DNA of 64,000 nt, taken from assembly GCA_963822405.1 (NCBI GenBank), contig CAWGHH010000005.1, positions 39,439-103,438 on the forward strand, read 5' to 3'. Made by a program: the position numbers and the translations under genes. The notes beneath the pieces were generated by a model. It did no database searches. It saw nothing but the letters and a program-made list of their open reading frames with translations, and was not told the origin of the DNA. The DNA comes from Candidatus Uhrbacteria bacterium. GTDB lineage: Bacteria > Patescibacteriota > Patescibacteriia > UBA9934. Positions 1-64,000 of this stretch are shown one piece after another (within the stretch, counting starts at the first letter, position 1; every line of letters begins with the position of its first letter).

Positions 1-351
1 TCCTGGCGTTGCGAATATCCCAATTGTCCCGCCATGCACCTGCTCGACCGTTGGCACAAGAATTCCAAGGACTCGCTTGTCCGGGTACTTCGACGGAAGA
101 ATCTCCTGCTGAATTCGACGCAACGCATTCGCACTAGCCGTATTGCACGCGAGGATCACGAGCTCACACCCTCGACTAAACAAATATTCAACAGCCTCAA
201 GGGTAAACTGGTAGACCTGCTCAGGGGTTTTCGACCCATAAGGCGCCCTGGCGTTATCCCCCAAATACATAAAAGAATACTCGGGAAATTGCTTGTCGAG
301 TTCTTTCATTATTACTAAACCGCCGAGACCGGAGTCGAACACGCCGATCAT
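1..351 (-). CDS. murI: glutamate racemase MurI, N-terminal 117 codons (gene continues beyond window start)
   Basis: Reverse-strand translation from ATG at 351-349 gives MIGVFDSGLGGLVIMKELDKQFPEYSFMYLGDNARAPYGSKTPEQV...VILACNTASANALRRIQQ. The DSGxGG and ACNTAS motifs are MurI hallmarks. Start overlaps the NUDIX stop (ATGA). Absent from the ORF track because it has no in-window stop; the listed + ORF 34..318 is its antisense shadow. Confidence 0.8.
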   Translation of the reverse strand, partial: MIGVFDSGLGGLVIMKELDKQFPEYSFMYLGDNARAPYGSKTPEQVYQFTLEAVEYLFSRGCELVILACNTASANALRRIQQEILPSKYPDKRVLGILVPTVEQVHGGTIGIFATPG

Positions 352-782
352 AAATCCTTAAAAATCACGCCAGCACGATATCCATTTATTACTCCCAACG
401 AATCGAGAAACATTGGTTGTGGCAATTTATCAAACTCGAACCAACCCCACTCGGAAATTTTCTCTTCGGGAAAGATCTGTGGTTCGCCGCTTTTCCAGTC
501 CGCCACCATCCCAATCGCTAAAAAATGTTTCGGCGGGTACTTAATGCTATTCATCAGGGATCCGAATCTTACATTCTGAATCTCCATCCCCGACTCTTCA
601 CGAATCTCACGTCGACAACATTCTTCAATCGACTCACCATGATCAAGCTTTCCGCCGATCAACGCCCATTCGCCGTCACCGTGCGTATTTCGGCGCTGAC
701 CGAGCAACAATTTACCGTCGCGTAATACCATAACACCAACACCGACACGCGGAACGGAATATGGATCGATTAATTCAGACAT
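348..782 (-). CDS. NUDIX hydrolase (MutT-like)
   Basis: Nudix box GGKLDHGESIEECCRREIREESGMEI (GX5EX7REUXEEXGU) in the 144-aa ORF. Confidence 0.85.
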   Translation of the reverse strand: MSELIDPYSVPRVGVGVMVLRDGKLLLGQRRNTHGDGEWALIGGKLDHGESIEECCRREIREESGMEIQNVRFGSLMNSIKYPPKHFLAIGMVADWKSGEPQIFPEEKISEWGWFEFDKLPQPMFLDSLGVINGYRAGVIFKDL

Positions 783-799
783 AATATTTTTTTTAATAG

Positions 800-834
800 C
801 CCACCTCTAGATCCTTCGCCTACGCTCAGGATCG
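800..834 (+). repeat. short hairpin repeat family, copy C (CCCACCTCTAG-stem-TCGCCTACGCTC-stem)
   Basis: cccacctctaGATCCTtcgcctacgctcAGGATCg. Related copies at 33543-33578 and, inverted, at 33048-33101. Stems differ between copies but stay complementary; the 12-nt loop is conserved. Confidence 0.6.
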
Positions 835-851
835 AATGCACGCACCATCCA

Positions 852-3507
852 TTAACCACCAGTTTTCGACGAATTCCCTCCCCCGCCGAGCATGCTGTTT
901 AGCATCTTCATCATCTTTGGGGCGGCTTCAATAGCGGCGCGAGCTTGAATGGCTTGATCGAAAATTTTGAAGATATTATACGCAACTTCGCGGGTGATTG
1001 CGTGACGCATTTCACCGTAGATGCGGAAGGCTTCTTTCTTATACTCGACTAGCGGATCGCGCTGAGCGTAACCCTGAAGACCAATCGTACGGCGCAAGTA
1101 AGTCATGTCATCTAAGTGACGCATCCAAAGGTTATCGGTAGCTCGAAGAAGAGTCGCGCGCTCAAGACGCTCAATAGTTGAGGGGTCAGAAACCTTCTCC
1201 GTTACTTCAACGTACTTCGCGTTGATTTCGGCCATCACAGTCTCAATCACAACTGTGCGCTGGCGTGCCAGCTCTTCTTTGTCGCGCGAAATAGTCTTCA
1301 AGGTCTCGCCAATTTTGGCCGATGCCTCACTAGACAATGGCGTGATGGTCGAAAGTGCCTCGAACAATTTCCTTTGGATCCCAATCGCCAGCTGGCTTAT
1401 CAGCGAATTCTCTTGGCACCTCGACATCCTGCTTTGATGTGTGGAAGAAAATGATGCGCTCAACCTCAGATTCAATCATGCGCAATACTTCATTGTGCGG
1501 ATTCATTTCTTTACCAGTCAAAAGATCCTTGCGCTCGGAATAAACCGTCAAGCGATGGCGATTCAACACGTCGTCGTATTCCAAAACGTGCTTTCGAGTA
1601 TCGAAGTGATGGCTTTCGACGCGTTCTTGGGCCTTCTCAAGCGAACGTGTAACCATTGAACTTTCAATTGGTGTTTCGTCATCTATGCCTAGAGTATTCA
1701 TCATGCCTTTCACTCGGTCTGTACCGAAAATTCTCATCAAATCATCGTCGAGCGAAACAAAGAACTGCGTTGAGCCAGGATCACCCTGTCTGCCAGCTCG
1801 ACCACGTAGCTGATTGTCAATACGTCGAGACTCATGTCGCTCTGTACCAATCACATGGAGTCCGCCAAGAGCGCGCACTTCCTCAGCCTCTGCTTTGTCA
1901 GGTGGGTTACCGCCAAGAATGATGTCAACTCCACGACCGGCCATGTTAGTGGCGAGCGTGACCGCACCCTTACGTCCAGCCTGTGCAATAATCTCACCTT
2001 CTTTCTCGTGATTTTTAGCGTTCAACATTTTGTGAGACACACCAGCCGCGTGCAATAAAGCAGACAAGCGTTCATTCTTGTCGATCGAGACTGTGCCGAT
2101 CAAAACCGGCTGACCTTTTTCATGTCTTTCTTTTGCCTCACGAACTACCGCCATCCACTTGCCCATTTCGTTCTTATAAATACGGTCGGGCAAATCTTTT
2201 CGGTTGTTGTCGCGATTGGTTGGAATCTGCGTCACGTCAAGCTTGTAAATCTTCTCAAATTCTTCAGCTTCAGTAGCAGCCGTACCAGTCATTCCGCCAA
2301 GCTTCTCGTACAAACGGAAATAATTTTGGAACGTAATAGTCGCTAGCGTCTTACTCTCACGCTGAATTTTCACCCCTTCTTTCGCCTCAATAGCTTGGTG
2401 CAAACCCTCAGAATAACGTCGACCTTCCATGAGACGCCCAGTGAACTCATCAACAATAATCACTTCACCGTCACGCACCACGTAGTCTCGATCAACCTTA
2501 AACATGGCGTGCGCACGAAGGGCCTGTTCAGCATGGTGCACCATCTGCAGACCTTCCTCGTAAATGTTTTTTACGCCAAGTAGAACCTCAAGCTTCTGCA
2601 AGCCAGGTTCGGTAAAAGTCGACGTCTTCATCTTCTCGTCTAGATTGAAGTCATCCTTGATCACGAGGCCCTTAATCAACTCAGCAAACTTATAATATAA
2701 GTCAGCAGATTCCTCGGCGGGTGCGGAAATGATTAGTGGCGTGCGAGCCTCATCGACTAAAATCGAGTCAACCTCGTCAACAATGGCGTAATGCAAACCG
2801 CGCTGAGACAAATCCTCTACTCGACCAGCCATGTTGTCTCGCAAATAATCAAAACCAAATTCATTGTTCGTGCCGTACGTAATGTCCGCTGCGTATGCAT
2901 CCTTACGTGAACACGGACGCAAGAAATCCATTTGCACGAAGAATGAACCCTTAATGTCCTGCGCTTTTTCCTCTTCAGCTACAACCTCTGGAGACTTTTC
3001 TATTTTGAACGACTCGTCATAACGATAACCTCCTTCGTGCTGAATTACGCCCGTTGACAATCCCAGGAAATGGAATACTTGCCCCATCCACACCGCGTCA
3101 CGTTTTGCTAAATAATCGTTCACCGTCACCACGTGTACACCCTTTCCGGATAACGCATTCAAATACATGGCCGTGATAGCCATTAATGTTTTACCTTCAC
3201 CAGTACGCATTTCAGCAATTCCTCCGCGGTGTAGCGTTAAGCCTCCCATGAGCTGAACGTCATAATGACGCTGACCAAGGGTTCGCTTTGACGCCTCACG
3301 AACAACTGCAAAAGCCTCATGCGCGATATCATCCAGTTTAGATCCCTGCTCTAGTTTATCTTTAAATTCTTTCGTCTTGGCTGACAACGATTCGTTCGGC
3401 AACGCTGAAATAATCGGCTCAAGCGCGTTAATCTTATCTACCTCTGCGCGTAAACCTTTAACAACCTTAGCGTTTGGATCTCCAAAAATCTTGGTCAACA
3501 AGGACAT
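852..3507 (-). CDS. secA: preprotein translocase ATPase SecA, interrupted by an apparent +1 frameshift near 1380 and lacking the C-terminal zinc-finger tail
   Basis: ORF 1330..3624 (start taken at internal [13 protein letters not shown] 3507) matches SecA from the N-terminus through NBD1/NBD2 ([48 protein letters not shown]). ORF 852..1475 carries the helical scaffold/wing ([42 protein letters not shown]). The two are in different frames and overlap at 1330-1475. Confidence 0.85.
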
Positions 3508-3599
3508 AGTATTGGTAAATTGTTCACCGCCATATATTGCCTTAAACTTGATAATTCCACAAGAACTGCTAGTGTATTCCGGTCTTTGTGGAGGGAAAT

Positions 3600-3899
3600 A
3601 TGTTAGCGTCTCATCGAGCCACATTTGAACGAGCCTGTAGAGGCAAGCGAATTATCGCCAAAGAAGGTGACGTGAGGTTCGAAGGAATCCTCCGCGACAT
3701 CAGGATATACACGGAAGAACGTATTGTGTTCGACGTCATCAGGCTGACCGAAGATCCACAGCCTAGCTACCGCAGCGGCACGATCACCGAACGCCAGTTC
3801 TGCGTCGGTCCCTACGCGTATCTCGTGAAAACAGAGCGTGGCAACATCCTCTTTCGTGGCCACAACCTTGTCGGCCTCGTCCTCGTCTCGCCAAAGTAG
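3600..3899 (+). CDS. hypothetical small protein (99 aa)
   Basis: ATG at 3600 sits 5 nt after GGAGGGAAAT. The ORF is followed by an intrinsic terminator at 3929-3958. An overlapping antisense ORF 3603..3863 is the alternative reading. Confidence 0.35.
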
Positions 3900-3928
3900 A
3901 ATCTCATGTCACCGAACACCACTTCAGA

Positions 3929-3958
3929 CGCCGTCCTGCGCACAGGGCGGTGTCTTTT
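3929..3958 (+). terminator. rho-independent terminator
   Basis: cgccgtcctg-cgca-cagggcggtg stem (two G-U pairs) followed by TCTTTT. Confidence 0.5.
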
Positions 3959-3967
3959 ATACCAAAA

Positions 3968-5272
3968 TTAACGACTCAGTTTCCGCGCAATCTCATCCAC
4001 GTTCCCCGCGCCCATAACTAGGACAACGTCACCTTCTTTAATTTCTTTTTCGAGTATTCCGCGAGCTTCATCCAAGTCTTTCGCGTAGAACATTGGTTTA
4101 GCAAAGTTCGGTTTGAGTGCATCGAGCAAGTCTCGGCTTGAAATCTTTCCCTCTTCTTCATTGCGACCTTCAACGTGATAAATTTCTGGAAGCACAACAA
4201 CATCCGCACCAGTAAAACTTTTCACGAAATCAGCGAACAACGCTTGAGTACGGGAATGCTGGTGAGGCTGAAAACACAACACTATTCGTCGACCAGGGAA
4301 GAATTCGCGCGCGGCTTCGATCGTCCCCGTCACCGCCGTTGGATGATGACCATAGTCAGAAATAATTTCCGCGCCATGATACTGGCCAACTCTTTCAAAC
4401 CGGCGCCACACGCCAGAAAATTCAGCCAATGACGCCAAAGAAACTTTGTCATTAATGGCGTACTGTCGAGCCACCGAAAGAGCCGCGAGCGCGTTCATTC
4501 TGTTAAACGCTCCAGGAACTTTAAGCTTGATCGCCTCGGCTTCAACCGAGCTAAAGCGAAGTGCTCGCTCGGAGAATATCTGCATCGAATTCTTGTCATC
4601 GGCATTCAATAGAACTGCACCAGTGGTTTTATCTACGCATTCCTGAAACGTCGCAATGATATGGTCGAGATCTCGGTAAACATCCAAATGATCTTCCTCG
4701 ATATTCGTAATCACGGTTGTCTCCGGCCAGAGCTGCACCATTTTTTGCTTGTACTCATCGCCTTCAATGATCAAAATGTCGCTCGCACCAACACGCAAAT
4801 TGCCAAGCTCCCAACCAGGAACAAGCGTGCCAACGAATACGGTCGGATCCAATCCGGCATCTTCGAAAATCTTTCCAGTCATGGCCGTAGTCGTCGATTT
4901 TCCGTTCGTGCCCGTCACACAAATAGTTCGATATTCTTTCGAGAGCTCCCCAAGAAAATCAAAATGCCCAAGCTGAGGAATCCCCAGCTCGGTTGCTCGC
5001 GCACGTTCTGGATCCTCGACGGGTACCGCCTCAGAATATACAATCAGATCAATATCACTCGAAATCTTCTCGGGATTCGATCCGATCCACACCTCCACCG
5101 AATGTACGGGCTTGGCGCCGCCAAGCCCCTTCACCGAATCTACAATCATCGATGCCTTCGCATCCGATCCACTCACCTCTTTTCCCTTCACAACCAAAAA
5201 CTTGGCAATGGCACTAATGCCAATACCGCCAACGCCGATACAATGAACTCGCTTGTATTTATCGAGGAACAT
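3968..5272 (-). CDS. murC: UDP-N-acetylmuramate--L-alanine ligase MurC
   Basis: N-terminal HCIGVGGIGISAIAKFLVVKGKEVSGSD and P-loop ICVTGTNGKSTTTAM; 434 aa. Confidence 0.9.
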   Translation of the reverse strand: MFLDKYKRVHCIGVGGIGISAIAKFLVVKGKEVSGSDAKASMIVDSVKGLGGAKPVHSVEVWIGSNPEKISSDIDLIVYSEAVPVEDPERARATELGIPQLGHFDFLGELSKEYRTICVTGTNGKSTTTAMTGKIFEDAGLDPTVFVGTLVPGWELGNLRVGASDILIIEGDEYKQKMVQLWPETTVITNIEEDHLDVYRDLDHIIATFQECVDKTTGAVLLNADDKNSMQIFSERALRFSSVEAEAIKLKVPGAFNRMNALAALSVARQYAINDKVSLASLAEFSGVWRRFERVGQYHGAEIISDYGHHPTAVTGTIEAAREFFPGRRIVLCFQPHQHSRTQALFADFVKSFTGADVVVLPEIYHVEGRNEEEGKISSRDLLDALKPNFAKPMFYAKDLDEARGILEKEIKEGDVVLVMGAGNVDEIARKLSR

Positions 5273-5303
5273 AATTTACCCGTCCTCCTTGCCCTCCCCC
5301 CGA

Positions 5304-5326
5304 CCCCCTCCACTGCGTGGAGGGGG
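5304..5326. repeat. 23-bp GC-rich palindrome (ccccctccac-tgc-gtggaggggg), left inverted repeat flanking the DUF559 gene
   Basis: 10-bp perfect stem with a 3-nt loop. Its exact reverse complement occurs at 5738-5760. Confidence 0.8.
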
Positions 5327-5333
5327 AGGAGTG

Positions 5334-5708
5334 CTAAGAGACAATTCTTTCGCGAATAATTAAAATGATTGATTCCAAAACTCTATCCGGATTATCACAA
5401 AACTCATTATTGGAAAACCGTAGTACCACAACACCGGCCTCTACTAAATATAAGTCCCGCTCTTTGTCATAATCTTTTGCCTCCGCATTATCATGCACCG
5501 CACCGTCTAGCTCAACCGCAATCTTTCCCTCGTGCGTATAGAAATCAACAATGTATGGACCAATTCCTACTTGTCGACGAAACTTTACACCGCCACATCT
5601 TCGTTGCCGCAATCGATCCCACAACAATTCTTCAGCCGGTGTCTGGTGAACTCGAAGCTCTCGACGCCTCTCCTTACTCCAAGATGGATTAACCAGCTGC
5701 TGCTCCAT
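5334..5708 (-). CDS. DUF559 / very-short-patch-repair-like endonuclease-domain protein
   Basis: LLWDRLRQRRCGGVKFRRQVGIGPYIVDFYTHEGKIAVELDGAVHDNAEAKDYDKERDLYLVEAGVVVLRFSNNEF is typical of DUF559 (Vsr/restriction-endonuclease-like fold). The listed ORF start at 5798 reads through the hairpin (PPPLPPPLRGGGG); start is more likely the internal Met at 5708. Confidence 0.7.
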   Translation of the reverse strand: MEQQLVNPSWSKERRRELRVHQTPAEELLWDRLRQRRCGGVKFRRQVGIGPYIVDFYTHEGKIAVELDGAVHDNAEAKDYDKERDLYLVEAGVVVLRFSNNEFCDNPDRVLESIILIIRERIVS

Positions 5709-5737
5709 AACATTTTCAAGCTCAGGGTTTCGAACTC

Positions 5738-5760
5738 CTCCCCCTCCACGCAGTGGAGGG
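5738..5760. repeat. 23-bp palindrome, right inverted repeat (ccccctccac-gca-gtggaggggg)
   Basis: Reverse complement of 5304-5326. Confidence 0.8.
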
Positions 5761-5775
5761 GGTAAGGGGGGAGGA

Positions 5776-6078
5776 TTACCTTTCCTTCCGATCAACAAGC
5801 TGTCTCTTCAAATCATCTTTAGCTTCGTCAATCGCCGCGTACAAATCATCCTTCACGCACTCAGCGCGCAACATACCTCCAGGAATAGTCATGTTGAATT
5901 CGGCGCGGAAAATCTCTCCCTTGTTGTGATGATTGCTCGTCTTCCCTACGTCAACGGCAACAACGCACGGATTGTAACGCTCAGTAAACTTATCAAGCAT
6001 GTCCAGCTTCTCCACAACATAAGCCTTAATAGCTTCCGTCAATTCCATGTTCGTCCCCTTGATTTCGGTAATGTTCAT
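5776..6078 (-). CDS. hpf: ribosome hibernation promoting factor (HPF/RaiA family)
   Basis: MNITEIKGTNMELTEAIKAYVVEKLDMLDKFTERY... (100 aa) is typical of the short HPF/YfiA family. Confidence 0.85.
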   Translation of the reverse strand: MNITEIKGTNMELTEAIKAYVVEKLDMLDKFTERYNPCVVAVDVGKTSNHHNKGEIFRAEFNMTIPGGMLRAECVKDDLYAAIDEAKDDLKRQLVDRKER

Positions 6079-6222
6079 ATGCTTGCACTATAACTACACT
6101 CCAATTTTTTTGCCAGTTAAATATCCTGAGCCTGTCAAAGGCTAAATATGAAACACCCGTCCCCTCGCGTAGAGGAAACGGGTGTCCGAGCAACTAACCA
6201 GCCTAGCCGGTATAAGTTGCTA

Positions 6223-6825
6223 TCAAACTCGAGTGATCGTGATCGGTTGCTCGGGGAGAGCCGCGGAGAAGCGCTCGGTGAGCGTTCCCATCGGCGGAAG
6301 CCCCACGGACGCGCGCAACACGTCTGAGACATCACGCATCCACTCGTGGATGGTCGCCTTCTGATCTTCATGCCGACACGAAGCCGACATCTGGATGTGC
6401 AGGGTACGACCGCTCTTGGTTTCGGACTCGATCGACACGGCGACGAACAGCCAGCTTCCCTTGAGGTAGGTCCCGAGCTTGAGCACCGGCGGAACATCGC
6501 GTGCGATCACGCGAATGCCCTCGACGTACCGTTCGTAGCCACGAAAGCGATTGTCGAGTCGAAGCTCGGCCGCGTAGACCTGCGGGTTCTCGTCCACGAC
6601 CTCGAGCAAGGCGTCGTGACCGGACGAGAACTTGATCTCGCTCTGGTCAAACTGACGAAGCAGGAGATCCGAAGAACGGAAACGCTTGCCACGCTCACGC
6701 CATTCATCGAGAGCCTTCTTGTCCGGATTCTCGAGTTTCGCGCGCTCATCAAGGGCGTCTTGAAGGTTACCTTCCGAGTCCCTGACGTGCCCCGGATTGA
6801 TCTGATAACGAACACTGACTTTCAT
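6223..6825 (-). CDS. hypothetical protein (200 aa) in GC-rich island 1
   Basis: Local GC is about 60% against about 50% in flanking DNA. Shadow ORFs appear in several frames. RBS GGAAGGAGAAGACC precedes the ATG at 6825. Own promoter upstream. Confidence 0.55.
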   Translation of the reverse strand: MKVSVRYQINPGHVRDSEGNLQDALDERAKLENPDKKALDEWRERGKRFRSSDLLLRQFDQSEIKFSSGHDALLEVVDENPQVYAAELRLDNRFRGYERYVEGIRVIARDVPPVLKLGTYLKGSWLFVAVSIESETKSGRTLHIQMSASCRHEDQKATIHEWMRDVSDVLRASVGLPPMGTLTERFSAALPEQPITITRV

Positions 6826-6919
6826 GGTCTTCTCCTTCCGATCAGGTTAATGCCATCCAAGAAAACTTGATCTGGCCCTGTCTCGGATTGTTAGCGGCGG
6901 GATTGCAGCCAACCTCAAT

Positions 6920-6948
6920 ATAATAGCAAAAATTAGCCAAAAAGTCAA
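6920..6948 (-). promoter_or_regulatory. near-consensus sigma70 promoter (TTGACT-17-TATTAT) for island-1 gene
   Basis: Minus-strand sense reads cattGACTttttggctaatttttgcTATTATattgagg. Spacer architecture (…tttttgcTAT) is related to the promoter block at 24273-24328 and 38239-38294. Confidence 0.55.
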
Positions 6949-6972
6949 TGTTTTGGCTTGTTTTAGACGTTT

Positions 6973-7977
6973 TTAGCCCAAAAACTGCACTTCTTCTTCT
7001 AGTTGGATTCCGTAATGATCCCGCACCTTCATCTTAATAAGAGAAATCAGCTCCATGATCTGGCTCGCGGTAGCATGACCGGTGTTCATCAAAAAATTAC
7101 CGTGTTCTTCGGAAACCATGGCGTCACCCATTTTTGTACCCTTCAAACCGGCTTGATCGATCAACCAACCAGCAGCAAGACGCTTAGATTTCAACATCGC
7201 TTCTGGAATGTCAGCGTCCTGTTTTAGTTTGGCGAGAGTCGACTCGTCCGTGAATTCGTAATTCTTAAACATGCATCCTGCACTCGCCGCGCCGAGGGGT
7301 TGGGACTTCTTTCGCTTCTCAAGGTTCGCATCGATCAATGCGAGTGCCTCAACCTTGTCACCGGGAGTAAGCTTGAACGTCGCCTCGAGGATGACATCAT
7401 TGTTTCCAAGTTCCTTAAGTACGCTGTGACGATATTTCATCTTCAAATCTTCAGCGGCGACGTTAATAACATCGCCTTCTCGAAGCAATTTCACGGACAC
7501 CAAATTATCCTTCGTCTCCCCGCCAAAACAACCGGCATTTCCGCGCACCGCTCCCCCGATCGTACCGGGCAACGAAACCGCCCATTCAAAACCTCGCAGA
7601 CCGGCATTCGCTGTTTGTCGAGCCACTGTCGCTGAAATAGCGCCAGCCTCGGCCGTAACAACGTCGCCGTTGATCGAAATACTTCGCATCGCAAGCTTGA
7701 TCACGAGTCCCTCGAATCCTTCGTCCGAAACTAAAGTATTCGATCCCCCGCCAAGAATAAAAAACTTCAAGTTATTTTCTTTGGCGAGCTTAATCGCGTC
7801 AACTACATCCTGGCTGGACTTAGCCTCAACGAAAAACTTGGCTGGCCCGCCGATTTTCATGTTTACATGTTTAGCAAGCGGCTCGTTTTCCTTGAATTGT
7901 GCACCGAATCGTTTCTTCATTTCATCGATCATAGAATGGGTCGACGCAGGGACATACCCCTCCTTGCGTTCTTGCAT
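6973..7977 (-). CDS. murB: UDP-N-acetylenolpyruvoylglucosamine reductase MurB
   Basis: FAD-binding N-domain (KIGGPAKFFVEAKSSQDVVDAIKLAKENNLKFFILGGGSNTLV), GTIGGAVRGNAGCFGGE and the C-terminal MurB domain. Confidence 0.85.
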   Translation of the reverse strand: MQERKEGYVPASTHSMIDEMKKRFGAQFKENEPLAKHVNMKIGGPAKFFVEAKSSQDVVDAIKLAKENNLKFFILGGGSNTLVSDEGFEGLVIKLAMRSISINGDVVTAEAGAISATVARQTANAGLRGFEWAVSLPGTIGGAVRGNAGCFGGETKDNLVSVKLLREGDVINVAAEDLKMKYRHSVLKELGNNDVILEATFKLTPGDKVEALALIDANLEKRKKSQPLGAASAGCMFKNYEFTDESTLAKLKQDADIPEAMLKSKRLAAGWLIDQAGLKGTKMGDAMVSEEHGNFLMNTGHATASQIMELISLIKMKVRDHYGIQLEEEVQFLG

Positions 7978-8033
7978 ATTCTATACTATATTTCGGGGTC
8001 GGCAACCAGTCGACCATACATCAAGGGAGTACA

Positions 8034-8313
8034 CATGCCTCGCAGGCCTCAGTTCTATCAGTACGGTGACGTCATCCGGCTCATTAATGTCGTCAGCCCG
8101 CGTGTTGAAGAACTCTTGAGCGCGGATGAGCTCGACGAGTTTAACCTTCGGAAGGAAAGGCTCGGCAGGCAGATCGCCGAAGATGAGAACGTGCCGTTCC
8201 GCGCAGATCTTCCTAGCGTTGCGAACCTCACCGTTCTTTCGCCACAAGCCCGACGGATCGCCCGCTGGATCAAGCGTTGGCTCATCAAAAATGACATCCC
8301 GCTCACGGCGTAA
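8034..8313 (+). CDS. hypothetical protein (92 aa), GC-rich island
   Basis: ATG at 8034 follows aGGGAGtacac. The 5' part of the listed ORF (7867..) overlaps murB antisense. GC-rich (about 58%). Confidence 0.45.
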
Positions 8314-8502
8314 ACCATCAGAGCCTCATGACCCGCCACGTTCACCGCCCACCACCCTGAGGATAGAATGATCGAATCCCTGTTTCTTGCCGCTATCCGA
8401 AATCTCCGCGACTGAATCAAAGACTTCCGAGAGTCCGATATCCGCGGCTCAGAAGAGGCCGCAAAAAAGGCTGAAAAAGGTCTGAAGGATCTCGGCATCA
8501 AC

Positions 8503-8700
8503 GTGACACCGCACAAGATCTCCTTCGACCGGGATCCAGTGATTCCCGACTCCGAGTTTGTCGATTCCGGCTTCGTCCGCGGATTCGAACGGGTCCGTGA
8601 CCAGTTCTTGAAAACGTACGAACCCGTACTCAGAAAGCGCAACCGCAAGCCCGGTCGGTTGACCGCCGGGAACATAGACGCACGACACAGCGAAGCGTAA
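8503..8700 (+). CDS. hypothetical small protein (65 aa, GTG start)
   Basis: Open frame with GTG start, followed by the terminator at 8726-8757; weak support. Confidence 0.25.
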   Translation: MTPHKISFDRDPVIPDSEFVDSGFVRGFERVRDQFLKTYEPVLRKRNRKPGRLTAGNIDARHSEA

Positions 8701-8725
8701 CGGAAACCGTCCGTCGCCTCCTCTA

Positions 8726-8757
8726 ACCCCCGCGGAAACGTGGGGGTTTTCATTTAG
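8726..8757 (+). terminator. rho-independent terminator
   Basis: cccccgcg-gaaa-cgtggggg followed by TTTTCATTT. Confidence 0.55.
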
Positions 8758-8848
8758 TCAAAGTTTGACTTTTCCCTAATCTTGGCGCACTATCTTGCTC
8801 GCAATCCAACCTGCAATAGGTTAGGACGAGCAAAAAAGTGAGGTCCAC

Positions 8849-9211
8849 GTGGCACAACGCATTACCCGACAAAATTTCCTGGCAATGATCCTCAAGACCT
8901 GGAATGAGGCACTTGCTCTAAGTGATCAGAAAGCACTGGACAAGCTGAAGATCGGCATCAAGCGGTGCCATGTCCTCATCAAGGTCGATAACGATGGCCA
9001 CGCAATCATGGTGCCCGCCAAGACGATCACCACCGCGATCGGTAAAGGCAAGAAACGCCGACTGATCATTCGTCCTGAGCTGATCAAAGTCATGCATGGC
9101 TTCGTCGCCAACTACGAGACGATGCGCGACAAGATCCTGGCCGAACGCCTCGCAACGGCCGCCCCCACCGCTCAGCCCGAGTCCCAGCTGAACGAAGGCG
9201 TGACCGCCTAG
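8849..9211 (+). CDS. hypothetical protein (120 aa), GC-rich island
   Basis: GTG start preceded by aaaGTGAGG. No recognisable domain. Confidence 0.4.
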   Translation: MAQRITRQNFLAMILKTWNEALALSDQKALDKLKIGIKRCHVLIKVDNDGHAIMVPAKTITTAIGKGKKRRLIIRPELIKVMHGFVANYETMRDKILAERLATAAPTAQPESQLNEGVTA

Positions 9212-9280
9212 CTGTTCACTCGTCGTCGAATGTCCTCAGTCTTCAGAGGCCACAATGTTCCCACCTGCCTTGGAGGCGTT

Positions 9281-9574
9281 ATGAAAATACTTCGGGGTAA
9301 ATTTCGCAAAGACGAACCTCGCAAGGCCACGCTCGAAAAACCGAAGCCGGTTCCAATACTCACCTACGGCGAGTTCAGACGAGAGCTCGTGAGAGTAGAG
9401 GCCAAAGTCGACAAAGTCTGGACCCCTGCTCGGGCAGACGAACTAGCCAGACGTCTGGCGACGATCAACGGCTTTATCACCGATGAACAAAGGTTGACGA
9501 ACGGCCTACTCAGTCTTGAGGCAACTGGCGCAATCAACGTGCTGAAGAAATGGGCCATCAAGCTCAAGCCGTGA
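9281..9574 (+). CDS. hypothetical protein (97 aa), GC-rich island
   Basis: Internal ATG at 9281 preceded by GGAGGcgtt. Followed by a strong terminator. Confidence 0.45.
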
Positions 9575-9576
9575 AC

Positions 9577-9606
9577 TCCCGTCGTACGGACGGGGGTTTT
9601 CTTTTT
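9577..9606 (+). terminator. rho-independent terminator
   Basis: cccgtcgtacggacggg hairpin followed by GGTTTTCTTTTT. Confidence 0.65.
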
Positions 9607-9633
9607 ACCTCTTTCAGCTACACTACTTCCTAT

Positions 9634-10868
9634 ATGTATGAATCCATCGCCAACATTGACCCCGTCATTGCGGACGCGTTAAAACTCGAACTCGCCCGCG
9701 AGCGTGAAGGTCTTGAGCTTATCCCAAGCGAAAACTTTGTATCGCCCGCTGTGCTCGAGGCGCTCGGCTCAGTAGCGACAAATAAATATGCCGAAGGCTA
9801 CCCAGGCAAGCGCTATTACGGCGGTTGTTACGCTATAGACATCCTCGAACAAACAGCCATTGATCGTGCTAAACAACTTTTTGGCGCCGAACATGTAAAT
9901 GTTCAGCCACATTCAGGGCCCCGGCGAATATCATTGTATATACCGCGCTCCTACAGCCAGGCGACACTGTGCTCGGCATGGATCTTTCTCACGGCGGACA
10001 TCTGACACACGGTCATCCAGTCACAGACTCGGCCAAGCGTTATAATTTCATCCGCTATAAGACCGACGCAGAGGGCAAACTCGACTATGACAATTTGGCG
10101 AGCATGGCACGCGAGCATAAACCAAAATTAATTCTCGTTGGCTACTCCGCGTACTCCCGCGAAATTGATTACGCCAAAGTAAAAGAAATTGCTGATGAAG
10201 TCGGCGCCATGACCATGGCTGATATTGCGCACATCGCCGGCTTGATCGCCGCCGGTGAAATGAATAATCCTGTTCCCTTGTTCGACGTCGTAACCACCAC
10301 CACACACAAGACACTTCGCGGCCCTCGAGGCGGCATGATCATGTGCAAAGAAAAGTTCGCCAAACAAATTGATAAGGCCGTTTTTCCTGGCGTTCAAGGC
10401 GGTCCACACATGAACGTCATCGCTGCAAAAGCAGTAGCGTTCGGCGAGGCACTCAAACCAGAATTCAAAGAGTACGCCAAACAAATTAAATTGAACGCCA
10501 AAGTTTTGGAGCGCGAACTTTCGGCCAAAGGCTACAAACTAATGTTCGGCGGAACAGACAACCATTTACTCCTCGTCGACGTCACGCCAAAGGGCGTCAC
10601 CGGTGGCGAAGCCCAACATGCCCTCGACGAAGCCGGCATCACCGTCAACAAAAACATGATCCCGGACGACCCACGTTCGCCTATGGATCCATCGGGAATC
10701 AGGCTCGGTACTCCAGCGATCACAACTCGCGGTCTCAAAGAAAACGACATCGTAAAGGTTGCCGAATGGATTGATCGTGCGATAATGTCTAAGTCCGATA
10801 CCGTTGAACTCGCCAAGATAAAAGAAGAAGTAAAACAGTTCATGTCGAAGTTTCCGCTCTATACATAA
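9634..10868 (+). CDS. glyA: serine hydroxymethyltransferase GlyA with apparent -1 frameshift near 9922
   Basis: ORF 9550..10005 (from [11 protein letters not shown]) carries [20 protein letters not shown]...[11 protein letters not shown] 9969..10868 carries [13 protein letters not shown], the [17 protein letters not shown]-lysine region and the C-terminus. The two frames switch inside gggccccggcgaatatc. Confidence 0.85.
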
Positions 10869-10870
10869 CT

Positions 10871-11716
10871 ATGACCGAAATACTTAACGGTTCCGTCCTC
10901 GCTAAAACCATTAGAAGTAAAGCTACTAAAAGAGTGGCTGGTTTTGAGCATCCTCCAGGGCTGGCCGTTATTCTGGTGGGCGACAATCCAGCCAGTTCGC
11001 TTTACGTTGGCCTCAAAGAAAAGGCGGCTAAAGAAGTTGGCATCTATGTTGAGCGTCATCAATATAGTAACGAGGCGACCGCTGAGCATATAATCGAAAA
11101 AATAAATGAGTTGAATGGTCGCAAGGATATTAACGGCATCCTTGTTCAGCTCCCTCTTCCTAACTCCGCGGACACCGACGCGGTTATTTCAGCTATTCAT
11201 CCCGTCAAAGATATTGACGGCTTCCATCCAGAAAACCGCAAAGCCCTTTTGCAAAATGCCCCAGTACTCGTTCCGCCGGTGGCACTCTCAATCATGCGCC
11301 TCATTCAAGCGTCTCGTCAGCCGGTTTCTAACAAGCATGGAGTAATCATTGGCAACTCGGAAATCTTCGCTGAACCGATCATTGAGCTCATGCGCGAGGC
11401 AGGAATTTCAGCCACCTTCGTCAAAAAAGATACCGCCGGACTGGACGCCATTACTCGCGCCGCAGACATCATCGTCGTCGCTGTTGGCGAAGCAAACTTT
11501 TTAACCAAAGACAAAGTCAAAGACGCCGCCATCGTCATCGACGTCGGCACAAACAAAGTTAACGGCTCAACCATTGGTGATGCCTCAAATGATCTCTTTG
11601 GTCACGCCGGTTTTCTGTCGCCAGTCCCCGGCGGAGTTGGCCCACTCACCGTTGCCTACCTGCTCATGAACGTGATTAAGGCGAAAGAGTTGCAAGAACG
11701 AGCCCTGAAGCCCTGA
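10871..11716 (+). CDS. folD: bifunctional methylenetetrahydrofolate dehydrogenase/cyclohydrolase FolD
   Basis: 281 aa with GLAVILVGDNPASSLYVGLKEKAAKEVGI, INGILVQLPLP and DIDGFHP motifs. Confidence 0.85.
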   Translation: MTEILNGSVLAKTIRSKATKRVAGFEHPPGLAVILVGDNPASSLYVGLKEKAAKEVGIYVERHQYSNEATAEHIIEKINELNGRKDINGILVQLPLPNSADTDAVISAIHPVKDIDGFHPENRKALLQNAPVLVPPVALSIMRLIQASRQPVSNKHGVIIGNSEIFAEPIIELMREAGISATFVKKDTAGLDAITRAADIIVVAVGEANFLTKDKVKDAAIVIDVGTNKVNGSTIGDASNDLFGHAGFLSPVPGGVGPLTVAYLLMNVIKAKELQERALKP

Positions 11717-11750
11717 ACCCCCTTGGTCCCCCTGGGAAGGGGGTTCAGGG
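11711..11750. other. GC-rich 12-bp stem-loop between convergent folD and permease genes
   Basis: ccctgaaccccc ... gggggttcaggg with a nested cccc/gggg hairpin. No flanking T-run, so it is not a canonical intrinsic terminator. Confidence 0.4.
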
Positions 11751-11774
11751 TGATGCGAGGGGGTCGAACGTGCG

Positions 11775-12890
11775 CTAGCGCCCGCTCAGGAGTTGCACCA
11801 CCGTCAGAATCATCATCCCCGCGTACATGAGGAATGTCAGAAGTACCAACCATTGCGGAATCGCTAGGGCGTTTTTTGGTAGCACGTGAGAAATTCTAGC
11901 TCGCTCGTAGGCAAGAACCAGGAAGATACCGATTAACGCGGCCAGGATTCCGCCAGTGACCCCAATAACTGAAACTAAATTTGTCGCCCCAGCCAAGAAG
12001 ATAATTAACGGCAAGAAAATTGTAGCTAGCCAAGCAAGCCCAAAGCGCATCTTCAAATCATAAACAAGCGTCCCCGAAAGGCTCGTGCCAACCGTCAAAA
12101 ATGCCCCGGTCACAATCGCCAAACCTAGAAAATTTCCGATAGTCATCACTACCGGACCCGCCAACTTAGTTAATCCCTCAAGTGCCTGCTCGGTCGTAAG
12201 ATCCCCAGTGACGCCGACGACCAACAAGGTAAACAACGCGTAGAAAATGCCAATCAATAAAATACCAAGAGAGATCGCTCGATAAAGATCTTTTCTATTT
12301 CCGTGAACAAGCTCCTTAACCTCTGGGATAGATGCAATGCCACCAAAAGCAAATAACGCAATACCAAACGGAAGCGTAAAATTATTCGGATGCAACACGA
12401 GAATGTTCGCCAAATGAAACTGCGAACCCAAGACAACTGCGAGTAAAATAACCAGAAATCCCAGGAGCGGAAATAGCAAACCTTGTACTCGCAGGACTAA
12501 CGGTAGACCGCCCATTAATAGAATAGAACACACTGCCCAAAAGATAATGACGTAGAATGATGCCTCACCACCAACAAACGGCGAGAAAGCTCCGTAAGCA
12601 AATGATCCACCAGCGATAAGGTAAGCAAGAAGAGTCCCAAACTGCGAGCCAAAGAAAGCAAAACCGGAAATGCCTCGCTCGACCACATTCAGTTCAGACC
12701 CAACTACTGACAAATATCGACCATGACCGTTTTTTACAAGCACCAAATCAGCATAAAGAAGTAAGGCCACTAAAGTTAGACCGCCGACTATCAAAAGCTC
12801 GACCAAGGCAATACCGTAACCCGCTTGGGCAAAAGCGTAGGGCAAACCAAACACTCCGACCCCCACAATTGTCCCAAATAACGGCTTCAT
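11775..12890 (-). CDS. amino-acid permease, HAAAP/aromatic amino acid transporter-like membrane protein
   Basis: Eleven or more hydrophobic segments. N-terminal FGTIVGVGVFGLPYAFAQAGYG resembles TyrP/Mtr family GAGMLALPLAAAGVGF. Start uncertain (12890 or 12917). Confidence 0.5.
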   Translation of the reverse strand: MKPLFGTIVGVGVFGLPYAFAQAGYGIALVELLIVGGLTLVALLLYADLVLVKNGHGRYLSVVGSELNVVERGISGFAFFGSQFGTLLAYLIAGGSFAYGAFSPFVGGEASFYVIIFWAVCSILLMGGLPLVLRVQGLLFPLLGFLVILLAVVLGSQFHLANILVLHPNNFTLPFGIALFAFGGIASIPEVKELVHGNRKDLYRAISLGILLIGIFYALFTLLVVGVTGDLTTEQALEGLTKLAGPVVMTIGNFLGLAIVTGAFLTVGTSLSGTLVYDLKMRFGLAWLATIFLPLIIFLAGATNLVSVIGVTGGILAALIGIFLVLAYERARISHVLPKNALAIPQWLVLLTFLMYAGMMILTVVQLLSGR

Positions 12891-12996
12891 GGCCTGCCAA
12901 AGCTTAGCTATTCGCATAGATCATCCCCCAGTATATCTTATCCACGCTTCGTCCACTTCCCCTCCGGACTCGACCGCGTTACCATCAGCCTCATCT

Positions 12997-14499
12997 ATGG
13001 CTACCCTGGGCAGAATTCCACCTCATAATCTTGAAGCCGAGCAGTCCATTTTGGGCGCGCTTTTCCTTGATCAAGACACCATGCTGAAGGTGGGTGATAT
13101 TTTGCGCCCAGAAGATTTCTATAAAGATTCTCACCGCATTATTTTTGAAACAATGGTCGAGCTGTTCGAGCGTCATGAACCAGTCGATCTCTTGACCGTT
13201 GGCAACAGACTAGACGAAAAGGGCACGCTCAAAAACGTTGGGGGACGCACAGCATTAGTCGAGCTGACAAATGCCGTCACTACCGGCGCCCACTCGGCAC
13301 ACTACGCAGAAATTGTCAGCAAAAAAGCGGCGCTACGCAGACTCCTAAAAGCTGCTGGCGAAATTTCTGAGTTAGGTTTCGACGAAGAACAAGATGTCGA
13401 TACCGTTTTAGACGAAGCTGAACAAAAACTATTCAGCGTTTCTTCAAACTTCATTAAGCAAACTTTCTTCCCGTTACACTCGGTTCTAACAGCCGCCTTC
13501 GAGCGCATTGACGAGCTGCACAAAGATCCAGGGAAGCTACGCGGTGTGCCAACTGGTTTCACTGGCGTCGACAATCTCCTCGCCGGCCTTCAACGGTCAG
13601 ATCTGATCATTCTCGCTGCTCGTCCGTCTGTCGGCAAAACATCTTTTGCGCTAGACATCATGCGTGCTGTAGCGCTCAAGACGAAACTCCCAGTTGGCCT
13701 GTTCTCTCTAGAAATGGCCAAGGAACAGCTGGTTGACCGTTTGATTTGTGCGGAAGCCGGCGTTGACCTGTGGAAACTGCGTACTGGTCGACTATCTGAC
13801 AAGGACGATGACTTCCCACGCATTGGCGACGCCCTCGGCAAACTTTCAGAAGCACCCATCTTCATTGACGACTCCCCAACCGCCAGCGTCATGACTATTC
13901 GCACTAAAGCTCGAAGGCTACAAAGCGAACATGGACTCTCCATGATCGTGATCGACTACTTGCAGCTCATGGAAGCCAGAAACAAAACTGACAACCGTGT
14001 ACAGGAAGTGGCGGAAATTTCTCGCGGACTAAAACAGATTGCGCGTGAATTGAACGTACCCGTGCTCGCCCTAGCTCAGCTCTCCCGTGCCGTCGAGCTA
14101 CAAAAACCGGCCATCCCGCGCCTCGCCCACTTGCGTGACTCCGGATCTATCGAACAAGACGCTGACGTAGTTATGTTCTTGTATCGAAAAGCCGCTGATC
14201 GAAACTACCAGCCAGAAGAACTTACACCGGAAGAAAAATCATCGGCCGAACTGCACATCGCTAAGCATCGTAACGGCCCAACCGGCATGGTGAAATTATT
14301 CTGGGACGCGGCTAGAGCATCATTCAAGAACCTAGATACGAGATACGCTGGAGGCGGTTCGCCGGGTGGATCACCGGGAGGATCGGCGCCATCGTCGAAT
14401 CCCTTCCCACAGTCAACGTCCCTTCCGCCTTCTGGCCCTAGACCAGAAAACAAAGGACTCCCACCAGGTATTCCCCCTAAAGGCTTTAAACCAGTATAA
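12997..14499 (+). CDS. dnaB: replicative DNA helicase DnaB with a Gly/Ser/Pro-rich C-terminal tail
   Basis: N-terminus HNLEAEQSILGALFLD. Walker A ILAARPSVGKTSFALD. Conserved DYLQLM, SRGLKQIARELNVPVLALAQLSR and RDSGSIEQDAD motifs. About 60 residues of GGGSPGGSPGGSAPSSNPFPQ...PPKGFKPV after the canonical end. Confidence 0.9.
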   Translation: MATLGRIPPHNLEAEQSILGALFLDQDTMLKVGDILRPEDFYKDSHRIIFETMVELFERHEPVDLLTVGNRLDEKGTLKNVGGRTALVELTNAVTTGAHSAHYAEIVSKKAALRRLLKAAGEISELGFDEEQDVDTVLDEAEQKLFSVSSNFIKQTFFPLHSVLTAAFERIDELHKDPGKLRGVPTGFTGVDNLLAGLQRSDLIILAARPSVGKTSFALDIMRAVALKTKLPVGLFSLEMAKEQLVDRLICAEAGVDLWKLRTGRLSDKDDDFPRIGDALGKLSEAPIFIDDSPTASVMTIRTKARRLQSEHGLSMIVIDYLQLMEARNKTDNRVQEVAEISRGLKQIARELNVPVLALAQLSRAVELQKPAIPRLAHLRDSGSIEQDADVVMFLYRKAADRNYQPEELTPEEKSSAELHIAKHRNGPTGMVKLFWDAARASFKNLDTRYAGGGSPGGSPGGSAPSSNPFPQSTSLPPSGPRPENKGLPPGIPPKGFKPV

Positions 14500-14508
14500 T
14501 TAAATCCT

Positions 14509-14814
14509 ATGTTCAACAAACTCAAGCAGTTCAAAGAAATGCGTGACGAAGGCAAGAAGATGAAAGCCATGTTAGACGAAGTCGTCATTGTTGGCTCTGG
14601 TGCTGGTGGCAAAGTCATGATCACCATGAACGGCAGCCATGAAGTGCTTGGCGTTGCCATTGAAGATGGACTCGACAAGGCTCGAACAGAACAAGGCGTC
14701 AAAGAAGCAATCACTGACGTGAACAAGAAACTTCAAACCGAGCTCATGAAGAAAATGCAGGCTATGGGAGGAATGGGAGCGCTCGGTGACATGATGAAAG
14801 GGATAGGAGGTTAA
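14509..14814 (+). CDS. ybaB: YbaB/EbfC nucleoid-associated protein
   Basis: 101 aa, MFNKLKQFKEMRDEGKKMKAMLDEVVIVGSGAGGKVMITMNGSHEVLGVAIED. Classic ybaB-recR pairing. Confidence 0.8.
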   Translation: MFNKLKQFKEMRDEGKKMKAMLDEVVIVGSGAGGKVMITMNGSHEVLGVAIEDGLDKARTEQGVKEAITDVNKKLQTELMKKMQAMGGMGALGDMMKGIGG

Positions 14815-14820
14815 TGTATT

Positions 14821-14908
14821 GTCATTGCGAGGGTCCCGTCTGCGGGAGCCCGAAGCAACCTCAAAGATTGCTTCGACCCAGACGATTACGTCTGGTCTCG
14901 CAAAGACG
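14821..14908 (+). repeat. ~88-nt structured repeat, copy 1 (sense, 5' of recR)
   Basis: gtcaTTGCGAGggtcccgtctgcgggagcccGAAGCAAcctcaaagatTGCTTCgacCCAGACGattaCGTCTGGtCTCGCAAagacgg. A closing stem TTGCGAG/CTCGCAA encloses three hairpins. A near-identical inverted copy lies at 20556-20642. Confidence 0.7.
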
Positions 14909-14916
14909 GATGAGAC

Positions 14917-15516
14917 ATGCGTAAATTCCCCGCCCCCATTCACAATGCCATGGCCGCCATGGGGCGTTTGCCAGGAGTTGGTCCGAAGACGGCACTTCGG
15001 TACGTGTTTGCGCTGTTGCATTTGAAAAAGGACGAGCTCGATCTTGTCGCGCGAGCCATAGATAACCTAAAACGCGTCGCCACCTGCGTGACGTGTTTTA
15101 CGTATGCGGAAAGTAGCGTCTGCGATATCTGTTCGGACGCTCGACGGTCGACAGACGTTCTTTGCGTTGTGGCCGAAGCGCGCGACATTTCGACCATTGA
15201 AGCAACTGGCATGTACAAGGGAAAATACTTTGTCCTCGGTGGCGTTTTGAATCCAATCGACGGCTACACGCCAGACACCCTTCACGTTCGCCAGCTCAAT
15301 GAGCGAATCAAAAACGACCTTGCGATTAAAGAAATCATCCTCGCCTTCTCCCCCGACGTTCACGGTGAAACTACCATTTTATATTTGAGCCGTCTTTTCA
15401 AAGGCGTCGACAAAAAGATTACGAGACTAGCTCGAGGACTGCCGATGGGCGCAGATATTGAATATGCGGATGAAGTGACGTTAGCGAGCGCGCTAAACGG
15501 GAGAAGCGAAACTTAA
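14917..15516 (+). CDS. recR: recombination protein RecR
   Basis: HhH region RLPGVGPKTALRY, zinc finger CVTCFTYAESSVCDICSD, and Toprim domain (LCVVAEARDISTIEATGMYKGKYFVLGG). Confidence 0.9.
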   Translation: MRKFPAPIHNAMAAMGRLPGVGPKTALRYVFALLHLKKDELDLVARAIDNLKRVATCVTCFTYAESSVCDICSDARRSTDVLCVVAEARDISTIEATGMYKGKYFVLGGVLNPIDGYTPDTLHVRQLNERIKNDLAIKEIILAFSPDVHGETTILYLSRLFKGVDKKITRLARGLPMGADIEYADEVTLASALNGRSET

Positions 15517-15540
15517 AAACAAGAGCCCCAAGCTTTACGC

Positions 15541-15840
15541 CTAGGGCTTACGGTAATCATTGGGCAACCAATTTTCGGGTCTACCAGCACGTTTCCAAGC
15601 CTTGAAATGCTTAGTGCAATATCCATTCGCACGATATGCACCGCTGCATCCTGGCACTCGACAGATGTGTGCACGTTTCGGTATTTGTGGCTCGCTGAGC
15701 CGTAAGCGCGTCACGCCACGTCGGTCGAGGAATCCGTGAAAATGGCAAACGGTGCATAATCCATCCTGGTACTCCAACCTTGGACAACCCTCCGTTCTAC
15801 AGGGCTGCCGAGGTCTTTCGAACTCTGACGAACGACGCAT
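15541..15840 (-). CDS. small Cys/His-rich protein with two tandem C-x2-GC-x7-9-G-x-C-x2-H zinc-ribbon-like repeats
   Basis: CRTEGCPRLEYQDGLCTVCH and CRVPGCSGAYRANGYCTKHF. Resembles the tandem zinc-binding repeats found N-terminal to some HNH endonucleases; no nuclease domain present. Confidence 0.45.
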   Translation of the reverse strand: MRRSSEFERPRQPCRTEGCPRLEYQDGLCTVCHFHGFLDRRGVTRLRLSEPQIPKRAHICRVPGCSGAYRANGYCTKHFKAWKRAGRPENWLPNDYRKP

Positions 15841-15928
15841 CTAGCACCCCCTTTTTTGAAAATACGGCCAAAGTAAAACAACTTTCTCAACTTTAGTCAA
15901 ACAAAAAAATATCGCGACCTGACCCCTT

Positions 15929-16714
15929 TTATATATACTCCCCGTGAATCCTTTCTAGTACAAACCACCCATGACGAACCTTGTCTGGTTTTGTTTCCTT
16001 GGATTTTATCATCCTAAAGCCATGTTCCTTGAAGAACTGCTTCCAAGCATCCGTGTTCTTATAATTATGCGGGCCGTGGTTTAGTACCTCAAAATTTAGT
16101 TTACGATCGATCGTTTCGGTCACCGCCTGCTCTTCTTTCGAATCGACCAAATCCTCCGCGATGAATACTTTGCCATCTATTTTTAGTACCCGCTTCAACT
16201 CGCTCATCACTTGGTCATATTCACCAGTGTCAATATGGTGCAGGACGAAAAATAACGTAGCGACATCCATTGAGTTGTCAGCGATCTCCTTCAAATCACC
16301 CGCATGCACAGTCTCATGCAGATACTCAAAATCTTTTTTGCCAGCTTCAAGTCGTTTTTCTACAGTCGGCGAAATATTGTCATGCGGATCAACGCCAACC
16401 ACTTTCATATCAGAAAACTCGTTGAGGATCACCTCCATCTCATGACCCTTACCAGCGCCAATACATAGTACTTTTTGCGTATTCTTTTCTTCTTCGATTC
16501 CCCCCTTTTCGCCCATCACTAATTCATTCGGCGATGCCTGCATTACGTCCTTAAATGAAACCTCGCCAATCATCCAATTGGCTCTTGGCTTAAGCGCTCG
16601 ATCAGCAAAAAACTGCACAAACCCTCCAGATAAAAATCTATTCACCCAACTATTCCTGGTCGGTTCAATTTGTTTCTTAACTTCAGGTGACTTCTCAAAT
16701 CCTTGTTCGTTCAT
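15929..16714 (-). CDS. class I SAM-dependent methyltransferase
   Basis: Motif I VLCIGAGKGHEM and later motifs (VVGVDPHD, MDVATLFFVLHHI, LKIDGKVFIAED). Start taken at internal MNEQGFEK (16714), because the longer ORF reads through a terminator hairpin. Confidence 0.65.
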   Translation of the reverse strand: MNEQGFEKSPEVKKQIEPTRNSWVNRFLSGGFVQFFADRALKPRANWMIGEVSFKDVMQASPNELVMGEKGGIEEEKNTQKVLCIGAGKGHEMEVILNEFSDMKVVGVDPHDNISPTVEKRLEAGKKDFEYLHETVHAGDLKEIADNSMDVATLFFVLHHIDTGEYDQVMSELKRVLKIDGKVFIAEDLVDSKEEQAVTETIDRKLNFEVLNHGPHNYKNTDAWKQFFKEHGFRMIKSKETKPDKVRHGWFVLERIHGEYI

Positions 16715-16742
16715 ATGTGCATAGTTTACTGCAACAATCCTT

Positions 16743-16773
16743 ACAAAACAAAACCGAGGCATTTCTACCCCGG
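16743..16773 (-). terminator. rho-independent terminator (copy 1 of duplicated terminator sequence)
   Basis: Minus-sense ccggggtagaaatgcctcgg followed by TTTTGTTTTGT. Nearly identical to 17396-17430. Confidence 0.6.
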
Positions 16774-16828
16774 AATTATTTATGAAATGTTGTTATTTTG
16801 AATCGATACAGTCTGCGACCAAATCGAA

Positions 16829-17326
16829 CTAAAACTTAACACTACTCAAGATGGCTGTAACATCTGTGCTAGGGTCAGAAGTGTGAACGATGAACCACTT
16901 CGTTCCCGCATCGACAAAATACTTACCGTAACGGAAATTCTCTTGCCCGTTTACCATACGAGCGAAAATCTTTTCCGTAGTTGGGAATGTCCCAATTGTG
17001 ATGTTCCTCGTGTTCACCAATACATCTCCCGATTGAGGAGCTACGTCACTATCAAGCCATGACGCCTTATTCGTAAACACCTCAAAAGACACAGTGCTAT
17101 AAGGACTACCCTTTGTCAGCAACAAATTCCGGCTCTCATCCTCGCTAACCGACCAACCCGTAGGAATAACAAATCCAATTCCAGTTTTTGAATCCGTATA
17201 CGACTTTCCACTTTGTTGTGCAGAAGAATCCACCTGTGGTGAGGCTGGAGATACAGGCGCTGTAGAACAGCCTGCACCAATCAACAAAACGGAACACACC
17301 GCCGTCAATGCAATAATTTGTTTCAT
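16829..17326 (-). CDS. secreted lipoprotein, hypothetical
   Basis: Signal peptide MKQIIALTAVCSVLLIGAGC with lipobox LIGAGC. No recognised domain. Confidence 0.6.
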   Translation of the reverse strand: MKQIIALTAVCSVLLIGAGCSTAPVSPASPQVDSSAQQSGKSYTDSKTGIGFVIPTGWSVSEDESRNLLLTKGSPYSTVSFEVFTNKASWLDSDVAPQSGDVLVNTRNITIGTFPTTEKIFARMVNGQENFRYGKYFVDAGTKWFIVHTSDPSTDVTAILSSVKF

Positions 17327-17395
17327 AAAATACTGATTTTATCTTTTACTTCTTGCGCAAGGATAGCACTGGGGGGGGTAAAACAATAGCATCTG

Positions 17396-17430
17396 TGCAA
17401 AAAACAAAACCGAGGCATTTCTGCCCCGGG
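17396..17430 (-). terminator. rho-independent terminator (copy 2) after rplU
   Basis: Minus-sense cccggggcagaaatgcctcgg followed by TTTTGTTTTTTG. Confidence 0.65.
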
Positions 17431-17435
17431 CTTGT

Positions 17436-17747
17436 TTAGGAAATCTTTTCGATTTGGATGATTGTGTAAGGCTGGCGGTGGCCAACGTTACGGCGGTAGC
17501 GAGTCTTTCGCTTGTACTTGATAACGGAGATTTTATCTGCGCGACCATGTTCAGCGATTTTCGCTACAACCTCAGCACCCTTTACTTCAGGGCTGCCGAC
17601 CTTCACTTCAGAGCCGTCATCATTGCTGATGAGCATGGCTGTAAAAGTCATGGTCTTACCTTCTTCAAGGTCAATCTTCTCTACCTGGACTTTAAGCCCC
17701 TCTTTTACAAGGTATTGCTTACCGCCAGTGGTAATTACTGCGTACAT
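17436..17747 (-). CDS. rplU: 50S ribosomal protein L21
   Basis: MYAVITTGGKQYLVKEGLKVQVEKIDLEEGKTMTF... (103 aa) is the canonical bL21 N-terminus. Confidence 0.9.
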   Translation of the reverse strand: MYAVITTGGKQYLVKEGLKVQVEKIDLEEGKTMTFTAMLISNDDGSEVKVGSPEVKGAEVVAKIAEHGRADKISVIKYKRKTRYRRNVGHRQPYTIIQIEKIS

Positions 17748-17878
17748 AGAATTTTGTGCTGCTCGGGCGCCCCGAAGGGACTTTAAAAAGCCGTACGCAA
17801 GCCAAGGATTAACGGCAGAATTGTAACGGACAACCCAATATCCGTCAACTTCTTACATGGTACAATAGGTATAGATTT

Positions 17879-19003
17879 GTGAAAAACAAAGGATTCCACG
17901 CATTTTTCCAAGACCACTTCATTCCCCACCATGGGAATAAGCACACCCCACATGCCTTAGGCCACGGGGCGCTTTTAGCGTATAGCGTAGGGATGGTACT
18001 CCTGAAGTTTGGCGCTCTGTGTATAGCCATCGCTCTCCCCGCTGCCAGTCTGTACTCTTCAGCCATTACCCCGATTAACATCATTTCGCTGACTAACGCC
18101 TCAAGATCGAGCCTCGAACTTCCGGTACTGGCCGAGAATTCCCTCCTCGACGCTTCAGCTCAAGCCAAGGCCGAAGACATGCTCGCTAAGCAATACTTTG
18201 CCCATACCTCGCCAACTGGACTTACCCCGTGGTCATGGATCAAAGGCGGTGGATATTCATATAAATACGCCGGTGAAAACCTGGCTGTGTATTTCTCACA
18301 AGCTGAAGACGTAGAAGCTGGTTGGATGGCCTCGCCCACTCACCGGGCGAACATTGTCGATACTAAATTTACGGACATTGGCGTCGGCGTAGCTCAAGGC
18401 GAATACAACGGTTACCCGGCGGTCTTTGTAGTTCAACACTTTGGTAAGCTGGCTACTATGGCTGAACCCGCTCCCCCAGCCGCGGCGGTACTAAGTGAAC
18501 AAATAGAAATTGCCGCTAGTGAGCCGGCAGTGACGGTTATTCCGCAAAAAGATTCTTACGCGGTGGCTCTAAAAGCACCGGACGCTACAGCCGTGTCAGC
18601 TCATCTTGGGAATACCTCAATCGCGCTCACAAAAACTGGAGATAACACCTGGCAAGGCTCCGTGCCCGCAAAAACAAATGAACTGTCCCAAAATGGTGAG
18701 CAGCTAACACTTGTGGTATCAGATAAAAATGGTCAAAGCGTTGAATCCGCCGCCATCGTGGCCCCAACTGCCACCGCGCAAGACATGTACGCCTTTGAAA
18801 ATAAAACACCTCAAGCAAAGGTGTTTGGACTCTCACTAAATGGCTTGCAAGATAACGTAACGCAAATCTATCTCATCACCATCGCCGTTCTAGCCGCTCT
18901 GCTCTTTGTCACGCTTATGGCTAAGATGCACTGGAAACGCTTGCCACTCGCCGCTCACGTCTTTGCAGTAATCGGTATTGCCGTCTTGCTCATGGCGATT
19001 TAA
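17879..19003 (+). CDS. CAP/SCP (PR-1-like) domain protein with N- and C-terminal transmembrane segments
   Basis: YAGENLAVYFSQAEDVEAGWMASPTHRANIVDTKFTDIGVGVAQG matches the CAP (YkwD-like) signature. GTG start. C-terminal TM helix. Confidence 0.65.
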   Translation: MKNKGFHAFFQDHFIPHHGNKHTPHALGHGALLAYSVGMVLLKFGALCIAIALPAASLYSSAITPINIISLTNASRSSLELPVLAENSLLDASAQAKAEDMLAKQYFAHTSPTGLTPWSWIKGGGYSYKYAGENLAVYFSQAEDVEAGWMASPTHRANIVDTKFTDIGVGVAQGEYNGYPAVFVVQHFGKLATMAEPAPPAAAVLSEQIEIAASEPAVTVIPQKDSYAVALKAPDATAVSAHLGNTSIALTKTGDNTWQGSVPAKTNELSQNGEQLTLVVSDKNGQSVESAAIVAPTATAQDMYAFENKTPQAKVFGLSLNGLQDNVTQIYLITIAVLAALLFVTLMAKMHWKRLPLAAHVFAVIGIAVLLMAI

Positions 19004-19485
19004 CGCGCGTTCACAGCGTCACCAGTTTTAATACCGTTCGCATTCACAAACCCTGCAGGAAATTCAAACACAGTATCAGCAGAAACCGGCTTTGAGGAAA
19101 CTTGAACCGGTTTTTCATTTACTTTTGGCGCAGGGATATTTTCATCGAGTTTTACAATCGCCCCATCTTGCACCCACAAAAAATCTAACGCAAAAAGCAT
19201 TCGTCGCATTTCAAAAGTTCTCTGCTCGGCTGTAGGAAAAGTAAACATCATCCCGTCAGCCCCCAATTTTTCAATAGTCTTACCAGACAAACCTTGGTAT
19301 CTGCTAACCGGAGTATTAGCTACAAGCACAGTATGGCCTTTGCCATTAATTGTAACCGTTTTTGTGATTGGTCGAGCTGTCACTAATGAATACAACGCTA
19401 AACCAATCATCAAGCACACAAAAATACCGAGTAGATTCAAACTCATAGTTACTATTCCTGGTAGACCATCGTGATGTTCGGACAT
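19000..19485 (-). CDS. DUF192 (COG1430) domain protein
   Basis: TPVSRYQGLSG...GMMFTFPTAEQRTFEMRRMLFALDFLWVQDGAIV matches the DUF192 pattern (GLMxR...GMLF...FWMKNT..LDIIF). Confidence 0.6.
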   Translation of the reverse strand: MSEHHDGLPGIVTMSLNLLGIFVCLMIGLALYSLVTARPITKTVTINGKGHTVLVANTPVSRYQGLSGKTIEKLGADGMMFTFPTAEQRTFEMRRMLFALDFLWVQDGAIVKLDENIPAPKVNEKPVQVSSKPVSADTVFEFPAGFVNANGIKTGDAVNAR

Positions 19486-19505
19486 AAGCTGTAAAGTTAA
19501 GAGGG

Positions 19506-20540
19506 TTATGAAGGCCGTCTAGAAATTCGCGCGAGCGTTCGTGCTACGCCGAGGAATACTAGTGACAACAAGACAAGAATCAATAGTTTTTCAAGATGCG
19601 AAAAGAACAATGTCGTCAGGCCGAACAACAACGAGAACCCAGCGTACACCGCTACTACCTGTCGTTCCGACAATCCTGCATCGAACAGTAGATGGTGAAA
19701 ATGATAGCGGTCACCACTAGTGATCGATCGATGCTCTCGCAAGCGACGATACATCACCTGGACTACGTCGAGACATGGCACGCCGAGCACGAGGAGTAAC
19801 GTCACCATTTTACTACCGGCAATGATCGACAGCACACCAAGCGTAAATCCGAGGAACGTACTTCCGCCCTCGCCTAGAAATATTCGAGCGACAGGAAAGT
19901 TCCAAAGTAGAAAACCAATAAGTGCAGCGGCAAACATGAGAGCGAGGAGTGCAACGTCTGGCTGAAAGTATGCCGTCGATAACGCCAGAGCCGCAATCAC
20001 GAGTGAACCGATCGTTGCGACGCTTGTCGTTAGTCCGTCAACGCCGTCGAGCAGCTTAGTCGCGTAACTCATGACAACGAGCCAAACGAAAGTTATAGCA
20101 GCAGATACCGTCGACGACACAACAATCGCCTCGCCAACGGGATTAGTCAGCTTCGAGACTCCGATACCAGCAAGACTCGCAATCAACGCTGCAACAACCG
20201 GAAACCACACACTGTATTTCGGCGACAATCCGAGTTTATCGTCGAGCGCACCACCGATCATGAGCACGAGTCCAGCGACAAAGAATCCGAAGTACTGCCT
20301 AAGCTCTATCTGTCCGCTCGTCAGATGCGTCGACAACGCAAGCACAAGAAGCACCGGCACAAAGAAACCGACGAACACCGCGAGTCCGCCGAGCAATGGG
20401 GTCGACGCCGTGTGAATCTTTCGTCCCCCCGTTGGCTCGTCGACAATCCTAAATTTCTTTGCCAATAAAATAACGAGCGGAGTAAGACTCGCTGAAAGAA
20501 TAAATGCGAGAGCGATGGGGAGGGGGAACCAGGGAGGCAT
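19506..20540 (-). CDS. UDP-HexNAc:polyprenol-phosphate HexNAc-1-phosphate transferase (WecA/TagO/MraY family, GT4)
   Basis: KFRIVDEPTGGRKIHTASTPLLGGLAVFVGF plus about 10 TM segments; more WecA/TagO-like than MraY. Confidence 0.75.
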   Translation of the reverse strand: MPPWFPLPIALAFILSASLTPLVILLAKKFRIVDEPTGGRKIHTASTPLLGGLAVFVGFFVPVLLVLALSTHLTSGQIELRQYFGFFVAGLVLMIGGALDDKLGLSPKYSVWFPVVAALIASLAGIGVSKLTNPVGEAIVVSSTVSAAITFVWLVVMSYATKLLDGVDGLTTSVATIGSLVIAALALSTAYFQPDVALLALMFAAALIGFLLWNFPVARIFLGEGGSTFLGFTLGVLSIIAGSKMVTLLLVLGVPCLDVVQVMYRRLREHRSITSGDRYHFHHLLFDAGLSERQVVAVYAGFSLLFGLTTLFFSHLEKLLILVLLSLVFLGVARTLARISRRPS

Positions 20541-20555
20541 AGTCAGAATGTCAGT

Positions 20556-20642
20556 CCTTGCGAGACCAGACGTAATCGTCTGGGTCGAAGCAATCTCATT
20601 GAGGTTGCTTCGGGCTCCCGCAGACGGGACCCTCGCAATGAC
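20556..20642 (-). repeat. ~88-nt structured repeat, copy 2 (inverted; sense, 5' of the WecA-like gene)
   Basis: Reverse complement matches 14821-14908. The only differences are a 2-nt insertion in a hairpin loop and the 3' tail. Confidence 0.7.
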
Positions 20643-20655
20643 GAAGAGTAAGTCT

Positions 20656-23250
20656 CTACAACTTCTGTGCCTTCTTTACCTCAATTTTCCCGCCGGCGTC
20701 AAAAATAACGGTATCGCGCCTAGTAATATTACCTTTTAATAATTCGTCAGCTAGCTTATTCTCCAGTTTTTCCTCTATTGTCCGTCGTAATGGTCGCGCA
20801 CCGAATTTCGGGTCGAATCCCTGTTTACCAAGTTCGTGAATGGCCGCATCTGTTACCTCTAGCGTCATGCCCTTGGCCTCAATCTGCCTCTTTACTTTCT
20901 CGACTAGCAAATATGCAATAGCGGTCACGTCGGCTTCCGTCAACGGCGCAAACACAATCACATCATTAAACCGGTTCAGGAATTCTGGTCGGAAAAGTGA
21001 TCGCAATTCTGTCGCGAGCAATGACTCTTTTATGGTCGACAGCGCCGTACCCTTTGCTACCTCGTCTTGAATGTATTGTGTCCCCGCATTACTCGTCGCA
21101 ATCAGAATCACATTCGTGAAGTCAACAGTCTGGCCGAGCCCATCGGTTAGTCTGCCGTCGTCCATAACCTGAAGGAACAAATTCAAAATATCAGGACTTG
21201 CTTTTTCGAGCTCGTCGAGTAGTAACAACGAAAATGGATTTCTTCGAATCGCCTCAGTGAGCAATCCAGTCTGTCCGTTGCCGCCGATTAATCGAGTAAC
21301 TGACTCAGCTGCTTGGTACTCGCTCATATCAAAACGCACCATTGCGTTTTCGTTTCCAAAGAATAGTTCACTCGTCGCTTTAGCAAGTTCGGTTTTACCA
21401 ACACCAGTTGGCCCCAAGAACAAAAAGTTGGCGATTGGTTTCCCCGCGCTGCGCATCTCGGTGCGTGCTCGACGTAAAGCCGAAGCGACCGCTGATACTG
21501 CGTGTTCTTGACCGATCAATCGCTCGTGTAGCTTTTCCTCTAGGTTCAATAGCTTCTGCCCTTCCCCCTCGCCCACCTGACTAACTGGAATCTTTGTTTT
21601 CAACTCGACCATTGATGCTACGTCATCCTTAGTCACCCAAGTCAAAGTTTTATTCTGTTTGCCTACAGTCAAAGCAACTTCTTTTAAAAGCGAAATCGCG
21701 TTGTCCGGCAACACACTGTCATGCAAGTACCGCAACGAGAGATCAACCGCCGAGGCAATCGCTCCATAAGTGAAAATAACATGATTTTTCACCTCCATGA
21801 GCCCGACTTTTGACTCGACAATGCGAATAGCAAGGTCACGAGGAGGCTCCGCAATCTGAATACGTTCGAGCCTCTTCCCAATCACTGACCGCTCTATTTT
21901 CTCGGCGTAACCTTGAGGCGTCGTTGTTGCGATCACGAACGTATAACCCTTTTCGAGTTCGCCAGCGAGAATGCTCGAAAGATCAATCGACGAGCCAACG
22001 CCCACTAGTTCGTGAATATCTTCGATGACAAGCACGATGTTACCCGAGTGACCAACCTCATTAAGCGCATGCAAAAAACGTTCTTCTGCCCCACTTCCAC
22101 CATGTGCGCTTACAATGTGCGGAACGGACAATTTCAAAAGTCGCTTGTCTTCGAGGATCCCCGGAACACGCTCTTCGACCATCAGGTCAGCAATGCCCTC
22201 GATAATAGCTGACTTACCAACGCCAGAAGGACCGACAAGTACAACACTCGTTCCGCCGCCTTCTATAGCGCGAAAAATAGACTGAATCTCTTCGTCGCGT
22301 CCAACAAGCAACTCAGTGTATCCACGAGCAGACGCACGGGTAAGGTCTTCGCTCACCGAATCAAGAAACGGCGTAGCAATAGCCGTCATTGCGCGGTCCA
22401 TGTTGTTTTGTGGCTTGAAGGCAGCCGCTCGGCGAAATACCTTATAACGCTCCTGTTGCTCCTCAGAAATTCGCATCCAGTGCAGAGCATTTTCAAGTTC
22501 AGCTTGCGGAATTCCCTGCTCATCAAAAAGTTCTTTGAAAAATTCATCAGACTGATAAGCAGCGGCAAATATATCGAGACTTGTGAGGTGTCGTCGCCCG
22601 CCTTTTACGGCAATCACTCCAGCCAGAGCCAACACGTGTGCGCCCCGCTCGCCAATAACCGTGTCACCTTTTGGTTCAGTGGCTAGATGTCGACGCAACG
22701 GCTCGCGCACCGTATCAATCGTCAAACCAAGACGAGCAAATAGAATCTGGCCAGGCCGAGAACCAAGCGCACCGGCAAAAAGATGAGATGGCCCAACATC
22801 TGCATTTTCATCTTTCTTAGCTAGAAGATACGCATCTTCTACTGTCTTAATGGCTTCGTCGGTTGAATATACCGAAAGCTCATTGGCCTTCTCACTCACC
22901 GAATCCTCAAATTCAGCTGACGCATTCTTCGGAAACGCCAGTGGCTCCGGCGCAGAAATTCTTTTTTCGAAATACGCAAAGAGGAAGAGGATAAGACCCA
23001 AAGGCAGAAAAGCGAACATCGCCCGAGGCTCGCTCCATGTCTGTAGAGGCGTAGCTTGCCACGCCCCCACGAGCGCAGCGAATCCCAGAATTGAAAGCGT
23101 CCCCATTGCAAACGCCACCAGCGCAAACATTTTTCTAGCTTTCTTCAATCCCCTCTCATGGCCTATAGAAACTTCATCAATCTCCTTTCGCCAAACAAAA
23201 GTCTGATCACCCGCGCGAAGTCCCGGTAATGATTCTTGATTACGCGACAT
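20656..23250 (-). CDS. Clp/Hsp100 family double-AAA+ ATPase (ClpA/ClpC-like) with N-terminal membrane anchor
   Basis: Two Walker A sites (VLVGPSGVGKSAIIEG; LFLGPTGVGKTELAKA), a Clp N-domain, and the ClpAB signature RFDMSEYQ. Two predicted TM helices precede the Clp N-domain. Start probably internal MSRNQ (23250). Confidence 0.75.
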   Translation of the reverse strand: MSRNQESLPGLRAGDQTFVWRKEIDEVSIGHERGLKKARKMFALVAFAMGTLSILGFAALVGAWQATPLQTWSEPRAMFAFLPLGLILFLFAYFEKRISAPEPLAFPKNASAEFEDSVSEKANELSVYSTDEAIKTVEDAYLLAKKDENADVGPSHLFAGALGSRPGQILFARLGLTIDTVREPLRRHLATEPKGDTVIGERGAHVLALAGVIAVKGGRRHLTSLDIFAAAYQSDEFFKELFDEQGIPQAELENALHWMRISEEQQERYKVFRRAAAFKPQNNMDRAMTAIATPFLDSVSEDLTRASARGYTELLVGRDEEIQSIFRAIEGGGTSVVLVGPSGVGKSAIIEGIADLMVEERVPGILEDKRLLKLSVPHIVSAHGGSGAEERFLHALNEVGHSGNIVLVIEDIHELVGVGSSIDLSSILAGELEKGYTFVIATTTPQGYAEKIERSVIGKRLERIQIAEPPRDLAIRIVESKVGLMEVKNHVIFTYGAIASAVDLSLRYLHDSVLPDNAISLLKEVALTVGKQNKTLTWVTKDDVASMVELKTKIPVSQVGEGEGQKLLNLEEKLHERLIGQEHAVSAVASALRRARTEMRSAGKPIANFLFLGPTGVGKTELAKATSELFFGNENAMVRFDMSEYQAAESVTRLIGGNGQTGLLTEAIRRNPFSLLLLDELEKASPDILNLFLQVMDDGRLTDGLGQTVDFTNVILIATSNAGTQYIQDEVAKGTALSTIKESLLATELRSLFRPEFLNRFNDVIVFAPLTEADVTAIAYLLVEKVKRQIEAKGMTLEVTDAAIHELGKQGFDPKFGARPLRRTIEEKLENKLADELLKGNITRRDTVIFDAGGKIEVKKAQKL

Positions 23251-23662
23251 AAGTTGGAGATACGCCAGACATGAAAGCGTGATAAGCAAAAAGCAAAGCC
23301 AAAGCGATTGGTCCAAAGACGTACAAAGCGAATAATGCGAACGCGACAATCACCCAAAATAAAAGTGCAATCACCCGGCCAACAATCTGCACGCTCCGCA
23401 TGAACACACTAATCAACCGACTCTGCCAATCATACGCGCCGTACATCGGCACGAATATATTTTTCACCCAAACTCCAATCTGCAAAGACCTAGAAGCTCC
23501 AATAATCAAATCACTCGTGCCCGTCACTCTTTCGAGTAATCCCGTGGAATACCACCAAATTGGGAAATACAAAAAATCGAGGGTCAGGTCTCGCACAATA
23601 CGGAAACTGGCCTCAAGCGAAGGCATATGGGGAAAGTATAGCAGGAAAATGAAGAACCACAC
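23240..23662 (-). CDS. hypothetical membrane protein
   Basis: Hydrophobic 140-aa ORF. Start uncertain; it overlaps the 3' end of the island-2 ORF in another frame. Confidence 0.35.
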   Translation of the reverse strand: MWFFIFLLYFPHMPSLEASFRIVRDLTLDFLYFPIWWYSTGLLERVTGTSDLIIGASRSLQIGVWVKNIFVPMYGAYDWQSRLISVFMRSVQIVGRVIALLFWVIVAFALFALYVFGPIALALLFAYHAFMSGVSPTYVA

Positions 23663-24234
23663 CGCGAAGGCCAGTGTGGCTCTTCATGATGTGGTCGTTG
23701 TTCGGATCTTAACGTTTCAGGAGCTCGAGGGGCCGGCTCGGCCCCCGGCGTTGATTCGTTGGTCTCGACGAAGTGACAAGACACTGGGTCGTCGTACGAA
23801 AACGGTCGGAGATCGATTCCCGGACCATCGCCACCCGGAATAAAGACGAGGATCTGCGGTTGGCCGTTGATCACCATCGGATTCGCGGGCAACACCATGA
23901 TTACTTCATCACCACCGCGGCGATTCCGCTGTCCTTTCATGTTGATCAGGAACCAACGCAGTCCGATTTCGTAGGTCAGCGGAGAACCCTGCTGATACTC
24001 GAGCAGGTCTCGCATGGTTGCGTTCGTCCCGGGTTCGAGGCTGGAACGCCAGGTCTGGTAGAACCCGATGGAGCTCTTACCACAGACGACCTTCGCGGCA
24101 TCCTCATAGATCCTCGCACCGCCAGACCACATAACGTGGATCGCGGTCAGGATCTGTTCGGTGGTCACGCCGTCTCCGGTGGTCACCACGTACCGACTAT
24201 TCAGATCTGAATTCACGGAAAGGTTGGGTCGCAT
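23584..24234 (-). CDS. hypothetical protein in GC-rich island 2 (3' end uncertain)
   Basis: GC is about 58% from about 23690 to 24240. RBS GAGGAGcgacaATG. Preceded by a consensus promoter block shared with the DGR target gene. The C-terminal part of the listed ORF probably reads past the true stop. Confidence 0.5.
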   Translation of the reverse strand: MRPNLSVNSDLNSRYVVTTGDGVTTEQILTAIHVMWSGGARIYEDAAKVVCGKSSIGFYQTWRSSLEPGTNATMRDLLEYQQGSPLTYEIGLRWFLINMKGQRNRRGGDEVIMVLPANPMVINGQPQILVFIPGGDGPGIDLRPFSYDDPVSCHFVETNESTPGAEPAPRAPETLRSEQRPHHEEPHWPSRCGSSFSCYTFPICLRLRPVSVLCET

Positions 24235-24272
24235 TGTCGCTCCTCACAAAAGGTGATCGCAAATACCATGTA

Positions 24273-24328
24273 AATATAGCAAAAAAATGGCTTTTTGTCA
24301 AGCCATTTTCTGCTTATATTTGCGAATA
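24273..24328 (-). promoter_or_regulatory. conserved promoter block, copy 1 (TTGACA-17-TATATT with hairpin-forming spacer)
   Basis: Minus sense reads gcagaaaatggcTTGACAaaaagccatttttttgcTATATTtacatgg. About 55 nt are nearly identical to 38239-38294. Confidence 0.65.
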
Positions 24329-25489
24329 TTAGCCTCTTTCTATCAGCGCACGAATCTCCTCCATCATCCTAATATAAAACCTCAGGTTCTGGTACGTGGC
24401 TAGGCGAAGGCCAAGGATTTCTTGGTTCTTAAATAAATGTCGCAAGTAAAGTTTCGAGTAGGTTTGAGAAGTCGGCCAGTCATTGAATGGATCAATCGGT
24501 GATTCGTCAGTGATGAATTCTTCGTTCTCAATCGAAATTTTCTTATATAGAGCTTCGGCGATTCTAAAATCAGCCGCATCATCTTGGGCGCGGGCAAAGG
24601 CCTCCGCCACACACGTAGCTGGGTCGCCGGCCCAAACAAATAATCCGCCGTGACGCGCGTGCCTGGTCGGGATTACGCAGTCAAACATGTCCACGCCGTG
24701 GGCGACGTAGTACATGATTTCCTCTGGCATTCCCCCGCCCATGAAATAGCGTGGCTTGTCAGCTGGCATGTTTGACGCTAAACGCTTCACAATGCGGAAC
24801 GTGTCTTCGCGGTGCTCGCCAACAGACAAACCACCAATAGCATAGCCGTCAAAATTACTCTTCAAAAGTCCTGCCAGTGATCGCGCGCGCAAGTCTTCAT
24901 ATGTCCCGCCTTGAATGATTCCAAATAAAAGTCCGTGGCCGGAATGCGCCGCCTTTGACCTCTCGGCCCAACGCAACGATCGTTCCATTGCCTCTTCATA
25001 TCTTTCGCGCGTGGACAAACCAGCCGCCACATCATCAAACTGCATTCGAATGTCGGATCCGATCGCGGCCTGGATACGCATCGATTCTTCAGGAGTGAGT
25101 CTAACAGTGTGCCCGTCTAAGTGCGATTGGAATGTCACGCCGTCTTCGTCCGTCTTATTCAACTTCGCCAAAGAAAAAACCTGATAGCCACCGGAGTCCG
25201 TCAGAATCGGCCCCTCCCAACGCATAAACTTTCTCATCCCGCCAACTTTCTGCAGAATCTCAGTGCCTGGTCGAAGCAACAAATGATAAGTATTGCCGAG
25301 AATAATTTGCGCGCCCAAAGACTTCACCTCCTCCGAAGTCATCGCCTTTACGGCTCCTGTCGTCGCAATCGGCATAAACACCGGCGTCTTAACCACTCCG
25401 CTTGGCGTAGTCAATTCACCGGCACGAGCTAGACCTTTGGTCGACGAAACGTTAAACGCTGAGCTCATAGAGCGCAATGCTAGTGGCAA
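24329..25489 (-). CDS. tgt: queuine tRNA-ribosyltransferase (tRNA-guanine transglycosylase)
   Basis: TPVFMPIATTGAVK, LGNTYHLLLRPG, DSGGYQVFSL and a C-terminal zinc-binding region. Start may be internal MSSAFNV (25468). Confidence 0.85.
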   Translation of the reverse strand: MPLALRSMSSAFNVSSTKGLARAGELTTPSGVVKTPVFMPIATTGAVKAMTSEEVKSLGAQIILGNTYHLLLRPGTEILQKVGGMRKFMRWEGPILTDSGGYQVFSLAKLNKTDEDGVTFQSHLDGHTVRLTPEESMRIQAAIGSDIRMQFDDVAAGLSTRERYEEAMERSLRWAERSKAAHSGHGLLFGIIQGGTYEDLRARSLAGLLKSNFDGYAIGGLSVGEHREDTFRIVKRLASNMPADKPRYFMGGGMPEEIMYYVAHGVDMFDCVIPTRHARHGGLFVWAGDPATCVAEAFARAQDDAADFRIAEALYKKISIENEEFITDESPIDPFNDWPTSQTYSKLYLRHLFKNQEILGLRLATYQNLRFYIRMMEEIRALIERG

Positions 25490-26123
25490 TCGCCACGTTC
25501 AGGGACTCAAGTTCAACATTTTGTGGAATGTAGACGCTGGTCGCATTTTCAAGTTCGAGCGTAACTCCCCTGCCCTCGTTGCCAGCGACAATGATGAGTG
25601 GTTCTTTGGGAATCTCGCTGATCATTTTTGCATCGCCTCTCAGTTCGAGCTTGTAGATTGGTCGGCCAATGCTTGCGAGAATGTCTGGTGCGTCAGATTT
25701 TGCAATTTCAATCCACGGAGTCTTCAACATGGAGGCCGCACTCGCGCGAACAGATTTCGGATTTGTTGGATCAGCAGACTCGACAAGAATCAATCCTGCG
25801 TCGAACGCCAAACACACGCGCATAATTGTTCCAACGTTGCCTGGGTCTTGGACGTTATCGAGAACAACAATTAGCTTGCACTTCTTTACATTGTCGAGCG
25901 TGAACTGCGGAATCTTCGCTACGCCCGCAACGTTCTGCGGAGTTTCAGTTGAGATCAGCTCGCGGAAATTTGCCACGTCTTTGTCCGTAAAAGAGAACTC
26001 TAAGTATTTCTTTGCATCTTTCACAAACTTCGCCCCTTCAATCAAAAACATTCCGTGCTCACGGCGGGCTTTTTTGTTATCAACGAGCTCCTTAACCAAC
26101 TTCTGCTTAGCTTTGTCTAACAC
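25452..26123 (-). CDS. TrmH/SpoU family RNA 2'-O-methyltransferase (RlmB-like)
   Basis: N-terminal substrate-binding domain plus SpoU motifs LIVVLDNVQDPGNVGTIMRVCLAFDAG and LIIVAGNEGRGV. Confidence 0.75.
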   Translation of the reverse strand: MLDKAKQKLVKELVDNKKARREHGMFLIEGAKFVKDAKKYLEFSFTDKDVANFRELISTETPQNVAGVAKIPQFTLDNVKKCKLIVVLDNVQDPGNVGTIMRVCLAFDAGLILVESADPTNPKSVRASAASMLKTPWIEIAKSDAPDILASIGRPIYKLELRGDAKMISEIPKEPLIIVAGNEGRGVTLELENATSVYIPQNVELESLNVAIATSIALYELSV

Positions 26124-26126
26124 AAA

Positions 26127-26372
26127 TTAGGCTTTAACCTTATCTTCTAAATTCATAATTCGGTTTTCGTGATCATCTACTTTGCCAAGAACATGATCAT
26201 CAAGAATCTCTGCGGTCGATGTCAGAATCTCAGTCTTCATCTGATCAAGTTTTTTATCTGTCCTTGCCTCTGAAGCTCTAATTTCTTGCTGAACCAAATC
26301 AACAGTATCACGATGTTTATCGTCAATATGTTGGGTCAACTTTTCGTATAGTTCTTCAAAATCTTTGATCAT
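26127..26372 (-). CDS. small coiled-coil protein (~81 aa), hypothetical
   Basis: Internal Met MIKDFEELYEKLTQHIDDKHRDTVDLVQQEIRASEARTDKK... The upstream part of the listed ORF overlaps the preceding gene. Confidence 0.35.
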   Translation of the reverse strand: MIKDFEELYEKLTQHIDDKHRDTVDLVQQEIRASEARTDKKLDQMKTEILTSTAEILDDHVLGKVDDHENRIMNLEDKVKA

Positions 26373-26391
26373 AGATATTCTATCTTCTTCA

Positions 26392-27750
26392 TTAAACCAC
26401 AAGTGGCAACGCATGCATAGTAAATGGTCGACCGCGCACGACATCCTCAATTCGGTATGCCCCGTGGGTCGGCGCGTTGATGTAGCCATTCCAAGCCATG
26501 CGTGCAAAAGCTCCGCCTTCAATCCAATCCCAGAGCCATTCATCGGCGTAACGTGGATCGAGTGCGTCGACCCCGGCACCTACCTGAAATAGCCAGTTTC
26601 GATTGAAATCTTCTTGGCTGCCGACTGTCGGCGACATAAGAATCGGGATACCAAGGCCAGCATAAAAAGACAGCTCGGACGGTTTTGTCCAAAGAATATC
26701 CGTTTCCATCATGAGTTTGTTGAACGTGGAAAAGTATTGATGGCGATCCTTGTTCTCGATGATGGCCACTCGACCATCATGTAACGCTTCTTCAAGCCCC
26801 GCTTTCGCCAACTCCCGACGGAAATACTCGCCAACTTCTGGTCGAATTCCAGCCACCAGATTTACTTGTAGTTTGCCGGCCAAAATACTTTGCGCGAGTG
26901 ACTTAGCGGCAATTGCTCCAATTTCTTTTTGTGCCCCTGCCCCACCAATAGCAAACGTCACAGATACCGCTCGGCTCTTCTTATTAATCACATTCTGGCA
27001 AAACATTGGCCCCATCTGCGCCTCGAGCATGACTGACGCCTGTGACAAGAAAACCGCCTTAGGATCAAGATGACACATTCGCCTAGTCAAATCACTAATC
27101 AGCTGCGGGGCCTCGGCACCACCCACCGCTTCCATCGGCAACGGGAAACCAGTGAGAATGATATTTTCGCTCCGCACTCCGTACAACTGCAATCGTTCAG
27201 CCACTCGACCAGTCGGCGCCAGATATTTGATTCTACTCTTGTATGGATTGAGCGGAGCCCATGGTCTGGCTACGTCAGCATCGCAGCACACAACATAAAT
27301 ATCTTCCGGATAATTGAATTCCTCCGCTGCAAAAGCCGGAGCCATAAATGTTGAAACCAATGGCTTTGGATGCTTGGCGAGTGTATCAACCAAGTGATGA
27401 CACCAGTTTCTTTGGCGAATGAGAGCGTACGTACTTCGCAGCTGCATGGTTGGTTCAGACAAATCTCGACGAGGATAAAATGATTCAATTCGCTGCGTCC
27501 AATCAAGAACGCCAAAAACAGCCTCGCCCAAAACTGGCACTTTCTTAAACCGCGAAATTCGTTCGTACCAACGTCTACTAGTAGCCCACAAGTTTCTGTC
27601 ATTGTCTGGAATCCCCGGGTAATCATTTGCAATGATAACTTTCTTATCAACAGCAAAAGGTTTAAGGCTGGACGCCGCCCGCTCATGTCCATAACCCATG
27701 CTCACGGCCACCACATGCGCCGCGCCTTCTCCCCCATGAAGCTCCTTCAT
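26392..27750 (-). CDS. GT-B glycosyltransferase, MGDG-synthase/MurG-like (GT28 family), putative
   Basis: N-terminal VVAVSMGYGHERAASSL (G-x-G-H motif of the MGDG_synth/MurG N-domain). C-terminal FAIGGAGAQ...ILWTKPSELSFYAGLGIPILMSP resembles the GT28 C-domain. Start taken at MKELHGG. Confidence 0.5.
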   Translation of the reverse strand: MKELHGGEGAAHVVAVSMGYGHERAASSLKPFAVDKKVIIANDYPGIPDNDRNLWATSRRWYERISRFKKVPVLGEAVFGVLDWTQRIESFYPRRDLSEPTMQLRSTYALIRQRNWCHHLVDTLAKHPKPLVSTFMAPAFAAEEFNYPEDIYVVCCDADVARPWAPLNPYKSRIKYLAPTGRVAERLQLYGVRSENIILTGFPLPMEAVGGAEAPQLISDLTRRMCHLDPKAVFLSQASVMLEAQMGPMFCQNVINKKSRAVSVTFAIGGAGAQKEIGAIAAKSLAQSILAGKLQVNLVAGIRPEVGEYFRRELAKAGLEEALHDGRVAIIENKDRHQYFSTFNKLMMETDILWTKPSELSFYAGLGIPILMSPTVGSQEDFNRNWLFQVGAGVDALDPRYADEWLWDWIEGGAFARMAWNGYINAPTHGAYRIEDVVRGRPFTMHALPLVV

Positions 27751-27836
27751 ATTAGGGAAGTATAACAAAGGTGCGTTACGGTTTGACGGGAATCCCCCAG
27801 TCAAGTACACTCTCACAGTCTTAATTTTCGTTTTGT

Positions 27837-28067
27837 ATGGCCAAAGTCTGCGCAATAACAGGCAAGCTGCGACTGACGGGCAATAACGTCAGCCACTCCA
27901 ACGTGAAGACGAAGCGTCGCCAGATGCCAAACTTACAGCCAAGAACGGTTGTAAACCCAGCTACTGGCAAAGCCCACCGGATTACAGTATCCGGCCGTGG
28001 CCTCCGCACGCTCCGCAAGTGGATGAAGGAAGGAAAAGTTTTCGACCTTCGTAAGCTAGCCTCATAA
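27837..28067 (+). CDS. rpmB: 50S ribosomal protein L28
   Basis: MAKVCAITGKLRLTGNNVSHSNVKTKRRQMPNLQ matches bL28 ([25 protein letters not shown].PNL). Confidence 0.85.
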   Translation: MAKVCAITGKLRLTGNNVSHSNVKTKRRQMPNLQPRTVVNPATGKAHRITVSGRGLRTLRKWMKEGKVFDLRKLAS

Positions 28068-28071
28068 AGAA

Positions 28072-28106
28072 AATGCCCCTAACTCGTAAGAGCGGGGCAT
28101 TTTTCT
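28072..28106 (+). terminator. rho-independent terminator (bidirectional position)
   Basis: atgcccc-(13 nt)-ggggcat followed by TTTTTCT. Confidence 0.6.
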
Positions 28107-28116
28107 ATCTGATATT

Positions 28117-29331
28117 TTATTGTGGCGCAAGTTCTGGATGGTTCTTCAAAAACGAATCGAGCAACCGCGCGCCTTTATCCTTCCAAACTGTTAGACCGTA
28201 ATAATCTTTTTCTAAAATGTAATCAGCAATTGCCTGCTCGGCGGCTTGGGGGTTTGACCCAACAATTTGCAAGACGTACTTATCAAGATAGCGGAACTCT
28301 AGCTCTTCACGATCATCTTCATTTTCAACCTGCTGCCAGACCTGCGCATCATAAACACGCTTCACTACGTCAGCCTTAGACAATCCAGCTCTAAGATAAG
28401 TTACTAGTTCTAGCTGTATGTCATCAATGGATCTAAGCGAAAGATCATCAGAAGAAACCTTGCCCTTAAGAAAATCAATCAACGCCCCTACCTGCTGATC
28501 TGCCGTACCTGGGTCAAAATGCATTTCTTTCACAGCGTATTCCGGCTTCATGACTAGCCCAATATCATTCGCTCTGTGGCCAATATCTGACGCATAGTAC
28601 GCATCATAAAGCGCCTTAGCCGTGCTGAAGTCCATATCCGTGTGAATGAACTTAAACATCATGTACAAAAAAGGCGTAGGAATTCTGTCCCCGCTAGTCA
28701 GTTTAAGCAGAACATCTTTCATGAACGTTCCTTGGTTGGCACTTCTCTGTGGATCACCAATTTGGTAGCTTCGGCGGTGACGTAGGAATTCGAGAGTATC
28801 TGTAGTTGGCAAATTCAAAGCTCTGAAAATTCCAATTGCTTCAGAAAATCCAACTGTGGCCACATAGTCAGCTTTTACACCGGCTACTTTTTCAATCTGC
28901 TTCACGCCGTAATCCAGCCCGCCGAAATAACAAGCGTTTGCCAAATAGTAATCAGTAGTCAAATAAGTGTGACCAGCAATCGACGGCAATGACGAGGTAG
29001 TACCACGTGGCACAGAAATGATACTCATGGTCCAAGTCTTCACGTTCAGACTCACCATGTGAATAGCGTCGCAGTGGGCATAGGCGCCTTCTTTGCGAGA
29101 ATCAATGCCTAAAGTCAAAATGTTGATTGTGTCCTTATCGCCAAAAGAAGCGTCCCCAGTCTGAAGAATTTCCGCCTCTCGGCTCTTTAAAACCGCCGAA
29201 ACCGCATCCTTAACCGCCGGCTCAGCCGCGGCCAAATCATGTGGTGCAGAGGGCTGATTTACGAACGCGCCAAACAAAACCATGGTAGCCACCACAAAGC
29301 TCGTCGGGACAATATAGGCCAGCTTGCGCAT
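28117..29331 (-). CDS. LytR-CpsA-Psr (LCP) family cell-wall polymer transferase
   Basis: N-terminal TM anchor, then INILTLGIDSRKEG...HCDAIHMVSLN (LCP catalytic region). Start at MRKLAYIV. Confidence 0.7.
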   Translation of the reverse strand: MRKLAYIVPTSFVVATMVLFGAFVNQPSAPHDLAAAEPAVKDAVSAVLKSREAEILQTGDASFGDKDTINILTLGIDSRKEGAYAHCDAIHMVSLNVKTWTMSIISVPRGTTSSLPSIAGHTYLTTDYYLANACYFGGLDYGVKQIEKVAGVKADYVATVGFSEAIGIFRALNLPTTDTLEFLRHRRSYQIGDPQRSANQGTFMKDVLLKLTSGDRIPTPFLYMMFKFIHTDMDFSTAKALYDAYYASDIGHRANDIGLVMKPEYAVKEMHFDPGTADQQVGALIDFLKGKVSSDDLSLRSIDDIQLELVTYLRAGLSKADVVKRVYDAQVWQQVENEDDREELEFRYLDKYVLQIVGSNPQAAEQAIADYILEKDYYGLTVWKDKGARLLDSFLKNHPELAPQ

Positions 29332-29409
29332 ATCTGTATCCCTCTTATCAAAAAACCCCGACTGTTGTCGAGGATTTTTGATCCACACTTGTGGAGAACG
29401 GCGTGAAAA

Positions 29410-29691
29410 TTAGAGAAGAGCTTCCTTAGCAGCCTTGCTAACTCCGAACTTTAGAACAGTCTTAGCTGGGATCTTAATGGTCTCGCCAGTGGCTGGGTTA
29501 CGGCCCATGCGTGCTGGACGGTTCTTCTTAACGAGCTTTCCAAGACCTGGCATTACGAATTCGCCAGAACGCTTGATCTCGCCGAATACAACGGCCATGA
29601 ACTTGTCATACATGTCTGAAGCATCCTTCTTGGAAACGCCCCATGTCTCTGAAAGTGCAGTCATGATCTGTGCCTTTGTGAGTCGTGCCAT
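29410..29691 (-). CDS. hup: HU family DNA-binding protein
   Basis: MARLTKAQIMTALSE...GEFVMPGLGKLVKKNRPARMGRNPATGETIKIPAKTVLKF (93 aa). Confidence 0.9.
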   Translation of the reverse strand: MARLTKAQIMTALSETWGVSKKDASDMYDKFMAVVFGEIKRSGEFVMPGLGKLVKKNRPARMGRNPATGETIKIPAKTVLKFGVSKAAKEALL

Positions 29692-29774
29692 ATGAGAATT
29701 CTTTAATTCATTAACCTTTTACGGTGGCAAGCGTAGCACAGGCCTTAAAATGCTGGGAAAATCTATCCACAGCA

Positions 29775-31016
29775 CTAATTCGCGCTCTTTCTCTCCTCTA
29801 AAGTTACGGTTATTGTTTTTTCTTTTCCGTCATGCATAATTTTCAACGTCAACTTGTCCCCCACGCTATGTGACGCGATGATATTTTCAAGTGGCACCTT
29901 GTCCGTCACCTTCTCGCCGTTCACTTCTAGAATAATATCGTTCTCTTCTATTCCCGCCTTATCTGCTGGCGAGCCGGGCACAACCGCCAGGTCACCAATC
30001 TTCGCTCCGCGAATAACTAGCACCCCGTAATCAACCGTTAGATCATTCGCATTTTTTACTTCGTCGTTAATCGGAATATATCGCACACCAATATACGGTC
30101 GAATAACCCGCCCATTTGTTTTTATCGAGTCAACCGTCTTCTTGACCGCGTTCGCCGGTAAAGCAAAACCGATACTCTGTGCACTCCCGGCACTCGCCGC
30201 CACGTTCACGCCGATCACATTTCCCATGAGGTCGAGCAACGGTTCGCCCGAGTTCCCTGGATTAATCGCCGCGTCCGTTTGGATTACATTCGGCAAAGTT
30301 TCTGAATTACCATAATTAGTCGAGGCTGAAACTGACCGCGCCAAACCGGACACCACGCCGGTCGAAACCGTATTGCGATACTCGCCAAGAGCATTACCAA
30401 TAGCGATTACCGACTGACCAACCTTAAGCGAATCAGAGTCGCCAAATGAAAGATACGGCAAGCCCTTTGCCTCAACCTTTAGTAGCGCAATATCCATAAC
30501 CGTATCTGCTGCAATCACCTTGGCGTCATATTTTGTACCGTCCGTTAAAAACACTGTGTACTGCGCAGTGTCGTCCGCCACTACGTGAGCATTCGTCACC
30601 AAGTAGCCATCATCACTTACAAAGAACCCACTACCGCCACCAACCTCCCGAGTCTTCGTCTGCCCACTTTGTCGATATTGCGGAATTTGAAAACCTCCCA
30701 TGCCATTCCCAAACGGATCGTAATTCTGCATGTACTGCTCCATGACCGGCACATCTTTACTGATAACGATCGCGACCACAGCTGGATTTACTTTCTCAAC
30801 TACACTCACCACGTTATCTGACTTCCCTGTTGAATCCATCAGAACTACAGGTGTCGACGAAGCAGAAACGGACTGGATATGCAGGTTCTGAGAAACCCAA
30901 CCAGACAAATCTGTATGCTGAATCACGGTCACTAAACCAAAAATCAACAAACCGTTTGCAACACATGCGCCCAAGAACCCAAACAGGAACGATTTTTTTA
31001 ATGTTTCGTTGTCCAT
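29775..31016 (-). CDS. HtrA/DegP-family trypsin-like serine protease with PDZ domain
   Basis: Catalytic His (GSGFFVSDDGYLVTNAHVV), Asp (DIALLKV) and Ser (GNSGEPLLD) motifs. C-terminal PDZ. N-terminal TM anchor. Confidence 0.85.
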   Translation of the reverse strand: MDNETLKKSFLFGFLGACVANGLLIFGLVTVIQHTDLSGWVSQNLHIQSVSASSTPVVLMDSTGKSDNVVSVVEKVNPAVVAIVISKDVPVMEQYMQNYDPFGNGMGGFQIPQYRQSGQTKTREVGGGSGFFVSDDGYLVTNAHVVADDTAQYTVFLTDGTKYDAKVIAADTVMDIALLKVEAKGLPYLSFGDSDSLKVGQSVIAIGNALGEYRNTVSTGVVSGLARSVSASTNYGNSETLPNVIQTDAAINPGNSGEPLLDLMGNVIGVNVAASAGSAQSIGFALPANAVKKTVDSIKTNGRVIRPYIGVRYIPINDEVKNANDLTVDYGVLVIRGAKIGDLAVVPGSPADKAGIEENDIILEVNGEKVTDKVPLENIIASHSVGDKLTLKIMHDGKEKTITVTLEERKSAN

Positions 31017-31075
31017 AGTGTCTAAATTATTTCCCTATCCTATATTACTCGTCAACTGCTATAATTCTTTCATCT

Positions 31076-31957
31076 ATGAATATCAGCATAATTGGCTACG
31101 GAGAAATTGGTAAAGCTCTTCAAGCAGTACTCAAAGATAAGAAGGGCGTAAACGTAAAAGTCTGGGATAAAAATGCTAATAAAGTTCCAGATCAAGGAAC
31201 AATGCATGATCTACTGGCAACATGTGAGCTAGTCTTTCTCTGTGTGCCATCATGGACGCTTCATGGCGCACTCCTGGAAATTCATCCACATTTAGTCGAG
31301 GGCACCGGCATCATCACCCTCGCCAAAGGCATCGAGCAGGAGACTTGCAAAACCTCTGACAATTTACTTAGCGATCTTTTAGTTGGTCACCCAGTTGGCA
31401 TTCTTGGCGAACCAATGATTGCCGATGAACTATTTGCTGGAAAACCAACGGCTGGAATTCTTGGCAGTACAGATGCTGACTTACGGAAAAAAGTCCGCGC
31501 CTTATTTAGAAAAACTAACCTAGAAATACGAACCAGTGCAGACGCCAGAGGAGTGGCGCTTTGCGGTGTGCTCAAAAACACTTATACCCTTGCTCTCGGC
31601 ATTGCTGACGGTCTAGCTCTCGGCGATAACGCCAAAGGCTGTCTTCTGACTCGTTCGATTAGAGAAATGCGCATTATAATCAAAGAACTTGGTGGCAAAC
31701 AAAGCACCATTCTCTCGGAAGCAGGTATTGGCGATCTATTCGCCACTGGCCAAAGCCCACATTCCCGCAACCACGGCGTGGGCGTTGCCCTTGGTTCCGG
31801 CGCCAAACTAGACGGCATGCAAAGCGAAGGCGTTATGAGCATGTTCTGCCTAAAGAAGCTACTCGAGCCTAAACTTGCAGAACTCCCCCTCCTGTCATAC
31901 CTTTACGAGGTAGTCCAAAATAACCGAAAACCCGAGGACATCTCGAGTCTTCTCTAA
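31076..31957 (+). CDS. gpsA: NAD(P)H-dependent glycerol-3-phosphate dehydrogenase
   Basis: ISIIGYGEIGKAL Rossmann motif; AKGIE, GVLKNTYTLALGIADGLALGDNAKG, SPHSRNHGVGVALG. Confidence 0.8.
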   Translation: MNISIIGYGEIGKALQAVLKDKKGVNVKVWDKNANKVPDQGTMHDLLATCELVFLCVPSWTLHGALLEIHPHLVEGTGIITLAKGIEQETCKTSDNLLSDLLVGHPVGILGEPMIADELFAGKPTAGILGSTDADLRKKVRALFRKTNLEIRTSADARGVALCGVLKNTYTLALGIADGLALGDNAKGCLLTRSIREMRIIIKELGGKQSTILSEAGIGDLFATGQSPHSRNHGVGVALGSGAKLDGMQSEGVMSMFCLKKLLEPKLAELPLLSYLYEVVQNNRKPEDISSLL

Positions 31958-31960
31958 CGT

Positions 31961-32707
31961 ATGCTCGAACTTTATTTCCCGATAATAGTCTTTCTCGGCA
32001 TCGTGTTTCTCTCGACTCTTAAGCAGGTCAACCAGTACGAACGTGGTATCCGCTTCACCATGGGCAAATATTCAAGCATGGCGGAACCTGGTTGGCGCGT
32101 GGTCATCCCAGTGTTTCAGTTCATGCGTAAGGTCGATCTTCGTCTAAAAGCGGTCGACGTTCCTTCACAGGAAGCTATTACTAAAGATAACGTCTCCGCA
32201 AAAATCAATGCGGTTATTTATTACAAAATTGTTGATCCAGCTAAAGCCATTATCGAGGTTGAAAATATCAACTACGCCGTTCTTCAGTTAGCGCAGACAA
32301 CCATGCGTAATGTAGTTGGCGAAGCCACCCTCGACGAACTCCTCTCTCAGCGCGCGATCATCTCCGAGAAGATCGAAAAGCAAGTTGACGTTACTACTCT
32401 TCCTTGGGGTGTCGAGGTTACATCCGTCGAACTCAAGGACATTAACTTGCCTCCCGACATGGTCCGCACTATCGGCAAGCAAGCCGAAGCCGAACGCGAA
32501 CGCCGCGCCGTCATCATTAACGCTGAAGGCGAACTAGCCGCCGCCACTAATCTCTCCGCCGCCGCTAAGCTACTCGCCGAAACCCCAGGCGCTCTACATC
32601 TCCGAACGCTCAACGCCATCAACGACATCAGCTCCGACGCATCAAACACGGTTGTGTTCACGGTACCGCTTGAAATTCTCTCGGCGATCGCCGGGTTTAA
32701 GAAATAA
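31961..32707 (+). CDS. SPFH/band-7 (stomatin-like) membrane protein
   Basis: N-terminal TM helix, then QYERGIRFTMGKY...AVDVPSQEAITKDNVSAKINAVIYYKIVDPAKAI...MRNVVGEATLDELLSQR. Confidence 0.8.
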   Translation: MLELYFPIIVFLGIVFLSTLKQVNQYERGIRFTMGKYSSMAEPGWRVVIPVFQFMRKVDLRLKAVDVPSQEAITKDNVSAKINAVIYYKIVDPAKAIIEVENINYAVLQLAQTTMRNVVGEATLDELLSQRAIISEKIEKQVDVTTLPWGVEVTSVELKDINLPPDMVRTIGKQAEAERERRAVIINAEGELAAATNLSAAAKLLAETPGALHLRTLNAINDISSDASNTVVFTVPLEILSAIAGFKK

Positions 32708-32708
32708 T

Positions 32709-33029
32709 ATGGAGAACACCCACGATCACCGCGCTGAAAACCAAGAAAAATTTAGAGTATTTCTTGAACGATATCCTGTAGTTATTCCTCCCGAGATTGT
32801 CGGACATATTCTCGATCTCCAAAAACGAGCAGACGCCACTCCCACATCCAAAGAACTAGAACCGATCACCGAGGAGATGCAACACAACAATACCGGCAAG
32901 TATGAGCGCCTCTATCAACTCAGAAACACTCCCGACAGCTCAACAGATGAAATCAAAAAACTCGAAGAACAACTCTCCGACTGCTTCTGCGGTAGCGGCA
33001 AAAAGTTTAGTGAGTGTCATGGGGTGTAA
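32709..33029 (+). CDS. stand-alone SEC-C motif protein (YecA-like)
   Basis: C-terminal CFCGSGKKFSECHG is the SEC-C metal-binding motif (C-x-C-x8-C-H). Confidence 0.6.
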   Translation: MENTHDHRAENQEKFRVFLERYPVVIPPEIVGHILDLQKRADATPTSKELEPITEEMQHNNTGKYERLYQLRNTPDSSTDEIKKLEEQLSDCFCGSGKKFSECHGV

Positions 33030-33047
33030 CGATGGTCAACCCGCTCC

Positions 33048-33101
33048 CAGTCCCTGAGCGTAGGCGGCTTGCCCGGCTATGCCGGGAAGGGCCTAGAGGT
33101 G
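33048..33101 (-). repeat. hairpin repeat family, copy A (inverted, with a 22-nt hairpin insertion)
   Basis: agtccctgagcgtaggcg-[gcttgcccggctatgccgggaag]-ggcctagaggtgg; reverse complement aligns with copies B and C. Confidence 0.55.
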
Positions 33102-33152
33102 GTGCGCTCGATCACATTAGTTGACCGTTGAAATACGAACTTTCATAAATCT

Positions 33153-33533
33153 ATGCGCACCCCCTATATCACCATCGCCGGCATGGCACCGGATACCAGA
33201 GACACGTTCCGGGCAATGCTCAAAGATCCGGAGAAAAAAGAACAGCTCGAAAGGCACTTTGAAGAAAAACTTCGCCCAGCTATTAAAAAACTTGCTGGCG
33301 AAGAAATGGTTGATTATGAATCATGGATGGTTTTCGATGTTATACCTGGAGAAAAATTTCTTGAGCTCTTGAATCCAGACGAGTCGCTCCCATTCTCTGC
33401 ACGAATTCCAGACTACTATATATTTGAAGGTTGGCTGGATTCTGATGGCACCATAAAAGACACGGATACATTCGAAGATGAGCTCGAAAAACTCAAGAAC
33501 ACATTGATCATATATTTCAATATTGATTTCTAG
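33153..33533 (+). CDS. hypothetical protein (126 aa) bracketed by inverted copies of the hairpin repeat
   Basis: ORF with no recognisable domain, flanked by repeat copy A (33048-33101) and copy B (33543-33578). Confidence 0.4.
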   Translation: MRTPYITIAGMAPDTRDTFRAMLKDPEKKEQLERHFEEKLRPAIKKLAGEEMVDYESWMVFDVIPGEKFLELLNPDESLPFSARIPDYYIFEGWLDSDGTIKDTDTFEDELEKLKNTLIIYFNIDF

Positions 33534-33542
33534 ACCCAATAA

Positions 33543-33578
33543 CCCACCTCTAGGCCCCTCGCCTACGCTCGGGGACTA
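33543..33578 (+). repeat. hairpin repeat family, copy B
   Basis: cccacctctaGGCCCCtcgcctacgctcGGGGACt. Same loop as copy C with a compensating stem. Confidence 0.6.
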
Positions 33579-33584
33579 AATGCG

Positions 33585-35378
33585 TCATTGGCCAATCGCA
33601 CGTTCAATCTCCTCATCAATCTCTTTGAGCCTGGTTGCTTTAGCCGGTGCGTAGTCAGTCGGGTTCTCGAAAAAATATGCAAGAATCTCGCTGCGTTCTT
33701 TTTCTAGGCCAGCGAGTTTTTGTTTTTGCTTATCCTGACGTTTGCGTTCTTCTTTCTGCAACGCATTCACCGCAACACGATCAGCCTTGCTCCGGGTGGT
33801 GACTTCCCCCTCTTTCCAAGAGGGGGCTACGGGGGAGTCGGTGGTCAGGGTGGTCGCCTCCGCCAGGTCGTCGACATACTCCTCATACGTCCCAATGTAG
33901 TGGCGAAGTGTCCCTCCCCGAATTTCATAAATCTGGTCCGCAAGCGCGTTCACGAACGTGCGGGCATGTGACACAAAAATAACCGTCCCGCCGTATTCTT
34001 TGAGCGCGAGGGCGAGAGCTTCGGCGGTCTCAACATCGAGGTGGTTCGTAGGCTCGTCGAGAATGAGTACGTTATGTTCGCGCAAAAGAATCCCCGCTAG
34101 ACATAGTCGCGCCCGCTCTCCCCCAGACAAAACGCTACAAGTTTTCTCAAGGTCGTCATTGCGGAACAAAAAGTTCCCCGCCATCATTAAAATTCTCTCG
34201 CCCGAACTCATCACCGGTGCCATTTTCGTCAGGTACGCGAGGAGTGTCTCTTGAGGAATTAACGACGCATCCGTCTTCTGATCGTAGTAACCAATATCTG
34301 CTTTGTGCCACCATTTATACGATCCAGCTAGTGGTTCAAGCTTTCCGGCGAGCGTTTTCAAGAGCGTCGACTTTCCTTTTCCGTTCTCCCCCGCAATCAC
34401 AATCTTTTCGCCCCGCTTGAGTTCGAAGGTAATGTCACTCGCGATTACTTTCTCACCGTAACCAATTGTCATTTTCTCAGCTCGAACAGCAGTTCCCGGC
34501 ACAAAGTGCGGAGTGGGAATGACAATTTTTGAAGTCGAAAGTGCCCCATGAACGGCTGCAATTTGATGCCTGAGTTTCGCAATGTGTTTGATCTTACTTT
34601 GCGCGCGTGACGCCTGGCTCGCCTTATAACGAAACCGGTCGACGAAGTCTTGGTGATGGGCAATCTCGCGCTTAAGTCGCTTATTCGTTCGCAACTGAAA
34701 TTCTTTCTGCTCTTCCTTCCACGCAAAATATTCTTCGACGGCTCCAGGATAAGTCGTCAACTCAGCCCGCTCGATTTCAAAAGTGTCTGTGCAAGTATTC
34801 TGCAAAAACTCTCGATCATGCGCGGTCACAATAAAACTCCCCTCGTACTCGGCCAAGAATCTTTCGAGGAGCAACAACGTCGAAAGGTCGAGATAGTTCA
34901 CCGGTTCGTCGAGCAACAACAAGTTCGGCTCGGCGAGCAACATCGCGACGATCTTCACGCGCATCTGATAACCTCCCGATAATTCCGCCGGTGATTTCCC
35001 TAGTTCGTCGAGCCCTAAGCCAAACTTCGCAGCCAGCTTTCGAGTCTCCCACTGAGGCCGCCCGCTCTTCTGTTCGAGATACTCTTCCGTCGACACATCC
35101 GCCGGCAACACTTCATGCTGGTGAACGATCCCGATTCTCGTCCACGGCAAAATCACAACCTCGCCCTTATCCGATTCTTCTTTTCCTATCAGGATATTCA
35201 GTAGCGTGGACTTCCCCGCTCCGTTTCTCCCGATAAGTGCAATCTTCTGCCCCTCAGACACCACAAAAGACAGATCGTCGAGCACAACCTGCTTGCCGTA
35301 TGTCTTGTGTAAACTTTTAACTTCTAGGAGAGGGCGGATCATGGACGAAAGCCTATCAGACATTCTCATCAAGCTCAA
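33585..35378 (-). CDS. ABC-F family ATPase (tandem ABC domains, no TMD; EttA/Uup-like translation factor)
   Basis: Two Walker A sites (GRNGAGKSTLLN; GENGKGKSTLLK), two LSGG signature motifs, an inter-domain linker, and a C-terminal charged coiled-coil tail. Start ambiguous (35342-35378). Confidence 0.8.
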   Translation of the reverse strand: MSLMRMSDRLSSMIRPLLEVKSLHKTYGKQVVLDDLSFVVSEGQKIALIGRNGAGKSTLLNILIGKEESDKGEVVILPWTRIGIVHQHEVLPADVSTEEYLEQKSGRPQWETRKLAAKFGLGLDELGKSPAELSGGYQMRVKIVAMLLAEPNLLLLDEPVNYLDLSTLLLLERFLAEYEGSFIVTAHDREFLQNTCTDTFEIERAELTTYPGAVEEYFAWKEEQKEFQLRTNKRLKREIAHHQDFVDRFRYKASQASRAQSKIKHIAKLRHQIAAVHGALSTSKIVIPTPHFVPGTAVRAEKMTIGYGEKVIASDITFELKRGEKIVIAGENGKGKSTLLKTLAGKLEPLAGSYKWWHKADIGYYDQKTDASLIPQETLLAYLTKMAPVMSSGERILMMAGNFLFRNDDLEKTCSVLSGGERARLCLAGILLREHNVLILDEPTNHLDVETAEALALALKEYGGTVIFVSHARTFVNALADQIYEIRGGTLRHYIGTYEEYVDDLAEATTLTTDSPVAPSWKEGEVTTRSKADRVAVNALQKEERKRQDKQKQKLAGLEKERSEILAYFFENPTDYAPAKATRLKEIDEEIERAIGQ

Positions 35379-35523
35379 TCAAAATAGCCCGCAGGTCACC
35401 TCGGATTTCTTTTCCCTGAGCAATTTCATCCTCTGATAACAGAACATCTGCTAATATTTTTTCATCCATAATTACTATATATCTAGTTCACCAACTCAAA
35501 TGATACCCCGCCAAATACCATAA

Positions 35524-36456
35524 TCAAATTTTCGGATTTCGAAAGCAAAAGTTCTTTAATGTTAGCGACAGCTCATACGCATCGGCATGGCTACACAATC
35601 CCAGATACGACGACTCGCTTCGTTCGCTAACACGAGCGAGAGCTCGCTTTGCGGTTTCAGACCTCAAAATAGTCGCATGTGGCAAAAGGACATACCCAAG
35701 AAAATCTATTCCCTGTTTCCAAGTTCTGACACTAACTTTATTGGGATGTAGTTCAAGTTTCAACGTCTCGGCCAAGAAATACTCTAGTTTCATGGCGAGC
35801 TTCCACGCCTCTTCTCTCGATTCTGTCACAATCACAAAGTCATCACAATACCGGACATAATAATGAATCCCAAGCCGTTGCTTCACATACCAATCGAGCT
35901 CGTGCAAGTACACATTTGCAAAAAGTTGACTGGTCAAATTACCGAGAGGTATACCAACTCCAGAATACGACGAAAATGTACGAACAATGTGCTCAACTAA
36001 TAGCGTTATTTGATCACCACCAATTTTATCGCGCAACAGCCGAAGCAGAATTTCATGATTTATGGTCGCGAAAAACTTTCTCACATCACATTTCAAAACA
36101 TAAACAGTCTTCGTGTTATTCGAGCTAGCTGACCTAAGGAAGTCACGAAATCTCGCAACTCCAGCGTGCGTCCCTTTATCTATTCGGCAAGAATAACTAT
36201 CATAAATAAATCGCTTCTCAAAAAGTGGTTCGATGATATTCACGAGCGCCTGATGAACAACTCGGTCGCGAACTTGCGCCTTATGAATTGTCCGCTGCTT
36301 TGGATCATAAATGGTAAACTGTTCATACGGTCCGTGTCGATATGTTCCTGCGTGTAAATCATGTTGAAGTTCAGAAATATTTTGCTTGAGATTCTTTGTG
36401 AAAACTGTTACGTCTTCTTTTGATGTTTTTCCACGTTTAAACAGTTCCCACGCCAT
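35524..36456 (-). CDS. diversity-generating retroelement (DGR) reverse transcriptase
   Basis: 310 aa. GTYRHGPYEQFTIYDPKQRTIHKAQVRDRVVHQAL (RT motifs 1/2), KCDVRKFFATINH (motif A), GIPLGNLTSQLFANVYL (SQ-containing motif 4 diagnostic of DGR RTs), and YVRYCDDFVIV (YxDD). Confidence 0.85.
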   Translation of the reverse strand: MAWELFKRGKTSKEDVTVFTKNLKQNISELQHDLHAGTYRHGPYEQFTIYDPKQRTIHKAQVRDRVVHQALVNIIEPLFEKRFIYDSYSCRIDKGTHAGVARFRDFLRSASSNNTKTVYVLKCDVRKFFATINHEILLRLLRDKIGGDQITLLVEHIVRTFSSYSGVGIPLGNLTSQLFANVYLHELDWYVKQRLGIHYYVRYCDDFVIVTESREEAWKLAMKLEYFLAETLKLELHPNKVSVRTWKQGIDFLGYVLLPHATILRSETAKRALARVSERSESSYLGLCSHADAYELSLTLKNFCFRNPKI

Positions 36457-36560
36457 TATTAAATTATTTGTCTGCCAAATATGCCAGAAGAGACTTTTAA
36501 AGCCCCCCCCACGCCGTCACCCCTAATCACCCGATCAGGAAATTTAAACCCGAGCTCAAG

Positions 36561-36986
36561 TTGTTCCATAATGGTTCGGGAGATATTCCGTTAGTGCATC
36601 TTCTCTATCAGGCATACGCCGACTGGCACGAACTACTGTTACGATTTCCAAAATCCCAAAGATATTCACTTGGCGAAAAATCTCAAACAACTCTGCTTGC
36701 AACACTACAAGATATTCTTTCGGCCGCAGCAACCTCAAACCTTGAAATAAAGTGCTCTAAACTTCTTGAGGCGAGTGGCGAACTAGACACCCTCAAACTT
36801 CTTGCTCAACTGACAAAAAAATGTAAGTGTATTTCGAACATCCAATACCAGCAATTTGATTCAAAACTTCACTCTGCCGGCAAAATGTTAGGAGCCTGGA
36901 TTAAATCAGTGGAAAGCAAAAAAGCGCAGAACGCTCTTTTGCCTCATGAGGAGTCCCTGAGAACGGGGAACGACGTGTTGTCGTAG
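36561..36986 (+). CDS. Avd-like accessory variability determinant (four-helix-bundle family)
   Basis: FPKSQRYSLGEKSQTTLLATLQDILSA, LEASGELDTLKLLAQLTKKCKCIS and C-terminal MLGAWIKSV align with Avd/TIGR02436 four-helix-bundle proteins (FPKEE.YGLTSQ.RRAA.SI; GSASELETQL; LGSWI). Opposite strand to the RT. Its 3' end overlaps the TR. Start codon uncertain (TTG 36561 or GTG 36594). Confidence 0.6.
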   Translation: MFHNGSGDIPLVHLLYQAYADWHELLLRFPKSQRYSLGEKSQTTLLATLQDILSAAATSNLEIKCSKLLEASGELDTLKLLAQLTKKCKCISNIQYQQFDSKLHSAGKMLGAWIKSVESKKAQNALLPHEESLRTGNDVLS

Positions 36987-37069
36987 GAGTTAGCGACGTG
37001 GTTACCGTTCAAGTTCGCGTCCTGACCATTGCGGTTGACGTTCGGCGAGTAAGCCCACAGGTCATAGCC
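36954..37069 (-). repeat. DGR template repeat (TR)
   Basis: 116 nt homologous to 37349-37464. All 14 mismatches place T on the + strand (A on the minus/sense strand) in this copy. Sense-frame translation is Asn(AAC)-rich: SPNVNRNGQDANLNGNHVANSYDNTSFPVLR. Confidence 0.85.
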
Positions 37070-37332
37070 AAACACCGTCCTTTACATCTCTCCCTTCAAG
37101 GACACCGGAAGCAGGCGCACCCACTTCCTGAATTTTATGCGGAACCTACGCGAATGCTGGTTCCTAGAAGAGATGCGGAGTACTCATAAGTCCCGCCGCA
37201 CGCTTCTGAAATCCGTAGATTCCAAAACTCTGGCGGTGATTGGGACAATGAAAGTATACCAAAATCAAAATGGCACCCGGACTTCTCTGAACCACGAGGT
37301 CCAGAAAATCCGAGTGCCGAGTTTCCAAGTGC

Positions 37333-38148
37333 CTAGCTCTGCACGTACTCCCTGAGAACGGGGAACGACGCGTCGTCGTAGGAGTAAGCGACGTGGTCAC
37401 CGAACAAGACCGCGCCCTGACCATCGCGGCTGACGAGCGGCGAGTAAGCCCACAGGCCATAGCCAGACACGTTGAGCAGGATTGCGGCGGCGATGGCGTA
37501 CGGCGTCTTCACACCGTCCATCTGCTTGACCCATTCGGGGGACTGACAGGCGGCGTAGAGGACTGCGAACCCGGCAAGCTTCCCGGCCTGGGTCTTCTGC
37601 ACTTCGCCCAGGATCACGCCCTTTGGGTTGAAGTTGGCGTGAAGATCAAGCACCTCCACCTTAATACTGTTCGGGACGAATGACTCCTCTTCGAGCATCT
37701 TCACGCGGTTCTCGTCCACGCCGTTGGCGTAAGCGGCCGCCCACTCCTGGTAGGTGCCCACGAACGTATCCTTGATACGCTCGCGCACGAACTTGAGAGT
37801 GGCCGGGACGTCCTCCTTGAACACGGAGATGACGATCTCGAGCCCCTCATTCTTCGGGCTCTCCTTCTCGTAGCCGGCAATGAGCCCGCTCTTGTGAGCC
37901 AAGGCCACCGCGACGTCCACTTCTTCCGGGTTCACACCCGGGTAGGACTTGGCAATGGCGATCTTGTCCGCGAGCGTGTTGTACTTTCCGTGAATGAGAC
38001 GGAAGACCGGCTCGGACGCCAGGTTCTTCACCCAGCGCTCCATGAGTACGTCGTTCGTCAGGAGCTCGATGACCATCTTCAGCGTCCCGCCAAAGCGGAA
38101 GAAACGACGGAAGAACTCGCCAGCCTGCTCAAGATGCACATTTGCCAT
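37333..38148 (-). CDS. DGR target (variable) protein, 271 aa, VR at the C-terminus
   Basis: ORF ends ...GYGLWAYSPLVSRDGQGAVLFGDHVAYSYDDASFPVLREYVQS. The last ~40 codons are the VR. GC is about 60%. RBS GGAGAttacgaaaATG. Own consensus promoter. Confidence 0.75.
   Translation of the reverse strand: MANVHLEQAGEFFRRFFRFGGTLKMVIELLTNDVLMERWVKNLASEPVFRLIHGKYNTLADKIAIAKSYPGVNPEEVDVAVALAHKSGLIAGYEKESPKNEGLEIVISVFKEDVPATLKFVRERIKDTFVGTYQEWAAAYANGVDENRVKMLEEESFVPNSIKVEVLDLHANFNPKGVILGEVQKTQAGKLAGFAVLYAACQSPEWVKQMDGVKTPYAIAAAILLNVSGYGLWAYSPLVSRDGQGAVLFGDHVAYSYDDASFPVLREYVQS
37349..37464 (-). repeat. DGR variable repeat (VR)
   Basis: Differs from TR only at TR adenine positions (14 of 14). The 22-nt identical GC-rich 3' end (cgtcgttccccgttctcaggga in sense) is consistent with an IMH element. 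Confidence 0.85.
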
Positions 38149-38238
38149 TTTCGTAATCTCCGGCCACCTCTGACTTGCCTACAGGAACACGAATTGTGCC
38201 CCATAAACCAGCCTATTCTAATTGAGAGTGACCATGCC

Positions 38239-38294
38239 ATAATAGCAAAAAAATGGCGTTTTGTCAAGCCATTTTCTGCTTATATTGGCCTAGA
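38239..38294 (-). promoter_or_regulatory. conserved promoter block, copy 2 (TTGACA-17-TATTAT) driving the DGR target gene
   Basis: Minus sense reads gcagaaaatggcTTGACAaaacgccatttttttgcTATTATggcatgg. Near-identical to 24273-24328. Confidence 0.65.
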
Positions 38295-38837
38295 TTAGCC
38301 CATTTCTTCCCTAATTTCACCTTCTAACTGTTCAACGTCAATCATGTTCATCATTTTCTTCAGCTCCGGGTCGTTCTTCGGGCCAACTTTCAGCTCTTTG
38401 CGAATGTCATTCAGCATCTCGAGCATCTTGGTAATTTCGCGCTCGGCTTGGACGTTTACTTGAAAGTCGATCTCTTCACGTAACTCGGCCACTCTTGCGG
38501 CACGGTTCTCGCTCATGAGCACGATGATAGATAAGAAAATTGCTTCAAGCGACACGAATGTTGTCAGCAAGAAAAACGGAAACGGGTCAATCACTTTAAC
38601 TCCCGGAAAAATACCGGAATTAAGAAATATCCAAATCGCAAAAACTGACATATTCCCAACCAAAAATGTCATCGTACCAAAACCACTCGTTAATAAATCA
38701 GCCGTACGCTGACTAAAAGATCTCTGACGGTTCATCTTGGACGCAAAAATTGCCATCGTTCTATTTGTAGTGGCTTGCCTGAATGCTGGTTTCTTTTTGG
38801 TCGAACCTCTCCTCTTGGTCGCCATAATCTCCTCCAT
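38295..38837 (-). CDS. DUF1003 family membrane protein
   Basis: LLTSGFGTMTFLVGNMSVFAIWIFLN...DPFPFFLLTTFVSLEAIFLSIIVLMSENR, two TM helices and a C-terminal coiled coil. Confidence 0.6.
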   Translation of the reverse strand: MEEIMATKRRGSTKKKPAFRQATTNRTMAIFASKMNRQRSFSQRTADLLTSGFGTMTFLVGNMSVFAIWIFLNSGIFPGVKVIDPFPFFLLTTFVSLEAIFLSIIVLMSENRAARVAELREEIDFQVNVQAEREITKMLEMLNDIRKELKVGPKNDPELKKMMNMIDVEQLEGEIREEMG

Positions 38838-38846
38838 AATACCACG

Positions 38847-40742
38847 CTACTTTTTCATGGACGACAGGAATTCGACAGTTCGGTTTCTTTCTTGAAGTAG
38901 TTTTCTGGCTTCGACGGAAAAAACAGCAACCATCTTACGCCAAAATGGCCGGCAGATTTCTGGCAAACGTTCACAGGCTTCGCCAGCAGACTCGACATGA
39001 AGAAAAACATCAGCACAAACCCGTTCAACACTTTCTGACCAATAAATTCGTTCGAGCTCCTGACTATACGCGCTCAACCAATCAAACCGAGCGACATCAA
39101 ATCCCTTATTTCGCAATCTCTCGAGCACGTCTACGTTCACGTGCGTCAGCTGACCACGGCGCAAATCACTCTGCCAACCTCTCGCGTCTTCAAGTAAACG
39201 CTTCGCTAAAATATAGTGCCTTAAGAATTCCTCGAAGGCTTTTATCTCTCCCCCGTCAGACGCAAATCCAAGTTTCAAAAATACTGCCCTCGCGGCCAAC
39301 ACCATACCCCAAGAACGATCAACTAGCTTTTCATCTCGGCCAAACTTCGGCAAAATATTTGGAAACACAAACCCGCGTTCACTTTTCTTTAGTCGACATT
39401 CAGACACTTCCCACGCATTCGCACTGTCGACTCTATCCATTGCATCCGCCAGTACTTCCGGCTCGACGAGCTTTGAAAATAGTTGGGTCAACTCTCGCAG
39501 AGCCACGTTTGCCACCGGCAAGTCCCGCGGATCAAGCTCGCCGTCAATGACGTTGTCGTAAATAGTGTACGCAATCCAACCAAGCGTGTGCGCCAAACAA
39601 GCGTCAACAAAAAAGTCTTCGGGAATTTCATGCGCCCGTTCAAGCGACGAAGCAATAAAATACGGAAACAAAGTTTTTTCACCGCGAACATCCGTTCTCA
39701 GCAGTTCTTCAATGTTGTAATGCGCACTCGCCGCCAACACCGGATCCAATCTCGCAAACCTTTCTTCGGCCGCATCTCGAAGAGTCGCCTGCAGCGATAA
39801 CACCTGTTCCTCCGGCTTGATCTTCTCGCGTCTGCCAATCTCCGCCTCGACTCTCGTCAACGCCCCAAGCACCATGGCCATCGTCACTACCTGCGCGCTC
39901 GCAGTCGACACCTGACCACCACGCGCCATATCAAGACAAACTGGATACGCTTGAAATGCTCGGCCGTCCTCAACCATTAATTTAAGCTCGTCGCGCCCGC
40001 TAACCAACAACTCCACATCAGCCCCTAGCCGAACCAACGCATTTAATAGTCGAGCGTAATCAAACGGATCCGTCGCACCCCGAAACCTCGCTACTACCTC
40101 GGCCAACAGCTCGTCATGCCAAGCTGGAATATTTGCATATGACAAAGCCGACAAAAATGCGGTTCGATTTGGATAAAATGGTGACTGTTCACGCTTGGCT
40201 AACAACACGCTTTTCAAGTACTCGGCTAGCTTTGGAAGCGCAATATCTTGATCCGTCAAAAATGCATAAATATGCGCGTTCACCGTAGGATCAACATTTC
40301 GCCACGCCTGCGCCCGACTTTGATTCGTTAGCCAAGTTCCATACGGACCACCAGGCTCCGCCTCCATGGTCATGAGCAACTTCACATACTGGGCAAGTTT
40401 AACGCCCGTCAAAAAATCCGAATCGTGCATCCACAAAGCGTGCATCGCAATACTCGTCGTATCAAGGTCATCAGGGTACGGCGCCTCAACTGCACCCGAC
40501 GACGCGCGCAACCAATAATTCCAAGTGCCCTCCGCACTCATCTCTCCAAGTAGTCGATGTGCCAGTCGCGCAGTCACCTCCTCAACTCCCGGCACGCCCG
40601 TTAACGCCCGCAGCGCCATGGCAACAAAAAACGAGCTCTGACGCTCGCAACTCTTCTCCCCCGTTCTATCCAACGAAACACAAACCGCAAACGCCCCATC
40701 GGACGGTACTGCGTTAACCAGTGCACTGCGGAGTCTATCCAT
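38847..40742 (-). CDS. large hypothetical protein (631 aa)
   Basis: Long ORF with conserved-looking Trp/Asp-rich segments (GTWNYWLRASS, DDLDTTSIAMHALW, YTIYDNVIDGELD). No confident family assignment. Confidence 0.5.
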   Translation of the reverse strand: MDRLRSALVNAVPSDGAFAVCVSLDRTGEKSCERQSSFFVAMALRALTGVPGVEEVTARLAHRLLGEMSAEGTWNYWLRASSGAVEAPYPDDLDTTSIAMHALWMHDSDFLTGVKLAQYVKLLMTMEAEPGGPYGTWLTNQSRAQAWRNVDPTVNAHIYAFLTDQDIALPKLAEYLKSVLLAKREQSPFYPNRTAFLSALSYANIPAWHDELLAEVVARFRGATDPFDYARLLNALVRLGADVELLVSGRDELKLMVEDGRAFQAYPVCLDMARGGQVSTASAQVVTMAMVLGALTRVEAEIGRREKIKPEEQVLSLQATLRDAAEERFARLDPVLAASAHYNIEELLRTDVRGEKTLFPYFIASSLERAHEIPEDFFVDACLAHTLGWIAYTIYDNVIDGELDPRDLPVANVALRELTQLFSKLVEPEVLADAMDRVDSANAWEVSECRLKKSERGFVFPNILPKFGRDEKLVDRSWGMVLAARAVFLKLGFASDGGEIKAFEEFLRHYILAKRLLEDARGWQSDLRRGQLTHVNVDVLERLRNKGFDVARFDWLSAYSQELERIYWSESVERVCADVFLHVESAGEACERLPEICRPFWRKMVAVFSVEARKLLQERNRTVEFLSSMKK

Positions 40743-40833
40743 AGGCCAGGCTTTTCTTTAGTCTTGTCCGAAAACATGAACGTGTCAATGTTATTGCGAG
40801 ATTTTTTGAAATCAAGTATTATCGCTCCGTTCT

Positions 40834-40908
40834 AGGGGAGTAGTGAAATGGCTATCACATTAGTCTCCAAAACTAATATTTCGGGTTCGAGTCCCGGCTC
40901 CCCTGCCA
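40834..40908 (+). tRNA. tRNA-Trp (anticodon CCA)
   Basis: Manual cloverleaf: acceptor AGGGGAG/CTCCCCT, D-stem GTGA/TCAC, anticodon stem TTAGT/ACTAA with loop CTCCAAA, T-arm TCGGG-TTCGAGT-CCCGG, discriminator G, encoded CCA. Confidence 0.8.
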
Positions 40909-40991
40909 CAAAACATTCAGCAAGCAATTGCTGGATTTTTTGTTGTACAAAGATATATCAAAGTAACTTGATGGGAGCATAAAACGAACGA

Positions 40992-42203
40992 ATGCATTAT
41001 CACGCGATGACAGACGGCCGAATTACATTAACTCCACGCAACTGTGCTAAAATAGCACCAATAATCCTCAACGGCCTTATGAAGGAAAAACGATCTACGG
41101 GGTATCAGCGCGTCATTATTTTGTTTCTGATTTGGCTCGTTGCCGTGAACGTATTCGCCTATATCACAAGTAATCGATTCAACTTAACATCCGACAACTC
41201 GTACGAATGGATGCAGCCGGCAGAACAATTTACGCCCAAGCGTGTTGATAATTTAGTTGATAGTCACGTGCGATGGGATTCACTTTGGTATCTTGATATT
41301 GCCCAAAATGGATACTTCTACAAAGGCGAAGGGCAACTTTCAAATATTGTGTTTTTCCCGATGTATCCAGGACTAATCGCGCTCTTCGGTTGGGCGATAG
41401 GATTCCAACTCGCGGGGTGGCTGGTGGCTCTGGCGGCACTTTTAGGTGCCATACTGCTCTTAACAAAATACGTTCAGGAGCATCATCCAGATCTTGATCA
41501 TGATGACGTCATCTTCTTTCTGCTCATCTTTCCGACAGCCGTCTTTCTTGATGCCGTTTATACGGAATCGTTATTCCTGCTCTTTACAATCGCCACATTT
41601 TACTTCGGCTTAAAACGAAATTTTTTGGTCGCAAGTATTTTTGGAATGGCGGCAGCGTTGACTCGCGTTACTGGCGTATTACTTGTTCTCCCGCTCCTCA
41701 TCGAATACATCACTGCCGTTAAATTAGAAAAGAAAAAATTTGGCCTTGATTTGTTCGCGCTTGGGCTTATTCCGCTCGGCTTGCTCGCATTTTTTGCATA
41801 TCACTGGCTGGCATTTGGCAGTCCCACCATTTTCTTTGATGTTCAGTCAACGTGGGGCCGTGGATTCGAGCTTGAGTCGAAGCACTTCTTAACCCAAACA
41901 CTTCCGGCGACCATGAACCTTTGGCTGGACGTGTTCTTCACTGTATTTGCTGTCGTGGCAACATGGTTTGTATGGAAACGATTGCGTCCTTCCTACGCCG
42001 TCTATATGTTTCTTGGGTTCATGATACCGATCTTAACGGGTACCCTCATGAGCGTTGGCCGCTATCTGGTAGTACTCTTCCCAATCTTCCTACTGGCGGC
42101 AGGAATTAAAAATAAAATCGTGCGCCAGACTTGGATTATTATTTCGATTCTTTTATTCGCCCTGTATACGATCTTGTTCGCGGTAAATTATTGGGCTGGA
42201 TAA
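40992..42203 (+). CDS. polytopic membrane protein, putative GT-C-type glycosyltransferase
   Basis: About 12 TM segments. Operon partner of a GT2 polyprenol-phosphate glycosyltransferase and a GtrA flippase-like protein. Start uncertain. Confidence 0.45.
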   Translation: MHYHAMTDGRITLTPRNCAKIAPIILNGLMKEKRSTGYQRVIILFLIWLVAVNVFAYITSNRFNLTSDNSYEWMQPAEQFTPKRVDNLVDSHVRWDSLWYLDIAQNGYFYKGEGQLSNIVFFPMYPGLIALFGWAIGFQLAGWLVALAALLGAILLLTKYVQEHHPDLDHDDVIFFLLIFPTAVFLDAVYTESLFLLFTIATFYFGLKRNFLVASIFGMAAALTRVTGVLLVLPLLIEYITAVKLEKKKFGLDLFALGLIPLGLLAFFAYHWLAFGSPTIFFDVQSTWGRGFELESKHFLTQTLPATMNLWLDVFFTVFAVVATWFVWKRLRPSYAVYMFLGFMIPILTGTLMSVGRYLVVLFPIFLLAAGIKNKIVRQTWIIISILLFALYTILFAVNYWAG

Positions 42204-42206
42204 GCT

Positions 42207-42923
42207 ATGGCAACGCCAGAAATTTCCATTGTAATACCGTTTAAAGATGAGGAGGCGCGATTACCAAAAACTCTGGCAGCAGTATTGAAATACGCAAAAA
42301 GATTCTACCCCCTTTTTGAAATTATTCTGGTAGACGACGGAAGCACCGACAATTCAATAAACAACGTCAAAAGTCTCTCAGAAGAATCATGCGTTAGATT
42401 TGTGAGCCACAAATTAAACAAAGGAAAAGGAGCAGCAGTTCGCTCAGGTGTCTTGGCAGCCAGAGGAAAGCTAATTTTATTTTCGGATGCAGATCTTTCG
42501 ACGCCAATTAAAGAGCTCGGTCACATGATGTCAATACTTAAAGAGAATGACTGCGATATTGTAATTGGTTCCCGGGCTCTCCCCGGATCTCGGATAACAA
42601 CACCACAGCCTTTATCTCGCGTGTTCGTGGGTAAGGTGGGAAATCTATTCATCCGCCTAATGACTGGCATGCCGTTTAAAGACACTCAATGCGGTTTCAA
42701 GCTGTTTACGCGCCAAGCTGCCAGAGAATTATTTGCCGAGCAACACTTTCCAGGGTGGAGTTTTGATATTGAGGTACTTCTAAAGGCAACGCAAAAAAAG
42801 TATCACATTTGTGAAGTGCCAGTTGAGTGGCACGACGTTATTGGTTCAAAAGTTAGCCCGGTTCGGGATGCGATTCGCGTGTTACTTGATGTCGTTCGAA
42901 TAAACAGAACGTACAAAGTATGA
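42207..42923 (+). CDS. GT2 polyprenol/dolichol-phosphate hexosyltransferase (DPM1/GtrB-like)
   Basis: ISIVIPFKDEEARL, ILVDDGSTDNS, FSDADLSTP and QCGFKLF motifs. Confidence 0.8.
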   Translation: MATPEISIVIPFKDEEARLPKTLAAVLKYAKRFYPLFEIILVDDGSTDNSINNVKSLSEESCVRFVSHKLNKGKGAAVRSGVLAARGKLILFSDADLSTPIKELGHMMSILKENDCDIVIGSRALPGSRITTPQPLSRVFVGKVGNLFIRLMTGMPFKDTQCGFKLFTRQAARELFAEQHFPGWSFDIEVLLKATQKKYHICEVPVEWHDVIGSKVSPVRDAIRVLLDVVRINRTYKV

Positions 42924-43327
42924 AACCATTTCCCAAACATTCGCATCTTAATTTTAAAACGTTCTTACGCTATTCACTCGTTGGACTTTCAGGGACGTGC
43001 GTGGATCTTGGCGTTTTAGTTTTCTTAGTAGAAATATTTGCAGTCCGACCAGAAATAGGGAATATTTTCTCTTTTATTTTGGCGGTAGTTAATAATTTTG
43101 TCTGGAACAAATACTGGACATTCAAACACAAGGAAGGAAAATTCGCCAAACAACTCACGCAATTTTTCATCATCTCTATTGTGGGACTAATTGTAAATAT
43201 TACTTTACTTCCGTTTCTTATCAGCCTCGGTCTTTGGTATGTTTATGCAAAAATTGCAATTATCGCGCTCGTCATGATGTGGAATTTTTTCGGCAATTCG
43301 ATTTGGACATTTCGCAAGCTGTCATAA
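42920..43327 (+). CDS. GtrA family membrane protein
   Basis: 135 aa, four TM helices, FLRYSLVGLSGTCVDLGVLVFL...NNFVWNKYWTFK (GtrA signature). Confidence 0.75.
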   Translation: MKPFPKHSHLNFKTFLRYSLVGLSGTCVDLGVLVFLVEIFAVRPEIGNIFSFILAVVNNFVWNKYWTFKHKEGKFAKQLTQFFIISIVGLIVNITLLPFLISLGLWYVYAKIAIIALVMMWNFFGNSIWTFRKLS

Positions 43328-43360
43328 CTAAAAAATAATATCAAATCGGGAAATAGGAAT

Positions 43361-43942
43361 TTATAACAATTTATTGGTGATAATGCCCAAACACGTTTGC
43401 GCGACGATTGGTTCTGGTTGTTCGGCGTCGATTATGAAATCGGCGAATACTTTGCTTGGCATAATATATTGTCTAGCAGCTGGAAGCATAACGTTATACA
43501 AATAGTCTTCCTGAACTCCTGGTTGACGTTGACGGCGACGGATCAATTGACTCTCTTCGGACAGGTCGAAAAATAACTTGAGATCAAGCAGTTCACGCAG
43601 TTCCGGATGATAGAGTGACATGAACCCATCAACTAAAATAATTTCCGAAGGTCTAATTAGTTTTTCGCCAATTTGTTTATTCTCATGACGGGAATAATCT
43701 GGAACAAATATTTCTTGACCGGCTCGTAAATCACTTACGGCTCGCAATAACTGATCCCATTTCAACGCCTCCGGTTCATCCCACTGAGTAGCCTCGCCTA
43801 ACTTTGGAACGTCCGCCTCATCTTTGAAAAAATCGTCGAGCTTGAATCTAGTGACGCCTTTAAGGGCATTTTCAATAACTCGACAACATGATGACTTCCC
43901 TGCCCCGCTTGGACCCGCTATGCCAATAATCAATGGTTGCAT
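43361..43942 (-). CDS. uridine kinase / PRK-family P-loop nucleoside kinase
   Basis: Walker A IIGIAGPSGAGKSS and ILVDGFMSLYHPELRELLDLKLF. Confidence 0.55.
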   Translation of the reverse strand: MQPLIIGIAGPSGAGKSSCCRVIENALKGVTRFKLDDFFKDEADVPKLGEATQWDEPEALKWDQLLRAVSDLRAGQEIFVPDYSRHENKQIGEKLIRPSEIILVDGFMSLYHPELRELLDLKLFFDLSEESQLIRRRQRQPGVQEDYLYNVMLPAARQYIMPSKVFADFIIDAEQPEPIVAQTCLGIITNKLL

Positions 43943-44018
43943 ACGGAAGTATTATAGCAATGTCTCTTGATTTTTTCCCCAAACGGCCTAAGGTGAGTCC
44001 GTCACTATTGGAGGACCT

Positions 44019-45260
44019 GTGCGTAAAGAACTTCCGAGCAATGTTGCTGCTGAAACATTCGCGGTTAGTGGAGCGTATGATCCTGCCCTGTCTCAAGGAG
44101 CGATGAAGCCGCCAATCTTCGCGACGTCAACGTTCGAAGCTAAATCAGCGAGCGAACTTGCCCTCTGCTTCCGCCAAGCATACGGGTTAGACACCGGAAA
44201 ACCCGCCCAACCGCCTGAGCTCATCTACTCGCGCGTCGTGAATCCAAACTTGCAGATTTTCGAGGAGCGGTGGTCAAAGTTTGAACACGCGGAACAATCC
44301 GCCTTGTTCGGTAGCGGCATGGCCGCCATCTCAACCGCCCTCCTCACGTTCTGCCGGCCAGGTAGCCATGTGTTGTACTCGGCTCCGGTTTACGGTGGCA
44401 CAGATTACTTCATGTCCCATCTCATGCCGGCGCTCGCAATCAACTCGCACTCTTTTCTAGTGACCGATGGTCAGGAAAAGATTGCGCGCCTGTTGCACCG
44501 AATAAACAGATTGGGTGCGGTGAGCGTGGTCTACGTGGAAACGCCCGCTAATCCCACGCTCGCCTTGGCAGACCTGCCGGCCATCGTCGAGGAATGCGCC
44601 AAATTGAATCCGCGACCGATCGTCATCGTTGACGCCACCGTCCTTGGTCCGATCTTTCACCGGCCACTTGATCTCGGTGCTGACCTAGTGATCCACTCGG
44701 CTACAAAATCAATCGGCGGGCACAGTGACCTCATTGCCGGCATTGCGTCAGGAAAAAGCGAGCTAGTGTCCGCTATCAAAGCCACGCGCACCATCTTTGG
44801 CACCATGGCTGATCCGAACACCGCCCATCTCCTGTTGAGAAGTCTCGAAACCTACACGATTCGGATCGAGGCGACCGAACACAAGGCGCTCAAGGTGGCC
44901 AAGTTCCTCCTCGGACACCCGGCCGTAGATCAGCTGTATTTCCCGGGCTTCACAAAAGACGCCGAGCAACAACGGCGCTGGGAAGCACAGTTCACCGGAC
45001 GCGGTTCGCTCATGTCCTTCACCGTTCGTGGCGGACGTGAGGAAGCGTATCGCGTGCTTGATAAACTGCGCGTGGTCAAGCTCGCCGTCAGCCTTGGGGG
45101 CACAGAGTCCCTCGCAGAACACCCGCGTACGCACACGCACTCAGACGTCATGCCCGAGGATCTTGATCGCTTCGGCGTCACCGAAGGCATGATCCGCCTG
45201 TCCGTTGGTCTCGAAGACGCGGACGACATCATTGCTGACTTGAAACAAGCACTCGAGTAA
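44019..45260 (+). CDS. PLP-dependent Cys/Met-metabolism enzyme (methionine gamma-lyase / cystathionine gamma-synthase family)
   Basis: IHSATKSIGGHSDLIAGIA (PLP-lysine motif) and overall transsulfuration-fold length. GC is above that of neighbouring genes. Confidence 0.7.
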   Translation: MRKELPSNVAAETFAVSGAYDPALSQGAMKPPIFATSTFEAKSASELALCFRQAYGLDTGKPAQPPELIYSRVVNPNLQIFEERWSKFEHAEQSALFGSGMAAISTALLTFCRPGSHVLYSAPVYGGTDYFMSHLMPALAINSHSFLVTDGQEKIARLLHRINRLGAVSVVYVETPANPTLALADLPAIVEECAKLNPRPIVIVDATVLGPIFHRPLDLGADLVIHSATKSIGGHSDLIAGIASGKSELVSAIKATRTIFGTMADPNTAHLLLRSLETYTIRIEATEHKALKVAKFLLGHPAVDQLYFPGFTKDAEQQRRWEAQFTGRGSLMSFTVRGGREEAYRVLDKLRVVKLAVSLGGTESLAEHPRTHTHSDVMPEDLDRFGVTEGMIRLSVGLEDADDIIADLKQALE

Positions 45261-45285
45261 CCCCACCGTTGCTTAACCTCGATCA

Positions 45286-45316
45286 AGGCGCACCCACTAG
45301 GTGCGCCTTTAATTTT
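45286..45316 (+). terminator. rho-independent terminator
   Basis: aggcgcacc-cacta-ggtgcgcct followed by TTAATTTT. Confidence 0.6.
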
Positions 45317-45342
45317 GTAAAATGCCTGACCCCATTTTCTCA

Positions 45343-46325
45343 TCACCTAGCAAGTTCAGCAATTACATCCCGAGTTTTCATTGTCGACATGTCCTGTGCG
45401 GTTACATCCGTTTGAGCTGATCCAACGTGATACCGAGTGAACAACGTTGGCTCTAGGTCAATTACATAATCAGCCCAGCGCGCGCCATATCGAGCCTTCG
45501 CTATCTCTTCGTTTGGTAGCCAACGCAAAACTCCCACGCCGTCAGGTGCTGATTCTACTTCATAGGTCTTAGAATCGCTTTGAATCTTTACGAGCACTAC
45601 GCCCGGCTTGGGCAACATTGGAATGTCCATCGGCAAAGTTGGCAAAGTAGCGTCCGTCACCCAGATGACGTCTTTAAAGGACGACGCCCAAGTAAAAAAT
45701 GTTGTGCTATTCCAAAATGGTCGACGCTTAAAATCACTCGTCACATAATAAACCGTATCAAACCCAAAGCTTCGAATATACTGCCCCGCCTTCACCTCAG
45801 AAATCGGCTCGATTAGTCCAGTGATCGGCGAAGGACCGGTTCGTGCGGTGATTGGCGCAGTCACCGTTAATACGACTTCGCTCGCAACCAAGTTAACACC
45901 GCTATTATTCCGACCGGTCGTCTGTAAAATAACTTGACCGGAAAGTGTTGATGGAACGATCCAAGAATAAGGCCCACTGTTGAGACATCGGTGACAATAG
46001 GCGTGAAGTGAACACCGGCATCAACAGAGTAAGCGAGAGAAACGCTGCTAATGCCCTGACCACTAACCGTCCAATTAACGGAAACGTTGCTACCGGCCGC
46101 AACAGAACCTGCCGAAGGAGCAGTCAAAGCAATGTCAGGAATGGTCGATGGCACCCAACCACCTCCGCTACTCGTAGCACAAACGGTGGTTGATGGCGTA
46201 AAAACTACAGGGCTGTTTGACGAAGTAACGGTCAAAGTCACAATACCAGAAACTTTCGTGCAAGGATTTAAACCCTTATCATTTTCAAGTCGACCATTAC
46301 CCGGCGCTTGTAGTCGGTGAGGCAA
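45343..46325 (-). pseudogene. frameshifted C-terminal paralog fragment of the large surface protein (homolog of the last ~330 aa of ORF 57891..61181)
   Basis: ORF 45343..45891 aligns with the final ~130 aa of the 1096-aa protein (YYVTSDFKRRPFWN...VTDATLPTLPM..LPKPGVVLVKI...RWLPNEE...ARWADYVIDLEPTLFT vs YYIDSSMKRRPFQD...VTDATLSTLTMGKPMLPKAGVILVKI...RWIPSET...ASWADYVIDIPSTLYT). ORF 45867..46325 aligns with its preceding domain (NVSVNWTVSG..SVSLAYSVDAG vs ELNSITWSS..SVNLSYATSNTG). The two ORFs are in different frames. No signal peptide or N-terminal region. Confidence 0.6.
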
Positions 46326-46531
46326 TACTCGACGGCAAAATTACCCCTATCGTTCCCGGCGATATTGTCATCGTCACTCCAGGTACACAGCACAACTTCA
46401 AAAATACCAGTAAGGTGGTCATGAAAATTATGACCATTTACTCCCCACCAAATCACATTGACGGTCGCATCCAGCACACAAAAGTAGAGGCTGATGCTGA
46501 CGTAGCCGATGAGGCTTTTGGCGAAGCTCAA
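46229..46531 (+). pseudogene. 5'-truncated cupin-domain gene remnant
   Basis: Frame open from 46229 with no start codon. Encodes ...GEAILDGKITPIVPGDIVIVTPGTQHNFKNTSKVVMKIMTIYSPP (cupin motif 2 P-x-G-x2-H-x3-N). Its 5' end is overwritten by the minus-strand surface-protein fragment. Confidence 0.45.
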
Positions 46532-46618
46532 TAATTGCTAGCTATTATTTCAGATCCCTGTTATGGTGCGATCCTAAGAGACGGTAGCCGACTTAACGGC
46601 TCCAATACGCACACCAAT

Positions 46619-46759
46619 ATGTCAGACGACACCATGCCAGTAGCAGACGAGACAGTAGTAGTTCCTCCAGCTGCTCCAGTAGCTGACAAAACAACCGCAG
46701 CTCCAGTAGAGGAGGCTGAGGAAGTAGCAGCAGATGTTACAGAAGAGGCAGCCGCGTAA
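46619..46759 (+). CDS. small acidic protein (46 aa), hypothetical
   Basis: MSDDTMPVADETVVVPPAAPVADKTTAAPVEEAEEVAADVTEEAAA; followed by a terminator; weak. Confidence 0.2.
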   Translation: MSDDTMPVADETVVVPPAAPVADKTTAAPVEEAEEVAADVTEEAAA

Positions 46760-46773
46760 CTCACTGGTTTGAA

Positions 46774-46803
46774 AAAATCCCACTGAAAAGTGGGATTTTT
46801 TGT
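46774..46803 (+). terminator. rho-independent terminator
   Basis: aaatcccact-gaaa-agtgggattt followed by TTTTTGTTT. Confidence 0.65.
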
Positions 46804-46834
46804 TTAGGTCGTCCTCACGGTACACTACTGTCAT

Positions 46835-47449
46835 ATGATCCCCTGGACTCCTGACGAACGTCGACTGTTACGCACACTCTCAACGCCGGCCAAAATTCAA
46901 GACTTCGTGAACTCGCTTACTTATCGAGTATCCGGCGACAACGAAACCTGCCTCTCCCCTCGCCGAGTACTTGAAGAACGCAACGCTCAATGTATAGAAG
47001 GCGCCATGTTTGCCGCGGCCGCACTTCGAATCAACGGCTTCGCGCCGCTTATTGTCGACATGGAATCAACCGCCAATGACTATGACCATGTCATAGCGGT
47101 TTATCAGATCAATAAACATTGGGGCGCAATTTCCAAAACGAACCACGGCGTTCTACGCTATCGCGAACCAGTCTATCGAACCATCCGAGAACTCGTCATG
47201 AGTTATTTCCACGAATATTTTCTCCAGTCTACTCGCACTAAAACTCTTCGAACCTTTTCAAAACCTGTCGATCTTACTAGGTTCGACAAACAAGGCTGGG
47301 AAACGAGCGAAGAATCCATTTGGTATATCCCCGAATATTTGCTTGAGATTCCCCACTCGCCAATTTTAACCAAAAGCCAAATCTCCCGACTTCGAAAAGC
47401 AGATGTAATTGAAGTCCAAATGGGCGAGCTCACAGAGTGGCCTGAATAA
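46835..47449 (+). CDS. hypothetical protein, possible papain-like (C39-type) Cys/His peptidase fold
   Basis: RNAQCIEGAMFAAAALRINGF resembles the C39-family catalytic-Cys context (CG.AS.AM.L.YG), with downstream DYDHVIAVYQ as a candidate His; tentative. Confidence 0.35.
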   Translation: MIPWTPDERRLLRTLSTPAKIQDFVNSLTYRVSGDNETCLSPRRVLEERNAQCIEGAMFAAAALRINGFAPLIVDMESTANDYDHVIAVYQINKHWGAISKTNHGVLRYREPVYRTIRELVMSYFHEYFLQSTRTKTLRTFSKPVDLTRFDKQGWETSEESIWYIPEYLLEIPHSPILTKSQISRLRKADVIEVQMGELTEWPE

Positions 47450-47454
47450 GTGAT

Positions 47455-49512
47455 ATGATATGTAACAAAGGCTTTTTCTCTATTAGTGAATCTATGAAAC
47501 AAATCGCCAACCGTCACACCACACGCTTCCGTTCGATGGCTGGTTTAGCGGCCATATTTGCAATGTCAATGTCGATCATCGTGCTTAGTGGCTATATTGC
47601 GCACATTCGAGTGCTTCAGTCTTTCACCATGCCGGTAGCCATGAATCCAGTCACGGCTATTTTATTTTTTCTAGGTGGTGCGACACTGTTAATTCTTTGG
47701 CAAACAAATCCGTCACGCATTGTAATACGCATCGGAATTTTCGCAGCCTTTTTCATCGCCTCGCTAGGCGCAATCAAAGTGGTTGGGGTGTTAACCAATC
47801 AGCCAGTTTACTTTGATCAAGCACTATTTTCTAATCAGTTGATACAAGAAGGCCTACAAACCGGCAAAGAAAATGAAATCGCCCCGAACTCAGCTCTCTG
47901 CTTCTTTTTCCTCGGCCTCGCAGTATATTTCCTCCTACTCAAACGTAACATATATATAGCCCAAGGATTGACCTTAGCAACCTTTTTCATTGCCCTCATC
48001 GTTCTCCTTGGATACCTTTATGACGCAGAACGATTTACCGGTATATCCGGGGACATGCCAATGGCACTAAACGCTACCATTACCTTTGCAGTTTTGTCCC
48101 TCGGAATAATTCTCGTGCGCGCGAATACTGGATTTATTAAAATAATTGTTGACTACGGAGCTGGTGGCACAATGATCAGAAAATTAGTTCCTGTAGCTGT
48201 TATTGTTCCCGCGCTACTTGGGTACATCCATGTCCTAGCAGAAGAAAAACAATGGCTGTCATATGATCTTGTGACCGCATTACTCGTCATGGCCAATATA
48301 ATCCTTATCATTGGCGTCATTGTTCTGCACTCCGCAAAAATTCACCGGCTTGATGCAGATCGCCAAACTGCACTGGAACATTTTGAAAATCTTAACGCAA
48401 AAAATGTAGCCATACTAGACAGCATTGGCGAAGGGCTAATTGCTACAGATGCTTCTTTCCGCATACTTCTAGCAAATGATAGCGCTGGCAAGCTACTCGG
48501 AGAAACACCGTCTCGTTTACTCGAACCCAAACAACGAGAATCTGCCATGATTCTCTACAATCACGAGGGAGGAGAAGTTCCGAACAATCTTCGTCCGTGT
48601 TGGAAAGCGCTCCATACGGGGAAAAAAGTAGTTTCAGATATTGTCACTAATGATCGTTACTTCGTCAAACGCAAAGATGGAACGGCCATCCCAATAGCCA
48701 TAACCGCAACCCCAGTAAAGCTTCATCAGAAAACTATAGGAGTAGTCATCATCTTCAGAGATCTGACGAGTGAACTCGCCCTAGAACAAACTAAAACCGA
48801 ATTCATCTCACTTGCCACTCACCAGCTACAAACGCCCCCTACGGCTATCAGCTGGAACACCGAATTATTGCTCCAAGGGGACGCCGGAAAACTCTCCCCA
48901 CAACAACGCTCGCTCGTTAACGATATCCATGACACAAGCAAGGGCATGACAGAAATTGTACACGCCCTATTAAACGCCGCCCGACTGGAGTTAGGCACAT
49001 ACATGGTCGAGCCAAAGCCAGTAGACGTTGTAGAGCTCTGTCACAACGAAGCAAAAACCTTCACCTCGGCACTTGAGACGAATAATCTACATATCGTCGA
49101 ACACTATGAATCAAAAATTCCAACCATTACAGCAGATCCAACGCTCACTCGAGTAATTCTCCAAAACCTTATCTCGAATGCGGTGAAATATACTCAGAAA
49201 GAAGGAACGATCACTCTAACTATTAAAAAGGCCGAGAAGCCAGCAGGCGTCACTATCTCAGTTACGGATACCGGTGTGGGTATTCCAAAAAACCAACAAA
49301 CGTTAATTTTCTCCAAAATGTTCCGAGCTGATAACGTCAGGGAAAATAGTCAGGGCACAGGACTCGGACTCTATCTAGTAAAATCGATAGTTGACCTGTC
49401 GCACGGAAAAATTTGGTTCGAGTCTAAAGAAAACAAGGGAACAACTTTCCACGTATTCCTTCCACAAATAGGCATACATGCAAAACAAGGCACGTCACGG
49501 ATTACGACCTAA
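47455..49512 (+). CDS. sensor histidine kinase (polytopic membrane N-domain, PAS region, HisKA, HATPase_c)
   Basis: About 8 N-terminal TM segments. H-box FISLATHQLQTPPTAISWNTELL. N, G1 and G2 boxes (LISNAVKYT; VTDTGVGIP; GTGLGLYLVKSI). Confidence 0.85.
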   Translation: MICNKGFFSISESMKQIANRHTTRFRSMAGLAAIFAMSMSIIVLSGYIAHIRVLQSFTMPVAMNPVTAILFFLGGATLLILWQTNPSRIVIRIGIFAAFFIASLGAIKVVGVLTNQPVYFDQALFSNQLIQEGLQTGKENEIAPNSALCFFFLGLAVYFLLLKRNIYIAQGLTLATFFIALIVLLGYLYDAERFTGISGDMPMALNATITFAVLSLGIILVRANTGFIKIIVDYGAGGTMIRKLVPVAVIVPALLGYIHVLAEEKQWLSYDLVTALLVMANIILIIGVIVLHSAKIHRLDADRQTALEHFENLNAKNVAILDSIGEGLIATDASFRILLANDSAGKLLGETPSRLLEPKQRESAMILYNHEGGEVPNNLRPCWKALHTGKKVVSDIVTNDRYFVKRKDGTAIPIAITATPVKLHQKTIGVVIIFRDLTSELALEQTKTEFISLATHQLQTPPTAISWNTELLLQGDAGKLSPQQRSLVNDIHDTSKGMTEIVHALLNAARLELGTYMVEPKPVDVVELCHNEAKTFTSALETNNLHIVEHYESKIPTITADPTLTRVILQNLISNAVKYTQKEGTITLTIKKAEKPAGVTISVTDTGVGIPKNQQTLIFSKMFRADNVRENSQGTGLGLYLVKSIVDLSHGKIWFESKENKGTTFHVFLPQIGIHAKQGTSRITT

Positions 49513-49526
49513 CTAATAATGCCTAT

Positions 49527-50339
49527 ATGAAAAAATATCTATTCCCGTCACTACTCCTCGCCTTAAACATTATCATCATATCCGTAGCCGAGTTTTCTGG
49601 TAACGGAAGTTTTTTTGAGACCAGTGGCTTGATTCATTTAATGGCCATTTTTTTCTGTCTATTAAGCATCTACACCATTTACCGGCTGCGATATTTACAG
49701 GGAGAAGTATTTTCTAAAATTTTTCAAAGCCTCTCCGCCGCTCTACTCATCTTCAGCGCCGCTCACGTCATTGAATACTTCATGACCATTGCCAACCTGC
49801 AAAATTCATTGAAACAAATCACAGACGTCAGTGTCTTGGTCTTATATGCCTTTAGTTTAATCGTCACCTATCGTGGCTTTGAAGGTATATTAAAAATGCG
49901 CCCGAGCAATAAAAAGAGACTAATGTTTCTACCCGGAATCGCTCTTTGTCTTCTTGCCGTCATCGCCTTACTAATATTAATGGTTGATCGCGAGGCTCTA
50001 GCGGGATATGCGCTAATCTTCCCAATGGGCTTAGCTCTATTCAATATCACGATTACCCTATTTCTCGTCTCGCAAAACAAAGAGATCACAAAAATCATGC
50101 CTTTCCTCAATCAGTTCATCTCCATGTTGCGATACAGTCTATTATTAATGGCTCTAGCAACTATCTTCGAGCTACTCGAAATCATGAAAGTGACTGCCAT
50201 TCCTCAAATTCAAATAACATATCTGGCGCATTTTGCCCTTTATGCCGGAATCAGCGTCCAACTACTAGCCTTCAACAAATTGTACAATTTAGGCGGAATC
50301 TATGAGGATCTCCGCAACGCTTCCAAAAAATCCAAATAG
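49527..50339 (+). CDS. polytopic membrane protein (7-8 TM), hypothetical, adjacent to histidine kinase
   Basis: Hydrophobic profile only. Confidence 0.45.
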   Translation: MKKYLFPSLLLALNIIIISVAEFSGNGSFFETSGLIHLMAIFFCLLSIYTIYRLRYLQGEVFSKIFQSLSAALLIFSAAHVIEYFMTIANLQNSLKQITDVSVLVLYAFSLIVTYRGFEGILKMRPSNKKRLMFLPGIALCLLAVIALLILMVDREALAGYALIFPMGLALFNITITLFLVSQNKEITKIMPFLNQFISMLRYSLLLMALATIFELLEIMKVTAIPQIQITYLAHFALYAGISVQLLAFNKLYNLGGIYEDLRNASKKSK

Positions 50340-50347
50340 TTCTACCT

Positions 50348-50500
50348 ATGGAATGCCCAAATTGTCACCGACACATGAGTACCGTTAAAACCGGAACCTC
50401 CTACGGTCACAGCGGAAAAAAGTATGACACTGTTCAGTACCGCTGTATGAGCTGTGATACTTGGGCGAATATTGAAACTCCGCAAGAAGAAAAAGAATAG
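50348..50500 (+). CDS. 50-aa zinc-ribbon protein (C-P-x-C...C-x2-C)
   Basis: MECPNCHRHMSTVKTGTSYGHSGKKYDTVQYRCMSCDTWANIETPQEEKE. Below the ORF-track length cutoff. Confidence 0.4.
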   Translation: MECPNCHRHMSTVKTGTSYGHSGKKYDTVQYRCMSCDTWANIETPQEEKE

Positions 50501-50507
50501 TCACGGG

Positions 50508-51260
50508 TCACTCAGCGAGCAGGCATTCGCCCTCACAGCTAACAAGCGTTCCCGCGTCTTCGCCAAGCAGTACTCGAGCGATACTTCCTGGTTCTGACAA
50601 GCTAAAAACGAGGATGGGCAAATTTCTATCTCGACTGAGCGCAAGTGCTGTCGAGTCCATGACGTTCAGCTGTCGATTTATAGCTTCATTAAACGATAGT
50701 CGAGTGAATCGCCTGGCATCTGGATGATGCCTTGGATCTTTTTCAAATACGCCGTTAACATTAGTTGCCTTCATGACAATATCCGCCTTGATCTCAGCGC
50801 CGCGAAGAACCGCGGCAGTATCCGTTGTAAAATGCGGATTCCCAGTGCCAGCGCCAAAGATCACAATACGTCCCTTCTCCAAGTGACGTTCGGCTCTGCG
50901 CTGAATATACGGTTCGGCAATTCGGTGCATTTCAATGGCGGACATGACACGCGTCTTCACGTTCATGTTTTCGAGCGAGCTTTGTAAAGCAAGCGCGTTC
51001 AACATCGTGGCCAGCATCCCCATGTGATCCCCTGTTTCTTTTGGAATCTTTAGTTCATCCGCCATTCGTCCACGGAAAATATTACCGCCACCAACCACGA
51101 CCGCAATTTCCACACCGCGCTCAGCAGCCTCCTTAATCTCAGACGCAAACCGCTCAAGATGCTCAACGTGAATAATCCCTCGCTCTCCCCCACCAAGCGC
51201 CTCACCGGAAAGTTTTAACAGCACGCGTTTGTACTTAGGCTCGATCATTTGTTCAGTCAT
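50508..51260 (-). CDS. pyrH: UMP kinase
   Basis: KYKRVLLKLSGEALGG, VVGGGNIFRG and the amino-acid kinase fold (250 aa). Confidence 0.9.
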   Translation of the reverse strand: MTEQMIEPKYKRVLLKLSGEALGGGERGIIHVEHLERFASEIKEAAERGVEIAVVVGGGNIFRGRMADELKIPKETGDHMGMLATMLNALALQSSLENMNVKTRVMSAIEMHRIAEPYIQRRAERHLEKGRIVIFGAGTGNPHFTTDTAAVLRGAEIKADIVMKATNVNGVFEKDPRHHPDARRFTRLSFNEAINRQLNVMDSTALALSRDRNLPILVFSLSEPGSIARVLLGEDAGTLVSCEGECLLAE

Positions 51261-51510
51261 AGGTTGCCATCATTAATACGACTAGCGAGTCGCAGAGTCA
51301 ACCCAAGCTGTGTCATTCTCATTCTTGGCACAAAAAAGCGCAGAGCCTGGGTTCTACCTAGGGACAAACTGTCCCCAGATAAACATTCCGAAACCGATTA
51401 AACTACCATGTGAAATATTCCGGTTAGCCAAGTGTAGTACTAGGTGAGCCTGAAGGCAGACGTCCCTTCGGCCAAGTCTAATGCGTTACATAAGTATTCA
51501 TTTTTCTCTT

Positions 51511-52047
51511 ATGACATCAATGCAAAAAGCGTTCATTGCGGCCGTGGCTACAGCTACTATTGGTGCTGGCACAATAGGTATCGGTTCGGCCTTTGCTGCA
51601 GAAACCGGAACTCATCCAAAATTAGATAACCTAATGCAAGCAATTGCAACAAAATTCAACCTAAAGACTGATGAGGTACAGAGAGTATTCGATGAGCAAC
51701 GCGCCCTAGGACAAGCAGAACGCAAAACTGAATTCGAACAACACGCGGCTGATGTCCTAGCTAAAGCAGTGACTGACGGCAAGCTGACCCAAACGCAGGC
51801 CGACGCGCTCATCGCTAAACGAGCTGAGATAGAAGCGAACAAACCAGATCTCACCGGCAAAACTCCAGCTGAAATTAGAGCAGCTCTAAAGACGCAACAC
51901 GAAGCAGTCCAAGCCTGGGCCAAAGAAAACGGAATTCCAGAAAACTTCATCTTCCGTGGCGCGCCATTCGCTGGTCGTGGTGACAGACCAATGGGAGGTA
52001 GGGGCATGATGGGTGGTGCTGGTATGTTCCAACTAAACAATAAATAA
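51511..52047 (+). CDS. secreted hypothetical protein with Gly/Met-rich C-terminus
   Basis: Signal peptide MTSMQKAFIAAVATATIGAGTIGIGSAFA, helical repeats, C-terminal RGDRPMGGRGMMGGAGMF. Confidence 0.45.
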   Translation: MTSMQKAFIAAVATATIGAGTIGIGSAFAAETGTHPKLDNLMQAIATKFNLKTDEVQRVFDEQRALGQAERKTEFEQHAADVLAKAVTDGKLTQTQADALIAKRAEIEANKPDLTGKTPAEIRAALKTQHEAVQAWAKENGIPENFIFRGAPFAGRGDRPMGGRGMMGGAGMFQLNNK

Positions 52048-52058
52048 TTATTACCCCC

Positions 52059-52089
52059 AAACATCCGGTCTATCCGGATGTTTGTTTTT
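52059..52089 (+). terminator. rho-independent terminator
   Basis: acatccgg-tcta-tccggatgt followed by TTGTTTTT. Confidence 0.65.
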
Positions 52090-52146
52090 AACAGATATTC
52101 GTGCAAATGAAATAAAACCGGCGCAAAAGCGTAGTATCAGCATACT

Positions 52147-54141
52147 ATGATCAAGAAAATCACAACTTTCGCTAAAAACCGCAAAAAAACCACTGCCACA
52201 GCTGGCGTAGCTAGCCTCGCCTTAGCTGCGGTCATGATCAATTCACTAACTGGCGCCGCACCAGAAACTAAGTATGTGGTGCAAACTGTAGCCAGAGAAA
52301 CCGTTTCCACGACCATCTCCGGGACTGGTCAAATTTGGGGCGAAACGCAAATTGACGTAAAGCCCGAGGCAAGCACTAAAATTACTTCCGTGAAAGTAAA
52401 AAATGGTAGCTTTGTTAAAGCAGGAACAATCCTAGCAACGCTTGACGCGGGCGACGCCCAAAAAACAGTCCGTGACGCGTCTCTAAGTTTGCGAAGTGCT
52501 GAACTAGCTTATGCAAAACTCGTGAAGGCGCCAAGCACACTCACCCAACTCCAAACGGAGCACGCGCTTGAGGACGCCAAAAGCACGCTCAGTAATTTGG
52601 AATCTCCAAGCACGGTAGACGTGGCAGACGCGCAGGTTGCGGTTGATACCGCGGAACGGTCACTTAATAAAGCCGAACGAAATCTGGAGTCAGTTCAGTC
52701 CACAAACGCCACCGATTCCGTTTCTCCGTATACTGATGCTTATGGCTCAGTCTCTTCAGCTTTCGTTAATCTCCCGGACGTCATGCAGGATTTAAAAAAC
52801 GTCTTGGGCAGTGAAACGCACGGTAATGAAAATATTGCCTATTATAAATTGCTCATCGATCCCATCTTTACGGATCGAGTCGAAGTGAGCGTCACTCGAG
52901 CGAATACTTCTTATGCCAAGGCCTTTTCTGACTACTCGACCACAAGTCGAACCAGTGATCCAGAAACTATCACTGCATTAGTCTCAGAAACGCTCGACGC
53001 CGCAACAAATATCGCTGATGCCCTGGATAATGCAGCCACCATGTTCGACGAAATGAGCCGCGCAAACTACGGCAATCTTGCGATAGCCGATACGATTGAC
53101 GAATTAATACCCGCAATCGAATCAGATATTAACACCGTAAAATCCGACGTCTCGTCCCTAAACAACGCCTCAGATGCTATCACTAAAAGTGCGGTAGATG
53201 TTCCAAATAATTTAGCCGACGCTCAAGATGCTGTTAGCACGGCTCAAGTGAATCTCGCGAAAACTCAACAAGCACTTGAAGACCTCATTCATCCGAGCGC
53301 CGAAACTTTAAGAAAAGCTCAGGCTGCTGTTCTTGAAAAAACTGCCTCACTTGAGGCGCTCAATAGTGGCACTGATCCACTTGATCTTGAATCCCAAAAA
53401 CTCTCGCTCGAGGGCAAGAGAAATGCCCTAGCTGACGCCTTAGAAACGTATTCCAAATATACTGTTAAGGCACCAATGGATGGCACCGTTGCCGGCCTCA
53501 CAGTAAAAACAGGGCAAACGCTTGGTACGGGTGCCCTCTTAACCATGATCTCAAATCAACAGTCGGCAAAGATTGACGTGAATGAAATTGACGCCGCAAA
53601 AATCTCCGTTGGTCAAAAAGCCACGCTCACTTTTGACGCTGTAGACGGACTTGAAGTATCCGGTCACGTGGCGGACGTGGACATCATGGGAACAGTAGCT
53701 CAAGGCGTTGTGTCCTACGGCGTCGTTGTAATTCTCGACACCGAGGACGCTCGAATAAAGCCCGGCATGAGCAGTAGCGTAACCATTATCACCGCCGTTT
53801 CTCAGAATGCCCTCACCGTCCCAACTTCGGCCGTCAAAACTTCTGGCGGATCTTCTTATGTCGAAGTTTTCGATCCCGCATTAACCGACACCGGTAGCAC
53901 GTCCGGCACAGCCTCAAAAACTCCCCCAATCAAAAAACCGGTCACTACCGGCTTAGTTGGCGACACCTCAACCGAAATTCTCTCCGGCTTAAATGAGGGC
54001 GATCAAATAGTAGTCCGCACCATCACCGCCACTACTACCACCAAAACTACTTCAGCCGCCCCGAGTATCCTCGGTGGTTCAACCGGTGGTAGCCGAGGCG
54101 GAGGCATGCCGAGCGGTGGGCCTTCGTTCATTGGTCAATAA
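52147..54141 (+). CDS. HlyD/MacA-family periplasmic adaptor (membrane fusion protein) with extended coiled coil
   Basis: N-terminal TM anchor, biotinyl/lipoyl-like hairpin (IDVKPEASTKITSVKVKNGSFVKAGTILATLD), about 300 aa coiled coil, C-terminal beta-barrel/MPD domains. Confidence 0.75.
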   Translation: MIKKITTFAKNRKKTTATAGVASLALAAVMINSLTGAAPETKYVVQTVARETVSTTISGTGQIWGETQIDVKPEASTKITSVKVKNGSFVKAGTILATLDAGDAQKTVRDASLSLRSAELAYAKLVKAPSTLTQLQTEHALEDAKSTLSNLESPSTVDVADAQVAVDTAERSLNKAERNLESVQSTNATDSVSPYTDAYGSVSSAFVNLPDVMQDLKNVLGSETHGNENIAYYKLLIDPIFTDRVEVSVTRANTSYAKAFSDYSTTSRTSDPETITALVSETLDAATNIADALDNAATMFDEMSRANYGNLAIADTIDELIPAIESDINTVKSDVSSLNNASDAITKSAVDVPNNLADAQDAVSTAQVNLAKTQQALEDLIHPSAETLRKAQAAVLEKTASLEALNSGTDPLDLESQKLSLEGKRNALADALETYSKYTVKAPMDGTVAGLTVKTGQTLGTGALLTMISNQQSAKIDVNEIDAAKISVGQKATLTFDAVDGLEVSGHVADVDIMGTVAQGVVSYGVVVILDTEDARIKPGMSSSVTIITAVSQNALTVPTSAVKTSGGSSYVEVFDPALTDTGSTSGTASKTPPIKKPVTTGLVGDTSTEILSGLNEGDQIVVRTITATTTTKTTSAAPSILGGSTGGSRGGGMPSGGPSFIGQ

Positions 54142-54144
54142 ATT

Positions 54145-54858
54145 ATGCTCGAAGTTTCCAACGTTACCAAAACCTACACCACCGGAAAAGAAACTTTCCA
54201 AGCTCTAAAGGGCGTAAGTTTTAGTATTAAAGATGGAGAGTTCGTTGCTATCATGGGACCGTCTGGTTCCGGCAAATCTACGCTCATGCATATCTTGGGC
54301 GCACTCGATACTCCCTCGTCGGGAACATATACGCTTGACGGTAAAGACGTGTCGACGCTCTCCGAAGATGAACTCGCAAATATCCGAAAGCAACATATCG
54401 GATTTGTGTTTCAGTCGTTCAACTTGCTTCCCCGGGCAACAGTTCTTCGCAACGCGACACTTCCTCTTATCTATTCCGGTATCCCAAAAGAAGAACGTGA
54501 ACGCATAGCTGGGGCAGCACTCAAAGCAGCAGGCCTTCAAGAATCTCACTTCAACCACCGGTCAAACGAACTCTCCGGCGGACAGATCCAGCGCGTCGCC
54601 ATTGCCCGAGCACTCGTAAATAATCCCGCAATTATTCTTGCCGACGAACCAACCGGCAACCTAGATTCACAAACCGGTGAAATTGTTCTCGGCACTTTTC
54701 AAAAACTTAACCGCGAGCATGGTCGAACAATTATTCTCATCACTCACGAACCGGATGTCGCTGAACATGCAGACCGGATTCTACTCATGAAAGATGGCCT
54801 GCTTGTCAGCGACAAAAGCAGCCACACCAAACGCAAAAGCCCTTATGCGATTTCCTGA
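54145..54858 (+). CDS. ABC transporter ATP-binding protein, MacB/LolD type
   Basis: [44 protein letters not shown]. Confidence 0.85.
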
Positions 54859-54863
54859 TCTAC

Positions 54864-56066
54864 TTGAAGAAACCGTCAGCCGCCTTAACCGCAAACAAAG
54901 GGCGGTCAGCATTAACGATCCTTGGCATTGTCATCGGCATCAGCTCAGTCATCACCATGGTGTCCGTTGGCCAGGGCTCCAAACAAAACATCGAGAACAG
55001 CATTCAGTCACTCGGCGCGAATCTCATTATGGTCACTCCTGGTGCCGAACGTGGAGTTGGCGTCACCGTCTCCGCTGGTCGAGGTAGTGCAAAATCCTTA
55101 ACAGAAGATGACGCATCCGCTATCGCACAACTCTCCGGCGTCTCCGCAGTTTCGCCGGAAATCTCTGGCCGATACCAAATCACCGCCAAAGGCACAAATA
55201 CGAATGTCTCCGTCGTTGGCGTGACTGAAGCCTATCCGGCCGTCCGAAATGTTTCAGTGGCTGACGGCGTATTCATAGTAAACAGTCAAAATACCGGCTC
55301 GACTAAAGTAGCGGTCATTGGACCAACCGTTCAAACTGATCTATTCGGCGAAGGAGGTTCAGCCCTCGGCCAAAAAATTCGCATCAAAGGCAATGAATTT
55401 ACAGTGATCGGAATTCTCGCTGCAAAAGGTGGCAGTAGCTTCAACAGCCAAGATGACATGGTCTTCGTTCCGCTCAAAACCGCCGAACGCCTACTCTCCG
55501 GCGACAAGTATGTGACAAGTATCAACGTGCAGGCAGCCAACGCGGATGTAATGTCAGATGTGCAGGCCACAATCACTTCCACATTACTTGACCTCCATCA
55601 CATCAGTGATCCAACTGCCGCCGATTTCTCAACCGTAAACCAATCCGATATCGTTTCCTCGGCCTCAAGTATCACAAGCACGCTGACCTCACTTCTTGCG
55701 GCCGTGGCCGGCATCTCACTCCTAGTTGGCGGAATCGGCATCATGAACATGATGCTCACAAACGTCACCGAGCGCACAAGAGAAATCGGCTTACGCAAAG
55801 CGATCGGAGCGACACGAGCCGAAATCAGTCAACAATTCTTGCTTGAAGCCGTAATTCTCACGACAGTCGGCGGAGTGATTGGTATCATTCTCGGCGTCGG
55901 ACTCGGTATGGCGCTATCGGCCTTGCACATTGTGTCCGCTGTCACCTCACTGCCGTCAGTTCTCCTGGCGTTCGGCGTTTCGGCCGGGATTGGTCTCATC
56001 TTCGGCTACTACCCGGCCAAACAAGCGGCCGGTTTAAATCCAATCGTCGCCTTAAGATACGAATAA
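54864..56066 (+). CDS. ABC transporter permease, FtsX/MacB type
   Basis: TTG start. N-terminal TM, large periplasmic MacB_PCD-like domain, and C-terminal FtsX four-helix region (MNMMLTNVTERTREIGLRKAIGA). Confidence 0.75.
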   Translation: MKKPSAALTANKGRSALTILGIVIGISSVITMVSVGQGSKQNIENSIQSLGANLIMVTPGAERGVGVTVSAGRGSAKSLTEDDASAIAQLSGVSAVSPEISGRYQITAKGTNTNVSVVGVTEAYPAVRNVSVADGVFIVNSQNTGSTKVAVIGPTVQTDLFGEGGSALGQKIRIKGNEFTVIGILAAKGGSSFNSQDDMVFVPLKTAERLLSGDKYVTSINVQAANADVMSDVQATITSTLLDLHHISDPTAADFSTVNQSDIVSSASSITSTLTSLLAAVAGISLLVGGIGIMNMMLTNVTERTREIGLRKAIGATRAEISQQFLLEAVILTTVGGVIGIILGVGLGMALSALHIVSAVTSLPSVLLAFGVSAGIGLIFGYYPAKQAAGLNPIVALRYE

Positions 56067-56075
56067 TTAATACCT

Positions 56076-56516
56076 ATGAAAACTCAAATCATCGTTGGTA
56101 CGGCAGTCTGTGCAATCGTCCTCTCTGGTGGCTCATTTTTCGGTGGCATGCAATATGAAAAATCACACTTGCCAAACGGCGTAGTAGCCGGTGCGTTTTC
56201 TGGTCGAGGCGGAATCGGTGGCGAGTTCCCCGGTGGTATGCCGGGAGGCACTCGAGCAAAAACTGGTGGAATGGGTGGCGCGGGATTTATTGCCGGCGAA
56301 GTGCTCGCCATTGACGACCAATCGGTAACCATCAAACTCCCGGACGGCGGATCAAAGATTGTTTACTACTCCGATTCCACGCAAATCATGAAAAGTGACG
56401 CCGGAACAAAAACCGATCTAACAGTTGGTGCCCAAGTAACAACTACTGGTACAGCTAACGCCGATGGCACGTCTACCGCTCAATCTATTCAAATTCGACC
56501 AGCTACTATAAAATAG
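56076..56516 (+). CDS. secreted Gly-rich hypothetical protein
   Basis: Signal/[21 protein letters not shown], then GG-rich repeats. Confidence 0.4.
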
Positions 56517-56522
56517 TGGCAT

Positions 56523-57816
56523 ATGAAAATTCGTGGCTGGTTAATCACTGGGCTATTTTTACTTCTCCCAAGCATTCTCTGGCTCATCAAAAACCCCATT
56601 GACTTCTCCGCCACTAGCTCATTCGCCTACTCTCTTGGCCAATTTCTTGGCATCCTTGGCTTTGCACTCTTCACCCTTTCGCTCGTCCTCTCACTCCGTC
56701 TTCCCTTCTTCGAGCGTATCTTTGGGAACCTCGCTATGTCTTACCGTTTTCACCAATGGTCAGGCGTGATTGCAACGGCTCTCCTCATCCTCCATCCAAT
56801 TCTACTCGCCGTGCCAACTGCACTGTATTTCCCGACTAAGCTAGTGGGATTCTTCTTATCACCACACATTTTTACACTTCTTGGAACTATTGGTCTCATT
56901 GTCCTCGTCATCAGCATCATAGTCACTCTCTTCATAAATCTCCCTTATCACATCTGGCGACAGCTTCACCGCTTCCTAGCTATCGCGTTCCTCCTTGGTG
57001 CACTCCATGGATTCTATGTCACCGGCGCAATCCAGTTTTCGCCAATGTCTCGTGCTCTCTTGGGTATCTTTGGTCTAGCCGGCCTAATCGCCATTTTTGT
57101 TCGAGTGATTTTTAAAAAACATTTACTCCGCCGAACCAAGTTTACACTCGACCAAATCAAAGTCGACGGCACGATCATCACGCTCATCTTGAAGCCGATA
57201 AACAAACCGCTCACTTTTAAGGCTGGTCAATTCGTCTACCTGGCCATTCACGATCCATCCATAGTCGACGAGCACCCATTCTCCATCGTTTCTAAAGAAG
57301 GCGACGCAAATCTAGTCATCATGGCTAAAATGTTAGGCGACGACACAAACAAATTTGGCAGTCTAAAACCTGGAACGCTTGTTGATGTCGAAGGTCCGAT
57401 TCGGAAACTTCTCCTACGCGCTTGGTGGCAAACGTCAGCTCTGGATTGGCGGAGGTATCGGCATCACTCCGTTCCTATCCCTCGCCGCCTCGCTTCCCGC
57501 TGGATACACCATCGACCTCTACTATTCAGTAAAGGCGAAGGGCGAAGAAGTCGGCAACGATCTCCTCTTGGCGGCTGCCGGTAATTATCCTGGCCTCAAA
57601 ATTCACCTTTGGATTACAGCTGACAAAGGCTATCTCTCTTTGGCTGGCATTAAAAATGACGGTCTCGATCTTACCCAAATCGACGACGTTCTAGTGTGCG
57701 GCCCAAGTGTCATGATGTGCGCGCTCGAAGCTGACTGCAGTAAAAACAACATCAAACCAAGCCATATCCACACCGAAAAGTTCGCCACACGCACTCTCCT
57801 CCCAGCAAAAAAGTAA
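56523..57816 (+). CDS. ferric-reductase-like transmembrane oxidoreductase (FRD TM domain, FAD- and NAD-binding), apparent +1 frameshift near 57399
   Basis: ORF 56523.. carries six TM helices with His pairs, then HPFSIVS and VDVEGP. ORF 57379..57816 in another frame continues FGNFSY...LWIGGGIGITPFLSL (NAD-binding). The frame junction is at ccgAttc. Confidence 0.7.
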
Positions 57817-57890
57817 TAAGGGGACTAATTATCCGTTACCTCGCGAAGATTTGTTATACTCTTTAACAAATTATTATCTTTAATTTTTGT

Positions 57891-60800
57891 ATGCATCAAG
57901 CATCAACATTTCGCCTTGCTCGAACGCGTTCAATCATAAGCGCGGTCATCGTTCTTTTCGCTATAACTTCTTCAGTTTTTCTAACCAAAACTTCCCCAGC
58001 GCTGGCCGCGGCAGGAGATGGAGCATCAAGTGGCATCACCCTACAAGACACTAATGCCAACGGAAAACTTGACCAAATCATTTTCAACGTAGCCAATCCA
58101 AACGGTGAAACATGGAGACTCCAAGGAGCAATGCCTTACGGCCTAGTTGTCACCCAAGGTGGAGCAGATATCACCATCACTGGTGTTACTCTTACCACAG
58201 CCGCTACAGCTCCCTCGGTTGGTGTTCAAGTCAGTCTAAGTGAAGGTGATGCTGACCTTTTAGTGAATACAGACAGCGTTGTTGGCAATGCTATGGAACT
58301 AAGCTACGCCCAAGTAACCTGGGCTACCTGTGACGTAGGTGCAACACCAAGCATTTGTGACGCCATAGACGAAGAATTAAATGCTATTGCAACTGGAGAT
58401 GGCGCCGGTGCAGTTAATACTGAAATCGATGGCGCTAAACCAGTCCTAATCAGTATGAACATGGGCGTTGTTTCAAATATAAATGTACTACGTTTTATCT
58501 ATTCAGAATCGATGACCGTTACGGATGGCGCTTCCACAACTACAAAAGGAGATATTACAGCGGCAGGTGTAGTAGCCGGGTTTGGCACCTTCGTTACTGC
58601 CGGTACCCCGGGCAATGTGACTGTGCCGACAATAAAAAATACTATCAGTGGAAGCGGCTCTACTCAATTGACAGTCAGCTTAGCCGCTCAAAATGGCGGC
58701 TTCATGTATTCAACCTCAACAACCGAACCAAGCGGTGTTTTCACGCCGGTTGATAGCGCCCAAGTTACAGACTCCGCCCTCACCCCACTTCATGTAAACG
58801 TAGCGGGAACACCAACAGTATCAGGTGGTGGCACCTGGGATCTTACAAGACCAACGATCACCTCCGTCACCCTTGGCGATGTTGCCACAACACCCAACGG
58901 AAAAGTTGATCAAGCTACTCTAGTATTTAACTCCAACATGCGAGATTCAAGCCTTACCAGTGCTGATGCTGCATTAGGCGGAGGTGCCGGTACCTTCGAC
59001 ACTCTCAGCGCAAATGATGCGACCACAGTCTTTAACATCACGGCCGATACGCTCGCAACAAACACGTCAGCCACAGCAGCTCAGTTCACCTACAGTGCAG
59101 CCACCACTCCAATTACTGACCTTGCCGGAAACCTACTCGTCACAGCTGACGACCTAACCATTGCCGCGGGTGATATCGTAGAAACAGATGGCGCAGCCCC
59201 AGTGCTAACAGCCGTAGACGTAAACATAGTCGACGGCGCAGATACTATCGAACTTCATTACTCTGAACCAATTCAAGTTTCTAACGGTGGAGCATTCAGC
59301 ACCGTCTCTGTTGTGAGCAGTGCCACTCTCGGAGCAATGACTACCGCAAAAACCCTCGAAAACATTGCTACTTTCAATGGTGCAAGTGACATGACAGCCA
59401 GTATCGCCACTGGCAACAGCCTGCTCGTTACAAATACCTCGTCTACCGGACTCCTACAAATAGAGATGAACCAGGCAGGAACAGGAGCCTACTTTAGCGC
59501 CGGCACAACAGCTCCAACCACGGATACCTATACTCCGCTTTCTGACGTAACTAGAATCAAAGATTTAGTAGGAATCGCTGTCAACGCCTCAGCTTCACCT
59601 GTTGTTGCTACCGTTGCCTCAGCCTGGGATATAACCAAGCCAACCATCTCTTCTGTCACCATTTCCGACGCCGATGCTGATGGTCGGATTGATACCGCTA
59701 CTGTAGTTTTCAACAAAGCCATGAATGATTCACGGTTTACCAACAGCAATGGATCATTAGGCGCCGGAGCCGGAACCTTCTCAACGGGCGTTACCCCAAA
59801 TGACGCAACAACGATTTTTACCCTCACCTCTGACACGCTCGCTGTCAATACCTCGGCCACAGCCGCCCAATTTGGCTACTCAGCCGTCACCACAAAACTA
59901 GCCGACCTACTAGGAAACCTGGTGAATACCGCCGTTGATGGAGCCGTTGCAGACGCTGACATAGTAGAAACAGACGGTGCATCACCAGTAGTCGTCTCTG
60001 TCTCCCCGGCAAACGGAACTACCGGTGTCATCAGAACATCACAGTCGCTCGTTATCACTTTCTCAGAAGCCATGAATACAACGTTTGCAGAAGCCACCCA
60101 ATTCACCATTACCCCTGACCCAACCGGCTCACAAACCGCGGTCTGGTCAGTCGGCAACACCATCGCCACCATTGCCCTACCAACACTTACCGCTAGCCAG
60201 CTCTACGCCGTAACCACAGCACAGGCCACTATCAATGCAGCGTCTGGCTCACCTACTGTGCTGGTAACAACAGGTCCGTCCACCGGCGACTGGTCATTCA
60301 CTGCGGCTGGTACTGGCTCCAGTAGCAGTAGCGGGTCGTCCAGCCTCTCACACTCTGTCATGGTCAATTCGCCAAACGGTGGTCAGACTTACCATGCCGG
60401 TGAATTGAATTCCATCACTTGGTCGAGCTCAAACGTTAGCAGTGTTAATTTGTCCTACGCTACCTCAAACACAGGAACCTACACATCTATCGCTACTGGT
60501 CTAGCTAGCAGCGGTTCATATAACTGGACAGTGCCGAACGTTTCTAGCACAGATGTGTACATCAAGGTCGAAGGCTACGATCTAAATACCCTTCTAGCTA
60601 CTGACGTATCAGACTCAGCTCTCACTATCATTGGTACAGTTGTAGTTCCTGCCCCAACAGCCCCACAGAATCAACCAAGCACTGGCACTGGAGTTTCACC
60701 TTTCACTGGTCTTCCGGAAGTCATCAACGTAGTTACCGCTGGCGATGTTCTCCGTGGTGAGCACTACTCTACCGTGTATTACATTGACTCAAGCATGAAG

Positions 60801-61181
60801 CGCCGACCGTTCCAGGACACACAAACTTACTACACGCACTACAGTTCCTTCAGCAACGTCCGCACAGTAACTGACGCCACGCTCAGCACGCTCACTATGG
60901 GCAAGCCAATGTTGCCAAAGGCTGGAGTAATACTGGTCAAAATCGTTTCCGATCCACGTGTTTATGCCCTCCAGACAAGCTATGACGGCTTGCATGAAAC
61001 CTTGCTCCGTTGGATCCCAAGCGAGACAGTCGCTCAGACTCTCTACGGTGCATCATGGGCTGACTACGTGATTGACATCCCTTCCACGCTCTACACTCAC
61101 TTCGGTGCCGGTTCAGACATGACTAGCTCTGACACAGTTGACCGCGGTGGTATGCAAACCCGCGCTCATGTGAATCGATAG
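57891..61181 (+). CDS. large secreted repeat-rich surface protein (1096 aa, Thr/Ala/Ser/Gly-rich, tandem ~130-aa repeats, conserved C-terminal domain)
   Basis: Signal peptide. Internal repeats TPNGKVDQATLVFNSNMRDS...IVETDGAAPV versus DADGRIDTATVVFNKAMNDS...IVETDGASPV. C-terminal domain shared with the pseudogene at 45343-46325. Confidence 0.7.
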   Translation: MHQASTFRLARTRSIISAVIVLFAITSSVFLTKTSPALAAAGDGASSGITLQDTNANGKLDQIIFNVANPNGETWRLQGAMPYGLVVTQGGADITITGVTLTTAATAPSVGVQVSLSEGDADLLVNTDSVVGNAMELSYAQVTWATCDVGATPSICDAIDEELNAIATGDGAGAVNTEIDGAKPVLISMNMGVVSNINVLRFIYSESMTVTDGASTTTKGDITAAGVVAGFGTFVTAGTPGNVTVPTIKNTISGSGSTQLTVSLAAQNGGFMYSTSTTEPSGVFTPVDSAQVTDSALTPLHVNVAGTPTVSGGGTWDLTRPTITSVTLGDVATTPNGKVDQATLVFNSNMRDSSLTSADAALGGGAGTFDTLSANDATTVFNITADTLATNTSATAAQFTYSAATTPITDLAGNLLVTADDLTIAAGDIVETDGAAPVLTAVDVNIVDGADTIELHYSEPIQVSNGGAFSTVSVVSSATLGAMTTAKTLENIATFNGASDMTASIATGNSLLVTNTSSTGLLQIEMNQAGTGAYFSAGTTAPTTDTYTPLSDVTRIKDLVGIAVNASASPVVATVASAWDITKPTISSVTISDADADGRIDTATVVFNKAMNDSRFTNSNGSLGAGAGTFSTGVTPNDATTIFTLTSDTLAVNTSATAAQFGYSAVTTKLADLLGNLVNTAVDGAVADADIVETDGASPVVVSVSPANGTTGVIRTSQSLVITFSEAMNTTFAEATQFTITPDPTGSQTAVWSVGNTIATIALPTLTASQLYAVTTAQATINAASGSPTVLVTTGPSTGDWSFTAAGTGSSSSSGSSSLSHSVMVNSPNGGQTYHAGELNSITWSSSNVSSVNLSYATSNTGTYTSIATGLASSGSYNWTVPNVSSTDVYIKVEGYDLNTLLATDVSDSALTIIGTVVVPAPTAPQNQPSTGTGVSPFTGLPEVINVVTAGDVLRGEHYSTVYYIDSSMKRRPFQDTQTYYTHYSSFSNVRTVTDATLSTLTMGKPMLPKAGVILVKIVSDPRVYALQTSYDGLHETLLRWIPSETVAQTLYGASWADYVIDIPSTLYTHFGAGSDMTSSDTVDRGGMQTRAHVNR

Positions 61182-61208
61182 TTAATAAACAAAAGTGACC
61201 GATCGCGA

Positions 61209-61264
61209 GGAAATGCCAGGAGGTAACTTGCCCGTAGGCTTAGCCGAGGGTCCGACTCCATTTC
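61209..61264 (+). repeat. hairpin repeat containing AGGAGGT, copy 1 (long form)
   Basis: GGAAATGccaggaggtaa-[25-nt insert]-ccgactcCATTTC. Short form at 61980-62012. Confidence 0.5.
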
Positions 61265-61317
61265 TGAACAACCGGTCACTTTTGTTTTCCAGGGATAATC
61301 CCGTATACTCAGCTCAT

Positions 61318-61941
61318 ATGACCCCCTTTCGACAGATAATCTCCCCAGTTCTCATGAGTGTGATCGGAATCGCCCTTGGCTATGTCTTGGCGCAAAAGCC
61401 AAGCACGTCACCGAGCATTCCAAATGCAGTTGAAGGCTGGCAGTCTTACACGGACGCCACAAATGGTTTTACTCTCAACTTCCCCCTCGCCGAGACACAG
61501 CGTCCTTTTAATGGCGAGCCGACTACTGACCTCGCAAAAGGCCAAGTGTCGCTCCCTGACGCAGTGGGTAATAAAGAAAGGTGGCTAGAAGTCTCCGTGC
61601 TCAACGCCGATAGCACACATCTAGATAACAATAAATGTTTTATTATCAACGACGAACAAAAAACCAATAACCGATTCTTTGATAGTCGAAGATTTTGTCA
61701 GTCAATTTCCGAGGAAGGCGCAGCTGGCAGTACATACAGAACCGATATTTATACGACCAAAATTGGTGATAACTACGCCGTCCTCAAGTTCACTTCCCGC
61801 CACACTAATGACGTCCACGTCTATGGAGACTGCGAACAAGACATGGATCTAGCTAAGCCCCTCTGTCAGAACTATGCTTTCGATCCTATCCGCGATCTAA
61901 AACTCTTTGACGATATCGCAGCCACTTTAACCGTAAAATAA
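61318..61941 (+). CDS. membrane-anchored extracytoplasmic hypothetical protein
   Basis: Start at MTPFRQIISPVLMSVIGIALGYVLA (TM). Upstream part of the listed ORF overlaps the repeat. Confidence 0.45.
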   Translation: MTPFRQIISPVLMSVIGIALGYVLAQKPSTSPSIPNAVEGWQSYTDATNGFTLNFPLAETQRPFNGEPTTDLAKGQVSLPDAVGNKERWLEVSVLNADSTHLDNNKCFIINDEQKTNNRFFDSRRFCQSISEEGAAGSTYRTDIYTTKIGDNYAVLKFTSRHTNDVHVYGDCEQDMDLAKPLCQNYAFDPIRDLKLFDDIAATLTVK

Positions 61942-61979
61942 CCCTCGCCATAAAGGAAACCAAAAAAACAACCTTTCAA

Positions 61980-62012
61980 GGAAATGCCAGGAGGTAATCC
62001 GACTCCATTTCC
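61980..62012 (+). repeat. hairpin repeat, copy 2 (short form)
   Basis: GGAAATGccaggaggtaatccgactcCATTTCC, 7-bp stem. Confidence 0.5.
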
Positions 62013-62042
62013 GAGAGAGGTTGTTCTTTTGGTTTTCAAACC

Positions 62043-62255
62043 TTACTTCTTCTTCGCGCTACAGCATCCGCACATCCCTCCCATGAGCTTCATGAGTCCG
62101 ATGATGATCAAACCTATTGGCCAAATCATGGCCACGGTTGCTGCCGGAAGTGTGCCGGTGGCTTGAAGTAAAAACGCAACACCGATCAGGATGATAATAA
62201 TCGGCTTAATCTTGTGATGCGGACAGGCACACATACCTCCTTCCATGTTACACAT
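62043..62255 (-). CDS. small Cys-rich membrane protein (70 aa)
   Basis: Two TM helices flanked by CACPHH and MCGCCSAKKK. Confidence 0.35.
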   Translation of the reverse strand: MCNMEGGMCACPHHKIKPIIIILIGVAFLLQATGTLPAATVAMIWPIGLIIIGLMKLMGGMCGCCSAKKK

Positions 62256-62350
62256 AGAAAATATAGTAAAGAATTAGCCTCAACTATTATACCCCCGCTT
62301 CCCGCTTGCCCACCCGCCTATCCCATGCTAACCTATGGCTCGAAACTTGT

Positions 62351-62426
<76 letters not shown>

Positions 62427-62558
62427 CAAAGCACTTCTCGTCAATTCGAGGAGTTTTTTGTTTGATTAAATTTTTTCTGTAAATAGAAAAGCCCCGCACT
62501 GAGAGCGACGTCCCGAATGGGATCAGTCGAGCTCACACGGGGCGATACCTTCTGCCGA

Positions 62559-63131
62559 CTACCGCTTTGCGGTGCGCAGATGGCTGAAGTAGAGTTTTGC
62601 CGGTTGGTTGCTGCTAATCTCGAGAATCTTTTCCATTCGTTCATTACTGACGAGACCGAGTTTTCGGCCGACGATGACGCACAGCATCTCGTCGAACAGC
62701 GGAAAACCAGGGAAAGCCGAGCAAGAGAAGATCATGTCCTCTATACCCGGGTATCCACAGTAAATTGCTCCAGCCTCGACCCGCTCTCCCTCAGTATCCG
62801 ACCGCCAGGGGTTTCCGTGGGGATCCAAGTGGATTTGCACACTTGAATTACGGAAGGGATCGTTCGCTAGTAACCTCAGTTTGTCATGGGCGTTCGTGAC
62901 CACTATCTTTATATGATCCCACCTTCCGGTATTGCCGAACGCGAAGCCGACGATCGGACAAGGAACACACATAGGTTCCGGCGGTCTGCCGAAAACGAAC
63001 CAGCCACCGTCTGATTCCGAGCCCGCTTTCTTAGCGAGCGGAACGACAATCCTAGCCGTCTCCTCAACAAGCAAAGAGAGAATCTCTGTCGCACGAACAA
63101 TTGAGCATGACATCAATTCTGCGTCTTGCAC
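62559..63131 (-). CDS. hypothetical protein (190 aa) immediately downstream of tRNA-Thr
   Basis: Moderately GC-rich ORF with no recognisable family. Confidence 0.4.
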   Translation of the reverse strand: MQDAELMSCSIVRATEILSLLVEETARIVVPLAKKAGSESDGGWFVFGRPPEPMCVPCPIVGFAFGNTGRWDHIKIVVTNAHDKLRLLANDPFRNSSVQIHLDPHGNPWRSDTEGERVEAGAIYCGYPGIEDMIFSCSAFPGFPLFDEMLCVIVGRKLGLVSNERMEKILEISSNQPAKLYFSHLRTAKR

Positions 63132-63231
63132 GGTACCTCCAAATCAAAGCTAAATGTGAGCGCCAATACACACACTACAAATGTTCGGAACGACAAAAAC
63201 ACTAACAGAAAAAATTCATGAGAGCAAACAA

Positions 63232-63852
63232 TTACAAAAGTAATGAAAGTTTATCAAAAATTCTTTGATACACCTCTTCTGCCGTCCCAGTCGCATCAAC
63301 AACCTCCCACTTATCCTTGAAAAGCGGGTGCTCGGCGAGAGTTTTATAGCCCTCCGCACAACGAGCATGAAAATCAGCCGGCATGGTTTCGAATTTATCA
63401 CCTGGAGCATCAAATGTTCGTTTGAGTGAGATCGAGGGGTCAACTCGAAGCTCAAGGAACATGTCAGGTATTAGTCCTTCAATAGCTGGACGGTTGATTT
63501 CAAGGATCTTTTCGAGCCCTAACCCTCGACCAAAACCCTGCCAGGCAATACTCGTTGCAAAGCTACGGTCAGCAACAACTATGCCCCCGTGAGCAAGAAC
63601 AGGCGCAACAACAGCACGCAAGGACTGAGCTCTAGCGGACGCGTAAAGATACGCCTCGCACACAGGGTCCATCACCTCTTCAAACGGCGTGGCTTGCGCC
63701 AGAAGTCGAATAGCCTCCGCAATAGCACTTCCGCCTGGTTCACGAGTCCACAAGACCTCCCTACCCGGATACCGCTTTTTCAACTCATCCACAAGGCGTG
63801 TTGATTGGGTAGTTTTCCCTGAACCTAATAGACCTTCAAAGACTATGTACAT
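63232..63852 (-). CDS. tmk: thymidylate kinase
   Basis: MYIVFEGLLGSGKTTQ P-loop, TREPGGS, and an LID region. Confidence 0.85.
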   Translation of the reverse strand: MYIVFEGLLGSGKTTQSTRLVDELKKRYPGREVLWTREPGGSAIAEAIRLLAQATPFEEVMDPVCEAYLYASARAQSLRAVVAPVLAHGGIVVADRSFATSIAWQGFGRGLGLEKILEINRPAIEGLIPDMFLELRVDPSISLKRTFDAPGDKFETMPADFHARCAEGYKTLAEHPLFKDKWEVVDATGTAEEVYQRIFDKLSLLL

Positions 63853-63887
63853 ATATTATAATCTGCTTCGTTTGATATACTATCCGC

Positions 63888-64000
63888 ATGGCAACAATTA
63901 ATCAGATCCAAACTCTATCCGTGATCGAATGGTACACAATCAAAGAATTGAGCGCGAGAGAAATAGCTGACAAACTCAACATCGGACTAGATGCGGTCTA
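63888..64000 (+). CDS. partial ORF, possible HTH-domain protein (runs off window)
   Basis: MATINQIQTLSVIEWYTIKELSAREIADKLNIGLDAV is HTH-like. Not in the ORF track because it has no stop. Confidence 0.25.
   Translation, partial: MATINQIQTLSVIEWYTIKELSAREIADKLNIGLDAV

Follow-up and report, generated by a model that had tools for sequence, protein, structure and literature searches.

Introduction

Ssn nucleases and the repeats that accompany them were first described in 2025, when Chenal et al. (Nat Commun 2025) reported that oriented dRS3 repeats (NTS, CGTCATTCCCGCGMAVGCGGGAATCYRG) and related SRM hairpins flank the ssnA gene (PMC11893778). SsnA is a single-domain GIY-YIG protein of 94 aa that binds the hairpin only as ssDNA, not as RNA, and cuts a few nucleotides upstream of the hairpin motif (PMC11893778). 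Within the NTS, the GTC that precedes the palindrome is critical for cleavage and the C that follows it is critical for binding; the hairpin loop, in turn, can be extended or split (PMC11893778). The Ssn/NTS system limits transformation in N. meningitidis, and the NTS-ssnA-NTS arrangement has been likened by Chenal et al. to an insertion sequence (PMC11893778).

The dRS3 repeats of Neisseria, together with RPE-4 and RPE-6 of Rickettsia, are also counted among the CGTC-tagged REPs (PMC3733652). As described by Di Nocera et al. (BMC Genomics 2013), these repeats carry a CGTC or TGTC tag and a stem that starts with AT (PMC3733652). Four families (CGTC-1 to CGTC-4) are characterized by stems of 8-9 bp, loops of 4-5 nt and a CCA tail (PMC3733652). 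They occur mostly as inverted dimers, without a dedicated transposase, and a search for RAYT genes with CGTC repeats on their flanks found none (PMC3733652).

The element considered here occurs twice, in two intercistronic spacers of the window, which is the whole 64-kb stretch of DNA that was analysed. With a probability of roughly three in four, judged from sequence, each copy is a gene-less, inverted pair of hairpin motifs with outward-facing tags, belonging to the class of motifs that flank ssn genes and are recognised by Ssn nucleases. On this analysis, the element is best classed as a variant of the Ssn-associated, CGTC-tagged hairpin repeats, with nuclease recognition predicted from its likeness to the NTS.

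Two copies in intercistronic spacers

The two copies and the genes on either side of them are arranged as follows.

14509..14814, plus strand: ybaB/ebfC-like gene (Pfam PF02575), upstream of copy 1
14820..14908, plus strand: copy 1, whole element, from the TGTC tag to the complementary GACG, in the ybaB-recR spacer
14917..15516, plus strand: recR, assigned from homologs and Pfam domains, downstream of copy 1
19506..20540, minus strand: MraY/WecA-family glycosyltransferase gene (PF00953, Glycos_transf_4), downstream of copy 2
20553..20643, minus strand: copy 2, whole element, in the spacer between the ClpB-like gene and the PF00953 glycosyltransferase gene
20656..23349, minus strand: ClpB-type AAA+ gene (Pfam), transcriptionally upstream of copy 2

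The initial annotation had placed two copies just 5' of the start codons of recR and of a WecA-like GT4 gene, both in the sense orientation of their host operons, and a check of the coordinates agrees with this: position 14908 lies 8 nt before the recR ATG and position 20556 lies 15 nt before the GT4 ATG. Both gene identities are likewise borne out by Pfam (RecR; PF00953 Glycos_transf_4). Copy 1 sits between the stop of the ybaB-like gene at 14814 and the recR ATG at 14917, with GTCATTGCGAG at 14821-14831 and CTCGCAAAGAC at 14897-14907, and copy 2 sits between the stop of the ClpB-like gene at 20656 and the ATG of the PF00953 glycosyltransferase gene at 20540. A DnaB gene sits upstream of ybaB.

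The copies are identical at 84/86 positions (98%). The 2-nt loop insertion that had been said to separate them is present, as a TG in the central loop, and they differ further by one base in the right terminal block (AAAGAC vs AAGGAC) and in the flanks. The pattern TTGCGAG-N60-85-CTCGCAA finds these 2 matches in the window and 0 in 100 shuffles. No further copies or lone arms were found within the 64-kb window, and neither copy contains a promoter-like or terminator-like site, or a U-tract of the terminator type.

Fold and anatomy of the arms

The closing stem around three hairpins that had been proposed for the element was recovered as a fold in both copies, with free energies of -45.5 and -43.6 kcal/mol (z = -6.9 and -5.2) for copies 1 and 2; as an RNA core with covariation, it did not hold up. 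For the complementary strand the value is -49.7 kcal/mol (z = -7.1), slightly more stable because a C.A mismatch in the central stem of the sense strand turns into a G.U pair there. The mRNA-sense strand is therefore not singled out by the fold. The conserved sequence of the closing and central stems would be explained by the presence of two inverted recognition units, which are laid out as follows.

14820..14860, plus strand: copy 1 arm 1, an SRM-like unit read on the top strand; folds alone
14820-14823, plus strand: copy 1 arm 1, tag TGTC
14824-14828, plus strand: copy 1 arm 1, basal stem ATTGC, pairing with GCAAC at 14855-14859, first pair A.C
14832-14851, plus strand: copy 1 arm 1, distal hairpin GGTCCCG-TCTG-CGGGAGCC
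14860, plus strand: copy 1 arm 1, 3' C
14861..14865, no strand: copy 1 central spacer TCAAA, between the arms, the position of the ssn ORF in gene-carrying units
14866..14908, minus strand: copy 1 arm 2, an SRM-like unit read on the bottom strand; folds alone
20603..20643, minus strand: copy 2 arm 1, CGTC-ATTGC-GAG-distal hairpin-CGAA-GCAAC-C
20553..20595, plus strand: copy 2 arm 2, AGTC-CTTGC-GAG-distal hairpin-CGAA-GCAAT-C

A GAG stands between the 5' strand of the basal stem and the distal hairpin in arm 1 of copy 1, and arm 2 of this copy reads CGTC-TTTGC-GAG-ACCAGACG-TAAT-CGTCTGGGT-CGAA-GCAAT-C. Arm 1 of copy 2 is the same as arm 1 of copy 1 except for the first base of the tag. The general arm can thus be written as (C/T)GTC-ATTGC-GAG-[variable distal hairpin]-CGAA-GCAAT-C. 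When folded alone with DNA parameters, each arm forms a TTGC/GCAA basal stem that closes the distal hairpin, and the whole element folds as a cloverleaf because one such unit lies on each strand.

The four window arms carry the tags TGTC, CGTC, CGTC and AGTC. The consensus has a stem that starts with AT and a C at its 3' side (ATTGC...GCAAT-C); the window arms keep the 3' C and are mismatched at the first pair. This mismatch is found in 4/4 window arms (ATTGC/GCAAC, TTTGC/GCAAT and CTTGC/GCAAT), which are therefore perhaps poor substrates, and it may represent decay.

A repeat family in many phyla

The initial annotation had suggested that related genomes be searched for more copies. Scanning species-representative genomes with the degenerate pattern CATTGCGAG-N-GAAGCAA-N-TTGCTTC revealed a family of at least 120 loci spread over many phyla. 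Among the matches listed are Bradyrhizobium, Afipia and other Alphaproteobacteria, Chloroflexota, Nostoc, Ignavibacteriota and Bacteroidota, and also Omnitrophota, Planctomycetota, Spirochaetes, Tisiphia, Nitrospirae and Peregrinibacteria. Viral contigs gave just 21 pattern matches, and the repeat is therefore not phage-borne.

Members share the layout Y-GTCATTGCGAG...CGAAGCAATC-loop-GATTGCTTCG...CTCGCAATGAC-R, in which the termini, Y-GTCATTGCGAG and CTCGCAATGAC-R, are invariant and conservation ends abruptly at the Y and the R. The terminal inverted repeats of the element are 11-12 nt long. Across 89 members, the tag positions are occupied by G in 89/89 (-2), T in 88/89 (-1) and Y in 85/89 (-3). 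It is the stems, not the loops, that hold the conserved sequence, and the variable sequence forms the peripheral hairpins. The segments between the conserved blocks range from 4 to 52 nt overall, with a median of ~12-13 nt for the variable insert per unit, and 106 distinct sequences were counted among the 126 segments of at least 12 nt. These distal segments are prone to form hairpins (76 distinct segments of at least 14 nt, mean z = -1.85, Wilcoxon p = 2e-12). The tail 3' of the unit is CTC in the window and CCA in some lineages only (Bradyrhizobiaceae).

A full-text search of the literature with sequence strings of the element returned unrelated primers only, and ATTGCGAG is absent from the accessible text and supplementary material of PMC3733652. 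Br-REP1 and Br-REP2 of Bradyrhizobium were considered and rejected, as their sequences differ. A locus labelled Klebsiella (L114), with three identical copies, gave no plasmid match.

In line with the earlier statement that the element resembles no known riboswitch or tRNA-like structure, Rfam at the gathering threshold gave no match on the element in the window and 20 family loci, and at E<=10 the element itself gave chance matches only. No tRNA or tmRNA was detected in the element, ARAGORN and Rfam seeing only the two genuine tRNAs of the window.

Association with Ssn GIY-YIG genes

Clustering of the ORFs near 136 elements yielded no family present in more than 5 loci; GIY-YIG genes were found in 2. 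Among the neighbours at 120 loci, no transposase recurred, and the GIY-YIG gene was the only small gene that did. At both L116 (Flavihumibacter) and L057 (Campylobacteraceae), which come from different phyla, a GIY-YIG gene of ~95 aa is surrounded by closely packed elements and bare heads. The test was then reversed, by using an alignment of the L116 and L057 proteins to collect 80 metagenome loci on protein similarity alone. As these are the closest 80 relatives of two element-adjacent proteins, the result describes that Ssn clade, not all GIY-YIG genes. A GTCATTGCGAG head (<=1 mismatch) occurs within 400 nt of the gene in 61/80 loci, and on both sides of it in 49/80. Head density is 3.79 per kb near the gene and 0.24 per kb farther away (16-fold), with ~0.016 per kb expected at random.

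The dominant geometry at these loci is A> B> [GIY-YIG gene] <B <A. The GIY-YIG gene therefore occupies the central loop of the element and, given this gene-in-loop form, the window copies represent the gene-less form of a unit of ~450 bp. The element-associated proteins have PF01541 as their sole domain, and the nuclease family comprises 4,064 clusters (50% identity, E<=1e-10). Searches with the nuclease gave nothing above cut-off in NCBIfam, and weak matches to UPF0213 structures only in the PDB. Among the 80 loci is L217, where three canonical CGTCATTCCCGCGCAGGCGGGAATCCAG (NTS) repeats were found; the protein encoded there shares 60% identity over 96 aa with a protein from an ATTGC-flanked gene. 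This full-length identity to an NTS-flanked protein places the associated proteins in the Ssn family.

The repeats that flank ssn genes fall into several basal-stem types, of which ATTGC/GCAAT is the most frequent (129), followed by ATTCT/AGAAT (16), ATCGC (9), ATGCT (8) and ATTCC (8); ACGCT and ATCCT were also seen. Every variant comes with its perfect complement, i.e., the stem covaries, and the variants are enriched near ssn genes (5.42 vs 0.38 per kb). Some ssn genes (L181, L187, L075) have tandem arrays of repeats beside them. GCAAC or GCAAA was noted in 6/20 upstream arms and 1/20 downstream arms, a sample too small to conclude from.

The published SRM pattern, HGTCWYN(0-2)YYVSBRHN(0-5)WNVSBRGN(0-2)RNCYNB, matches the control NTS and has no match in the window or on ATTGC heads; among the 80 ssn loci it matches only the canonical NTS copies of L217. 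The pattern allows a loop of 0-5 nt, too short to accommodate the distal hairpin.

Neither the 64-kb window (phmmer, E<10) nor ~60 kb of related loci from CPR bacteria yielded a GIY-YIG gene. Among the proteins retrieved as close homologs of Ssn, none carried a CPR label, the top matches being from Dehalococcoidales. As the window holds no ssn gene, current activity there is presumptive.

At L231 (GCA_041300405.1, Dehalococcoidales-like), the ybaB-recR junction of a genome from another phylum holds a complete arm-ssn-arm unit, and at L206 an ssn unit lies directly upstream of a near-identical recR start. This ybaB-recR coincidence is given no statistical weight because it was noticed post hoc and very few contexts are annotated.

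Insertion and exchange at the two spacers

RecR homologs place the window within Patescibacteria, close to Uhrbacteria. The ybaB-recR site is filled in the closest relative (L232, RecR 97.8%), in which the element has only 2 substitutions relative to copy 1, one in the loop of hairpin 1 and one in the central loop region. The same spacer is empty in other relatives: it measures 3 nt (stop-TGC-ATG) in L121 (RecR 91%), 3 nt in L123 (RecR 82%) and 13 nt in L124 (RecR 77%). The clpB-GT4 spacer occurs in four different states among relatives with a GT4 identity of 83-89%. It is reduced to 6 nt, without the element, in L229 (GT4 85%), consists of 41 nt with a plain hairpin in L230, and holds a different palindromic element in L228. 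In L227, which belongs to the same genome as L232, it holds an element that agrees with window copy 2 in its conserved blocks, its centre (TG included) and its right flank, and both of whose distal hairpins differ.

As the spacers are empty in L121, L123, L124 and L229, both copies are insertions. Copy 1 appears to have been inserted after the split from the relative with 91% RecR identity (L121), and the genomes compared point to recent insertions of both copies into intercistronic spacers of a patescibacterial, Uhrbacteria-like lineage. Target-site duplications were not found in 89 elements at 16 offsets, nor between filled and empty sites; the CG apparent at the element ends is part of the palindrome, not a target-site duplication.

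Window copy 2 is a mosaic: its centre and flank are those of its orthologue in the closest relative, its distal hairpins those of copy 1. Together with the 98% identity of the two window copies, this shows that sequence has passed between the copies since the split from the closest relative. It thus appears that at least one copy exchanged distal hairpins with the other after insertion. The structural conservation in homologs to which the initial annotation had drawn attention was also seen: compared with window copy 2, hairpin 1 of L227 keeps 7/7 pairs with three double changes, and the basal stem covaries across the family. The hairpin 1 pairs were counted by hand; a MAFFT alignment of four sequences set hairpin 3 of L227 out of register.

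A GGAGG in the 3' end of ybaB is the Shine-Dalgarno sequence of recR in relatives with an empty site, and lies 8 nt before the ATG in L121. In the window, this GGAGG is ~105 nt upstream of the recR ATG; the base of the closing stem follows it after ~11 nt, and the ATG comes ~10 nt past the stem. If formed, the closing stem would bring the GGAGG and the recR ATG to within ~20 nt of each other.

A putative mechanism and its alternatives

The full form of the element would carry the ssn gene between its arms, and the window copies would be a short, MITE-like derivative of it. The structured mobile intergenic element that had been one of the initial options is thereby borne out and made specific, as an inverted pair of Ssn-type hairpin motifs. 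Such a pair would act as ssDNA, to be bound and cut by a putative cognate Ssn whose gene would lie elsewhere in the genome. With one putative Ssn site 5' on each strand, cuts would fall just outside each end. Repair or copying initiated by the nuclease could then spread and homogenise the copies, which would account for both conversion and tandem arrays. Transcription through the element would be passive, and effects of the element at the RNA level are possible but secondary. The insertions may be tolerated because the stable fold holds the upstream Shine-Dalgarno region near the start codon. A further proposal, that ATTGC-type pairs are active non-autonomous mobile elements that are copied or converted in trans by Ssn GIY-YIG ssDNA nucleases, is put forward tentatively, as possible rather than probable.

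Readings in which the element works as RNA draw on its position and its fold. The initial annotation had offered a leader or attenuator of recR and the GT4 gene, and a cis-regulatory RNA of this kind (leader, attenuator or riboswitch), acting from the mRNA-sense strand, would agree with the sense orientation of both copies 8-15 nt before a start codon and with the very stable sense fold. Nevertheless, it is very improbable: the same spacers lack the element in four relatives (L121, L123, L124 and L229), and elsewhere the family sits beside unrelated neighbours in many phyla. Furthermore, Rfam gives no match even at E = 10, the conserved sequence is held in the stems while the peripheral hairpins vary, the antisense strand folds better, as the C.A of the sense strand becomes G.U there, and a terminator-like U-tract is lacking. 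The orientation bias itself comes from n=2 copies and is without statistical support. A mobile element could also have been co-opted at the RNA level in the way of REPs, as an mRNA stabiliser, a processing site or a bridge from Shine-Dalgarno sequence to start codon. The base of the closing stem, ~11 nt from the GGAGG and ~10 nt from the recR ATG, is well placed for such a bridge, and an action as RNA has been proposed for CGTC REPs, most of which are found between unidirectional and convergent ORFs (PMC3733652). Such co-option is nonetheless improbable as the main explanation, since SsnA does not bind RNA (PMC11893778), the fold has no strand preference, and the site can equally be empty or be occupied by other hairpins or elements.

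Two further readings concern mobility. The copies could be inert relics, of the same Ssn-type origin, that drift in a genome without a cognate nuclease and have a passive hairpin effect in the mRNA. CPR genomes are small and have few mobile-element genes, which counts toward this reading, as do the absence of ssn genes from both the window and ~60 kb of related CPR loci and the mismatched first base pair of each arm. It is unlikely, if not strongly so, because the two copies are 98% identical, yet the distal hairpins differ in the closest relative's orthologue of copy 2, and because the clpB-GT4 spacer is found in four states among relatives. A classical TIR MITE, moved by a DDE transposase or by a tyrosine transposase of the IS200/IS605/RAYT type, would likewise be short, multi-copy and polymorphic in presence and absence, and terminal inverted repeats of 11-12 nt are in keeping with it. 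It is hardly credible in the face of the missing target-site duplication at any offset and the lack of a recurrent transposase beside the listed loci, where the small gene that does recur is GIY-YIG. The gene between the arms is a GIY-YIG nuclease in 49-61/80 loci, and Di Nocera et al. came across no RAYT with CGTC repeats on its flanks (PMC3733652). The reading as an inverted pair of Ssn-type hairpin motifs without its gene is therefore preferred.

Significance

The interest of the element lies in a missed subclass of Ssn-associated repeats, comparative evidence for its insertion and exchange, and its occurrence in a CPR genome. A very abundant class of these repeats escapes the published search pattern, so that SRM censuses based on it are likely to be undercounts; the ATTGC type may nevertheless stand in the figures of PMC11893778. 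In closely related genomes, two orthologous sites are variously filled, empty or exchanged, which provides direct comparative evidence that gene-less pairs are inserted and exchange sequence. The gene inside an inverted pair, in turn, defines a clear minimal unit and a candidate selfish element. If the proposed activity in trans is true, the arm-ssn-arm unit of ~450 bp would be a minimal selfish element of a kind so far unrecognised in bacteria, GIY-YIG-based and transposon- or homing-like. The distal hairpins would then be exchangeable modules, and operon spacers such as ybaB-recR would be preferred. For genome annotation, the repeat is a source of numerous spurious ORFs, as well as of false "structured RNA" candidates, in different phyla.

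Comparison with known systems

The closest likeness is to the SRM/NTS repeats. In both cases, GTC directly precedes a hairpin that, in the consensus of the family described here, likewise starts with AT and ends with AT followed by C, a single-domain GIY-YIG gene of ~95 aa is flanked with the tags facing outward, and gene-less inverted pairs also adjoin the NTS-flanked gene. The extent of flanking is comparable: at the loci collected here, 76% of the ssn genes have one head or more and 61% have heads on both sides, versus 71% and 42% in PMC11893778. Whereas the NTS has a stem of 8-9 bp and a loop of 3-5 nt, the arms described here have a 5-bp stem (ATTGC/GCAAT), an internal GAG/CGAA loop and a long, hypervariable distal hairpin. 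They also differ from SRM/NTS in that most occur as closely spaced inverted pairs with a cloverleaf fold, and in being found in a CPR genome.

With the CGTC REPs, the element shares the CGTC or TGTC tag, the stem that starts with AT and an inverted pairing that is able to form larger structures, as well as an intergenic location near ORF ends in several phyla, without a tyrosine transposase. In contrast to these REPs, an 8-bp ATTGCGAG/CTCGCAAT pairing spans the whole element and each unit has a variable distal hairpin. The basal stem is 5 bp long and the CCA tail is present in some lineages only, so that the element departs from the 8-9 bp stem, 4-5 nt loop and CCA tail by which those families are defined.

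As summarised in PMC3733652, REPINs and REPtrons (Bertels and Rainey 2011, PMC3116915) resemble the element in that two inverted short hairpins make up a non-autonomous unit of ~100 nt, that the same repeats flank a single small nuclease gene, that target-site duplications are absent and that the action, known or proposed, is on ssDNA hairpins. The differences from REPIN/RAYT are that the nuclease is GIY-YIG and not an HUH/Y1 transposase, that the tag is GTC and not GTAG, and that the distal hairpins of the two arms differ from each other.

Finally, the element is MITE-like in being short, non-coding, multi-copy and intergenic, with inverted-repeat ends and presence/absence polymorphism, and in having a longer, gene-carrying form with the same ends. 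Unlike bacterial MITEs, it shows no target-site duplication and no DDE transposase. In the survey by Nadal-Molero et al. (NAR 2024), 97.4% of the MITEs were confined to one genus (PMC11602168), whereas the element described here has kept the same 11-nt ends across many phyla.

Apparent exchange of distal hairpins and shared insertion sites

The distal hairpins, which are the variable hairpins inside each arm of the element, seem to have been exchanged independently of its centre, the loop region between the arms. In the closest relative, copy 1 (L232, 2904-2995) is nearly identical to the window copy (14820-14908), and comparison of its copy 2 (L227, 3898-3990) with window 20553-20643 reveals the same centre and flank, but entirely different distal hairpins. 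When read on the bottom strand, the right-arm hairpin of this L227 copy resembles hairpin 1 of the window at 17/21 positions, including one compensatory pair.

In another relative (L228), the spacer between clpB and the PF00953 glycosyltransferase gene (GT4), the position of copy 2 in the window, harbors a different element:

L228 3915-3995, clpB-GT4 spacer: palindromic element, CCATCCTGAGCGAGAGCGAAGGATCC ... CTCTTCGCAAAGCTCAGAGTGG

The arms of this palindrome are similar to the GTCATCCTGAG...CGAAGGAC repeats found on either side of the L210 homolog of ssn, a small gene coding for a single-domain GIY-YIG ssDNA nuclease. This makes the clpB-GT4 spacer a hot spot for repeats of several subfamilies.

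The gene junction that holds copy 1 is also occupied elsewhere, by the gene-carrying form of the element:

L231 2393-2786 (GCA_041300405.1, JBGLNK010000001.1), between ybaB and recR: complete arm-ssn-arm unit

The L231 genome is Dehalococcoidales-like and of another phylum, and the ybaB-recR junction that its unit shares with window copy 1 may reflect a site preference. In a second locus, L206, an ssn unit lies immediately before a near-identical recR start. In L122, a relative (GCA_964348985.1, CAYGEQ010000018.1; RecR identity 89%), a stretch of exactly 100 N masks the ybaB-recR junction (5077-5176).

Multiplied copies and gene calls

Tandem arrays adjoin ssn genes. Some are composed of complete elements, and others of bare heads, the conserved arm starts, such as (TCGTCATTGCGAGGAACGATCC)n:

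L116 1780-1870 and 2535-2600: tandem arrays
L075 2538-2850: tandem array
L181, L187, L156, L184 and L220: tandem arrays

In one Spirochaetaceae MAG, the elements are arrayed with a period of 98 nt. L114 contains three identical 64-nt elements (1568-1631, ~5575-5638 and 7321-7384), all of them in intergenic spacers of a single operon. The contig is labeled as a Klebsiella pneumoniae MAG, which may be a binning error; a search for a plasmid match to this contig found none.

Many representatives in the Ssn family match list are annotated as proteins of 130-170 aa bearing N-terminal extensions, which are probably the result of gene calls that read through the flanking repeat. If so, the repeat is a source of spurious ORF sequence.

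Other repeats in the window and a nuclease gene

The window contains further repeats and an endonuclease gene:

24265-24341 and 38231-38307: 77-nt direct repeat, 86% identical, with promoter-like TTGTCAAGCC...TATATT
16745-16803 and 17401-17459: 59-nt repeat with terminator-like hairpins
36954-37075 and 37349-37470: 122-nt repeat, 88% identical
5296-5337 and 5729-5770: 42-nt inverted repeat pair, 90% complementary
~5334-5708, - strand: 124-aa DUF559/Vsr-like endonuclease ORF (PF04480, E = 1e-32)

The two 42-nt inverted repeats bracket the DUF559/Vsr-like endonuclease gene, and the palindrome CCCCCTCCAC-TGCG-GTGGAGGGGG is present in both. The ssn units have the same layout as this locus, in which inverted hairpin repeats enclose a small nuclease gene.

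Follow-up and report, generated by a model that had tools for sequence, protein, structure and literature searches.

We propose that the near-identical intergenic block occurring twice in this Patescibacteria (CPR) chromosome is probably a composite promoter/terminator cassette, one that serves strain-variable foreign genes at a gene-swapping hotspot. The stretch of DNA analyzed here (64 kb, henceforth the window) carries the housekeeping genes tgt, murB, rplU and a Clp ATPase gene (20656-23349), together with two tRNAs. Read 5' to 3' on the minus strand, the cassette would comprise the final Gly codon of the gene upstream together with its TAA stop, an UP-like A/T tract, a stem-loop, and a near-consensus sigma70-type promoter (TGn-TATAAT-like), and it would drive a one-gene transcription unit with its own ribosome-binding site and intrinsic terminator. 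The hairpin would stop read-through from the upstream gene, and the conserved 60-90 nt would provide a homology handle for inserting, losing and exchanging cargo genes. At such hotspots, this stretch probably acts as a recombination handle. The cargo would be recognizable by a base composition unlike that of the genome and by differing between related genomes, with the targets of DGRs as one kind. For the cargo we infer a horizontal origin and the mechanism of its acquisition, and for the block sigma70 activity.

The repeated block, its promoter and its hairpin

The 38-nt core GCAGAAAATGGCTTGACAAAANGCCATTTTTTTGCTAT is found exactly twice in the window, at 24276-24313 (copy A) and 38242-38279 (copy B), both on the minus strand and with no mismatch to the pattern; 100 shuffles returned no match. 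The first-pass annotation had described the two blocks as almost identical, and the comparison bears this out: copies A and B agree at 37 of 38 core positions, the sole difference being the N position (A vs C), and gapless extension gives 86% identity over 77 nt (24265-24341 vs 38231-38307). We refer to this family as T1. The 5' edge of the block falls within the last codons of the upstream gene, and the 3' edge lies approximately at the predicted transcription start (..CATGGT), beyond which the sequences of the two copies are unrelated. Judged from the letters, the last Gly codon and the TAA stop of the upstream gene are themselves part of the block. Only 3 of the 56 window genes end in GGCTAA, namely murB, tgt and the DUF1003 gene, each of which directly adjoins one of the three blocks, and the Tgt C-terminus reads ..IERG* in the window and at locus L015 but ..VIAS*, ..VIEL*, ..VIES*, ..LIAS* or ..VILK* in five other relatives.

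The block is rare. An nhmmer profile built from eight T1 copies matches only T1 copies in the 142 kb searched, the window contains two T1 copies and one copy of a second family (T2), the 265-kb contig of another MAG (L001) has one strict match, and a scan of genome and metagenome collections produced few copies. Against an expectation of none, the 64 kb contain three matches to the strict pattern TTGAC-N15-TGnTATnnT; these are the two T1 blocks and the promoter of island 1 at 6920-6948, and each of them fronts a GC-rich orphan gene. The ubiquitous intergenic repeat that had been raised against the initial proposal is thus not what we find.

The perfect -35 element (TTGACA), 17-nt spacer and near-consensus -10 element ascribed to the two blocks are present in both copies. 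The spacer is T-rich and the -10 element is TGn-extended, and a consensus scan ranks the two T1 copies above all other sigma70-like sites in 20001-40000, each scoring 11/12 plus the TG extension. The -10 element ends 39 nt before the ATG at 24234 and 91 nt before the ATG at 38148, both of which are preceded by a ribosome-binding site, in agreement with the 40-100 nt given previously. An A/T-rich tract, AATATAAGCAGAAAAT, lies ahead of the -35 element, and the TAA of tgt, of the DUF1003 gene or of murB marks the start of each block. The promoters of rplU and tRNA-Trp have sequences other than the block. Taken together, consensus matches and folding predict promoter and terminator activity, and the block would be expected to fire as a strong promoter.

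One element of the first-pass annotation requires correction. The hairpin was placed within the spacer; instead, the arm upstream of the -35 element (24302-24313 in copy A) pairs with the spacer (24279-24291), which makes the T1 block an imperfect palindrome of ~50 nt. The predicted hairpin has a free energy of -21 kcal/mol (z-scores of -3.9 in copy A and -2.2 in copy B), its stem is weak with three G-C pairs, and the consensus scan calls copy A terminator-like. The position of the stem-loop varies, overlapping the -35 element in the window and lying upstream of it at loci L010, L011 and L015. In the latter two, a canonical terminator hairpin, AAAGAGGC-loop-GCCTCTTTTTT, stands ahead of the promoter and has the motif AAAGAGGCTAA as its 5' arm. 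Since the hairpin stems are invariant among the T1a copies, covariation gives no support. Rfam returns only the two tRNAs over the window at gathering threshold, and for the block at E<=1 only generic hairpin echoes far below threshold.

Table 1. Features of the window and of the tgt junction in relatives.
Feature	Position	Strand	Details
T1 block, copy A	24265..24341	-	A/T-rich tract; hairpin arms 24302-24313 and 24279-24291
Copy A promoter, -35	24296-24301	-	TTGACA
Copy A promoter, extended -10	24273-24281	-	TGC-TATATT
GAAAGAGGCTAA	24329..24340	-	Last three codons and stop of tgt, inside conserved copy A
tgt	24329..25489	-	Queuine tRNA-ribosyltransferase; housekeeping anchor of copy A
Cargo A (island 2)	23584..24234	-	GC-rich ORF; ribosome-binding site GAGGAG at 24240-24245
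Cargo A terminator	23647..23685	-	GAAGAGCCACAC...GTGTGGTTCTTC, then ATTTT
TGCTATACT	23635..23643	-	Extended -10 of conserved 128-aa gene (ATG 23626); right edge of variable segment
T1 block, copy B	38231..38307	-	Hairpin arms 38268-38279 and 38245-38257
Copy B promoter, -35	38262-38267	-	TTGACA
Copy B promoter, extended -10	38239-38247	-	TGC-TATTAT
GAAATGGGCTAA	38295-38306	-	End of DUF1003 gene, inside copy B
DUF1003 gene	38295..38837	-	Anchor of copy B
Cargo B (DGR target)	37333..38148	-	271 aa; variable repeat (VR) 37349-37470
Hairpin after DGR target	37272..37318	-	Strong; directly after target stop, then ATTTTGATTTT
Template repeat (TR)	36954-37075	-	
Avd	36561-36986	+	NF033474 match, 2.5e-16
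Reverse transcriptase (RT)	35524-36456	-	RVT_1 match, 2.8e-23
T2 block	6920..6982	-	Hairpin arms 6951-6958 and 6935-6942
T2 promoter, -35	6943-6948	-	TTGACT
T2 promoter, extended -10	6920-6928	-	TGC-TATTAT
T2 promoter, whole	6920-6948	-	TTGACT-ttttggctaatttttgc-TATTAT
TTTGGGCTAA	6973-6982	-	End of murB, in T2 block
murB	6973..7977	-	Anchor of T2 block
Island-1 cargo	6223..6825	-	200 aa
Island-1 terminator	6153..6185	-	GC-rich hairpin, then TTCATATTT
tgt junction, window			T1 block and cargo A, then 128-aa gene
tgt junction, L010 (Tgt 95%)			GIY-YIG gene, T1-like promoter, 253-aa ORF with 61% GC
tgt junction, L011 (Tgt 84%)			Two other genes, hairpin, T1 promoter, 64% GC gene
DGR target, L011 (the 64% GC gene)			Second, unrelated DGR target; VR 9406-9538, TR 9923-10055
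tgt junction, L013 (Tgt 82%)			tgt and conserved 128-aa gene 2 nt apart; empty site
tgt junction, L014 (Tgt 80%)			T1-like promoter right after tgt stop, then GC-rich ORF; contig ends within ORF
tgt junction, L015 (Tgt 81%)			Hairpin, T1 promoter, 65-aa GC-rich ORF (GC3 0.70), terminator

GC-rich cargo, the second promoter family and the shared terminator

The genes behind the three blocks deviate in composition, as the first-pass annotation had claimed. GC3 amounts to 0.83 for the DGR target, 0.72 for the island-1 gene and 0.64 for cargo A, compared with 0.39-0.58 for most other window genes, and by codon periodicity all three are real coding sequences. The range of 58-60% GC stated for the genes behind the two T1 blocks is correct for the DGR target (60%), but cargo A, the gene of island 2, is lower at 56-57%, with GC3 of 0.63-0.80 across its first ~150 codons; the island-1 gene has 59% GC. 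Relative to the window mean (48.8% GC overall), GC downstream of the three sites is higher by 0.07-0.08, an excess equalled by only ~3-7% of 400-nt windows. Counting the window and six further loci, cargo genes have 55-64% GC against backgrounds of ~44-54%. GC-rich genes without the block are also present in the window (44019-45260 and the 8036-9600 cluster), and a cargo A homologue at L016 has normal GC and a different strong promoter.

The window cargo genes have few or no homologues. For cargo A, homologues of 165-180 aa are limited to 16 distant representatives among 1.8 billion clusters, and its residues ~166-216 correspond to read-through across its own terminator, overlapping the next gene. 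None of the three window cargo proteins matches Pfam, NCBIfam or PADLOC. Cargo A gave a confident AF2 model (pLDDT 81) without a significant structural neighbour in PDB or BFVD, and the model of the DGR target was of too low quality for use (pLDDT 42.5). As judged by BLASTP, the cargo proteins are mutually unrelated, except for the homologous DGR targets of the window and L007.

We considered whether the GC-richness reflects the codon bias of high expression. The rplU and HU genes have a GC3 of 0.52, and therefore expression-linked codon bias does not explain the GC excess. The simplest reading is that the GC-rich cargo originated by transfer of whole cassettes from GC-richer relatives, and homologues of the DGR target do occur in the GC-richer contigs L008 and L009. 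The persistence of GC-rich DGR targets beside AT-rich RT or Avd genes in three diverged DGRs argues against a simple recent transfer followed by drift to host composition.

The DGR of the window is identified by an RT, differences confined to TR adenines (15 of 15 between TR and VR), a VR at the 3' end of the target, and Avd. Its remaining parts (35524..37075) are AT-rich, at 42-43% GC, unlike the target. The same division is seen in all three DGRs with RT or Avd sequence, where the target is GC-rich and the RT or Avd AT-rich. The hairpin directly behind the target is likely a terminator and might also be the hairpin by which the DGR recognizes its target. We rejected island 2 as a further, remote target, as the TR has one partner only in the window. 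The L007 target is 53% identical to that of the window and the L007 RT 60% identical; the conserved 5'UTR of L007 and L008 has no Rfam match. That the block links the DGR target to other accessory genes, as initially suggested, is strengthened by L011, where the T1 core also fronts a second, unrelated DGR target.

Island 1 was initially described as being fronted by a related promoter. The architecture is indeed common to both families, but homology to T1 is not detectable: the T1 nhmmer profile finds no T2 copy even at E<=10, and we rejected T1-T2 homology. The T2 block instead matches the one that fronts the DGR target at L007, with 84% identity over 56 nt, and a looser T2 relative fronts another GC-rich orphan gene at L010. 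Since T1 fronts the DGR target in the window and a T2-type block its homologue at L007, orthologous targets carry promoters of different families, and one promoter family serves unrelated genes. Compared in this way, the promoters act as modules.

A terminator type is shared at the 3' side. The 3'-arm motif G[CT]GG[CT]TCTTC.?[AT]TTT has five matches in the DNA searched (window cargo A, L001, L007, L010 and L015), all located just 3' of T1- or T2-driven GC-rich genes, and two of the five were not used in defining it. The 5' arms change such that pairing is kept. A conserved frame of promoter and terminator thus encloses several cargo genes. In addition, the sequence right after the cargo A terminator, CATTTTCCTGCTATACTTTC, resembles the 3' half of T1 (CATTTT..TGCTATAYTT), and short stretches of direct similarity therefore flank the cassette on both sides.

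The tgt junction and copies in other genomes

Evidence that the block is portable, as had been suggested, comes from another Patescibacteria MAG (L001/L005), in which a T1 copy of 58-69 nt, 90-93% identical, starts at the lepA stop and fronts an unrelated gene for a SixA-like phosphatase with 61% GC and a GC3 of 0.83. The L001 sequence compared has nothing else in common with the window and no orthologue, such that genome divergence offers no yardstick for the 93%, and the block identity may be less surprising than it looks. A diverged T1 copy at L003 keeps the -35 element, the 17-nt spacer and the TGn, and fronts an SLT-domain gene with 61% GC. The metagenome matches L002 and L004 were rejected as block copies, being chance matches or merely analogous to the loose search pattern.

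The closest public Tgt proteins are labelled as Patescibacteria or Uhrbacteria, and the corresponding loci allow the junction behind tgt to be compared among relatives with 80-95% Tgt identity (Table 1). The inserts at this junction are all different in the window, L010, L011 and L015. With the same promoter family kept, the cargo changing, and one site empty, the tgt junction is a hotspot, and the genes behind the promoter prove to be strain-variable. In the core, copies A, B and L001 are mutually 93-97% identical, whereas copy A and the tgt-junction copies L010, L011, L014 and L015 share ~86%; eight copies retain the spacer positions GCC..TTTTTTTGC. The tgt-junction copies in relatives could be orthologous by descent rather than mobile. 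Repeats termed D3 were tried as cassette boundaries and rejected, since they flank the L010 insert and are absent from the window cassettes.

Rival readings and known systems

The main rival to the cassette reading, which we regard as unlikely, is that the block is an ordinary strong promoter typical of the lineage, vertically inherited at tgt and copied once by duplication or gene conversion, with no role in acquisition; the link with GC-rich genes would then be a by-product. Conservation coextensive with the promoter, starting in the UP region and ending at about +6, would fit this reading, as would the low copy number and the presence of more diverged copies (~86% in the core) at the same position as copy A in L010, L011, L014 and L015. 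However, copies A, B and L001, at three different positions, are closer to one another than copy A is to its L015 counterpart, and the promoters of rplU and tRNA-Trp lack the block sequence. An ordinary promoter also leaves unexplained the upstream stop codon within the block at three unrelated loci, the changing cargo at one locus, the empty site, and the shared 3' terminator.

The other readings each fail on specific tests. Binding of a dimeric factor to the palindrome GCAGAAAATGGC-N10-GCCATTTTTTTGC, by which accessory genes including the DGR target would be co-regulated, would account for conservation beyond the -35 and -10 elements, and the palindrome is centred on the -35 element and spacer, TGGC/GCCA half-sites also flank the -35 element in T2, and the spacer is kept as described above. 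We nevertheless consider such an operator improbable: the left arm is absent from L010, L011, L014 and L015, which retain the core promoter only, the arms are unequal (12 vs 13 nt, with a G-T pair), we identified no candidate regulator gene, and the shared stop codon, the 3' terminator and the hotspot are left unexplained. Very doubtful, too, is a miniature transposable element, a transposon end, or an attC- or attI-like site used by a dedicated recombinase, which is what an imperfect palindrome of ~50 nt at unrelated positions in different genomes might suggest, the more so as the flanks of the tgt insert look partly duplicated (CTGNTATA..GAAAG on the left, CTGYTATACTTTC on the right). Two or three copies per 64 kb speak against it, and neither a clear target-site duplication nor terminal inverted repeats bound a discrete unit; moreover, no transposase or integrase is present among the Pfam-scanned or annotated genes around the three window blocks and the other loci. 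Collections of mobile DNA likewise gave nothing, with no T1 or T2 match in IMG/VR, no blastn match to the block in phage and plasmid records, and no megablast match to phages for a 20-kb region of the window; a phage or plasmid origin was rejected on this basis. That the block is only the terminator of tgt and of the DUF1003 gene, or a small structured RNA, with an incidental promoter match, is highly improbable. A hairpin and T-rich sequence do follow right after the stop codons and are flagged by the terminator scan, but three G-C pairs make a poor stem, the promoter elements are kept in L010, L011 and L015 despite a lost hairpin or a separate upstream terminator, and no Rfam family comes near threshold. 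Finally, chimeric joins typically reveal themselves by repeats and by jumps in composition, yet the chance that assembly or binning has joined GC-rich foreign DNA at a repeat is slight in the extreme: the GC-rich genes lie inside the contig with normal-GC genes on either side, the separate Logan assembly ERR12037365 reproduces the DUF1003-block-target segment with a DGR target translation exactly equal to the window protein and neighbouring genes of the same lengths and order, and the architecture recurs in independent assemblies from other samples.

The composite cassette that we favour can be compared with several known systems. The Correia elements of Neisseria are bounded by terminal inverted repeats, duplicate a TA target and reach hundreds of copies. 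Like them, the block is a short palindromic intergenic element able to supply a promoter and a hairpin or terminator to its neighbours, but it differs from Correia elements and MITEs by its low copy number, its internal palindrome and the lack of a discrete duplicated target. Integrons (attI/Pc) similarly place interchangeable, often orphan, single genes behind a fixed promoter at a hotspot. Here, in contrast, a promoter copy and a terminator come with every cargo gene and the sites lie dispersed, each behind a housekeeping gene, no integrase (intI) is found among the Pfam-scanned or annotated genes around the three window blocks and the other loci, and no attC-like 3' site is seen, the 3' ends being ordinary G+C-rich terminator hairpins with T-runs. 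Morons (Hendrix-type 'more DNA') are promoter-gene-terminator modules of deviant base composition in phage and prophage genomes. The cassette resembles them as an autonomous single-gene promoter-ORF-terminator unit of deviant composition, inserted between two genes that adjoin one another in a relative (L013), but its neighbours are tgt, the clp ATPase gene, murB, the DUF1003 gene, rplU and recR, with no sign of a prophage in the window or the other loci. We know of no description of moron promoters as one conserved, reusable family common to unrelated morons.

Genomes of CPR/Patescibacteria are very small, and these bacteria are believed to live on the surface of other cells, to which they attach; their few accessory genes, especially DGR-diversified proteins, are believed to shape this interaction. 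To our knowledge, this is a phylum without genetic tools. A reusable module would mark the entry points of foreign genes and guarantee their expression, and searching for the block and listing the genes downstream of it would give simple access to the pool of accessory genes in uncultured lineages. Patescibacteria would also gain candidate strong promoters and terminators.

The closest parallel is with the promoter-early stem-loop (PeSL) cassettes of T4-type phages, which number ~50 per phage genome and are proposed to shuffle genes when their copies recombine, with deletions, insertions and mini-circles as products (Arbiol et al. 2010, PMC2839356; Comeau et al. 2014, PMC4122927). The block and the PeSL are alike in being conserved intergenic sequences, ~70-100 nt long, that begin at the stop codon of the upstream gene and hold an A/T-rich tract and a sigma70-consensus promoter. 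A stem-loop of variable position accompanies the promoter, in the block as predicted by folding. Both lie directly upstream of orphan genes where the genomes vary most, at boundaries of indels or replacements between close relatives. The differences are that (i) the block resides on a cellular chromosome behind housekeeping genes and PeSLs in the phage hyperplastic region, (ii) there are 2-3 copies per 64 kb here, far from the number in a phage genome, and (iii) the cargo is markedly GC-rich and includes DGR targets, with several genes sharing a conserved 3' terminator. In the searchable literature PeSLs are discussed for phages only, and we found nothing there on Patescibacteria promoter motifs. 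By analogy, copies of the block may recombine with one another. Tentatively, and with less confidence than we place in the cassette itself, we suggest that Patescibacteria might carry a cellular counterpart of the PeSL, an 'expression vector' whose GC-rich cargo moves among genomes of differing GC. Such a vector would consist of a stop codon, hairpin and strong promoter at the 5' side and a GAAGAGCC..GGTTCTTC-TTTT terminator at the 3' side, it would land directly behind housekeeping genes by recombination between block copies, and its interchangeable cargo would include the variable-protein genes of DGRs. If so, the block would act as expression signal and, at the same time, as the vehicle by which accessory genes circulate in reduced, host-dependent bacteria, and a mode of gene shuffling so far described only for T4-type phages would extend to cellular chromosomes.

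Composition and flanking sequences of the DGRs

The diversity-generating retroelements (DGRs) of the window, of L007 (a locus from another genome carrying a DGR-target homologue) and of L011 (one of the relatives compared at the junction behind tgt, the queuine tRNA-ribosyltransferase gene) are compositional chimeras: in all three diverged cassettes the target genes are GC-rich at 59-64% (GC3 up to 0.83), whereas RT and Avd are AT-richer, at about 35-45% GC. The window Avd has the opposite orientation, and ~30 nt of it are shared with the TR.

Directly 3' of the stop codon, the three targets have in common a CTTGGA/CTCGGA-rich sequence (GCACTTGGAAACTCGGCACTCGGA..), which folds as a long hairpin in the window and in L007 and may represent a DGR target-recognition hairpin. 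On the 5' side, an untranslated region of ~130 nt is conserved between the target homologues of two other organisms, L007 and L008, with motifs such as ..CCGCCCACGGC..AAAAAAGGAGGC..; this region, for which Rfam gave no hit, is a possible regulatory RNA leader.

Coordinates of the DGR-associated features, GC-rich genes and repeats
Feature	Window	Other loci
DGR cassette	35524-38148	L007 1472-4295; L011 8892-10328
Avd	36561-36986
Post-stop CTTGGA/CTCGGA-rich sequence	37272-37318	L007 about 2310-2370; L011 about 9555-9610
Conserved 5' untranslated region		L007 1330-1470; L008 100-230
PLP enzyme gene	44019-45260(+)
Small orphan ORF cluster	8036-9600(+)
~45-nt element	795-830; 33538-33573	L011 7696-7753; L010 about 6860-6900, 7186-7245, 8296-8350
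59-nt direct repeat	16745-16803 / 17401-17459
DUF559 gene	5334-5798(-)
42-nt inverted repeats	5296-5337 (left) / 5729-5770 (right)
~90-nt inverted repeats	14821-14910 / 20551-20642	L010 11361-11451 / 16566-16656

GC-rich genes lacking a T1 or T2 block, and the cargo A frame

Cargo A, the T1-fronted ORF behind tgt, spans 216 aa, whereas its homologues end at 165-180 aa. Coding periodicity is gone beyond about residue 150-165 (23584-23740), and the ORF reads across the hairpin of its terminator to overlap the following gene by 43 nt. Loss of the stop codon, or a frameshift, is the likely origin of the overlong frame.

Two further GC-rich regions of the window are without a T1 or T2 promoter block: a Cys/Met-metabolism PLP enzyme gene (GC3 0.65) and a cluster of small orphan ORFs, in which ORF 8849-9211 reaches a GC3 of 0.73. 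A degenerate T2-like sequence, TTGACTTTTCCCTAATCTTGG, is found at about 8765, ahead of the GC-rich cluster.

Extended -10 boxes, TGCTATACT (23635-23643, kept in L013, L015 and L010) and TGCTATAAT (about 43950), were also observed. Because they lie only 8 nt before ATG 23626 and ATG 43942, respectively, and both starts are without a Shine-Dalgarno sequence, the arrangement suggests leaderless mRNAs.

Intergenic and inverted repeats

A second conserved intergenic element of ~45 nt (ATCCAATAGCCCACCTCTAGACCCCTCGCCTACGCTCGGGGAC) is present in the window and, in L010 and L011, lies behind the stop codon of tgt. The GIY-YIG gene (91 aa) of L010 is enclosed by two inverted copies, and a third copy lies 3' of the GC-rich insert there. 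Adjoining the rplU region, a direct repeat (81% identical) that includes a CCGAGGC..CCCCGG hairpin is probably a repeated terminator.

The DUF559 endonuclease-like gene overlaps an inverted-repeat pair (90% complementary), with the stop codon of the gene covered by the left arm, while the right arm lies within the 5' end of the gene; together they look like a small selfish element. L016, a locus with a cargo A homologue, likewise has a DUF559 gene, and a similar G/C-run hairpin lies upstream of the L016 gene. A longer pair (96-98% complementary) encloses 5.6 kb from recR to a glycosyltransferase gene, and the same pair flanks this segment in L010. The arrangement may mark DNA that can invert, or else a structured element under conservation.

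Follow-up and report, generated by a model that had tools for sequence, protein, structure and literature searches.

An apparently complete, chromosomal diversity-generating retroelement of the candidate-phyla-radiation type in a Candidatus Uhrbacteria bacterium

Does the reverse transcriptase gene that lies beside a pair of near-identical repeats in this Candidatus Uhrbacteria genome belong to a hypermutation system, and if so, which protein is being diversified? The stretch analysed here (the window) comprises 64,000 nucleotides of contig CAWGHH010000005.1, and all coordinates below are counted from its first letter. A first-pass annotation had claimed a complete diversity-generating retroelement (DGR) with reverse transcriptase (RT), Avd, template repeat (TR) and a C-terminal variable repeat (VR) bearing an adenine signature, and every one of these parts was recovered. 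At a probability of roughly 90%, we read the locus as a chromosomal DGR of the B3 type found in the candidate phyla radiation (CPR), in the order target with VR, TR, opposite-strand avd and RT. Since the genes in the window include SecA, DnaB, ClpB-like and Mur genes, the element is chromosomal and not phage-borne. The DGR is complete, all of its open reading frames and RNA parts being apparently intact, and its features are as follows:

35524-36456, minus strand: DGR reverse transcriptase, 310 aa, from PDB and profile matches and motifs
36561-36986, plus strand: avd accessory gene, 141 aa, from a Pfam bAvd match
36914-36944, minus strand: stem-loop of 14 bp, beginning 10 nt downstream of the TR; the avd open reading frame has its 3' end on the opposite strand here
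36954-37075, minus strand: template repeat, from repeat search and alignment
37107-37128, minus strand: stem-loop ahead of the TR, its loop (GGRTGCGYCTG) conserved, from comparison of five cassettes
37132-37141, minus strand: conserved CGCATAAAAT ahead of the preceding stem-loop, from the same comparison
37272-37318, minus strand: long GC-rich hairpin with a 21-bp stem and a TCGT loop, followed by ATTTTGATTTTGG, 15 nt past the target stop codon
37333-38148, minus strand: target (variable protein) gene, 271 aa, the open reading frame carrying the VR
37349-37370, minus strand: IMH-like 3' end of the VR, 22 nt, CGTCGTTCCCCGTTCTCAGGGA, GC-rich, identical to TR 36954-36975 and followed by divergence
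37349-37470, minus strand: variable repeat, target codons 227-267, from repeat search and alignment
38267-38239, minus strand: sigma-70-like promoter sequence of the target gene, TTGACA-17-TATTAT with TG before the -10 element, 11/12 consensus

The strongest evidence is found in the repeats themselves. The repeat search returned a pair of 122 nt at an offset of 395 and with 88% identity; the pair first described as 116 nt long is therefore real, with 6 nt more at its sense 5' end. Over the 122 nt, TR and VR differ at 15 positions, and in the sense of the minus strand 14 of these fall on TR adenines, where the VR has G (8), T (5) or C (1). When mismatches are sorted by TR base, the 14 internal ones are thus all at adenines, just as the earlier annotation had it, and the sole exception, a T to C change at 37071/37466, lies at the 5' edge, in the extension. 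With 27 adenines in 122 nt, the binomial probability that 14 or more of 15 mismatches fall on A is P = 8e-9. The differences respect the reading frame of the target as well: all 14 adenine mismatches occupy codon position 1 or 2, in codons 231, 238, 240, 242, 245, 247, 249, 251, 255, 259 and 260, and none of the 27 TR adenines stands at position 3. Translated in this frame the TR reads ...SPNVNRNGQDANLNGNHVANSYDNTSFPVLR; its codons include seven AAC and one AAT, which bears out the asparagine-rich character ascribed to it, and no stop codon can be reached by substituting its adenines. The VR, which forms the last ~40 codons of the 271-aa open reading frame as originally described, therefore has an adenine-specific history. 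The identity of the two repeats over 22 nt at the sense 3' end could also be reproduced (36954-36975 and 37349-37370), and this stretch may act as an IMH, on the model established for Bordetella (PMC5758913). As IMH and IMH* are the same over these shared 22 nt, discrimination between donor and recipient must rest on the sequence after them.

The enzyme points in the same direction. The RT motif region GIPLGNLTSQLFANVYL (residues 168-184) contains LGNLTSQ at 171-177 (L171, S176, Q177), which fits LGxxxSQ, and the protein also has R55 and the catalytic motif YVRYCDDFVIV at 200-210, with YCDD at 203-206, so that both motifs reported at first pass, SQ and YVRYCDDFVIV, are present. Checked against profiles, as the first-pass annotation had advised, the protein found its best PDB match in the bRT of Bordetella phage (8ub7, E 7.7e-46, 160 bits, the best group II intron RT reaching 81 bits), with R74 and Q187 conserved in the alignment and I181 replaced by L, and the group II and retron models stayed below threshold. 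Its best NCBIfam model was the group II intron RT/maturase, at 157 bits, where the cut-off is 300; the retron St85 model gave 47 bits, under its cut-off of 235, and the protein lay far under the NCBIfam cut-offs for the Drt2, Drt3a, Drt4, Drt5, AbiA and retron-TIR anti-phage RTs. Rfam models detected neither group II intron nor retron RNA in the window. Among phage proteins, the closest relatives include those of VP585 and ANMV-1, which we take to be DGR-bearing viruses, and Bordetella phages were also matched.

The Avd-like gene reported between RT and TR passes the Pfam bAvd cut-off of 40 with 51.5 bits and falls under the cut-off of 80 of the NCBIfam DivGenRetAVD equivalog (59.9 bits). Its placement needs correction: it is a plus-strand gene, with RT, TR and target all on the minus strand, and shares its last 33 nt with the TR. 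Profile similarity stops around residue 117, and in the unconserved tail the open reading frame continues through the stem-loop into the TR.

Several RNA elements surround the repeats. The stem-loop at 36914-36944 is a candidate for the Avd-binding stem-loop of the DGR RNA; a stem-loop is found just 3' of the TR in all five cassettes compared, in the same place and with different sequence, and such structures were reported just downstream of the TR in 207 of 278 Avd-containing DGRs (bioRxiv 10.1101/2023.10.23.563531). Upstream of the TR, changes on both sides of the 37107-37128 stem keep its pairing, which in five cassettes is suggestive only of conservation. The hairpin at 37272-37318, which has a comparable counterpart behind the VR of every related locus, is a candidate target-recognition hairpin or cruciform, a terminator, or both. 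A search with RNAduplex for a duplex between the sequences upstream and downstream of the TR, as an analogue of the cPRT-stop, gave results that could not be distinguished from shuffled sequences.

Four related loci (L001, L005, L009 and L015) carry a cassette with the same order and orientations, including equally inverted avd homologues, and in these the mismatches again concentrate at TR adenines (14/16, 14/14, 17/19 and 11/12, respectively), with asparagine codons at homologous scaffold positions across the related cassettes. The relatives come from metagenome-assembled genomes of Candidatus Uhrbacteria, Minisyncoccota and Patescibacteria. No flanking genes are common to the window and any related locus, so the cassette and the target family sit in a different context in each genome.

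The arrangement is that of known systems. In the B3 architecture, TR-(avd)-RT with a reverse-strand avd, which is reported for 90% of CPR DGRs (Wu et al., 2018, NAR 46:11; PMC5758913), TR, inverted avd and RT have the order and orientation seen here, and a single adjacent upstream target has a C-terminal VR and no recognisable target motif, as in our locus; the window holds no second VR or target paralogue. The DGR of Bordetella phage BPP-1 (mtd-avd-TR-brt) has a homologous RT (160 bits) with the equivalents of R74 and Q187 and the SQ motif in common, and both elements share Avd, adenine-specific differences between TR and VR, a TR rich in AAC codons, an IMH-like end of high GC content, a hairpin downstream of the VR and, immediately downstream of the TR, a stem-loop. 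Unlike the BPP-1 element, ours is chromosomal, its target has a sequence unrelated to that of Mtd, and avd is inverted between TR and RT, so that it lies antisense to the RNA that follows the TR. The DGR variable proteins of C-type-lectin fold (Mtd; TvpA, 2y3c) and the FGE/SUMF family are also among the closest known systems.

What the system would diversify is an uncharacterised protein. The target has no match in Pfam or NCBIfam, a profile search against PDB sequences returned only noise, and Pfam was equally silent on 63 members and 10 remote members of its family; neither the target nor the family matched a known CLec, FGE-sulfatase or Mtd-type family in Pfam, NCBIfam or PDB. We found no phage homologue, and by eye no signal peptide or transmembrane segment. 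The family, with 177 cluster representatives, gave a confident structure model, for which Foldseek retrieved no significant match in PDB or BFVD. The model suggests a helical or alpha-beta N-terminal part and a putative, very divergent C-type-lectin-like C-terminal domain that carries the VR; the lack of likeness to Mtd and C-type-lectin targets noted earlier stands by sequence, and a C-type-lectin-like fold of the C-terminal domain is a tentative reading. The gene appears to have its own expression signals, as had been proposed: the site at 38267-38239 is the best in 35300-38400 and would serve as its promoter, and GGAG lies 9 nt ahead of the ATG.

By analogy with the Bordetella phage system, from which we infer the transcription units, priming and homing, minus-strand transcription would yield an RNA that holds the TR and its conserved flanks. 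A complex of RT and Avd would bind this RNA, the stem-loop 10 nt past the TR being the likely Avd-binding element, and would copy it into cDNA, accurately at all positions but the 27 template adenines. This cDNA would then take the place of the VR, with the 22-nt IMH-like identity and the hairpin behind the target gene as guides. Recoding would affect at least 11 codons, predicted to lie on one face of a beta-hairpin and in the following loop of the putative C-type-lectin-like C-terminal domain, and would allow about 2e15 protein variants with no stop codon possible. A ligand for this surface, and with it the biological role of the target, may be envisaged on the same analogy.

Could the element have been active once and be inactive now, its parts looking intact and the VR being a frozen record of past mutagenesis? 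We consider this quite improbable. It would agree with the only other assembly of the locus (Logan ERR12037365), which encodes an identical protein, and with a search of JGI metagenomes for VR variants, using a pattern with N at every TR-adenine position, which found no match; the N-terminus of the RT is ~19 residues shorter than that of bRT in the alignment, its open reading frame is ~50 residues shorter than that of L001, and a promoter search of 35300-38400 found no promoter-like site for the TR RNA. Against it, every open reading frame is open, the RT keeps YCDD and the nucleotide-selectivity residues, the TR keeps its seven AAC codons with no adenine at position 3, and the flanking RNA elements are conserved with the related cassettes. 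Moreover, VRs turn over in related loci: L005 and L013, 88% identical in the gene and 93-98% identical downstream, differ at 25 VR sites, 20 of which are at TR adenines. That the 3' end of the gene underwent a plain segmental duplication beside an unrelated RT, followed by random divergence, is effectively refuted: the group II intron RT/maturase as best NCBIfam model and a decayed target-gene copy upstream of the TR (tblastn of the target, WIN 3875-4048) would suit it, but the group II score is about half of its cut-off, the retron and Drt models are far under theirs, no intron or retron RNA accompanies the gene, an RT of only 310 aa leaves little space for maturase and endonuclease domains like those of group II intron proteins, and the adenine-only mismatches at codon positions 1 and 2 recur in four independent loci. 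The DGR is real and probably functional as a system, and may be active at present.

One property of the target gene extends beyond the element. The gene had been described as markedly more GC-rich than the RT; the excess is there, and lies entirely at third codon positions, with a third-position GC content (GC3) of 0.83 and an A3 of 0.04 against GC3 values of 0.39-0.58 in the neighbours. Closer family members have a GC3 of 0.77-0.93 compared with 0.3-0.7 in host genes, and distant members (L010-L012, L017-L019) 0.40-0.62 compared with about 0.2-0.4, such that the excess is seen in every member examined, with or without a nearby DGR, over ~50% divergence of the proteins and in chromosomal surroundings unrelated to one another. 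High expression is ruled out as the cause for at least one genome (L008), where EF-Tu has a GC3 of 0.31, like its neighbours, as against 0.76-0.80 in the target-family genes next to it. A GC-rich donor from which one locus was recently transferred was likewise rejected as the sole cause, as the excess recurs at ~50% identity. Given this family-wide pattern, the variable-protein family might be more than a passive DGR target, which we regard as rather unlikely. One way to account for the excess would be a process linked to the element and acting at the nucleotide level, for example repeated conversion of the gene over its full length, mediated by cDNA or recombination, or silent-site selection disfavouring A/T where a gene is subject to an adenine-mutagenic RT. 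Another would be that a mobile "diversification cassette", complete in itself, circulates among Patescibacteria from a GC-rich reservoir.

The locus is a further case of a well-known class of systems, in a layout typical of the candidate phyla radiation, and leaves the knowledge of how DGRs work unchanged; it provides a well-documented example of the CPR type in which RNA and protein parts are all mapped. Its target belongs to a small and wholly uncharacterised family, which offers a concrete handle on what small-genome bacteria diversify, and the silent-site GC excess throughout this family may bear on how DGR targets evolve or move.

The first-pass annotation had read this locus as a complete diversity-generating retroelement (DGR), with a reverse transcriptase (RT), an Avd accessory protein, a template repeat (TR) and a C-terminal variable repeat (VR). 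This reading is borne out by the match of the RT to that of Bordetella phage (bRT), the match of the accessory gene to the Pfam bAvd model and the 14 of 15 repeat differences that fall on adenines, and the probability that the locus is a DGR is very high. Along the minus strand, the promoter is followed by the target gene with its VR, a hairpin, a 257-nt spacer, the TR, a stem-loop, an inverted avd and the RT:

38267-38239, minus: target promoter, TTGACA-17-TATTAT
37333-38148, minus: target ORF, 271 aa
37349-37470, minus: VR
37272-37318: long GC-rich hairpin past the target stop codon, 21-bp stem, then a T-rich run
37107-37128: stem-loop with conserved loop GGRTGCGYCTG, forming the TR-upstream element together with CGCATAAAAT
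36954-37075, minus: TR
36914-36944: stem-loop past the TR
36561-36986, plus: avd ORF, 141 aa, Pfam bAvd match
35524-36456, minus: RT ORF, 310 aa

The core of this cassette, TR-(avd)-RT, is identical to that of the DGRs named 'Architecture B3' by Wu et al. (PMC5758913).

The direct repeat spans 122 nt at 88% identity. Read in the minus-strand sense, TR and VR differ at 15 positions. At 14 of them the copy at 36954 has A, and the copy at 37349 has G at eight, T at five and C at one (binomial P = 8e-9, the 122 nt containing 27 A); the remaining mismatch, T/C at 37071/37466, sits at the far 5' end. Realignment thus reproduces the repeat pair as originally described, with its final 22 nt identical and 14 internal adenine sites, and within the 116 nt first delimited every mismatch lies at a TR adenine (14/14), the only exception falling just outside. 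In the 271-aa frame, each of the 14 sites is the first or second base of its codon. The TR, which had been called AAC-rich and indeed holds seven AAC codons beside one AAT, has zero A at third codon positions; no A substitution can generate a stop codon from it, and it gives access to about 2e15 protein variants.

The RT matches Pfam RVT_1 and scores far under the NCBIfam cut-offs for the group II intron, retron, Drt and AbiA models, its NCBIfam matches including no DGR RT model. Its top match among PDB sequences is the 328-residue RT of 8ub7-8ube (E 7.7e-46, 160 bits), as opposed to 81 bits for the top group II intron RT. From its length and the residue numbering of Handa et al. (bioRxiv 10.1101/2023.10.23.563531), the 8ub7 protein was identified as bRT, of which R74, I181 and Q187 touch the incoming nucleotide (same source). 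The alignment keeps R74 (R55) and Q187 (Q177) and replaces I181 by L171, and the catalytic YCDD is intact. Bordetella phages are among the phage records matched, and the nearest phage relatives (35-40% identity) include Vibrio phage VP585 and ANMV-1, which we take to be DGR-bearing viruses. Rfam detected only two tRNAs in the window, and neither group II intron RNA nor retron RNA.

The avd ORF scores 51.5 bits on Pfam bAvd (threshold 40) and 59.9 bits on NCBIfam DivGenRetAVD, under the cut-off of 80. The proposal of an Avd-like gene between RT and TR therefore stands, but with a correction: avd is on the strand opposite to RT, TR and target, and its 3'-most 33 nt overlap the TR. Past the profile match the ORF runs on for ~24 codons, crossing the stem-loop and reaching 33 nt into the TR (36914-36986), which means that avd mRNA and TR RNA are complementary across this interval. 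Since this tail is not conserved in the related locus L001, the overlap looks incidental.

Three elements, namely the post-stop hairpin, the post-TR stem-loop and the TR-upstream element, are conserved in 5/5 cassettes. The post-TR stem-loops start about 8-12 nt past the TR and retain an 11-15-bp stem though their sequence varies among the five loci; in the B3 layout they lie antisense to the avd 3' end. Handa et al. described putative Avd-binding stem-loops just past the TR in 207/278 Avd-containing DGRs, including those of the candidate phyla radiation (CPR). In the stem at 37107-37128, two-sided changes preserve pairing among five sequences only. An independent assembly of the window locus (Logan ERR12037365), encoding an identical target protein, ends 31 nt past the target stop (window about 37302), within the 21-bp hairpin; a palindrome effect on the assembly graph is a likelier cause than VR heterogeneity.

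A word-indexed search of 5.8 billion proteins yielded only three relatives of the target, and when 1.84 billion representatives were searched with a profile, 177 passed E <= 0.001 and 39 of these also E <= 1e-30, most being 220-290 aa long. Scans of genome and metagenome contigs gave 20 related loci, and L001 was added through encoding-contig look-up. Cassette relatives occur in MAGs of Candidatus Uhrbacteria, Minisyncoccota and Patescibacteria, as well as in some labelled uncultured Gammaproteobacteria. Four loci carry the cassette with identical order and orientations, and their mismatches fall at TR adenines in 14/16 (L001), 14/14 (L005), 17/19 (L009) and 11/12 (L015) cases; Asn codons occupy homologous scaffold positions across the five TRs. 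We found no flanking genes shared between loci. L005 and L013 have genes 88% identical and downstream 300 nt 93-98% identical, and 20 of the 25 sites differing between their VRs are adenines in the L005 TR, a contrast that supports mutagenic homing in the family rather than directly at the window locus.

Five further homologues lack a TR, an Avd and an RT within 4-6 kb:

L003, 2680-3510: target homologue
L006, 5761-6747: target homologue
L007, 5929-6756: target homologue
L008, 5869-6693: target homologue
L016, 1797-2630: target homologue

Because they retain the IMH-like nucleotides of the identical TR/VR 3' end (CCCGTCCTCCGGGAGTAC...) and the downstream hairpin, these probably serve as remote targets for a DGR at another site in the genome concerned; their VR regions vary at the usual variable positions. 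In L008, a low-GC genome, the homologue stands in tandem with a very divergent paralogue (4914-5711; family-profile E 5e-9), and each of the two is GC-rich at third codon positions.

As first noted, the target resembles no recognisable family: neither it nor its relatives matched Pfam, NCBIfam or PDB sequences, Foldseek against PDB and BFVD returned nothing significant, and no phage homologue was found. The AlphaFold2 model, built with a 63-sequence alignment (pLDDT 96.5, pTM 0.91), shows from residue 161 a strand, two helices, short strands, a hairpin (235-252) and a strand (264-266). This order presumably fits the C-type-lectin topology, and we therefore treat the scaffold as a putative, very divergent C-type-lectin-like domain preceded by an N-terminal part without structural match. 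Adenine-derived changes hit codons 231, 238, 240, 242, 245, 247, 249, 251, 255, 259 and 260, alternating residues on both hairpin strands and the loop after them, a spacing as expected for a single putative exposed face.

The GC-richness reported for the target gene is confined to third codon positions (GC3 0.83, A3 0.04, GC1 and GC2 ordinary), making it the top outlier (z = 4.2) among 57 window ORFs (mean GC3 0.50, sd 0.09). The excess recurs at every locus examined (window; L001, L003-L019), DGR nearby or not, with GC3 of 0.77-0.93 in closer members versus 0.3-0.7 in flanking genes, and 0.40-0.62 versus about 0.2-0.4 in distant ones. Recent single-locus transfer is ruled out as the sole cause by a bias common to members only about 50% identical, and high-expression codon bias is ruled out in L008, where a nearby EF-Tu gene has GC3 of 0.31 beside paralogues at 0.76 and 0.80. 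Candidate causes are recurrent horizontal spread out of GC-rich donors, GC-biased gene conversion and silent-site selection; the papers searched included none on the excess. Three further ORFs without Pfam match have raised GC3 (0.67-0.73; 6223-6825, 8058-8753, 8849-9211), some of which may not be real genes given overlapping ORFs on the other strand.

The window is chromosomal and encodes SecA, DnaB, a ClpB-like ATPase, a Mur ligase, MurB and HtrA; an ABC-F protein gene adjoins the RT. Two genes upstream of the target lies a 631-aa ORF (38847-40742, minus) without Pfam match and with only a faint precomputed AstC-like_C match in the Logan record. A 1096-aa ORF (57891-61181, plus), which likewise has no Pfam match, is oddly composed by codon position (C 0.38 at position 2) and may encode a surface protein of low complexity.

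The GC excess at silent sites counts as a minor addition. DGRs of this kind are already known and the target family is uncharacterised; the element, which has one target next to it, is a real DGR of the CPR-type B3 architecture that has all its parts and appears intact, and it is probably active today.
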